41,292 bases of DNA, taken from positions 1 to 41,292 of the forward strand of contig NW_014039750.1 in the NCBI RefSeq assembly GCF_001186125.1. The letters run 5' to 3'. Of the stretch, positions 1 through 41,292 are shown piece by piece (position 1 is the stretch's first letter; each line of letters begins with the position of its first letter). The notes under the pieces are model-generated. The model ran no database searches, was not told where the DNA came from, and was given only the letters and a program-made list of their open reading frames with translations. The translations under genes were made by a program, and so were the position numbers. The stretch comes from Sphaeroforma arctica JP610 (taxonomy: Eukaryota).

Positions 1-24
1 TATATTATTACTATTATATTATAT

Positions 25-87
<63 letters not shown>

Positions 88-137
88 ATGTTGTGTGTGT
101 GTGTGTGTGTGCATATATATATGTATATATATATATA
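25..137. repeat. Compound (TA)n/(TG)n microsatellite
   Basis: Direct reading. Confidence 0.95.
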
Positions 138-1885
138 CGGTAAGTTCGCGATCTAAAAGGTTATTATTAGAATTGCATATGTTTTCGTCTGTGACCGTGT
201 ATGCTCAGTAATACTATTAATAAACTACTCTATGACTAATGTGAGCCGATCATCTTGCTGTTGTATTGATGGTGACAGCATCAACAATTGCCTTCGTAGC
301 ATAGTACCTCCACTTACATTTACTATTGTTCCGGGGCAACGTATGGAAACAGTTTGTTCACTCGGTGTGGTTGAAGGCTGGTATTCCATGATGCTTGATT
401 GGTCTTGAGCACGTTTTTTAACTGCCTCCACACCCTTTTGACGACCTGATCCCTGATTTCGCTTCGTTCCGTCTTTATTCATCCCTTTTTCTTTTAGCTC
501 GCTCGGCACTTCTTTTGACGCTATAGGGCCGCCAGAGCCTTTTTGGCGACGTGAACCATTCTTGCTGTGGCCCTTTAGTTTCCCCGTAGCAGTTTTGTCC
601 GACATACTCACAAGAAGTAGGTACAAAGGACTGACACAACTACTCGTCGAATGTGCCTAAATACATGCCAAAGTCTATTTATCTTTTTAATAAAAGTGTG
701 TAAATATATACGACATGAACGAAAATTGTGTAAGTACAAGGGCTAGGTTACGCGCCAAAATCTCAAATCACCACTGAAATTAGCTAATTACAACCTGACT
801 TGAACTTTAAATAGCATCTCCAAATGATTGACCTAATAACTACAGACTGCATCCGCTGTATCAGTATAGATATAGTCTCCTTGTTGACTGAATCATATAA
901 ATATATATATAACTACCCAATGAGGAGCTATGATGTATCTCTATTCAGACATAACGTCTAGCATCTCCAATGATTGACCTAATATTTATAACTACAGAGT
1001 ACAGAGTCTACAGACTGATGAATTCATACACTGTACAGGAGACACCCTCTGGTGGTCCCTGACTGAGTCTGAAAGTATCTACATACCTATTTGTGCATTT
1101 ATTTTACTAATCTCTAATAAGAGTCTAAAGTCAGTCACTCTAAAAAGTCTAAACCCAGTTTTTTTTCTTTAAAAACAAATACCTCAGTCCTGATGACCTG
1201 ATGTGGACTCCTCATCACTCATCAGACCTCAGGTCACAACTCACAACTCACAGACAACAGTCCAAAAAGCCAGGACAGTTTTTATTGGTTGTTGACAACG
1301 TGATAAATTTAGGGTATGAAGTCGATCTTTGCTCAAACAGATATTACTCTTGCTCTATTATATGGGGTATCTATATTCTATTTCGTGGATGAACTGAATG
1401 ATGAATCTGGCTGCTTTATAGTGATGGTACTGATACTATGGAAAACTGCTTGAAAACATGAAAATTGTGGAAGAGTGTTTTGTTTTTTGTTTTTTGTTTT
1501 TTAAAAATAATTATGAAACATAACCCCCCGCCCCCGGCCCCTGCTTGGCGGAGTTAGCGAAGCTCGAGATAAAACATAAATACTATGCAGATTGTTCATG
1601 CATAGACTCTCTCTCTCTCGCTTCTTGTTGTGACTCTCTTCTTCTTGTGTGTGTGGAGTTGTAGACTGTAGAGTGTCAGACTGTCAGCGGCTCCGCTGTC
1701 AGCTGTCAGTGGCTCAGTGCAGACTGCAGACTGTAGACTAAAGGGTGCACTGCAGACTCGCGGTCTCACGGCCGACCGGAAACTTGAAAAGTCGGTGAAA
1801 CTGAAAAGTGAAACTGTGAAAACTCTGTTCTCCTCCACAAGAACTCACAAGAAGTCTCGACTTTCGAGTCTCAACTCTCAACTAT

Positions 1886-1988
1886 CAAGCCTCAACTCTA
1901 GATAAGTCTCAACCCTCAAGCCTCAACTCTAGATAAGTCTCAACCCTCAAGCCTCAACTCTAGATAAGTCTCAACCCTCAAGCCTCAA
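1886..1988. repeat. 31-bp minisatellite, ~3.3 copies
   Basis: Unit TCAAGCCTCAACTCTAGATAAGTCTCAACCC. Confidence 0.9.
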
Positions 1989-2319
1989 GACCTCAACTCT
2001 CAACTCTCAACTCTCAGTTCGAACCTCATCTCTCAACAACTCACTCAAGTCTCAAGTCTCAAGTCTCAAGTTTCGGACTCTCGGCACGTCTGTTATGATT
2101 CAAAGAATACTGATGTGATGTAAATATGACTCTTTCATATAAAACAGTCCGCTGCCGTCTGCACTCTGCACTCTGCACTCTGCAGTCTGCAGGGCAGTGC
2201 TAGAATCTGGAGTCTATATTAGAGAAAGCTATACCTATATTTTGCAACTACTTTTGTTAATGCTCGACCTGGATCAAAGATCTGATGAATACACTCAATG
2301 GAGTGTTTACTCTGTGTAC

Positions 2320-2357
2320 ACGTGTGTGTATACGTGCGTGTATATACACGTGTGTGT

Positions 2358-2397
<40 letters not shown>

Positions 2398-2420
2398 GTG
2401 TGTGTGTGTTTGTGTGTGTG
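2320..2420. repeat. (TG)n microsatellite
   Basis: Direct reading. Confidence 0.95.
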
Positions 2421-2905
2421 AACACGCTGTCGCCGATATTCGGATACTGTCAAGGGCACGGTGGCCACCGTTAATAATTGAACAACTAAGATTTTGTCAG
2501 AGCAGGTTATATGGTCTGTCTCATGGGTTGTGCCGCCGTGTTCACTGACTGACAGAATACATTATTGAAGTCTGAGCTGTAGGTTGGACGAGATATGGAT
2601 TCGAGGAGACATTCAAGCGACTCAGGAAATAAGAAACTTGTGCGCTAGGGATCAAAGTTTGGTAGTGGAATACTATGTATATCGTGGCTGCTACCAATAT
2701 AATATATCCTTTTTTTGGCACTTATTGCACAAGATTATCCTAAAAATACAATAATATGTACTAAATGCAAATCCTCAATTCAATTTCAAAATCCACTGTG
2801 CGCTCGTTTAAATAACAAGCTAAGGTGAAGAATTCATGTAAGGGCATTTTTCACTTTTACTATCTATTTTACAGGGATATGTAGATGAATTTCAGCGTAT
2901 GTATC

Positions 2906-2908
<3 letters not shown>

Positions 2909-2999
<91 letters not shown>

Positions 3000-3047
3000 T
3001 GTATGTATATAATATAAATATATGTATATCCTGTATTATATATATAC

Positions 3048-3104
<57 letters not shown>

Positions 3105-3362
3105 TGTGTGTGAATGTGTGCGTGTGCGTGTGTGTTTGTGTACGTATGTGTGTTTGTGTGAGCGTATGTGGGTGCGGGTGGGTATGGGTGTGTGAGTGGG
3201 TGGCTGGGTGTGTATTTGTTGACGGGTCGATGAATGCGGGTGTAGGTTAGAGCGTGTGGTGTGTGTGTGTTTTCTTGCGTCTCGCATATATGTGTGAGAG
3301 AGAGTGTGTGTGTGTGTGCATGTTGATAAATAAATATGTAGATATATATATATATATATATA
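2909..3362. repeat. Compound (TA)n/(TG)n microsatellite block
   Basis: Direct reading. Confidence 0.95.
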
Positions 3363-3592
3363 TGTTATATAAGTAGGTGTGTATGAGGGCATTGTTGTAT
3401 ATCTGTATTGTATGTAAATCTACACTGTACGTCTATCCTTCTGAACTAATAACCTATATATCCGAATATAGTCATATACGAAGGCATATAAGTATATTTG
3501 TACATTCTGTTATACATACTATACACATCCACCAATGCACTCGTACACACCTACGTATAAAATATATAAATTCACATGTTTATATATTAGCA

Positions 3593-3595
<3 letters not shown>

Positions 3596-3678
<83 letters not shown>

Positions 3679-3692
3679 CGACACACACACAC
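3596..3692. repeat. (CA)n microsatellite running into an assembly gap
   Basis: Direct reading. Confidence 0.95.
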
Positions 3693-4233
3693 NNNNNNNN
3701 NNNNNNNNNNNNATATATAATAGTTAGAAAATGTGTATTTTATATACATCTAGAGTGTACGTCTATCCTTATGCACTGATAACCTATGTATGCGAATATA
3801 GTCATATACGAATGCATTTTAGTATATTTGTATATTAAGAGATACATTTAAGAACGGATTCAACTTTGCAACTTTTATTTTTTGAAACAATAGGCCTGTT
3901 GCAACTGAATTGCATCTTGTTTATTTACAACGATATATTTTGTCTTATATATACGAATACGTTTATATACGAATACACATAAGTATGTTTAAGTCGTGTG
4001 GTACCTTATGAAACAAGCTTCACATCGCAACTTTTATTTATTGAAACAATAGGCCTGTTGCTATTGATTTCCGTTTTGCTTGCTAGTGCACGGTTGATTA
4101 CGACCGTACGAAATACCCGTTATTGGTAGTTAAAAATTCTTCTTGATATTAAAAAATAATAATTTCATCTTGAAATTCGACAAGCGCTGCATTATTCACT
4201 TCCAGAATGAGACGCTGCGTTCCAGGTGTATCT

Positions 4234-5406
4234 CTAGCGTCTGTCTATTTCCAACCAGTCAAAATAGTCACGCTCTCCGTCCGTAATGGTCTCACTAAAT
4301 GCATACCCCGTTCCGCTGCCCTCGCTAGAGTTCTCTGTATTCACTGGATAAATGTTTTGCTGGTTGTTGTAAAGATCTATGTCTTGCATAAGTGCTGGAC
4401 AGCTAGACCTCGACTGAATTTGCCTACCGAAATCAGTTGCTCTTCTCCCGGATTGTGCAAGTCTAATTGAAGCACGCCGTTGAGTATTTTGTCGTGTGCC
4501 TGGGTGAGATCGCTGCCTACATGCCCGAACTGCCTTCTTTGAGGCCTTCGCAACAGAATGTACCATCGATGATGTACGATGTACTGCACTCTTCACGTTG
4601 ATTTTTGAAATGCGTACTTTAGAAACACTGACATCGGATAAGGCGTCGTTTAATACATGTTGCTGATGGTTTACAGCCATAGGATTCTCCAATAAATCAG
4701 CTACTATTGCACGCACAACATCTGTGCCTGTGCAATTGTATGCAGTATTCCACCAACCCACGTAAAGCTTCGACAGCTTTGACACGCACCCTAGCCTCGA
4801 ACCTTCGGTAAAAGAACGGATTGCACAAGCAGCTTTCTCTGGACTTCGCAGACAAGAATCAAATAACTTTTTACTTGGTAACTCATGAAGGGCGATAGAG
4901 ACCACAAGGTTAATTTGAACCTCTCTCAAAATATTCAAGGGGCAGAGAAGCTCGTCAGTTTTACTATTGCGGCCATGGCGGAGAATTATGGCAATGACTT
5001 CCTCATGATCGAACCACGCCATATGGTGGGAAGCTAGGTCATAATTATCTGATGTCTGTGTATTGCCGGTGGGTTCCTCTACCAAATTGATGCTCCGCTT
5101 TCGATTCTGCAAGCCTTTCTCCTTAGATGCGCTGCGATAGGTGAACCCGTGTGGGGATAATCGACAAACCGAAGGTGGACCCATTGAATCTTTATCTCTG
5201 CTCCTATTTGTTCTTAATACGCGCTCACATTTATACGCGCTTGTGTTCAGCACTGTATCTTCTCCATCGTACTGAACTTGGTCGTATTTTGGATTTATAT
5301 TTCGTACACGGTAATTAAACATCTTGTCGCCAGCAACTTGCGTGAACCTATCCAAATCCGCTTCGTAATTGTATTCAAAATATCTAGTAGACATTGTGTA
5401 AAACAC
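4234..5406 (-). CDS. Uninterrupted 390-aa ORF of unknown function, possibly transposon-derived
   Basis: Long open frame in a region where ORFs are otherwise short; no motif confidently recognised. Confidence 0.45.
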   Translation of the reverse strand: MFYTMSTRYFEYNYEADLDRFTQVAGDKMFNYRVRNINPKYDQVQYDGEDTVLNTSAYKCERVLRTNRSRDKDSMGPPSVCRLSPHGFTYRSASKEKGLQNRKRSINLVEEPTGNTQTSDNYDLASHHMAWFDHEEVIAIILRHGRNSKTDELLCPLNILREVQINLVVSIALHELPSKKLFDSCLRSPEKAACAIRSFTEGSRLGCVSKLSKLYVGWWNTAYNCTGTDVVRAIVADLLENPMAVNHQQHVLNDALSDVSVSKVRISKINVKSAVHRTSSMVHSVAKASKKAVRACRQRSHPGTRQNTQRRASIRLAQSGRRATDFGRQIQSRSSCPALMQDIDLYNNQQNIYPVNTENSSEGSGTGYAFSETITDGERDYFDWLEIDRR

Positions 5407-6610
5407 ATGCCTTCCTATGCTATTTCAAACGCTCGCTTACATGCAACTCGCCATTATTTTCCACACACTTACATCGGAAAGCAGTGTTGTGCTGGATTGT
5501 ACATTTGAGTGAGGATATGCTTTGTGGTCTTCTATAGTATATATGCAATTGCACATCGCTGATTCATTAACGCGTTACCAGTTTCGTCATTTCGGGTGTA
5601 AATATTTCACTACCTACACGCATATATGATATATACAAAGGACAAATAGCGACGTTTTCGGTTTTGTAAATACAGTGTCGTCTCCTGGCGGTGGCTGTCC
5701 TGACTCCAGAGTTCAACTTTTTGTCTCTGGGACTCGGGTGTGGGATATAATATTTACTTTTTACTCCAAGATGAAAGCCATCTAATATTTCGAGAGTAAT
5801 GATTGATACTGGTCATTGGTCAATCTGTTGGCCGACATAATATATTTACATCATTACACAGTTACACAGTATGCACACACTTTTAGTCTTTTACATAATA
5901 ATAGTACAGTTTTCTTTTAATTTTTGGCGACTTCTTGTGCTCTTGTTGTGCTGGACTGTTAGCTGTAGATAGCCTCACAGCCACAGCACACAGACAGGCC
6001 ACTCCTCACAGGCCCAGCGGCCAGCACCCCGGCCCCCAGCCCTGTCAGGCTGTTGGGCTGTCATACTACGGGTTTCTAGAGGATCAGCAAAGGGTAAAGG
6101 CTATAGACCATAGAGAGAGGATGTCTATTGTCCAGTCCCCAGGCCCAGGGCCCAGATCACTATCAGAGATCACGGATATGCAGTCAATTTTTCAAAAAAT
6201 AAATATTTCCCTATTTAGTGGAGTCCCGGCAGGTCCTATTTACATGTCTGCCTGAGCCGGACCTGAGACCTCAAACCTCAGCAGCCCAGGCCTAACCTCA
6301 TACCGTTTTTCATTTATAAATCGAAAAATATATACGTTTACGTTCAGCTTTTATTTCATATGCGGTCCTTTGTATGCTCATAGGTGTAACTTGCGGGTCT
6401 TTAAAGTGTGTATCATGTTCACGATACGAACCAGTCCTATAAAAGAACTTAGGTAGGCCCTTCTGATCACATTATAACCGCTATAACGTTTTAAAATCCA
6501 ATAAATATGCGTTTACGCTCAACTTATATCCCGTACCCCCACAACGTTATGAGCGTAGCACAGGCCCACTGTCCTGAATAGTGTGTCCAAAATTGAGTAT
6601 TATTTAGAGA

Positions 6611-7603
6611 CTGTAGAAATCTTGATGCCACCACTGGAAGAGCCACCTAAACTGCCACCTACAGTTCGAGCCACCTAAATTGGCCACCATTGTAAGAGCC
6701 ACCTACAGTCGCCACCTACGCGATACCATAGTATACTGTACGTGTATACACAATAAAATTAAAAGAATTCTTAGTATGATTTATGCCTAATAATACGCGT
6801 ATATGTGTGTATTGAGACATGTTTTGTCTGAACCGAAATTTAATCTTGTATGTATTTATTGTCCTCGCTCTCTTCAATTTGCAATCACCACGATTATAAG
6901 AGTCCGTCTGGCGAAGAAGACTCTTGACTACTTCCCGCGTTACCCGTTGAATACCAGAAGTACCGCCAACATCACTACATAATCCATCCACTCTCTTTCT
7001 TTTCTTTGATCGGTGCGCCAACTTTCCAATGCTAATGTACCACTGTGGGTTCCAAGCAGATTGTTTGCAGTATCAACGAATAAAAGTGTCTCCAGACTTG
7101 TGAGTACACTTCGTAGCTTTTTGACTGTCCATGTCTCAAAAATAGGATCTTCTAGAAGTGATAAATTCCCACAATCTCCAAAAGCATCTACATTAACAAC
7201 CTCGTGAACTCCAGTTGGAAGTTCAAAGAGTACACCGGTCTTTACATCCTTCTCTCCCGGATGGTACTGTGACTTACGCTCCACTTTGACTGACATGATT
7301 TTCGGTCTCACTTTAATGTCTACTAGCTATATAATCTCTCAGTACAGCTCAATACAAACTCGATATAACGCTCAATTTTCGTGGTGTTTACACACATATA
7401 CTATGTATTGTACGCATGTGTGATTTACTATAGTGATTACTATAGTAATGGTGGTTTCGTGTCAGAATTTTCATGGATGGTGTCAATAATGGGTGTAGGT
7501 GACGACTATAGGTGGCTCTTACAATGGTGGCCAATTTAAGTGGCTCGATCTGTAGGTGGCGGTTTAGGTGGCTCTTACAGTGGTGGCATCAAAATTTCTC
7601 GAG
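6611..7603. mobile_element. ~1-kb non-autonomous DNA transposon-like element with ~105-bp terminal inverted repeats
   Basis: 6615-6720 (AGAAATCTTGATGCCACCACTG...GCCACCTAC) is the near reverse complement of 7495-7599; the TIRs are built of repeated GCCACC motifs; no convincing TSD. Confidence 0.8.
6940..7311 (-). pseudogene. Possible OTU-like cysteine protease fragment inside the TIR element
   Basis: VVNVDAFGDCGNLSL..LR..EWM..LAV..FN resembles the OTU D-G-x-C loop, LR helix and W motif; catalytic His not in frame. Confidence 0.35.
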
Positions 7604-7992
7604 TATGTGACCTACCACTGCCGCCAGGGGCCTATTCTCTACTCTGGAGGGCCCTCAAGAGAGCTAGGGCCCTCTCTACTCTCTCTCGCTCTCTAGTGTC
7701 TAGAGTAGTAGAGAGTCAGAGGGCCCTGCCACTGGGGCCTGGGCTGCGGCCTGTACCCTGTACATAGGCTGTCACTATAGCCCACTTCATCTTGTCCTTC
7801 ATTCCTTCGCTTTTGCTCCTTCTCTACAGAGTACAGACTACAGACTACAGTCTGATCACAGAGTCTACTTACATAGTCGCTTTTAAACTCGCCACTGTGG
7901 CCCGTGGGACTGAGCCACACTGTGGAGTGTAGACTGTAGAGTGTGGACTGTGGACTGTGGACTGTGGACTGTGGACTGTGGACTGTGCTGGG

Positions 7993-8338
7993 CTGGCATG
8001 AGGTCGCGACATGTCGTCTTAAAAAACATGTAAACGACCGTCGCGACGTGTCGTCTGAAACATGTCGTATGTCGTTTCGATATACATACTGGACATGTTG
8101 TCATACATATAGTCGGAAACTTTCATAATTTTCACATTCACCCATTGGTAATCGATGAAAGGTTCCGTGGAGATTGGCGAAATTTTCAGATATTGATGAT
8201 TCAGAGGCTCTAATTTCTTCAATCTTGAGTCGGCCATAAGACATGTCGCGACACCAATGTTGCGACATGTCCCTAAAAAAATATGTAAACGACCGTCGCG
8301 ACGTGTCGCCATAGGCAAAAGACATGTCGTTTACCAGC
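7993..8338. repeat. ~345-bp element with clustered (C)GACATGTC(G) / TCGCGA palindromes near both ends
   Basis: Direct repeat GCGACATGTC..AAAAAA.ATGTAAACGACCGTCGCGACGTGTCG at ~8006-8053 and ~8262-8308; termini GCTGG..CCAGC. Confidence 0.5.
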
Positions 8339-10472
8339 TCAGGGACTGTGGACTGCAAAACTGACAAACTGTGGACCATTTGGCATTTTCAATCTTGGAT
8401 TTTTGGTGGTATGTATATCGAGGAGGATACTCTGTGCACAAATGCGTCAAAATGATTTTTTTATATTGGTTAAACCAGCCAACCAGATGCAGTGGTGATA
8501 GGACGTAAAATAGCACAAAGTCAAAAAGCTGCTTTTTTTTCTGACTTTGTATCATTTCAACATTTGCAGTTTGTTTCGTTTTTATGTTTTTTTGTATTAT
8601 AAACAAAAAATTAAAAAAATTAAACCAAAATAGGCACTCCGAAATTCCGAATAAATATTCCAACTTTTCCAAGTCCAAAACAACCCAGGGCCAGGGGCCA
8701 GAACCCAGGAGCAGTGTACTGCCTACTCTACTAGTAGATAACTAGAACTAGGCCCCAAGGCCCAGGGGCCAGGAGCCCAAGAATTGAAGAATGATAGTTG
8801 CTCTGTTTATATATTTGTTTTTGTTTTTTTTTGTAACACGGTGATGACGGTGATGCTGTTCACTGTGTATTTACACTGTTACAGTACGTATTCCAGTATT
8901 TATTTTTTTACAAAATACATAGCCTCCATTTGAATAGAGGGGAGGCTAATCAAGCCATGTATTTATGTAAAATATCATTGCTGTTTTATTTTTGGTTCTT
9001 TATTATAAAATAAAAACCTTTAACAATATGTATGTGTTTTTTTTTTACAACTAATTTTAAAACAAATGCATACTTTTGGGTGCTATTTGTGGTCTTAAAA
9101 AAATACATATATAAAAAGGAAAATATCTAGGGTCACCAGAGTTAGACTCCACTACATACTCTGGTCACACACTTTCTGACTGTCACAGCGTCCTTTATGT
9201 ATCTCGTACTGTCCCTTTTTTTTCCTTTTTTTTTAAACTCCTATCAACTGTAAAAAATGAAAAATAAACGAAACCAGCAATGGCCAATGAAAGGTGATTA
9301 CAAGTTCTGATATCCTAAAAGAATCCATAGCCTTCTATGTCTTTTTGAGGGCTATGAATAATCACATGGAAAATCCAGAGCCTACTTCAATTGACAAAAA
9401 AGGTTAAACCCCCAAATTGCTTTTCCAATGACAATTCAAAAAATGATGATACAAGAAAAGACTCCGTAAAGAGTTCAGTATGTACATAAAAAAATGAAAA
9501 GTATATATAGAGCACTGAGAATTTCCAATAGATTTCAGGACGGACCGAGGGTTGAACGGATCGCGCAGCAGGTGTACTCGACAGTGGCACTGATCTGGGC
9601 GGAAGTGACCGTGGGACCGTGGTCCGTGAGACGCCGTTGTCGACTGTGATGATAAGGGGCATATTGAATCATGTAACGTATAACTTTATTTCATCCTATA
9701 GGAAGGATTATATATATATATATATATATATCCTTCACTTAGTCATCTATAAGTATATTGTTCACATGTAAGTGCAAAGTACTCTGTTATAAGTGTCGTA
9801 TCTCTTACGACACTATGACAGGTGTCAGTTCATCTTTATGTACAATACTTGGTACCGAACTGATATTGTATCTGTAATATTTATAACAGTGTTGGATTTG
9901 TCTTGACAGGTGAGTCGGTAGGCTTGTCAGCGCTTTCACTGTGGGCCAGAGTGTGCTGAAAAATTGGTCGTCGGAATCGTCCGGATCACCGTGAGGAATG
10001 AGAGAGCCACCATGAGTGTGCAAGATGGCTGGCGTCTGATGGTAATCTTGAATATGAGCGTAGGAGAAATTGGAAGTAGAGCTGAGGTCATAAATAGTAT
10101 TGAGAGTATATTAGACAAGGGCCGAGTCGAATGAATTGATTGAATTTGTCGTCGTATAGAGGGGTTTAGGTGGCGATATGGGGGGCAGTGGGCCAGATTG
10201 ACGAGGTTCCGTACGTACCTGTGGGGGTGAGTGATGTGAACATTGGAGGTAACAAACTGTGCGACTTGGGGCAATGAGTAGGAGTGATGAGATGCCACTG
10301 GGTTTGACAGGGTCGCAACGTCGGGCGGTATGATGCTGACAAAAGGAATGGGAGTAGAGTGAACAATGGGCAAAGTAAAACAGTCGTTGAGGATGTCATA
10401 AGGTCCCGGGATGTCCAACTGAGTGGACCTCTTGTCGTTGTATAGGTGACCAATGTGGGCGTTAGTCCGAGA

Positions 10473-11232
10473 TGTAATAGCCGGACCTCCAAATTAGACT
10501 CTATGTTATAAACGTACTCTTAAGCAGTACGTAAATTATAAATGTACTCTTGTTAGTATGAGGAACTTAGGTTTCCTAAATGGTTTTTAATGGTTTTATT
10601 AGTTTATCCCTTTTCCATTTTACATATCAGATATTTGGACGAGGCCATTAAAAGGCCCCAGTAAAATACCAAACATAAGAGTTGGTCTAGATCTATTAAT
10701 AGAACTATATTTAATTTCCAACTCTATGTATGTCTGAATACTTCGGTAGCGAGATGGCTCAATCGAATATAGGTTTCTAGGGACTATTTACGTTACCTAG
10801 TTGATCCACCGATCAGCCAACCAGATATACCTGTCTGATGAAGGCTAAGTCGGAAGTTCTTGATAAGGGGCAAGTTATTGGTTAAGACAAAAACTAAGGA
10901 CATCAAGAGTATTATTTTCTTCTTTTTTTTCTTTCTTTTTCTAAAGATAGGATTTTATGAGTCTCTCAGATTCGCCCTAACGAAACATGCCATAGTTTCT
11001 AATAGAGCGACAACGAAACACTAATAAAATCCCTTCGGCGGAAACAGTACTGAGAGGAATATATATAGGCAATGTCTCAGCCTCACAATCCCTCAGAGTA
11101 TTGCTGTTTTCATGAGGCATACCTAACTTTACTAAAAGTCTCATTTCGTTTATTTACTTTGATATTTTCACGATATTTGAATTTACCTACGCGTTTATTT
11201 ACTCTAAGGCGTTAATATCGCCGTAATAGACA
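10473..11232 (+). repeat. LTR-like repeat family D, copy 1 (right end approximate)
   Basis: Begins TGTAATAGCCGG; reverse-complement match to 11489-12548 and 22858-23603. Confidence 0.75.
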
Positions 11233-11488
11233 AGTTTGTTATTTCTAGTATCATGCTGATATTACATCCGGAGGCTTTCGGGGGTGCTGTGCTTGCTGCG
11301 GCCGAGAAGTACGCCAAAGCTGCCATTGAATTCATATTTATGACCTGCTTTCTTTGCGTCGCTCTCCAGTTTGAAGACAACGAGGCATCCGAATCTAGCT
11401 TCTGGGATGTGCGAGATATGAGTCTGATGTCAGACGTCATTTGGTGAATAGACCCCTTCTAGTGAGGATAGTAGTTTGTTCCTGAGCA

Positions 11489-12548
11489 TGTAAGATTCGG
11501 TCTAACAAAGGCGATACTAATGCCTTAGAATAAATAAATGCGTAGGTAAATTCTATATATCGTGTAAATATCGATATAAATAAACGAAATGGGACGTTTA
11601 ATAAAGTTAGGTTTGCCTCGTGAAAACAACAATACTCTGAGGGATTGTGAGGCTGAGACATTGCCTATATATAATCCTCTCAGTACTGTTTCCGCCGAAG
11701 GGATTTTATTTAGTGTTTCGTTGTCGCTCTATTCTGGGGCGAATCCGAGTGACTCATAAAATCCTATCTTTAGAAAAAAGAAACAAAAAATAAAAATACT
11801 CTTGACGTCTTCAGTTATTGTCTTAACCAATAACTTGCCACTAACCCATTCCGCGGCACTACACGGCGCAGATCCGATCCGTACCACAAAGGTGGGTACT
11901 CTACTTATTAGGTCAGCAAGCAAATATATGGAACATTCGATAGTAACAGTGTTTTGTCAACACCGGCCCGAATTGACTCAGCACATATCTTCCATTGTCG
12001 ACTCACTTGGCCCAAGCTTCAAACGGGAATTTACTGACCACTTCTTCTCATACAGCGACTATGAGAGCCATACCATATGTTCATACATTGTATCATACAT
12101 ACTTGCCATTTTTGAAATAAATAATATTATCCCTATCAAGAATTACCGACTTAGCCTTCATCAGACTGGCACATCTGGTTGGCTTATCCGAGGATCAACT
12201 AGGTAACGTTAACAGTCCCTAGAAACCTATCGCTACCGAAGTATTCAGATATAAACAAAATTGAAAAGTAAATAAAGCTCTATTAATAGAACTAGACCAA
12301 CTCTTTTATGTTTGGTATTTTACTGAGGCCTTTTAATGGCCTCATCCAAAAATCTGATAAGTTAAAAGGAAAAGGTTTAATTAATAAATCCATTAAAACC
12401 CATTTTAGGAAACTTAAGTTCCTCGTGCTATTAAGAGTACATTTAGGAAACTGAAGTTCCTCATACTATTAAGAGTACGCTTATAATTTGCGTACTGCTT
12501 AAGAGTACGTTTATACATAGAGTCTAATGTGGAGGCCCGGCTTATACA
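11489..12548 (-). repeat. LTR-like repeat family D, copy 2, with a ~290-bp internal insertion
   Basis: TG..CA ends; flanks AGCA/ATCA (possible decayed 4-bp TSD); homologous to the other D copies. Confidence 0.75.
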
Positions 12549-12699
12549 ATCATAAGTGCCCAGCTGAGGGAATCTCCTCAGAGAGCAACATGTATCCATG
12601 TGTCTATAAGTAGGCATTGGACGAGCTTGTTGAAAACGCGGTGGACGTTCTCAGCTTTGCCGTTTAATTGGGGTGTGTAAAGGGGGGAAGGGTGGGGGG

Positions 12700-13860
12700 G
12701 GAACACCAAGGGACGACCAGCCTCTCTCTCCAAACAGACGTAGTCCCACGGGCGTGCGTGCAAACGTCATGTATGACCGCGTTGCCAACCTCTCAGGCCC
12801 TTCCAGTTACACCTACCGCGGGCAGGCCCTCGATTGGAGTCATGTCCACCATATCGTCGAAGCTGTACATGAGGTGTACATGCACGCTGGCGCGACAAAA
12901 GTAGAACGGGCCGTGAACTTTCTATACGGCTGGTCTAAACTCAGAGATGTTGTCCGAGCCACCGTCAAATGATGCTTTATCTGCCAAGCGTTCGCCAGCA
13001 GTCCATCTCAGGAGTTGGGTCTCCTGCAGCAGCCTGACAGGTCGCAGGTTCCCTTCGACCATATGCACGCCAATTTTGCGGACTTTCCGGGGCTCCTGAT
13101 GGAGTCGGCATTATTCTCCTCGCAGTGTGCAAGACGACTGGCATGGCCTTCTTCCGGCCAGTCCCTGCCAAGTCCAGGCAACTATGCGTTGACTTCGTGT
13201 CAGAACATATCTTCCCTTGGGGCATCCCCTCAGAATTTACGGCGGACCGTGGTTCTGTATTCACCATTGATGTATTGGATGCCTTTTGCGCGAATGAGGC
13301 TATCTACTTACACCTCACTACAGTTAATCATCACCAAGGCAATGGACGCGCGGAAGTTCTGATTAAAGTCGTGAAGGCCTAGGTATACAAGTCAGCGATA
13401 CCCGCCGATCAGACGTCCTGGGTGCGCCTGGTGCACGCCTTTTCCCAGTCGTATGACGCCTTAGTATCCTCTGTCACTGGGGAGGCTCCATATACGAAGG
13501 CTACAACACGCCCTTACCATGGGCCCCAGGCTCCGCTTCTCGAAGAGCGCACGGCATTGATCCTGTCGTCGAAAGCAGGGGCGTTGGACACTGTTGCCCT
13601 TGACCTCAGCGAGGCCATGGTCAGCCGTGCTCAAGTTATACAGAAGGTCGCGGCTGACAAGCAATGATTGGACGTCCCATCCTTTTTCGTTGGTGCTCAG
13701 GTTGTGCGCCTTCTCCATATCAAGGTCCCGGGTTGCCCAGCATGGGCAGGACCGTTGGAAGTCACCCTGGCCGACGAGCACGCTCGTCACCGTGCACGAT
13801 CTCGCAACTAGCAAGGAATTCCTCATGCACCGTACGCACCTCAAGAAATACTATCTCAGC
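12700..13860 (+). pseudogene. GC-rich Ty3/Gypsy integrase remnant (third family)
   Basis: VHEVYMHAG..CFICQ zinc finger; PFDHMHANF; WGIPSEFTADRGSVF; HHQGNGRAE; TGEAPY; WAGP; several stops and frameshifts. Confidence 0.85.
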
Positions 13861-16800
13861 ATTGCCTCGGGCACAACCGTTGCGGTGCGACCGAAAGGGG
13901 TCTATGAGCAGTGGCTGTTCCGCCAATCGCCCTTCGCATCTGCCCCAGAGGACGAACAACGTCGTCTCTTCTACCTCCTCCGGTTGTCCCCTGCTGGCAA
14001 GGCCTGGCGCAATCGAGTGAACTCCCCCTTTTCGTTCTTCCTCGATCACTGGGCTGCCACTAATCCCCCCCCCCCCCCGACCCGTACTACGACCTCCACC
14101 GACCGTACCGTTACGTTCGTCCGTACGTAACGTACGTCGTCCGTCGACCGACGACCTATTGTCGGCCGTACGTCGTCTACTACTANNNNNNNNNNNNNNN
14201 NNNNNCTGGCGAGGACCGTCGGCGGCCGAACTACGTACGGTGGAACGTACCCCCCTTTTTCCCCGTTTTCCGTTTCCCTTCCGTACGTCACCTACGGGCG
14301 TGCCACCTAATACCCCCCNCCCCCCCCCCGGGAATTCAAGCTCACCGCCAACGTTGTTGCCGCCTTAAAGGCTGCCTGGCCAGCCATTATTGCGGCCAGT
14401 CGTCTATCCAATGTCAAGAGTGCCATTGAGATGGCTTTTTCGTCTACTAAGCGTGCAACTAGGCTGGCCGAATGGCAGCAGTCTATGCACTCGCCTTTGT
14501 CCTTCTCCGACCTCCCAGCGGACCGCCACGTAGCTGGCTGGTGCCTCTCAACAATGTCTAATCTCCCGTCTGCCTTGTCTGTACTTTACTGCCTGTACAC
14601 ATTTGTGGCTATGGTCTGTTCACAGTCTTCCTTGAGTCTTGCATCTTCCATCGCAATGTCACACTTCTTTGCTCGGCCCGAGCATACTCAGTTGCATCGG
14701 TTGCCTGCCCTGGGTTGTGTCCGTTGCCTGCCTTGCTCACTTCATCTGGGGGGCGTACGCATTTGTCGCATCACGTGCATGTACTGTTCACTATACGTAT
14801 GTGTGTTCTTATTTGTGCTTATATATGTTCTTCTCCCTTTGCTCATCTACAGTTGTGTCGCGTACGGTGTTGTTTGCCTTCACGCCTTCCCAACTAATTC
14901 CATCTTCGATCACGCATCCATATTGGCCGTTGTCGTACGTATTATCATCGCAGCATCACGTTGCTCGTACCTGCTGTCTTCTCACCGCCGCTGACGTGTT
15001 AATACTTACTTTCCACGTCGTCGGCACTCTGTACACCGCCTTCGCTGTCGGTTGTCGGTTGCGGCTTCACTACCTATCCTAGTTCCTAAGCTACACTGAT
15101 TTTGCGCACGGATATTGTCTCCGTTGCGCTCTTATTGTTTGTTATTCCTATATTTTAAAAATTGCCGACACGGCAGTCTCATTTGTTATGCGTCGGCCCC
15201 GTTTGGCAATTGGGGCGTGTAATAAATTATAGGGCTAACTCTAGGGTTCTGCCAGAACCGCAGTGGGTTACCCTAGGGTTGATGAACTAGGGTTACCCAT
15301 GGGTGAACACACGAGGGTTCAGAGAACTGCTAAAGAGTAAGTACCGGCTGAGTCCCAGATACTTAACTCCAGCACAGTTTGGGTGGCTCTTCCTTTTGGT
15401 TAACCTTAAGAGTAGCCACCAAACTTGCTGACAATTTTAGAGGAACCATAGATTTAGTTTATGCGACTTACAATTGATTTATACTAAATAACAGAAGTAC
15501 TCTACTACGCTCATCGGAGTAAGTCTTGACCTGTGCTCTCGGTTAATCTCAATTTGGTTTAGGAAAACGCATCTCAACGGTGGCTCTCAACCGAGTCTTT
15601 GGTCCTTATCCCTCTTGTGTGTGGGCAGAGCATGCTTCAAGGTGAAAAAGTGGGAGTGTCCTTTGGTGTCAGTGAGACTTGGCTAAGTCCCCCGCCTCGT
15701 GCGCTGCCTGTTGCTTCCTGATCGTTCATCAATGCCGGTTGCTGTTAAATTCTTCGGCCTGGATTGTCTTCCCTTGCGTCGTTTCCGCTGTCTGTATATC
15801 GTGAGAATATCTGGATCTGCGATTTCTGATTCATGTGTCCAGGGGCGCTCTCCATCTGTATATTACAGTGGATAGTCCTGGGTTCCACCACCTCTTGTGG
15901 ATTCTCTGTGGTCAAGTATCGAAAAGAATTGAGTCACTTCTGATGGCTGGACTTGAGTTGGTAGTGAATTCTTCGAACTCGCTAGCTTTTTTGACTATAC
16001 CAATTAGCTCACATTGGCCGAATTGGGAAATTCGGGGGTTTTAGTTTCATCAAGGTTACGGACAAAATACCCGTTGCCCTCTTTGCTTGCTATCTTGTAT
16101 GGTCCTCCGTATGGTGCTGTCATTTTATTCGGTTCACCTAGATAACATATATATATATATATGAACCATCACAATGTCCCCTTCTTGGAAGTGTACATAT
16201 TTCTCTTGGTATTTTCGATCAAATGCTGCGTGCATTTTTTCTTGATATCGTGCCACATTGGTGTCTAGTTGTGGTCGTATGGACTCTTTTAGATTCTTCA
16301 GTTGTGTTTCCCATGGCATTGCTGTACCTGGTGCACTGACTGTTGTGTTATAGTCGGTGAGTAGGTTTTGTCGTCGGCCATAGTACACAGTGAACCCTGG
16401 TGATTTGTGTCTGCATGAGGAACGGAGGTTGTGGCCTGGACAAATGAAAGGCGTGAGCACCAGTTGCCTGGATTTTGTTCAACAAGTTTCCGTAGTAGTG
16501 GAATGAGGCCTCTATGTGAGCGCTCATTTGCTCCCATTACTTTGGGTTGGTACGGTCTGGACACTAAGTGTTGTCACGATGCCTGCTCAATGATTTTTGA
16601 GAGTATGTCATTCACATATTCTGTGCCTTGATCCGTCTGTATGACTTGAGAAAACCCATGTTCACATATGATTGGAACTAGTGTTCGTACAACAGTGGCT
16701 GCCGATTTGTCCATCATAGGTCTTAGTATAGCATATGACGAATGCACATCGAGCCATACCCGAACGTATGTGTTGCCTCTATTCGAGTCTATCAAGGGAC

Positions 16801-17128
16801 CAATGGTGTCTACTTGTATCATGTCGTCTGGAAATGCGGCATTTATTGATTGTAAAGGGTGGAATCCCTTCTTGTGAATTTTGTTCTTGAGACATGGTAC
16901 ACAGCCCTCAATATATAGGTTGACATGTTCCTTTTTTGGCCGGACCATGTGTGACCATCTAGTGTGAGTTTGTTCACTGTTTCTTTGATAGTGTAGTGAC
17001 CCACTGCGTGATATGGTGCTATTAGTGTGGCTCTGTCCTCATACGTGACTGAGTCTAGCTCTGCTGACTAGTCCGCGATGTGTATAGTTTTTGGTCAAAG
17101 TATGGAGACTTTGTGCCTTTTTTGGCTA

Positions 17129-17345
17129 CTAATGTGACCCCCCTGGTGTTGTGCCACAAGCTGTTGTGCCGTTCCTTAAGAACGTGTTGTTTGTGTTCTT
17201 GACTATCATCGGATCTTGTTCAAGTAGTGACAAGAATTTGGGGAACCACGTTGCGTTTGGGTAGTAGGGAACGCATATTGTAATGCTTGTGGCTTCCTCT
17301 ATGACTTTGTCTAACACGTCTGGTATTAGTTCATTCGATGTTTTG
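17129..17345 (-). pseudogene. C-terminal half of the MTase-like domain in element B
   Basis: LIPDVLDKVIEEATSITICVPYYPNATWFPKFLSLLEQDPMIV..TF..GT.A..TP aligns by eye with element A LIPQLLNFVHIQDATITLCCPLRHSEKWLPQLISMIQCEPIYV..TF..GT.A..TPW; lies between RNase H and integrase. Confidence 0.75.
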
Positions 17346-19299
17346 ATGTTGAATGTATCCGTGTAATCGTGACAATCTGTCAGCAACTCCATTATCTTTG
17401 CATGGCACGTGTATGATAGTGAAGTGATGATGGAAAGTTTTCGCTATCCATTTTGCTAGCATGGGATGCATTGTTTGCTGATTGTTCATCTGGCATAACG
17501 TTTTGTGATCTGTCCACAATGTTATATCGCCTCCTGTGATATATTCTGAAAAGTGTTCCAGACTGTATACTAGTGCTAGCAACTCTTTAGTATTTGTCCC
17601 ATGTCTCTGTTGTGCTGGGTTGAGACCTTTTGAGAAATAGAGTATATCTCTTCTGACTCCATCTACAATTTGGAACAGACATCCTCCTATACCATAGTCA
17701 CTTGCGTTGTTCATGATCTGAAACGGTACTTTATCTACTGGGACGCCAAAGTTGCTGAGCATGCAATGACACCTTCGAGTTCTTCCCATTTCTTGATGAG
17801 AAATGAGAAAGATTGACTAAATTTCGACTCATTTCCCTTTCATGAGATTGCGGAAGTGTTTCGTTATGTGTGCAAACTGAGGTATGTGGTCTCGCATATA
17901 ATTTGCTAGACCGATTGCTCGATGTAAGTCACGTTTGGTTCTTGGCAATGGCCAGTCAATCATGCGTTTCTGTTTCTCTGGGTCTGTTTTGAGCCCTTTG
18001 GTTGTTATTTTGACGCCTAATATATTGACTGTCTTGACTGCAAACGCACCCTTGTTGTGATTTAGCCTGAAGTTGGCTGCGTTAAGTCGGTTGATGATTT
18101 CGCGTACTGTTTGTCTATGTTCTTCTCCTGTCATACTGGCGATTTTAATGTCAATGAGGAGGTTGGCCATCACTCGTTCGAATTGTGCTGTTATCGAATG
18201 CAGTCCAAATGGAGCTGATTTGAATGAGTGTTAGGCTCCTCTCCATGAAAATGTAAAGAAGATATTTTCATGTACTTTAAAGTGGTGGAAGCCTCCTGTT
18301 AAGTCTAATTTGGAAAAGAATTGTGCACCTTGTAGGTTGTGGAGTACTTCTTTTATTTTTGGTAGTACATATTTGTCTTATTCATGTTGATAATTTATTT
18401 CTCTTAACTCTAAACATGTGCGTACCTTCTCTAGTATTATTTTGACGCCTAGTATATTGACTGTCTTGACTGCAAATGCACCCTTGTTGTGATTTAGCCT
18501 GAAGTTGGCTGCGATAAGTCGTTTGATGACTTCGCGTACTGTTTCAAGTTCCCCTGTGGATAGTAATGGTAGATTCACTTGTGTGGATGTTGATCTTTTT
18601 TATATGTGGCCATCTTTGACCAATTTCTGAATATTTTCATCCGCTTGTGGTATGTATTTGTGTGGAGCAAAATTCACTTTAGCATGACGAATGTTCATGG
18701 CTTTGACCTCCTGACTTGGTATCTCCACCACACATTCTGGTAGATTGCAGTGTACATCTGGTGGGATCTGACCATTTTGTTCTAACAAGTCTGAAAGTGA
18801 TTCTTTGAATCCTTCCTGTTCATGTTCGGGGCCTTCTTCATGTGGTGTGAGAAGTGATTCCCTTTTAGCATCTGTTGGTATTAGTGGGTTGATTATCCCT
18901 GCTAAGTATATGCCTAAGTATGGTAGAATGTCCATACCTAATAGAACTGGTGATTTCTTGTCTGGGAGGTCAAGTACCTCAAAGCAGTTTGACGTTTTTC
19001 TACCGCCTTAATTTATATCACATACTTCTGTGGAACCTGTGCGTTGTACTCTTGCATCTGATTGTGCTAGTTGTATGTATCCAGGTTGTGCTTTTACAGA
19101 CAAGTATAGTTCAGTTACTACACTTCGATCCATATAATAGCGTTGTGCTCCTGAATCTACTAGTGCATTGTATGTGGTGCCATTGATTTGTATGTCTATG
19201 TGCAATCTTTACTCTCGTGGATTCGGAAGTAAAGAAACGGGTGTGTAAGCAATATTATTTGCATTTATTAACAACGTTTCTTCATCAGTGTGTGCGTTC

Positions 19300-20733
19300 A
19301 CAAAGTCTACCATGTTTATCATGTTAGCCTCCGACCACCAAGCTTTCCATAAATCTTCATCCATGTCTTTCACCTTATTGCCATTTGTAATGGCCAACCG
19401 GTCGATATGGACGAGTTGGTTTTGTTGCGCTGCTCAAGATACTACCGTTAAACGGTTTATTTCGCCTTTGTTGGGGCACTTGCTGAACGCATGCGGTGAA
19501 GGCTTTATACCACAGTGTGGGCAAGGCCGTGGTTCTCGCGGTGCTGGGGTGTCCGTTGTTCTCCTGGTTGACCTCCACCTCTTGGTAGGCCACCCCTTCT
19601 TGGTGGTCCTCCCTCTCTGGATGGACCCCCTGGAGGTATGTCCAGTCTTGGGCTCGCGGCTCGCGGCTCAGGGACGGTTGCGTTTCTCGCTCGCTTGTTG
19701 TCACACTTGCGATTAGCTTGTATTATGGTTGCCTGTCTGATCATGTCTTCAGTGAGTTCATAAAATACCTTCTCTGAGATGTCAGACAAGTGTCCACTAC
19801 TACCATCTGGTTTCGTCCGAGCTTTGATCAGTTTGGCCGTTTCCGCTTGCATGATGCCTTGAAGAATTGCCAATTGATAGACTCTCTCAGTGCCTTTGTA
19901 ATGCTTCTCTAACTCAAACATTGTGCGACGCAACCGTGCTACCCGTACTTCAACATTCATACGAGTGTCATAGAAGTCGTTGAGCCACTTCTCTAGTAGA
20001 TAGTCTACTGGAGTACGACCCAGGTTGTCAATGATTAATATATTATAGTCTTCCACATCAGTGAAGTCTTTCCAAAGCTGTTTGGTACTACGTATATTAT
20101 TGAGTGCAGTGCGCGATACCTCTGTCTCTGTCTGTCTGAGTAGCTCTTGCACTAGTGATAGGTACTGTACCGATGGCATGTTTGTGCTCGCGAACAAATC
20201 TTTGGCTACAGATACAAACTCAATTGTATCACGACAGTCAGCCATGCTGACATATTTGCTTGTTGGCCACTTAAATTGCTCACTCATCTGGAGTAGTTTG
20301 TCCATTTCTGGTTCTGAGATTTTGTCCCCTTCGTGAGGTCTAATTAAAGTTAACTCGCTCATAAAGCCACTGATCGCAATGCACTCATCGTGATCACTTT
20401 TATCACAGTTCTTCATAGCTTTATTGTATAGCTCTGACAACCACTGGTCTATTACTGGTATTAATCTATTGGGTTGTTGGTCATGAACTGCTTTGCGGAG
20501 TTTGTGGAGTGCTCTTATGTCAATGGGGTCGTCCGCTGTTTGTGCATACAACCTACTAGTATATCTACGGTGTAGAAGTTGCTCTCATAGAGGGTCTTGT
20601 CCAAGACTATGTTGTACTTACTCATCGCTGGATCCAATGGAGCTCTTGCTGGTGTGGACTCATCATCCATGCGCACCCCTCCATTCCCATTGTGTGAGGT
20701 AGATGTGCGTGAGGATGCTTGAGAAACTGACAT
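19300..20733 (-). pseudogene. gag: gag of element B (ORFs 20515-20733 and 19505-20551 plus a frameshifted zinc knuckle)
   Basis: 348-aa ORF upstream of the protease, followed by a Gly/Arg/Pro-rich stretch and a C-X2-C-X6-H-X4-C knuckle in the next frame. Confidence 0.75.
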
Positions 20734-21162
20734 TGTGGGTGCTGTTTCTAGTCGTGTTCTGGTTGTACGACTTGTACTGCCTATTGTATGTGTTCTGCTT
20801 GAGCTTACTTGTGTGCGTAGGCTCCGTCGTGCTGCACGTCTTTATTGATATGGAGCAGAAGTCATTGACTGTTCTGTGTATTGAGTATGACGCAATTTTG
20901 TTAGAGTTTATCTATTCTTCCTTGACCTGAAATGTGTCACTCCTTTGTAAATATACCCTTTGGGTCACATGTGGTTAATTACCTGTATTGGTGTGCCCTC
21001 TGTGGTGTCTGGCGACTGTGTTGACTGTGGGTCCTTGTGCTTGATTGGGTTGAACTTGGCTGTCTTTTGATATCTGGGTTTATTTAGAGACTTTTTGGTT
21101 TGAGGAGATAAACTTTGGTTTATGTGGTTCCAGTGGTATAAACCTGGGTTGTCTTGGTAACC

Positions 21163-21205
21163 TTAGGGTTTTAGGGTTTTAGGGTTTTTAGGGTTTAGGG
21201 TTTAG
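21163..21205 (+). repeat. Telomere-like (T)nAGGG repeat, 5 G-tracts
   Basis: TTAGGGTTTTAGGGTTTTAGGGTTTTTAGGGTTTAGGGTTTAG. Confidence 0.8.
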
Positions 21206-21589
21206 TTGCATTTGTTCGATGCTTAGTGTAAATAATAAGAAGAATAATCCTCTTTTTGGTTTGTGCACGTTCTTGTGGTAGTGTGATTTCGCTGTGTGTG
21301 CGTGTTGTATTCAACTGTCGAGTTTGCACATGTGCCTGCTTTTTAGTGTTGTAGTTTCACTATGTCGAGAGCAGCTATTTTGACCCTTGTGTTTTAGTGA
21401 TGGAGTGTCTGTCTGAATTGAAGTTATATTGCTTCGTTGTGTTGCAGAGTTTATCCTCTCAGTTTAGATATTTAAGTGTTCTGGTAGATCTCTGACCTTG
21501 GTTACCCTAGTTTCTTTCCTTGTTATATTATCTGGGATATATGTGCTTTTTATGTTCGTAGTAACTCTTCCCAGTATTGTTGTGAGTCT

Positions 21590-21995
21590 ATGTTTGCAGA
21601 TTCACAGTCACATGTATGGCGGATCACAATTATATTTATATATGTGTTTAGGACCACAATTATGTGTTTGTAGAATCACAATTATTTGCGTGTGTAGCAC
21701 CGCAATTATATTTGTGTAAATTACAATTATATGTGTGCAGTAGCTCGATGTGTGTTCAATGTCCGTGTGCAATAGGATCACAATTATATGTGTGCAGTAG
21801 TTCGATGTGTGTTCAATGTACGTGTGCAAGGTCACCATATGAGTGTGGAATCAAAATTATTCACAAATATATGCTTGTGTATGATCACAATTACCTGCGT
21901 GCAGAATCACAATTATGTGTGTGTAGGTTCACAATGTTATGTGTGTGGGATCACAATTCTATGTGTGAAGTAGCCTGGTTGTGGGCCAGATCACC
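21590..21995. repeat. Degenerate tandem array (CACAATTATGTGTG core, includes a 57-bp duplication) upstream of element B gag
   Basis: Recurrent ATCACAATTAT..GTG motifs at ~25-30-bp spacing; 21724-21780 repeated from 21781. Confidence 0.7.
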
Positions 21996-22857
21996 CTTTG
22001 TGGTTGTGTTGTAGCAGGGATTTTCTTAATTCGTTTCTCTGTTGCTATTCATATGTCTCTTGACACTTTCTGTTGGGTATTCTTGTACTTGCTTACAAAC
22101 TGTTGAGGATTTGTATGTGTCTATTCTACTATCACTATTTGTGATGCTTTGATGTGTACTCTGTGATTCTTGAATGCTTTATTGTGAAGAGATATCTATG
22201 GAGTGTAGATCTCAGTACACGCTTTGAAAAAGAAGCCTCTATGGAGTGTAGTTGCTTTAGCCTTTGTCTTCTTAGTACCCAATCTGATGTCTATTGGTAC
22301 TGGTACGGTTCAGATTTGTGGCTGTATTTGCCAATTTACTGATTTATGTTATTCGATGTCTATTAACAATTGTGTGCTTGCGGCCGTTTTTGCTTTTTAT
22401 TGTTTTGGCTTACTTGACTAACATTCTTGTGATCTCTTTGTATCTTATGTGGTCACCTCTGTATTGTTGCATATGTCAATTGTGCTGCAGTTGTATACGA
22501 GTCTGTTCAACGATGCGTGTGCTTTTCATATTCTTAGTCGAAAGGTATATGCACTTCTACAGCTAAGCTTGATTGTTTCTGTGTTCGTCACTCGAGCTGT
22601 GTACCCTGCATTGCATGTGGCCTTATTCTTACTGTGTACTATTTGTGTGTTGTGAGTGGTGGCTATACTGGTAATCTAATTCAGTTCTTTCTCCATTGTC
22701 CTCTGTACACTCACAAATATGGTGAATCTATACTTATAAGTATTCAATATAAGAACTGGGATGTTGAGCTATACTTCAGGTCTTGTTCTAGGGATACTTA
22801 TCAAAGTGACATTTGATAGGTACACTTTTGACATTTGATATGTACACTTTTCTCTAT

Positions 22858-23603
22858 TGTGTTGGTCGGTTTTAACACCCCAACATATAAATCAGAAAAG
22901 AAGTTATCACAATGGCACTTTCTTTAAATGTCTTTTGGTAAAGTTAGGTAAGCCTCGTGAAAACAGCAATACTCTGAGGGATTGTGAGGCTGAGACATTG
23001 CCTATATATAATCCTCTCAGTACTGTTTTTACGCCGAAGGGATTCTATTTAATGTTTCGTTGTCGCTCTAATAGAAACTATGGTAGAAACTATGGTATGT
23101 TTCGTTGGGGTGAATCCGAGAGACTCATAAAATCCTATCTTTAGAAAAAAGAAAAAAGAAAAAATACTCTTGATGTCCATAGTTATTGCATTAACCAATA
23201 ACTTGCCACTTATCAAAAATTACCGACTTAGCCTTCATCAAACTGGCACATCTGGTTGGCTGAACGGAGGATAAACTAAGCAACGCTATAAGTCCTTAGA
23301 AACCTATGTTCGGATGAGCCATCTCGCTACCGAAGTATTCAGATAGAAATAGATTTGGAAAGTAAATATAGTTCTATTAATAGAACTAGACCAAATCTTA
23401 TGTTTGGTATTTTACTGGGGCCTTTTAATGGCCTTGCCCAAATATCTGATATGTAAAATGGAAAAGGTATTAATTAATAAAACCGTTAAAAACCATTTAG
23501 GAAACTTAAGTTCCTTGTACTATTAAGGGTACGTTTTTAGTTTACGTACTGCTTAAGAGTACGTTTATAACATAGAGTCTAATGTGGAGGCCCGGCTATT
23601 ACA
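22858..23603 (-). repeat. LTR-like repeat family D, copy 3, inserted upstream of element B gag
   Basis: Ends GGAGGCCCGGCTATTACA; colinear with 11600-12548 apart from the insertion in copy 2; left end approximate. Confidence 0.75.
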
Positions 23604-24604
23604 GTTGTATGCTCAGGATATTCTTGGCGAGTCTATCCTTGGGTATACTTCTTGTATACTCAAGCTTATATAAGCTTGTTTACTCAGAACACCAAAACAA
23701 AACACTTTGTTGAGTTTCTTACTACAAATAAAACTCTTGTTGGTTACCTGGTGTGTCAAGGTTGCTGGTTTCCCAGGAGAAGTACCTCTTTTCTTTTCTT
23801 TCCTCTTCTTGCTTGCTCCTTATCCTTTTGAGTTGTTTGCCCTGGCTTGTTGAGCCTTCCGGTTCAACTTCTTGTCCCTTCGCAGCAACTTGGACTATTG
23901 CTAGTTCTTTTTCAATATATTGTAACTTGTGTTAACTCAAGCTTATTGTGTTCCTTTTCCTATTACTGACTTACCGTGGTAAGGATATTGTTAAAAATTT
24001 AGAGTTTGAGAGTAGCTTATAAGATACGACCAGAAGAAGCAATAGACTTCTTCTCAAGTGCAAATCCTACAGCTAGGTAAAAGTCTGAGGCTGAAAATTC
24101 CGCATTGAGTTTTTATTTGTGTTTAGTATTTTCTACACTAGACTCAATATTTACTTAAGTGTTTCTCTCACACGGGGGAGTCCCGGTATCATCTACCTGT
24201 ATTCCCGCTACATTTCTGATCACTCAATCATCCGAAATATTGGATCCTAGATCCAAAACTCAGTATTTGATAATCCTGGGTTTTGGTTTTAGGATTGGCT
24301 TTCTGATAATTTAGCCCCCGGATGCTACATTAAAACCAACGTGTACTTGGAATTGACATGTACATGAATTCTTATAGACAGGTCTTCTTTAGCATATGTC
24401 ATCTGACAGACTGTTATGCTTGACACTATATATGGAAATTGCTATATTATAATATATATTAGAGAGCAACAGTAATTCTACACCGACAGTAACCGCGCGT
24501 TCCCTTATGTATCACCGCTGCACCATCGTCTACGAAAGACAAAAAAACCCTGGACGTCACGAGAGTTGAACTCGTTGCGCGTCGTATACTGTGTAGGGAC
24601 CATG

Positions 24605-24830
24605 CTAAGGTCGAACTCGGAAAGTAATCTTGTGCCTATTCTCTTCGCGGATGAAGCACTGATTAAACCCGTTGGCATTGTCGGTGGTAGTCACCCTTTG
24701 CACATTGCTGATCTGTATGCACAGCTCGTTTTCAGACGGCTTGTTCGCATTATCTGGCAGGGACTACTTATTGAAACCATCGTACACTTGGCACGTCCGT
24801 CTATCTTTGTAGCACACTGGGGACAATCTG
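24605..24830 (-). pseudogene. Gypsy-type reverse transcriptase fragment (not in the ORF track)
   Basis: Minus-strand translation RTCQVYDGFNK*SLPDNANKPSENELCIQISNVQRVTTTD/PTGFNQCFIREENRHKITF matches the RT blocks R.C.DY..LN..P..EL and D..GF.Q.....R.KT.F. Confidence 0.6.
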
Positions 24831-25390
24831 CTCCATAGTTCTTTTTTTTTGCCATAGATGTGGCAAGTGATGTGCTTAAAGAAAATCTTATTTATTTCAA
24901 GTTGACAGTAGCATACATTATTATTAACCAATGGGAACTGATTGTTGACTAGTAGCGTGAGTCCAATGGTTTTATATCCAATCGGGCCGGTAGTCGTCCT
25001 TTGCTGGCCGGTATGGACCGTTTTTACCTAATTTCCCCCATTTATTTAGGGCCGCTCGGATATCCAAGGTGGTTGGGCGTTCTGCACTCTGGTCGGATGA
25101 GTGAGAATTTCTATTTCAATTCCTGAGCGAGATTCAAACTTGCGGTTTACCAATACTCTGTGCTTAGGCACCAATGTAGTCAAACCCGAGGAGTGTTTAG
25201 TCTGGATAAGTGAACTTAGTAAGAAGTGCCGTTGTGAACGGAACGCGTGCTGTATATACGAATCACGTTCCTGTGACAGGGGACGGGATTTTGTCTAACA
25301 ACTGGTGATTGTGAAAATACCCGTATCTATGGTTTTCTCAATTATGATGACATCCGATGAGTCATCATTCTTTCTCACCAAATCCTCTAT

Positions 25391-25466
25391 TCCGGTCCCA
25401 TGGCCCGGTCCCCTAGTCCGGTCCCCTAGTCCGGTCCCCTAGTCTGGTCCCCTAGTCTGGTCCCCT
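25391..25466. repeat. 13-bp tandem repeat, ~5-6 copies
   Basis: Unit CTAGTC(C/T)GGTCCC, at the point where element F coding similarity stops. Confidence 0.9.
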
Positions 25467-25469
25467 CCA

Positions 25470-27100
25470 AAATAGTCTCATTAGCATCAAGACATTGTCG
25501 TAAACGTTGTCGTATGTCATCTGGCTCGGGCAAGTCTGGGGCCATTCGAAAATTTATCGGTTCCAATAGTTCATTTATAACATTACGATTAATCTCCGGG
25601 AATGAAGATACTAATCCGGTTAAGCCTAATCCCAGCTCTCCCATAACACCTACACCCAGTATATATCAATGATATCCGGTAAGTCCATAAGCTCAAACGT
25701 ACAACCCTCAGTAGTAGCTGTCCCGTATTGGACCTTTGTTGCGCGTGTCTTACCCAAGCGTGGAGTCCGAAGAGCTTTGTCCGCCAAATAAATGTAGCTA
25801 TCATTAGCCGGTGGTGTGACGGATAACTGTTCCTTATCTGCGGATGCCTGAGTGGTGACTGAACAGTTTGCCCCCGGGCCAATTAGGGTACCCATGTCAT
25901 GGCCGTTCACTTGTAAAGTAACATATACACGGTTGTCGGCAGGAAATAATTTATCTTTTACTGCAAAACTTCTCGTTGCCGTACGACCCAATGATATGCA
26001 CATACTCACGTCAGGCACCCCAGCATTTTATTCCGAATCTGTTCCAACTTTCCAACCTTCTGGTGCTTGCTCTACTCATCGTTACTCAGCACATACGACT
26101 CGTAAACCACGTCATGAATATGCATCACTTCAGTCTCCCCCGTCTCAGCTGGTGGTTGATCATGCAATTGATCACCGTCCACTAAGTTAACGCGAGGCCG
26201 AAAATTGTTACCTGCCCCCTGTATCGCACGCGTCGATATGCCCGTTGCCGATGGACGTTGTGCAGTAGCCCCACCATGTTGTGCACGGCTACCCGTGTTG
26301 GTTTGGTAAACATGAACGTGATCGCGAGTTCCCCGGAATCTGTTGTGGGCGCGTGAACATTTCGTCAATGTTCACACGAAATACATCACGCATCTTTTCA
26401 GATGAGTATTCCCGCCAATGTGGATGCATACAAAGAATATCACGGTAGTACGCACCACCCGCAGCTTGAAGTATAAGGTTAAGCATCCCATGGTTGCAGT
26501 ATACCTGTAGAGGTGTGTTCTCATATTGTTACATTTTCATGAATTCTACTCTGCGTTCAAATTTACGAATCTGAGTATTAAGAGGTACTGTCGGTTTCAG
26601 CTTCATACACGCTAACACCTGTCTGTAAGTATTATCCATATCCTCCAAGTCCTGTTCTTGTGTGTGTATAATATAGACACTGGCTCTTCCCAATCAAATC
26701 TCTTGCTGTAGAGCTCGGTGTAGACCCAATTGCATATGAATCGCTTCTAGTTTGTGAAATCGCGTTGTATTCTAATGCCAGTCTAAGATATATGCATGCA
26801 ATTTTATCTTCTGCGGGTTACACAAATAATAGCTGCATTGTAGATTAGGCGGCCATTCCTTCAGCGTTCGTTTGTCAACCGTCACTGAGCATGTTTTAAG
26901 AGTCTCATTAAGTGCACGTATTAAACCCTGTATTGCGTGTGCATCTTCTATGTGTCCCTCTGCTTCTGCGTGCATCATTCGTTGAGTCAGTTAAAAAACT
27001 TGCATCTTCATCTCTGCTGCTGTAGATGCAGTGATGCTAGGCTCTGTCGGTTCTGATAGCTTCAGCGTTTCATCGCCTATGGGTCTTCTAGGTAGCGATC
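25470..27100 (-). pseudogene. Degenerate Gypsy gag/protease remnant (element F)
   Basis: VYVTLQVNGHDMGTLIGPGANCSV..IYLADK protease (25650-26018) and GELGLGLTGL, resembling the PR region of elements A and B; upstream broken gag-like ORFs. Confidence 0.7.
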
Positions 27101-27167
27101 GTGATGAATAGGAAAGTGTTTGCGATAAGCAAGTGTATCGATAATTAAATCTGCATTCTCCTGGTGA

Positions 27168-28035
27168 TGTAAAATCAGCGGGTTCATATAGTAGAAGCAC
27201 GTGTTAAACGTATACTATAAACGTACGAACGTTTAAACACAATACGGTTATAAAACCTGGTATTTATACGTTGAAACGCAATAGTAGATATTTGTAACTG
27301 CAAAATAATCAAAAAATCTAGTTTACTTATATTGAAATGCAGAAAACAAACAAGCACAGCAAACAAATAATCTATTTTCATATATTTGGAAATATAATTG
27401 TCTACAACAGAGGTCGGAGACCCTGTTGATAATGATATGGTGGCTTTTCTATAATGATATGTTTTCCACCAGAATATAGGATATAATAATTGGGAGAGTC
27501 TCAGGCGAAATTGACACTTGATGACACATGTTATATTTCCGAATGCTCTCAGCGCGAGATAACCCACTGAGAAATGGGGCATGAAAATGATCCCCCTAGC
27601 CAGCTGACTATATGTGCCCGTCAATGCCTTCAATGGAATTGAGAGCTAGGTACCATGTGATGGGGTGCACAAACATGGTGTTTTGATTTATTTTGATTTT
27701 TCTTAAGTTGAACTCAAAGAGATATTTTATTAGGGGGTTCTATTGGAGATTTTTTTTCAAAGCATGAAATGATAAGGGAATAAAATATCATGCATAGAAT
27801 GGAATATAATCTGATCTTAGTTACTGACATCAAATAAATCTAGACCGAAGTAGTGAGTGATTAGAGCGGAGCAATATAGACAACAGTCTCGGACTTAAAT
27901 TTCCTAATCTTCAGCTCATTACAAAGGGCTGAAGCTAAACTTAAATTACATTGTGGAAATTAACTTCTAAATCGGGTTTTTTATTGCGTTAACCTATTAG
28001 TATCGATACTCAGCCTGGTTAGCCCGACTTTTACA
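27168..28035 (+). repeat. Solo LTR related to the element A LTR family
   Basis: TGTAAAATCAGCGGGTTC...CCGACTTTTACA; shares blocks such as CTAGACCGAAGTAGTGAGTGATTAGAGCGGAGCA with the A LTRs. Confidence 0.85.
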
Positions 28036-28681
28036 CGATCGTGATGAACACGAAACTGTTTACGATAGGCAAGTGTATCAATAGTTAATTTTTTATTATC
28101 CTGGTGATTCTCCTTCCCCTCTACTAGTGAGCACGGGCGACGGTGATGTTGCAGCTTGTCACGATATAAATTCGTTGCTACTTTTCCTTGATCTAGTTGT
28201 CACCGTGGAGATTCAAAGGAAATGTTTACCGACGACGACAAACTCTGGGGAGTGTCTATCTCCAAGTACAAATCCGCTGGTTCCAAAGAAACAAAAAAAA
28301 TCCTATCACGAGATTTCACCACAGTTGCCAAGTCCTGAGTACGACTCAAATCACCAAAGTTGGTCGGCAACTCCTCAGGTGTCTTTCTCGCTCTCTACAA
28401 GTAATTTACATATCATCGTAAGGTGCCACTTGAGGGATCAGTTTTGTAGAAATACGGCCTCCGGTCAGTCTAAAATATCAAGATCAAATGAGATAACACA
28501 TTGGTTTCTATTTGTATTTAAAATAATTTAATACGAGTTCTTTTTCCAACATTTTCAAAGTGTTCCAAATTCACTTTGATGGCTCCAATAGCCTGAGAAT
28601 TTGGTACGACTCATTTACTTGGACATATTTGAGACGATAGTAGATGTAGGATATTATAAACTAAATTTTATAATCTCTGAA

Positions 28682-29281
28682 TGTAAACTTCGATGGATAT
28701 TTCTATGTTTTAAACTATGTTACATAAACTAAGATACAATTTTAGTCAGTTAGGATTTAGCAGTGGTAGCTTGTGTAAGAATGATCGGGACTGCCTCTTG
28801 GTAAGAGCCTTAATATCCTCGATCACACAGGACGTACCTCTAGCTGTTCTTTATTGAATAATTTTTACTAGAAGTACTAAGTGTTCATGATAACATGTCT
28901 AATTTGTAAATAGACATAAGAACGGAAGTCAAGTTGATACATTAGCTAATATAAATAAAGTTCCATCAGAAGAAAAGTTAAAAAAAAGAAACAGACTTAT
29001 TGGATTTTGGAGATTGGCGGGAAGACCAAAACCTGTAAGTAGTAGTTCAGAGAGTATAAAATTTGTTTTATAATATCCTACATCTACTATCGTCTCAAAT
29101 AGGTCCAAATATCTGAGTCACACCAAATACTCGGGCTATTGGAGCCATCAAAGTGAATTTAGAATACTTTGGAAATATTGGAAAAATAACTTGTATTAAA
29201 TTTTTTTAAATACAATAAAAACCAATGTGTTATCCCTTTTGATCTTGATATTTTAAACTGACCGGAGGCCGTATTTCTACA
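28682..29281 (-). repeat. Solo LTR family C, inner inverted copy (600 bp)
   Basis: TGTAAACTTCG...GTATTTCTACA flanked by TGAA on both sides (28678-28681, 29282-29285). Confidence 0.85.
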
Positions 29282-29573
29282 TGAACTACTACTTACAGGT
29301 TTTNNNNNNNNNNNNNNNNNNNNAAATACTCGGGCTATTGGAGCCATCAAAGTGAATTTAGAATACTTTGGAAATATTGGAAAAATAACTTGTATTAAAT
29401 TTTTTTAAATACAATAAAAACCAATGTGTTATCCCTTTTGATCTTGATATTTTAAACTGACCGGAGGCCGTATTTCTACATGAACTACTACTTACAGGTT
29501 TTGGTCTTCCCGCCAATCTCCAAAATCCAAAAAGTTATTGTCTTTTTTAAACTTTTCTTCAGATGGAACTATA

Positions 29574-30468
29574 TGTAAAAATAGCGGGTTCCTAATAGTA
29601 GTTGCACAGTAAACGTATAAAATAAACGTACAAACGTATTAGCGTTTATTCTTATAATACTGGAATACGTTTAGCGTATATAGTACATGAACAAGGATTG
29701 AGATATTCAAGATTCTGAACAAGTGATAGTATTCAGTAGAGTATGGGACTCTACTGTGGACAATTAGGTAGTTTTCTAAATATAGATTGGTTTTTTTCCA
29801 CTGAAATTAGAATTGTACATAATATAGGAATAATACAAATTTGACACCTGAAAATGACACTTTGGGAATCTCTAATTAACGGAAGTACCATGAGAGAGAG
29901 TCTCAGGCGTGAAATGGTTGTTGGTACAAGCCTATGGTATAATTCGATAATAATCTCAGAGCAAGATAATCCACTGAGAAAAGGACAGGATCAGAGTTGT
30001 TAGAATTTAGGACAACCTGGTTTTGATTCCTCCTAGCCAGCCAACTAGATGTGCCCGTCTATGCCTTAAATGGGATGGGGTATAGGTGCAGATATATACT
30101 GCGCCAGCTTGGTGTTTTGATTTTATTTTTTATTTTTCTTAAGTTGGACTTAGATATATTTTATTGGTTATTTTGAGTAGATAATTGTTTCGAGGCGTGA
30201 AATGTAAAATATGCGTCCAATGAAATGATATCTAGTCTTAGTAACTAAAGCATAAATAAATCTAGACCGAAGTAGTGAGTGATTAGAGCGGAGCATATAG
30301 ACAATAGTCTCAGTCCAAAATCCCCTAATCTTTTGCTCACTACCAAGGGCTGAAGCTAAACTTATTTTTAACATTTTGCATTTCAGCGTTTTAACGTATT
30401 GTCTTATTAACGTAAACGTATTGGTATCGTATAGCGTATAGTCAGCCTAGAGGAGACCGACTTTTACA
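29574..30468 (+). repeat. 5' LTR of element A
   Basis: TG..CA termini; colinear with 37359-38261 apart from substitutions, small indels and a 22-bp deletion between GATGGGG microhomologies near 30080. Confidence 0.95.
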
Positions 30469-30500
30469 TATTTTTAAGTTTATAATACGCTATCGATATT

Positions 30501-33043
30501 ATGACGAAAGGAAACAATAAGGCAGCGAAGTAGCTAAGGCTGCAAAAGTAAATTGGTTTACTGGAGGCGATGAAAAGAGAAAACACCCCCGGCATCGTCA
30601 GTGGACTCTGACGTAACTGAGATCACACCGAGACAACCAGTACCAACTCTGACTAAACAAAAACGTAAGAAGTTGACCGACTCGGGTATAGGTGCATCCG
30701 GAGGTAATGGGACTACGGAGCGACAGTAGCCACCTGCGAAGAAGGCGAGATCTCGAAAGGGAAAAGCAGAGAAAACGCATTCCTCGGACAACTCAACTTC
30801 AGAGGAAGTCCGACATGTACTTGAATCAGATGTACCATCTCCACCGGTGGATACGCGCAAACCACGTAGGCGAGATCCTTCTTATCACATGATAGCAAGG
30901 GATAGGAGAGCCTTCCTGAAGGACTACCAACCAATGGTACATGATTTGAGACCTACCAAGCAGCGGAGAAAAAAGCAAGCCGCAGCGAAGGATCAAAGTT
31001 AGGATGAATCAGAGGAGAGTCAACGAGAGTTGATCCGACAGCGGGCCAACAGGGCATGGTTGTTTCGAAATACGTATGGAACGTTCTTTCCGGACGTATT
31101 GAAGACCAAACCAGATGGTACCATCTCACCGAGGTATGTTATGAATGCAGCGGTAAGAAAGTTTGGGTACGATTTGTTTAGGGATAATAAATATTACAAT
31201 CGGCTAAAATTAATGAAAACTGACGACGGTAAGCAAGCACGCAAACTTTAGTTTCAAAAGATACTGCCGGAGGTATTCGGAACTAGGGGAGATGGAAGTT
31301 TTGCATACTTAATTTGGTACGCAATTCGGGATCTTCTAGTAGATCTTCTTGACTTGATATCAAACCATTTGGCACTTTATCAAGGCATATTGGCGTTCGA
31401 GATGTTGTCAGACAATGGAGAGGCCAGCAGAATCAGATCTTCATCACCCGAAACTCAAACCTCTCCTGGATTGGACACAACAGCAATGTCGCGAATGGCA
31501 TCTGAATAGGAGCCTAATCCAAATCTATTACCGGAAGGAAATCCACAGAGTGCCCCAGAGGTACTTCAGAAGGACAAACCGACCGAAGAGCCTAAACCTG
31601 ATCAGGTGAAAGCTAGAAAATTCTTTTCGTCATCGGAAGACAGTTCGCCCCCAGCGGCTATCCCAACGACGACAAAAGGTGCTGTCCCATCCGAAGCGTT
31701 CATTAACATTGAACAGATCGATGGATCAAAGGATGAGGCAGATAACTGACTGCATGGTCAAATGCAATCAGAAAAGAAGGGATCAGATCACTCTAGTAGT
31801 GATATGAAAATTGCTGAATTCACTGTTCAAATGAACAAGGCCGAGGCAGCTTCACTCGAGGCGATGGATCTAGGTAGGATTGATGCCGCTAGTCTTTATA
31901 TGACAATGGCTACGCATCTCCAGACTAAGATTGATTCAGAACTAAGAGTGTTTCAGACCGAGAAGGCTGTGGAAGGCAAGAAGTTTGTAAAGGACATAGG
32001 TAAACTACCAATGACATACAGATCTGATCGAAAAGACCGAAAGGATCCAATCGATACTAGCAGTCTGGCGTTGTTATCTAGGTCTTGGAAAGAGTTTGGA
32101 CAGATTATGCTTACAGCCAATCTACGGAAGAACCTATGGTTCGAAGCAGCGCAGCAGAGCTTTAAGCCGTCCTTACAAGTATAACAAGTTAGAGAAGGCG
32201 AAACAAGCGATCACTAAGCTGAAAAAGTGGAAAGAGCAGAGTGAGATGATCGTCCACTTATTTTCGACGGACCCTCGACCGGAATTGCTTGTATCGGTCA
32301 TGATACCACCGGAAGAAGGGACGCCGGTGTCCCACTACTTATCAGAGTTGGACACACACATGTCACGGGCTCAAACTCAGGAGATGTCACCTGATAAGCT
32401 ATCCATGTGTGTACTATGGGTACAGACAATCTTTTGGTCAAACCTACATAGGAGAGATCAAGAGATTCTGTACGCCGATATGCATCAATCTTACCCGGAC
32501 AAGATACGAGAGATCTCCATCGAGAGACCTACCTACGGTATAATGAAGCTAGCGGACTTAACCTGGGCTGAATTTTACTCGAGAGCGGATCAGACGTTTA
32601 CCAAACGTCCTAGTTCCGTGGTCAAAGTCACTAATGCTCAGAAGAAGGTCAGCAGCAATCTTACCGGAGGTTCAGGCAATGGTCGAGACTCTCAATTTAC
32701 TAATGGAGGTCAAAAGGTACACAAAGGGGGTGACAAGGGTGGCAATAAGAACAAAAATACAAATAGTTCTGACGGCAACAAGATCAATGTCATCCCTAAG
32801 GGTAACCAGACCTACAGAAATGGACCGCCGGTAGGCAACCCTAAGCCCAGGCATAGGGAGATCAAGAACTGTAGTGAGTCTGATTGCAATTGGCGAATGA
32901 CCCAACATGAGCCGAATGGCAGATGGAATGGAAGGCACGCAGAAAAGTGTAAGCACTTTATCGAGAAGTGTGCCGACTGTACCGGGACTGGAGGTTACCA
33001 CAAGCATACATGCAAGGTGAAACCAAAAGTTGAAGTCAAGTGA
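30501..33043 (+). pseudogene. gag: gag-like ORF1 of element A (fragmented; longest pieces 31762-32184 and 32096-33043)
   Basis: Lies between the 5' LTR and the protease; C-terminal Cys/His cluster including the knuckle-like CADCTGTGGYHKHTC; upstream part broken by stops and frameshifts, so the start is approximate. Confidence 0.7.
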
Positions 33044-36000
33044 CAGACATACCGGGTCTTGTCACTAAGACAAAAGGACGCACCTCAAGACGAGCGTGTA
33101 ATCCTTGGCATACGAGTTAACGGACATGAAATAAAAGCGTTGTTAGATCCGGGCTCGCAAATTTCATGTATATCCTCGTGATTCTGTAAAATGACAGACG
33201 TAACTCGTAAGTCAGAGCCAACTATGTTGAAACTAGCTGATGAAAGAGAAATCACTTGCAGAGAAATGGTAATCGATCTTAGGTTTACATTGACAGACCA
33301 ACGTACTACAGTTACTAAGGCAGTCATATGCAACACTTCACCAGACTATGATAACACAGTAGGTATGGGTGATTTATTGTCATTAGGTATCACAAATACA
33401 GGCTTACCTACTAACATTGAACCACAGAAGGATCAGTCGGACGACAATTTGTTGAAACCGGTATATAAACCTTCGAAGACTGTGAAGGAGATGATACCTC
33501 GCTTTACAGAGAAACTCAAGGACTTAATTTTCGAGAATGACAAGATTCGGATCACGGACTGGGCTAAGTTCAAATTCAATAACGGATACGTTAGTCTAGA
33601 CCTGACGAGAGTCGATTTCTCGAAGCTGAAGTATCCTACACGTAACTATGTTGCATGGCGTCATGAGCAGGTCGTACGAGAACAGGTTAAAGCCTGGTTA
33701 GATGATGGAGTGATCGCAGTCAACTATGAGCCGACTACTGTCAACCTAGCGCTTTTAGCCGTTGACCAATTCAACTCTGACGGGACACTGAAGAAAGTTC
33801 GGGTGTGTTTGGATATGAGCCCAATTAACGCTTTGATACCGACACACAATTTTCACTTACCAAGGATAAACGAACTACTCAGGCGCATAGAGGGAGTTAA
33901 GATATTCTCCACTATCGACCTGAAGCAGGGCTACCACCAGATGAAGATCTACAAACCACATCGGAAGTATTTCACCTTTACCTGGGAGGGTCAGCAGTAT
34001 TCGTTCAAGGGTGCCCCCTTTGGGTTACACATGTTACCTGCGTTTTTCCAACAAACTATGCAAGATTTGTGAAAGGACACGGACAATGTACAAGTATACA
34101 TTGATGACATTGTGGTATTCACCAAAACCAAAGAGGAGCACGACAAGGTTGTGCGCGAAGTCCTAGACAGACTCAACAAACACAACTTTAAAGTCAACAG
34201 TAAGAAATGTCACTTCGGTGTTAACGAGATTCAGCTGTTGGGTTACCGAGTATCCGGGGATGGAATCATGATCGATCCCGGGAAGGTCGAACACTTGCTA
34301 GACTGGAGAACCCCTACCATGGGTAAGGATGTCAACAGCATGTGCGGATTCGGCAACTTTTTGTCTGACGGAGTACCACACCTGGCAAGCTATTTAAAGC
34401 CCTTTGGACATTTGAGATGGCATAAAGGCAAACTAGGCGCACTGTGGACCAAAGACTGTGATGACGCATTTAAGCAGCTCAAATTAGTGGTTCAACAGGC
34501 ACCGGTAGTCCAGCCACCAAAGGATGGTATTCCATTCATGGTAACAACAGACGCATCCGACATGGCACTCGGCGGCGTGCTGTATCAAATGATTGATGGG
34601 AAACCGAGATATGTACAGTTCTTTAGCAGAGCTATGAATTCGTCTCAGATCAATTACCCAACCGTGCAACAAGAGCTTTTGGCTATTGATACTGCACTCA
34701 CTCATTTTAAGGATTATCTATATGGCACACACTTTAATGTGCTATGTGATCAAAAGTCATTGCAACACCTAAAGGACATGAAACCTAACTCACAGTTAGT
34801 CAGTCGGTGGCATGACACGATCGCAAAAAAAAATCCTTTCAGCATAACACACATACCGGGTATTCACAATCACTTACCCGACATATTGTCTCGCTTCGTA
34901 CTAGACTTTAATAAGATGATTAGGGAGTTACTAGCTACGGATTGGATGGTCAATCCTAGGTGGTTTAAGATCGCTGACAACATACATGGACCACATACCA
35001 TAGATATGTTTGCCGCTCATCATAATGCACAACGGCCGAGGTACCGGACACTGGAACATCCGAAAGGAGATGGATTCCAGATTGACCTGTCTCTCGAGAA
35101 TGCCTGGGCAAATCCTCCATGGTTATTAATACCACAGTTGTTAAATTTTGTACATATTCAAGATGCTACCATCACGTTGTGTTGTCCCCTAAGACACTCA
35201 GAAAAATGGCTACCACAGTTGATCTCAATGATACAATGTGAGCCGATCTATGTGGATAGAAAGGTAGATACTTTTTTCTACCAGGGTACCCGTGCAGTCC
35301 AGAAGACGCCTTGGCGACATACTATTATATGTCGAATAGGCCCAGTTGGACCAACCAAGTGGACACCATCCGAGACTTTCAAACAGAAGGTTGAAGAATC
35401 CAAAATTCGACTCTTGAATCCTAAGTCTCAATCAGAGACTGGGACAACACAAGCACCTGCAGTATGTGTTACCGAGATACAGCCAAATTCAAAGGAGTCA
35501 AAGAGGAACGCATCACTAGTGAAAGCCTTCGGGAAACTGCATACCAAGCAGAAACTCGATTGCTTAAGCAATTGATGAAAGACTTTCCCGAGGTATATAA
35601 TCATGTGACCCAACTAATAGATAGATCAAACATTAGTCGGATTCACGATGTAGAAGCTTTAGGTGAGATTGGACAAGACGAGTCTTCGAGTTCAGGTGAT
35701 GACGCAGTGGAATCCTCACCTCCTGATTTCAATGTAACAAGTAGATCACAGGAGGCGATTCTGAAGTGGTTAAGACAAAATCATGCTCTTAAGCACATGG
35801 ATAAGGTTAGAACTGAAAAAGATTGCAAGAGGTACAGAATCGTACACCCGAACCTCAAGCAATATATATCTCAGGTGTATCACGAATGCAACAACTGCGA
35901 AGTTAACCAGATCAAGCGCTACGGATACGCACCTTTACGCAGCGTATCAGAAAACGAGCCGTGGCGCCGGGTTATCATTGATTTGGTTGAGCTACCCACG

Positions 36001-36990
36001 TCCGAACACACGAAGGATAAATATGTCTGTCACGTGTGTGATGTCGCATCAAGATATAATGTACTATATCCGCTGAAAGATTAATCGACACAAACTGTGG
36101 CTGAGTGCATATATAAGTGCTTCGCAGATTTCGGCTGGCCAGCTAATGTATGTTCCGGCAACGGTAGTGAGTTTACAGGAGATGTCATGACGACACTGTT
36201 ACTCGTTGCGGGATCATGCCATAAGATGGGTGTACCTTACAAGCCTCAGACACAATGTGCGAACGAGATACGACACAGAAAGATGGAGGAGTTCATGCGA
36301 GCAGCACTCCTTGATGAGGTTGACATGCAGCCGTACTCAATCAACTGGGTACAGACACAGATGAACGAATCCCATGATTCAGTCACTGGTACAACACCCG
36401 CTCACTATTTCCGGGGTCGTTATAGTGAATTACAGATCCCCTTCAACAAGGAGTCTCAAGATGATCATGTGTTACCATGTTTAGAGAAGATGCGTCGGAC
36501 CAGAGATGTGGTCTATCCTTGATTAAGGGATATGAAGGACATCGCTCTCAAGAAGAGACAAAAGCGATGGAATGATACCAAGAAAATAGTCGAGTTAGAG
36601 GTAGGCGATATAGTCAACATTATGGCTCGCAACTCCAATACAACTGTGCTTACGGCTAAATATATTGGACCATTTATGATCTCTGTGGTCGATAAGAAAA
36701 GCGGAACGTATGAAGTTAACAACGTTGACGGCTCTAATGCCTTAAATATCGGACCACATCGAATCCCTACGACAGAAATCATCCTTCGTCGCACACGTGA
36801 AGCTACTACACTTCTTATGTCTTACGAGTTAAAAAAGATTCTAGGAAAGTACAAACATGAGGATATGACATATTATACTACGGAGTTCGCCGATGGAGCA
36901 CAGTATGATCTTCCACCATCAGCATTTGATGATCCGGATGTACTAAAGGCCTTTAATAAGAAGTTTCGCAAACGCTTACATAAAAAATAA
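33044..36990 (+). pseudogene. pol: pol of element A: aspartic protease, RT, RNase H, MTase-like domain, integrase, chromodomain-like tail
   Basis: PR ALLDPGSQ (~33140-33160); RT VRVCLDM, IDLKQGYHQ, APFGL, YIDD (~34096); RH TTDASD, QQELLAI, PDILSR; IN H..H..CNNC, IIDLVE, GNGSEF, NEIRH, YIGPF. In-frame stops at 33179, 34070, 36082, 36520 and a frameshift near 35464-35575. Confidence 0.95.
34940..35343 (+). CDS. DNA N6-adenine methyltransferase-like domain (phage Dam / DIRS1 MT type), in frame within pol (ORF 34112-35575)
   Basis: DWMVNPRWF..IADNIHGPHTIDMFAAHHNAQRPRY..DGFQIDLSLENAWANPPWLLIPQLL..TITLCCP..KWLPQL matches the DIRS1 MT pattern DW..F..GP..IDxFA..N..DAF..Y(A/N)xPP..LI..W; NPPW at 35111-35122. 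Confidence 0.85.
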
Positions 36991-37344
36991 GGCTGATGCA
37001 GAAGCAATCTTACCATCGAATAAGCGAACCGACGTGGTTTAGATCTATCCACAGATATCACACATTCCCAGCTTTAAACAGCATGGAATATATGTACCTC
37101 CAAAAGGCATTAAGAAACGTCCTATCCACCATCGGGGACCACAAGGAATAAAGCCCAAACGCAATAGAGTAACCGAGTAGCTTATAACGACTAATTATAC
37201 TTTGTCTACGAGAATATAACATAAGCATTGAGGCCGTTATATGATCGAAACCCGTTTCCTTTCTTTTCGCTTGTACAATTCATGTGAGCTTTTTGAGTCT
37301 ATGTGCTAATACCACATATAAGCCAACATCGGAATTTTCAAGCT

Positions 37345-37355
37345 GAAGGGGGGGG
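37345..37355 (+). other. Polypurine tract of element A
   Basis: GAAGGGGGGGG ending 3 nt before the 3' LTR TG. Confidence 0.85.
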
Positions 37356-37358
37356 CTA

Positions 37359-38261
37359 TGTAAAAATAGCGGGTTCCTAATAGTAGTTGCTCAGTTTACG
37401 TATATTATAAGCGTATTAACGTATTAGCGTATATACCTATAAAACTGGAATACGTTTAACGGATTGGACATGAACAAGGATTGAGATACTCAAGATTCTG
37501 AACATATGATAGTACTCAGTAGAGTATGGGACTTTAATGTGGACAATTATGTGGTTTTCCAAATCTAGATTGGTTTTGTTCCACTGAAATTAGAATTGTA
37601 CATAATATAGGAATGATACAAAGCTGACACCTGAAAATGACACTTTGGGAATCTCTAATTAACGGGAGTACCATGAGGGTCTCAGGCATGCAATGGTTGT
37701 TGGTACAAACCTATGGTATAATTCGATAATAATCTAAGAGCACGATAGTCCAATGAGAAAAGGACAGGATCAGAGTTGTTAGAATTTAGGACTACCTGGC
37801 TTTGATTCCTCCTAGCCAGCCAAGTAGATGTGCCCGTCTATGCCTTAAATGGGATGGGGAGCTAGGCACCAAGTGATGGGGTATAGGTGCAGTTATATAC
37901 TGCACCAGCTTGATGTTTTGATTTTATTTTTGATTTTTCTTAAGTTGGACTTAGAGATATTTTATTGTTTATTTTGAGTAGATAATTGTTTCGAGGCGTG
38001 AAATGTAAAATATGCGTCCAATGAAATGATATCTAGTCTTAGTAACTAAAACATAAATAAATCTAGACCGAAGTAGTGAGTGATTAGAGCGGAGCATATA
38101 GACAATAGTCTCAGTCTAAAATCCCCTAATCTTTTGCTCACTACCAAGGGCTGAAGCTAATCTTATTTTTACACTTTGCATTTTAGCGGTTTAAGGTATT
38201 GTCTTATTAACGTAAACGTCTTGGTATCGTATAGTCAGCCTAAAAGAGACCAACGTTTACA
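37359..38261 (+). repeat. 3' LTR of element A
   Basis: Starts TGTAAAAATAGCGGG just after the polypurine tract, ends GTTTACA; matches the 5' LTR. Confidence 0.95.
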
Positions 38262-38759
38262 TATATTTATATTTGCTAGTGTATTAACTTGACCTACATT
38301 TTTATGTCTATTTACAAATTAGACATGTGGTCATGAGCACTTAGTACTACTAGTGAAAATTCTTCAATAAAGAACAGCTAGAGGTACGTCCTGTGTGATC
38401 GAGAATATTAAGGGTCTTACCAAGAGGCAGTCCCGATTATTGTTACACAAGCTATCACTGCTAAAACCTAACTGACTTAAATTGTATCTTAGTTTATGCA
38501 ACATAGTTTAAATCATAGAAATACCCATCGAAGTTTACAGTTTCGTGCTGACAATTTTGCGTTCCACTGGGCTGATTTGCTATATCCCAGCTATACCGCT
38601 ATTAGGTAACTGGTCAGTTGGTGTCGTCTATTTTTGCGTTGGGTGTTGAAAAGCCCATTGCAGCTGCGATGTTGTTGCTACCTGTTGCTCTGCTCAAGAT
38701 TATCGACTTCTGATGCCGTCTGGACCGTTGTGTCATTAGTAGTGAACACAACAAATCAT

Positions 38760-39416
38760 TATTGGCCGTGAAAAATTTACATGTACACTTTAAAAGTAAT
38801 AGATGCATTCTCTCTCGCAAACCACTTGATGGAACAATCATAGACGCTCCGATTGTAAATAAAGAAATCAGAGCTTGAACACACAACGAATGCATCAGTT
38901 GTCAATTTTTTACACAATTTACAAAATATACCAAGAAAAGATCAGCCTTATACTGCGCTATCCATCGTTCGCATGAAATAGTTTTAACAGCAGCCTAGTG
39001 CGATACGACTCTACTCCCATGGGCATAATCCCACCGATAGACCGTTGCCCGCCATCTCTAAAGTCTTTTCAGAGAAAATAATTTTGGGAGTTCAATCTCT
39101 CTTGCTACAGGTACGCATCATCAAAGACAAAAGTGGGGGTACACCCTAGTACTGCAGTACAACTGTTTACAAACGTTTTGAAAACGCGGAGAACCTTCTT
39201 TTCCACAGTGTCTGTTGCAACACCATTCTTATGTTCACATATTCCCCTTGCTATCTCGGTGTGTGGTAGTATATGAATCAAACACAATACATCTACAAAG
39301 CAGTGCTTATTTTATGTCAGTGGTCTAATTACAGAGACGCGTGTTACAGTCGCTGTGTGTTTACTGATCGACTGATCGTCAACTTCTAAGACTTTTATTA
39401 ATTCAAGTATTTCCAT
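38760..39416 (-). pseudogene. Degraded XPG/FEN1/Exo1/Asteroid-type PIN-domain nuclease
   Basis: MEILELIKVL..NKHCFVDVLCLIH..GCTPTFVFDD (N region), then across frameshifts IAQYKADLFLVY and VVCSSSDFFIY (I-region EAD and DSD motifs, decayed). Confidence 0.55.
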
Positions 39417-41248
39417 CTTGAGAAAACAGGTCTATTCAACGCCCGATAAGTATCCATAGCGTGCTGGTACAAACCGGTACCGTAGCCGAGTTTATACTAC
39501 ACTGTATAAAAAGATATTAACCGTGTACTGTGTCTGGTGTGCGTGTATATTATCGTGTAATTCTTGTGTTGTTTTAGCGTGCAATCTGTGTGTTGTTTTA
39601 GCGTGCAATCCGTGTGTTGTTTACATAAATATAGGAATGTGTTCACTTGGTGTCCAAAAATTTCTATAGTCCCTGCTTGTTCTAAAAATATAACCATTTA
39701 TAGGTCTAATTCCCAGCCTGAACTCCGGGAAGTAGTACGAGACTCATGCTATGATCTGATGACCTTGAAATTCTCTACTCTAGAGAGAAAGAAAAAAATA
39801 GTCACAACGGACTAAAACGTTCGTAGGACATCGAATTTTGTTTTTGTTTTTGTTAACCTTTCTTTTTGTTGCGGTGTTTTTTTAAAAACAATTGGCATGG
39901 CAACCTGAGTACGGCCAGCAATCAAACTCGGTGACAGCCTGCCTGAAGGGTCCGGTCCTCAGGATGTCAGGTCACTCATGACTCAGGTGATCGTTGTGAC
40001 GTTGTCCTCCTGTGTACATAATTACTGTTATTAGAGCAACCTCAGTTAAAACTGCAGATTGTGAAGCTCCTGCCGGGTTGCCTTATAGGTGCACACGGCA
40101 CACATAGTGAGTTTCACAACCCCTATGAATATGCACTTGGCGTCTTGGCAGTTGGCAGTTGGCAGTTGGCAGTTGGAGTTGGCACAGGCCCACAGGTCAC
40201 ACTCCGAGTCGCGCACCCGTCGGACCGTCTGTTAGACTGAGCCTGAAAGGCTGACAGTCTGTGATCCTGTGAGACTGAGACTGTGACAGTTTGAGTGTAC
40301 CGGCTGACTTCTGTATAGACTATAGACTATATTTAGTATTGACTATAGACTATAGTGTATAATTTTTGTTGTTGGTTGTTTCAAAAAAAGAAAAGACGAA
40401 AACAGTCACTAAAAATAAAATAGATAGTAAACAACAACTGTTATTTTATTTTTAGAAAAATAAAATGCATTTGATTTTTACATACATAGCCTTCTTTAAT
40501 AAAGTCTAAAATGTAACATGTTTAATTTTTTATCGTTCGACAATTTCAATGGGGGTAAATATATTACCGGAAGTCGAAGAGCTGTGTATAAATGACTAAA
40601 TGTGTAAATATGGAGTAAAGAAGGCAGGCCAGCAGCTGACAGCTCACAGCAGCGGCAGGTTGACATCAGTGTGAGCAGTTGAGCACCGATGAACCGAATA
40701 TTCCTGCTGTGAGTCAGTGAGTGAGTCACAGTCCGAATTTCAGAATTTGCGACTGCTGGTGGACCAGCTGAGGCCCTGGGGCCTTTTCTATTTACTCTCT
40801 CTAGCTACTATTTATATAGTAGTAGAGAGAGGGTATGTAATCGATCGTTGTATTCGCCAAATTGATCTCTCGATCCTTTTACAGAGGCCATAATTTGCAC
40901 ACCGCTGCCGCAGTGCCAGCCCTCAAGTAACGATACGACAAAATATTTTTTTCGTAATACCATATACTTGTCAGGTAGTCACTAGTCACTCCACATATTG
41001 TGAATTAAGGACAGTACAAAACAAAAGAAATTCTTTAAAGCGAAAACACGCGCTAAAAGGTCAATTACAGATGCCGTCGGACGGACGCAAGGTGACAAAA
41101 ATTTGAAGAAATACATTGGGGCGACAACTACACTAAAAACGAAAGATGTGGCTGTATTGTATATTCACATTCATCGTGTACCAGGTATGCTATATCCCAT
41201 ATGACGTACTTTCTAGGACTAGACCATTGCAAAAGCTGGGCGACATTA

Positions 41249-41249
41249 T

Positions 41250-41292
<43 letters not shown>
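41249..41292. repeat. (TA)n(CA)n microsatellite
   Basis: Direct reading. Confidence 0.95.

What the first reader, a model, noticed from the sequence alone, without database searches (positions are those of the whole stretch)
17129..17345. A second, highly diverged Gypsy family has the same MTase module at the same position
Seen: element B has no evident nucleotide similarity to A, yet between its RNase H (ADRLSR) and integrase it encodes LIPDVLDKV..ITICVP..ATWFPKFLSLL..P..TF..GT..TP, matching the post-NPPW half of A's domain. The N-terminal half (DxFA to NPP) is missing; the minus-strand junction reads GAA TG|AACTAATACCA, compatible with a deletion between the two conserved Trp codons. Inference: the RH-MT-IN arrangement is old and was inherited across families, which argues for selection on it.
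Basis: partly seen in the sequence, partly recalled or inferred. Interest (0 to 1): 0.78.

Follow-up and report, generated by a model that had tools for sequence, protein, structure and literature searches.

The report
Broken retrotransposon with half-deleted methylase domain
A broken jumping-gene copy, likely from the single-celled animal relative Sphaeroforma, has lost half of an adenine-methylase-like domain that its intact relatives keep in the same place as a very distant second family nearby; this kind of element was described in a 2026 preprint, and what the domain methylates is untested.

Summary
Element B's 17332-17138 segment matches the C-terminal half of element A's Dam-like domain (0 of 10,000 shuffles reach the score). 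Two intact 1288-aa B-family polyproteins carry the whole domain (DLFA...NPPW) between RNase H and integrase. A and B fall in one supported clade in both the RT and the Dam tree, with Sphaeroforma and Abeoforma sequences, and Dam is as conserved as RT-RNase H: one old capture, then inheritance. This is the 'Ichthyosporean DAM-LTR lineage' of a May 2026 preprint, so the class and lineage are known. Additions: B and most of the clade carry a divergent chromodomain, which the preprint says is absent; the predicted fold is closest to RNA adenine methylases (PCIF1/CAPAM), so the substrate is open; two Copia-type polyproteins with the same domain turned up. Likely mechanism (untested): methylation of the element's own reverse-transcription product. 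Interest 0.3.

The parts
17138..17332 (-). Element B: C-terminal half of the Dam-like (DIRS/PCIF1-type) N6-adenine methyltransferase domain, residues 737-801 of intact relative P0006; a frameshift near 17137-17139 puts the last strand in another frame (to about 17085)
   Evidence: 77% identity to P0006 over 65 aa; frameshift seen (table 4)
17332..17333 (-). Deletion junction: about 85 codons lost (residues 652-736 of P0006: linker, DW, DLFA and NPPW motifs); one-base overlap
   Evidence: protein alignment; contigs of other copies end at 17332 from both sides with loose ends
17333..17360 (-). Surviving start of the RNase H-Dam linker; separate two-base loss at 17359/17360 shifts the frame and creates the stop that ends the RNase H ORF
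   Evidence: table 4
17361..17800 (-). Element B RNase H
   Evidence: Pfam RT_RNaseH E=5e-23; 79% identity to P0006
17829..19322 (-). Element B protease and reverse transcriptase, broken by stops, deletions and a 108-nt duplication (18005-18112 / 18437-18544)
   Evidence: 70-86% identity to P0006 in the main pieces
16427..17061 (-). Element B integrase (zinc finger and DDE core), frameshifted
   Evidence: Pfam rve E=7e-10
15773..15949 (-). Element B divergent chromodomain at the integrase C-terminus, one stop codon
   Evidence: E=1.3e-9 to a profile of clade tails that did not include this copy; that profile hits HP1 at E=8e-10
15687..15698 (-). Polypurine-tract-like run after the end of pol; no pair of LTRs found for B in the window
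   Evidence: sequence and blastn
19505..20584 (-). Open frame in the gag position of element B (no Pfam hit; assignment by position only)
34928..35353 (+). Element A: complete Dam-like domain (DMFA...NPPW) in frame after RNase H
   Evidence: Pfam Dam E=0.0019, below cutoff
29575..38269 (+). Element A, LTR to LTR (LTRs about 29575-30476 and 37360-38269), pol with stops and a frameshift
   Evidence: LTRs 829 of 888 aligned bases identical (89.5% by blastn with gaps)

Best explanation
Element B is a broken copy of a Ty3/Gypsy LTR retrotransposon that has lost, by an internal deletion, half of a Dam-like adenine-methyltransferase domain which intact relatives carry between RNase H and integrase; families A and B likely inherited the domain from one old capture, and in live copies it would likely methylate adenines in the element's own reverse-transcription product. 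Shown: the domain order PR-RT-RH-Dam-IN-chromodomain in intact relatives, the deletion, the shared clade, conserved motifs, a methyltransferase fold in the model. Inferred: the domain is made as part of Pol and packaged with it; having no separate target-recognition domain in its 140 residues, it relies on tethering to RT/RNase H or integrase to reach cDNA or the RNA:DNA hybrid; after integration the host AMT1 system would keep the mark and favour transcription (the preprint's model). Odds: identity and common descent about 0.9; this substrate about 0.45.
For: Alignment beats 10,000 of 10,000 shuffles. P0005/P0006: Pfam Dam 56 and 54 bits (cutoff 28.1) at 679-770 between RNase H and rve; P0007 likewise. 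Deletion mapped. RT-RNase H tree, 44 rows: 15-row clade 99/99 holding A, B and nine more, all with Dam; Dam tree, 75 rows: 23-row clade 99/96 holding the same 15 and the window remnant. Dam data do not reject the RT grouping (p-AU 0.45) and weakly reject B+DIRS-like (0.047) and A+DIRS-like (0.031). A-versus-B identity: RT 46-47%, RNase H 39-42%, Dam 37-50%, integrase core 28-31%. Named members: Sphaeroforma arctica SARC_05614, SARC_00333, SARC_09892 and Abeoforma whisleri Awhi_evm2s11263. Model pLDDT 95.6, best matches N6-adenine methyltransferases. Preprint reports more 6mA and more expression on DAM-LTRs in S. arctica and A. whisleri.
Against: No activity has been shown: the preprint's E. 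coli expression test was negative. The 50 best structural entries include no DNA methyltransferase; the top ones act on RNA. Iyer et al. judged DIRS1 copies likely inactive. Between P0005 and P0006 Dam is less conserved (80%) than RT (93%), RNase H (96%) or integrase (92%). RT and Dam distances correlate only modestly (rho 0.30, 130 of 9,999 permutations as high); the RT data reject one unstarred grouping of the Dam tree (p-AU 0.0001); the Dam bootstrap had not settled. Most clade members were found through Dam, so Dam-less members could be missed; the RT-led search reached only 4 clade members among 99 hits.
Confidence: 0.75

Rival explanations
1. Same element and history, but the domain works like PCIF1/CAPAM on RNA: it would N6-methylate the cap-adjacent or another exposed adenosine of the element's own RNA (or its primer), changing stability, translation, packaging or strand transfer.
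For: Best folds are PCIF1/CAPAM (Foldseek E=2e-4, TM 0.70; Z 10.9, rmsd 2.7-2.9 over 121-125 residues) and DIMT1/KsgA (Z 10.1, tied). Pfam PCIF1 matches 23 of 62 aligned relatives at E<=1, best 2.6e-5. Iyer et al. place DIRS1 methyltransferases in the PCIF1 clade. It would explain the negative test on E. coli DNA.
Against: Pfam Dam matches 60 of 62 and far better; a shared fold shows no substrate; phage-type Dam may simply have no solved structure (profile search of PDB sequences found none); the 140-residue domain is far smaller than the 470-490-residue PCIF1 chains; DAM-LTR insertions show more DNA 6mA.
Confidence: 0.2
2. The domain is a non-catalytic or weakly catalytic binding and spacer module that holds RNA or nucleic-acid intermediates and is kept for that.
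For: Negative heterologous assay; Iyer et al.'s reading for DIRS1 copies; P0002 has CPPW; faster change than RT within family B.
Against: NPP[W/F] kept in 20 of 22 and a DxF[A/S] pattern found in 19 of 22 clade rows over RT-scale distances (rows were found with a profile holding these motifs).
Confidence: 0.25
3. A and B got the domain separately (two captures from DIRS-like elements, or a later swap between the families).
For: DIRS elements already have RT-RH-MT order, so the position alone is weak evidence; the preprint counts at least four captures; the sister RT group mixes Dam-bearing and Dam-less rows; AU rejections are marginal.
Against: One clade in both trees; Dam is no more alike between A and B than RT is, unlike a recent swap.
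Confidence: 0.07
4. The missing half is an assembly error in this window, not a deletion in the genome.
For: The family is highly repeated (226-352 contigs laid per run on 1 kb); no listed contig meets the tool's 31-base rule for bridging the junction.
Against: One contig of run X4 matches 17303-17402 with no difference, across the junction and the two-base loss, with 30 bases on the short side; the copy has many other lesions.
Confidence: 0.06

Closest known systems
Ichthyosporean DAM-LTR lineage (Fernandez-Moreno et al., bioRxiv 10.64898/2026.05.21.726589; read parts 1-4 of 5 of the text, no figures, supplements closed)
   Same: Ty3/Gypsy pol with a DIRS-type Dam domain; found in Pirum, Abeoforma and Sphaeroforma arctica; Asn-Pro-Pro triplet; my clade holds named S. 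arctica and A. whisleri proteins.
   Different: The preprint says this lineage lacks chromodomains; B's family, the Abeoforma member and others have a divergent one. The main text does not describe two deeply split families in one genome and does not mention PCIF1 or Copia; its supplements may.
DIRS1-like tyrosine-recombinase retrotransposons (Piednoel et al. 2011, PMC3266345; passages)
   Same: RT-RNase H-MT order; homologous MT domain, function unknown.
   Different: B has aspartic protease, Gypsy-type RT and DDE integrase; its RT groups with Ty3/Gypsy, away from DIRS-like rows (100/100).
PCIF1/CAPAM cap-specific adenosine methyltransferase (PDB 6irw, 6is0; Iyer et al. 2016, PMC4738411, passages)
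   Same: Closest solved fold to the model; grouped in one clade with DIRS1 methyltransferases by Iyer et al..
   Different: 12-18% identity; 140 residues inside a retroelement polyprotein, no WW domain; substrate untested.
Chromoviruses with group II chromodomains (PMC3350952; passages)
   Same: Chromodomain at the integrase C-terminus; B's family lacks aromatic residues at the first and third cage positions, as group II does.
   Different: Group II was described from plants; the RT clade here does not branch with the fungal and plant Tf2-like rows in my tree, so this is a resemblance, not membership.

Membership tests
Ty3/Gypsy LTR retrotransposon | pol order protease-RT-RNase H-integrase | tested here: met
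Ty3/Gypsy LTR retrotransposon | RT groups with Ty3/Gypsy, not DIRS | tested here: met
   (P0005-P0007; the window's own broken RT was tied to them by 70-86% identity, not put in the tree)
Ty3/Gypsy LTR retrotransposon | Paired LTRs | tested here: inconclusive
   found for A; none found for this B copy; no DNA of intact B copies could be fetched
DAM-LTR, ichthyosporean lineage | Dam domain (PF05869) in the same polyprotein as RT and DDE integrase | tested here: met
   P0005, P0006, P0007 above Pfam cutoff; the window copy keeps only the C-terminal half
DAM-LTR, ichthyosporean lineage | Asn-Pro-Pro-aromatic catalytic motif | tested here: met
   NPPW at 733 in P0005/P0006; deleted in the window copy
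DAM-LTR, ichthyosporean lineage | Dam clade shared with Sphaeroforma, Abeoforma and Pirum elements | tested here: met
   S. arctica and A. whisleri named in the clade; no Pirum-labelled row was seen; only 10 of the hits were looked up for names
DAM-LTR, ichthyosporean lineage | No chromodomain (as described in the preprint) | tested here: not met
   below Pfam's cutoff, which likely explains the preprint's statement; read as a correction to the description, since the named Abeoforma member has it too
DAM-LTR, ichthyosporean lineage | Raised 6mA and expression of insertions | not testable with these tools
   no methylation data or raw RNA reads available
DIRS1-like element | Tyrosine recombinase instead of DDE integrase; DIRS-type RT | tested here: not met
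   DDE integrase in the same polyprotein; RT outside DIRS-like rows
PCIF1/CAPAM | Cap-adjacent adenosine methylation; WW domain | not testable with these tools
   fold match only; no WW hit in P0005/P0006

The most novel reading that the evidence does not exclude
The 'Dam' of these retrotransposons is a PCIF1-like RNA adenine methyltransferase that marks the element's own RNA inside the particle, kept since before the Sphaeroforma-Abeoforma split and paired with an overlooked, cage-less chromodomain, a writer-plus-reader design that has also spread to Copia elements.
Probability: 0.17. Interest if true: 0.72.

Novelty: new member of a known kind. Interest (0 to 1): 0.3.

Why it matters
The function of the retrotransposon MT/Dam domain has been an open question since DIRS elements were described, and the one test I read (E. 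coli genomic DNA) was negative. This finding does not answer it, but supplies intact B-family polyproteins with perfect motifs from a cultured organism's lineage, evidence of long retention, a reason to test RNA and hybrid substrates, and a correction (chromodomain present) that links the lineage to chromatin-guided integration. As a window finding it is a dead copy of a described class.

Tried and rejected
No RNA holder listed; no conclusion on expression. Contig depth was not used as copy number. Pfam gave no hit for the window's Dam remnant; a sequence profile found no solved Dam relative, and the wider alignment A2 mostly found RNase H because some rows carry it. The wide structural search and a model of the chromodomain could not be run. 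A profile of eight canonical retroelement chromodomains did not detect one in family A (three tails under 10 bits), so the chromodomain is shown for B and others, not for A. Rejected: chance alignment; deletion between two Trp codons; recent Dam swap between A and B; DIRS identity. Earlier-findings look-ups by sequence and place were empty. Rows left out of trees: RT tree used 44 rows (11 of the Dam-less Gypsy hits outside the sister group, 6 DIRS-like); Dam tree used 75 rows, dropping short or orphan hits. Literature searches showed no paper on Copia elements with Dam or on a chromodomain in this lineage; only open-access full text was searched, I saw listings only for most hits, and the preprint's supplements are closed.

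Full report
Setting. The window is repeat-rich eukaryotic DNA with two Ty3/Gypsy elements: A (+, about 29575-38269, LTRs 829 of 888 aligned bases identical) and B (-, pol about 19322-15686). The nearest named proteins to B's segment are Sphaeroforma arctica SARC_05614 (87%) and SARC_00333 (77%), so the host is likely S. arctica or a close ichthyosporean; this is an inference from homologues.

Observation. B's segment aligns with A's domain at E=6e-12, and 0 of 10,000 shuffles reach the score. It lies between RNase H and integrase. blastn finds no A-B match. The N-terminal half occurs nowhere in B in six frames.

The deletion. Two intact 1288-aa polyproteins, P0005 and P0006, match B's main pieces at about 70-87% and carry the whole domain, DLFA at 699 and NPPW at 733, Pfam Dam 56 and 54 bits. 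The window joins residue 651 to 737 in frame. Contigs from six public runs stop aligning at 17332 from both sides; the listed loose ends on one side read, by eye, into the NPPW region. One contig matches 17303-17402 without difference, with 30 bases on the short side of the junction, one short of the tool's bridging rule. The copy has many further stops and frameshifts and is dead.

Inheritance. An RT-RNase H search with P0005 gave 99 hits; 5 carry Dam and rank first to fifth. A Dam profile against 1.84 billion representatives gave 6,830 hits at E<=0.001, of which the best 150 were listed and classed with home-made RT and integrase profiles and, for 24 proteins, Pfam. In a 44-row RT tree, A, B and nine other Dam-bearing elements form one clade (99/99). 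In a 75-row Dam tree the same 15 rows, the window remnant and seven fragments form one clade (99/96; few columns, bootstrap not settled). Dam data accept the RT grouping (p-AU 0.45) and weakly reject B or A joined to DIRS-like rows (0.047, 0.031); RT data reject one unstarred Dam grouping. Across 11 full polyproteins Dam distances match RT-RNase H distances (median ratio 1.04; integrase 1.37), the RT-Dam correlation is modest (rho 0.30), and A-B distance (1.63) is like A-Abeoforma (1.56) (P0108 named). So the A/B split lies at the base of the lineage. NPP[W/F] is kept in 20 of 22 rows. Against: Dam is 80% identical between P0005 and P0006 where RT, RNase H and integrase are 92-96%; sampling was Dam-led; the sister RT group mixes four Dam-bearing and four Dam-less rows whose Dam domains fall outside the clade, so gains and losses deeper down are unresolved; no dN/dS was possible.

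Fold and mechanism. AlphaFold2 on a 62-row alignment gave pLDDT 95.6. Best PDB matches are PCIF1/CAPAM (E=2e-4, TM 0.70; Z 10.9, rmsd 2.7-2.9, 121-125 residues) and DIMT1/KsgA (Z 10.1), all RNA adenine methyltransferases; the second search only re-aligned Foldseek's top 1,000. Pfam Dam matches 60 of 62 rows, Pfam PCIF1 23 of 62 weakly. Iyer et al. (PMC4738411, passages) put DIRS1 methyltransferases in the PCIF1 clade and thought them inactive. I take as most likely (about 0.45) that the tethered domain methylates the element's cDNA or RNA:DNA hybrid and that host AMT1 keeps the mark, as the preprint proposes from raised 6mA and expression in S. arctica and A. whisleri; a non-catalytic role (0.25) and an RNA substrate (0.2) remain open. 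All of this step is inference; the preprint's E. coli assay was negative.

Chromodomain. Pfam gives sub-cutoff Chromo hits for P0005, P0007, P0009 and P0109. A profile of eight canonical retroelement chromodomains scores 9 of 16 clade tails at 10 bits or more, against 0 of 3,200 shuffles; the three family-A tails stay below. A profile of nine clade tails hits Drosophila HP1 at E=8e-10 and the window's 15949-15773 at E=1.3e-9; the Atlas's best three clusters for P0005 1200-1265 carry Chromo in 61%, 68% and 20% of members (scores 0.90-0.91). By eye, B's family lacks the first and third cage aromatics, like plant group II.

What is known. The preprint 10.64898/2026.05.21.726589 (parts 1-4 of 5 read; term searches; figures and supplements not seen) defines DAM-LTRs and an ichthyosporean lineage in Pirum, Abeoforma and S. 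arctica (97% support), said to lack chromodomains. DIRS1-like elements have RT-RH-MT (PMC3266345, passages). PMC6338049 (passages) speculates on antiviral roles for such methylases; I did not test that. Earlier notes of this scan on other genomes reach the same preprint; they are not independent support.

Verdict. Real, well supported, and a member of a described lineage. New details are the depth of the A/B split, the overlooked chromodomain, the PCIF1-like fold as a reason to test RNA, and, in passing, Copia-type polyproteins with the domain. Interest 0.3.

Noticed in passing
P0198 (1838 aa), P0244 (2098 aa), P0276; not in the window: Ty1/Copia-type polyproteins (Copia gag, zinc knuckle, Pol_BBD, integrase, RVT_2) with Pfam Dam above cutoff and NPPW intact, placed before the integrase, on different sides of Pol_BBD in the two. 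The preprint's main text has no 'Copia'; one literature search showed no report in its listing. Host unknown.
   Followed up: partly
P0118, P0143; not in the window: Polyproteins ordered protease - Exo_endo_phos (APE-like) endonuclease - Dam - RT - RNase H - integrase; five cluster members for P0118.
   Followed up: no
P0176, P0186; not in the window: dUTPase next to Dam (P0176); RNase H - Dam - weak Tudor-like domain (P0186).
   Followed up: no
window 15773-15949 (-); also P0108: Divergent chromodomain in a lineage described as lacking one.
   Followed up: yes
window 18005-18112 and 18437-18544: 108-nt duplication of an RT stretch sitting where an earlier part of B's RT is missing.
   Followed up: partly
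window about 21160-21205 (-) and 15200-15320 (-): Short runs of telomere-like AAACCCTA-type motifs on both sides of B's coding region (sequence).
   Followed up: no
window 12634-13850 (+); repeats 12134-12548 / 23211-23603 and 10473-11138: A third, decayed integrase with no Dam remnant detected, and 77-88% repeats in both orientations around B; B may be nested in another element.
   Followed up: partly
window 24608-24805 and 25674-25949 (-): RT and protease fragments of a further decayed Gypsy-like element.
   Followed up: no
window 27591-28035: Old partial copy of A's LTR, 73% identical.
   Followed up: no
window 4234-5424 (-): 396-codon open frame without a Pfam hit at E<=0.1.
   Followed up: no

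What the first reader, a model, noticed from the sequence alone, without database searches (positions are those of the whole stretch)
34940..35343. Gypsy LTR retrotransposon with an in-frame DNA adenine methyltransferase-like domain between RNase H and a DDE integrase
Seen: directly after the RNase H end (PDILSR) the pol frame continues without a stop into DW..F..GPHTIDMFAA..N..DGF..AWANPPW..LIP..W and then towards an H2C2/DDE integrase. The element has direct TG..CA LTRs, a PPT and a TSD. Established: NPP(Y/F/W) is catalytic motif IV of amino (N6-adenine/N4-cytosine) methyltransferases, and a phage-Dam-like MT domain after RT-RH is typical of DIRS1-like elements, which use a tyrosine recombinase and often have a degenerate motif (e.g. 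FPP). Inference: this is a Gypsy lineage that acquired or kept the MT module with a canonical catalytic motif and could methylate its own cDNA or insertion sites. I do not know this as a standard Gypsy architecture; novelty needs a literature and Repbase check.
Basis: partly seen in the sequence, partly recalled or inferred. Interest (0 to 1): 0.92.

Follow-up and report, generated by a model that had tools for sequence, protein, structure and literature searches.

The report
Decayed gypsy retrotransposon carrying adenine methyltransferase
This is a broken copy of a gypsy-type jumping gene that carries a conserved adenine-methyltransferase-like domain between its RNase H and integrase, a design and lineage already described in a 2026 preprint; the domain likely methylates the element's own nucleic acid, but whether DNA or RNA is untested.

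Summary
An 8.7-kb Ty3/Gypsy element (LTRs 93% identical, PPT, 4-bp TSD matched by an empty-site paralogue) has RNase H running in frame into a 135-aa domain with DMFA and NPPW motifs. The domain hits Pfam Dam weakly (E 3e-4), folds confidently as an amino-methyltransferase and is as conserved as RT. One correction: this copy is dead, and its integrase lies in another frame; the single-ORF form exists in relatives. It is not a new architecture. bioRxiv 10.64898/2026.05.21.726589 describes DAM-LTRs, including an ichthyosporean lineage, and the RT (100/98) and MT (SH-aLRT 96) trees group this element with Abeoforma DAM-LTRs. This scan also noted DAM-LTRs before in other genomes (23 notes). Two points go beyond the preprint. 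The domain's best structural match is the RNA cap methyltransferase PCIF1/CAPAM (Z 11, against 8.6 for T4 Dam), which keeps an RNA or hybrid substrate open. The clade also ends in a chromodomain-fold tail, cage-degenerate in this subfamily, although the preprint says the lineage has none. A second, distant DAM-LTR remnant lies in the window.

The parts
29570..29573 (+). left target-site duplication (TATA, 4 bp)
   Evidence: the empty-site paralogue has one 4-bp unit
29574..30468 (+). 5' LTR (TG...CA, 7-bp terminal inverted repeat); no TGG-type tRNA primer site follows it
30500..33043 (+). broken gag-like region; last open stretch 32015-33043 ends in a Cys/His-rich motif; no Pfam hit; 5' limit approximate
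33089..33420 (+). aspartic protease (LLDPGS at 33140), stop at 33179; same frame as the gag end; limits approximate
   Evidence: Pfam protease hits in P0002
33689..34252 (+). reverse transcriptase (YIDD at 34097), one stop at 34070; Ty3/Gypsy type
34547..34894 (+). Ty3-type RNase H
   Evidence: PF17917 E 3.6e-27
34940..35344 (+). Dam/PCIF1-clade amino-methyltransferase domain; DMFA 35003-35014, NPPW 35111-35122
35345..35781 (+). poorly conserved linker holding the frameshift (about 35490-35535)
   Evidence: linker 28% identical between P0001 and P0002
35782..36522 (+). H2C2 zinc finger and DDE integrase core, broken (stops at 36082 and 36520; second Asp replaced)
36523..36990 (+). integrase tail: SH3-like barrel then a chromodomain-fold module (about 36823-36985) lacking the two conserved tryptophans
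37345..37355 (+). polypurine tract
37359..38261 (+). 3' LTR
38262..38265 (+). right target-site duplication (TATA)
28682..29049 (-). uninterrupted paralogue of the repeat into which the element inserted (empty site)
17138..17362 (-). C-terminal half of an MT domain in a second, distant and decayed DAM-LTR (about 16100-20600, -)
   Evidence: tblastn E 3e-12 with P0119

Best explanation
This is a decayed copy of a Ty3/Gypsy 'DAM-LTR' retrotransposon that groups with the ichthyosporean (Abeoforma/Sphaeroforma) lineage, and its Pol domain between RNase H and integrase is predicted to be a SAM-dependent N6-adenine methyltransferase that likely marks the element's own replication intermediates inside the virus-like particle. 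Shown: the architecture, Gypsy-type RT, clade placement, conservation and intact NPPW. Predicted: the methyltransferase fold. Inferred: (1) the small domain (135 aa, no separate target-recognition domain) is carried into the particle as part of Pol and gains access to substrate by its fusion to RT-RNase H and integrase, which would explain why the isolated domain did not methylate E. coli DNA in the preprint; (2) it puts 6mA on nascent cDNA or the RNA:DNA hybrid; (3) after integration host AMT1 would maintain the mark and favour transcription (the preprint's model). This particular copy cannot make the protein.
For: In-frame RH-MT fusion. Dam family hit in the window and in 28 of 30 aligned homologues; PHROG DNA methyltransferase phrog_111 in 25 of 30. 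Model pLDDT 92; top matches are all SAM-dependent methyltransferases. MT identity to P0001/P0002 is 70/64%, against RT 71/62%, RH 73/77%, IN core 53/59%, and 28% for the linker between the two relatives. 22 of 38 listed variant sites in the MT are synonymous against 21-26% expected (p 1e-6 to 2e-5; the tool showed 40 of 73 sites, 2 lay outside the domain), none in NPPW. NPP[WF] in 10 of 11 clade relatives. RT clade of 12 rows, all with MT, at 100/98 includes A. whisleri P0119. MT clade at SH-aLRT 96 includes A. whisleri P0115, P0117, P0119 and S. arctica P0124. Fragments of closely related families are annotated in S. arctica (P0143, P0203). The preprint reports more 6mA-marked insertions and higher expression for DAM-LTRs in A. 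whisleri and S. arctica.
Against: No activity has been shown: the preprint's heterologous assays gave no DNA 6mA. Its 6mA enrichment is at ApT, the host AMT1 motif, and can follow from transcription alone. The best structural match is an RNA enzyme, PCIF1/CAPAM, ahead of T4 Dam. Iyer et al. judged DIRS-type copies likely inactive. The closest subfamily includes a CPPW variant in an otherwise intact ORF (P0002), and one listed variant changes the D of DMFA. The host of the window is inferred, not given (no genome held).
Confidence: 0.5

Rival explanations
1. The domain works like its structural relative PCIF1/CAPAM and methylates RNA: an adenosine near the cap or within the element's own transcript or primer, affecting stability, translation or packaging.
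For: CAPAM is the top match in three structural searches: Foldseek E 4.9e-4; Z 11.0, rmsd 2.4, 123 aligned; Z 10.8 against 9.0 for the next and 8.1 for T4 Dam among 48,161 chains. Most next hits are rRNA adenine methyltransferases. 4 of 30 homologues hit Pfam PCIF1_WW weakly. Iyer et al. place DIRS1 MTases in the PCIF1 clade and suggest interaction with template transcripts. DNA assays were negative. An orchid Gypsy with an m6A RNA demethylase domain is a precedent for RNA-level modules (title and passages).
Against: Identity to CAPAM is 11-14%. CAPAM needs a large helical domain for cap and substrate binding, which this 135-aa domain lacks. By sequence the nearest families are phage DNA methyltransferases. 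No solved structure of a PF05869-type phage Dam appeared in the searches, so CAPAM may simply be the nearest solved relative. A shared fold shows no function.
Confidence: 0.25
2. The domain is non-catalytic or only a SAM/nucleic-acid-binding module, kept for a structural or targeting role in Pol.
For: Negative assays; Iyer et al.'s view of DIRS copies; CPPW in intact P0002; 4 of 24 DAM-LTR domains lack the motif's N-P-P; earlier scan notes report conserved domains with lost motifs in other genomes (not checked here).
Against: NPP[WF] is kept in 10 of 11 clade relatives that share only about 35-45% identity with the window domain, with the D[LM]FA strand nearly invariant.
Confidence: 0.2
3. A recent DIRS-Gypsy chimera, nested insertion or misassembly.
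For: The copy is broken and lies in a repeat-rich, gapped scaffold; the MT family is shared with DIRS-like ORFs.
Against: The same RT-RH-MT-IN order occurs in single ORFs of 11 independent clade relatives. The RT is Gypsy (100/100 split from DIRS-like rows). Contigs from several studies run across the RH-MT junction region (table 8). LTRs, PPT and TSD are consistent.
Confidence: 0.02

Closest known systems
Ichthyosporean DAM-LTR lineage (Fernandez-Moreno et al., bioRxiv 10.64898/2026.05.21.726589; whole main text read, supplements closed)
   Same: Ty3/Gypsy organisation with a PF05869 domain in Pol and a conserved NPP motif; RT and MT group with A. whisleri proteins; related fragments annotated in S. 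arctica.
   Different: The preprint says this lineage lacks chromodomains. Here clade members, including A. whisleri P0119, carry a divergent chromodomain-like tail, and the window's subfamily has a predicted chromo fold without the two tryptophans. The preprint does not mention PCIF1/CAPAM. This copy is dead.
DIRS retrotransposon MT domain (PF05869; PMC3783388 and PMC5890265, passages read)
   Same: Same domain family, same position after RT-RNase H.
   Different: DIRS lack protease and DDE integrase, use a tyrosine recombinase and inverted repeats; their RT forms a separate clade.
PCIF1/CAPAM cap-specific adenosine N6-methyltransferase (PDB 6IRX, 6IS0; PMC4738411 and PMC8287941, passages read)
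   Same: Best structural match (Z about 11, rmsd 2.4-2.8); NPPF/NPPW motif; same clade according to Iyer et al.
   Different: 11-14% identity; no WW or helical cap-binding domain; embedded in a retroelement Pol.
KnitGypsy-Dnmt3 of Klebsormidium (PMC5890265, passages read)
   Same: A Gypsy Pol that has captured a methyltransferase.
   Different: That is a C5-cytosine DNMT, unrelated to the amino-methyltransferase here.

Membership tests
Ty3/Gypsy LTR retrotransposon | Direct TG...CA LTRs, PPT, TSD | tested here: met
Ty3/Gypsy LTR retrotransposon | PR-RT-RH-IN order with DDE integrase | tested here: met
   broken in this copy, intact in P0002
Ty3/Gypsy LTR retrotransposon | RT groups with Gypsy, not DIRS | tested here: met
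   (Ty3 best PDB hit, E 6e-36); DIRS-like rows were labelled by architecture (RT+MT, no integrase), not by a verified recombinase
DAM-LTR (Fernandez-Moreno 2026) | PF05869 Dam domain within the Pol of an integrase-type LTR element | tested here: met
   window E 2.9e-4, weaker than the preprint's 1e-5 screen; P0001 E 7.4e-6; clade members to 2e-14
Ichthyosporean DAM-LTR lineage | RT and MT cluster with ichthyosporean DAM-LTRs | tested here: met
   the preprint's own sequence set was not available
Ichthyosporean DAM-LTR lineage | No chromodomain (as stated in the preprint) | tested here: inconclusive
Ichthyosporean DAM-LTR lineage | Host is an AMT1-encoding ichthyosporean; copies enriched in 6mA | not testable with these tools
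   no genome held; host inferred from named homologues only
DIRS retrotransposon | Tyrosine recombinase, inverted terminal repeats, no protease or DDE integrase | tested here: not met
   direct LTRs, protease and DDE integrase present
Active N6-adenine DNA methyltransferase | Motif IV NPP[YFW] in a class I SAM-dependent fold | tested here: met
   (fold is predicted)
Active N6-adenine DNA methyltransferase | Methyl transfer to DNA adenine | not testable with these tools
   preprint assays on representatives were negative
Chromovirus | Chromodomain at the integrase C-terminus | tested here: inconclusive
   Fold match rmsd 1.4-1.9 A to CBX7, HP1, SUV39H1 at E about 0.02, but the alignment used for folding held true chromodomains; the window sequence alone scores 5.5 bits, and 1 of 1000 shuffles scored higher

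The most novel reading that the evidence does not exclude
The 'Dam' domain of DAM-LTR and DIRS elements is a minimal PCIF1/CAPAM-type enzyme that methylates the element's own RNA or RNA:DNA replication intermediate rather than duplex DNA, and the ichthyosporean DAM-LTRs are chromoviruses whose chromodomain has progressively lost its methyl-lysine cage.
Probability: 0.25. Interest if true: 0.7.

Novelty: already known. Interest (0 to 1): 0.3.

Why it matters
As a discovery it matters little: the architecture and lineage are in a May 2026 preprint and this copy is dead. It does sharpen an open question. No one has shown what the DIRS/DAM-LTR methyltransferase acts on. The CAPAM-like fold gives a concrete reason to test capped RNA and RNA:DNA hybrids, and intact natural relatives (P0001, P0119) exist for that test. 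An RNA-methylating module in Pol would change the 'transposons hijack host 6mA chromatin' model.

Tried and rejected
Own-genome search: no genome held, so no copy census or host AMT1 check. Metagenome contig scan: 22 pattern matches, none confirmed. ESM Atlas: not answered, not repeated. Profile searches of the PDB by sequence with MT alignments A1 and A2 found no methyltransferase; the link to CAPAM is structural apart from weak PCIF1_WW hits. GATC looked enriched in the element (observed/expected 1.9) but ranked 41 of 256 under a second-order model: rejected. ApT is not enriched. Self-priming partner for the missing tRNA primer site: only 8-mers, no support. No tRNA genes. Sequencing runs: no RNA holder listed, so no statement on expression; contig depth was not used as copy number. 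First RT tree timed out and was replaced by FastTree on 123 rows and IQ-TREE on 54 rows. Rows dropped: 17 near-duplicate cluster members, RT hits under 150 aa, MT hits under 110 aa and most unlabelled MT hits; also P0147, 43 of 65 Gypsy and 25 of 39 DIRS-like rows. The MT tree has only 147 columns and cannot name a donor. Literature: seven searches; 'DAM-LTR' occurs in the preprint only, and PCIF1 with DIRS1 only in PMC4738411; no listing showed an RNA-substrate test. Subscription papers, Repbase and the preprint's supplements could not be seen and may already cover the chromodomain or PCIF1 points.

Full report
Observation. The window holds an LTR element from 29574 to 38261. The LTRs begin TG and end CA and are 93.2% identical over 881 columns; a purine tract precedes the 3' LTR. 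The flanks share TATA. Because four A/T bases could be chance, I looked for an empty site: the repeat into which the element inserted has an uninterrupted paralogue at about 28682-29049 on the minus strand, and it shows one 4-bp unit at the junction. The frame does not reach the integrase: it stops at 35573, the integrase is in another frame, and there are stops in protease, RT and integrase. The copy is dead.

The domain is a real methyltransferase-family domain. The window segment hits Pfam Dam PF05869 at E 2.9e-4, below the curated cut-off. A full HMMER scan returned 959 relatives at E<=0.001. 28 of 30 aligned homologues hit Dam and 25 of 30 hit a phage DNA methyltransferase PHROG. An AlphaFold2 model from a 60-row alignment has pLDDT 92. 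Its best matches are PCIF1/CAPAM (Z 11.0, rmsd 2.4, 123 aligned), KsgA/Erm rRNA methyltransferases (Z 9-9.7) and T4 Dam (Z 8.6, rmsd 3.1, 113 aligned); an unbiased search of 48,161 chains again ranks CAPAM first (10.8 against 9.0). The T4 Dam alignment spans residues 5-259 with about 110 pairs, which suggests (inference; only end points are given) both halves of the catalytic core without the target-recognition domain.

The fusion is old and selected. Two intact relatives carry RT-RH-MT-IN in one ORF. Identity to them is 70/64% in MT, 71/62% in RT, 73/77% in RNase H and 53/59% in the integrase core, while the MT-IN linker is 28% identical between the two. Of 38 variant sites listed inside the MT from related contigs, 22 are synonymous against 21-26% expected, and none lies in NPPW (the tool showed 40 of 73 sites). 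Eighteen non-redundant RT-bearing MT-plus-Gypsy proteins were recovered.

Placement. In RT trees the window sits among Ty3/Gypsy rows, apart from DIRS-like rows (100/100), in a 12-row clade (100/98) whose members all have the MT between RNase H and integrase. One member, P0119, is from Abeoforma whisleri. In the MT tree the window is in a clade (SH-aLRT 96) with three A. whisleri proteins and a Sphaeroforma arctica protein, along with some unlabelled rows and two DAM-LTRs whose RTs lie elsewhere. S. arctica gene models P0203 and P0143 match the window's MT end and linker, and P0143 also matches the flanking repeat. The host is therefore likely an ichthyosporean near Sphaeroforma; this is inferred, as no genome is held. 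MT-bearing Gypsy RTs need at least three changes of state on the tree, consistent with repeated gain or loss; the short MT alignment cannot name a donor.

What is known. bioRxiv 10.64898/2026.05.21.726589 (whole main text read; supplements closed) claims the first identification of Dam domains in non-DIRS LTR retrotransposons and defines five lineages, one of them in Pirum, Abeoforma and Sphaeroforma. It reports more 6mA-marked insertions and higher expression in DAM-LTRs, and negative E. coli assays. DIRS MT domains were known earlier (PMC3783388, PMC5890265; passages). Iyer et al. (PMC4738411; passages) placed them in the PCIF1 clade and thought them inactive. Earlier notes of this scan reached the same preprint for other genomes (not checked here); none matched this sequence.

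Mechanism. The most likely working model is that Pol carries a compact SAM-dependent amino-methyltransferase into the particle, where fusion to RT-RNase H and integrase supplies substrate access; it marks cDNA or the hybrid with 6mA, and host AMT1 keeps the mark after integration. Only the architecture, conservation and motif are shown, the fold is predicted, and every catalytic step is inferred (about 0.5). The RNA rival (0.25) rests on the CAPAM match and the negative DNA assays, but the domain lacks CAPAM's helical cap-binding domain (PMC8287941; passages) and its sequence neighbours are phage DNA enzymes. A non-catalytic role (0.2) is supported by the CPPW variant in intact P0002 and opposed by NPP[WF] in 10 of 11 clade relatives.

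Two additions to the preprint. First, it never mentions PCIF1 or CAPAM. Second, it says the ichthyosporean lineage lacks chromodomains. Pfam agrees for the window, P0001, P0002 and P0119, but a profile built from non-clade chromodomains scores P0119 at 23.7 bits and eight other clade members at 10.9-25.6. The alignment shows the chromo pattern with both tryptophans in most members and their loss in the window's subfamily. The window tail models as an SH3-like barrel plus a three-strand, one-helix module matching CBX7, HP1 and SUV39H1 at rmsd 1.4-1.9 A. That model leaned on true chromodomains in its alignment, and the window sequence alone barely exceeds shuffles, so this is suggestive for the window and stronger for the clade.

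Verdict. Real feature, known architecture and very likely known lineage, dead copy. Interest 0.3, kept above the floor by the untested substrate question.

Noticed in passing
window 16100-20600 (-), MT remnant 17138-17362: A second, distant (about 30% identical) decayed Gypsy element keeps the C-terminal half of an MT domain after RNase H, the N-terminal half with the motif being deleted, and a chromo-like tail near 15600-15730; so two DAM-LTR families lie within 20 kb.
   Followed up: partly
window 33036-33135 (+): The gag end and protease are in one frame separated by a single TGA (33041) that lies in a hairpin followed by a second hairpin (z -2.5); several intact relatives' Pol ORFs also start shortly before the protease. 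Possible programmed readthrough; may be decay.
   Followed up: partly
window 30469-30490 (+): No TGG-type tRNA primer-binding site follows the 5' LTR; the priming mode is unexplained.
   Followed up: partly
window 27591-28035 (+): A diverged partial copy of the same LTR (73% identical), probably a solo or truncated LTR.
   Followed up: no
window 12634-13382 (+) and 25650-26027 (-): Further retroelement fragments: an H2C2/integrase piece and an aspartic protease piece.
   Followed up: no
window 10473-12548 and 22932-23603: A dispersed repeat family in both orientations, 76-88% identical, likely LTRs of another element.
   Followed up: no
window 4234-5424 (-): A 396-codon open frame with no Pfam hit.
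   Followed up: no
P0147: A 2144-aa protein with endonuclease/exonuclease/phosphatase domain, then Dam, then RT-RH-H2C2-integrase: a different MT position and an unusual domain set.
   Followed up: no
P0066, P0068: Gypsy polyproteins with a C5-cytosine methyltransferase domain (PF00145), as in described Gypsy-DNMT elements.
   Followed up: no
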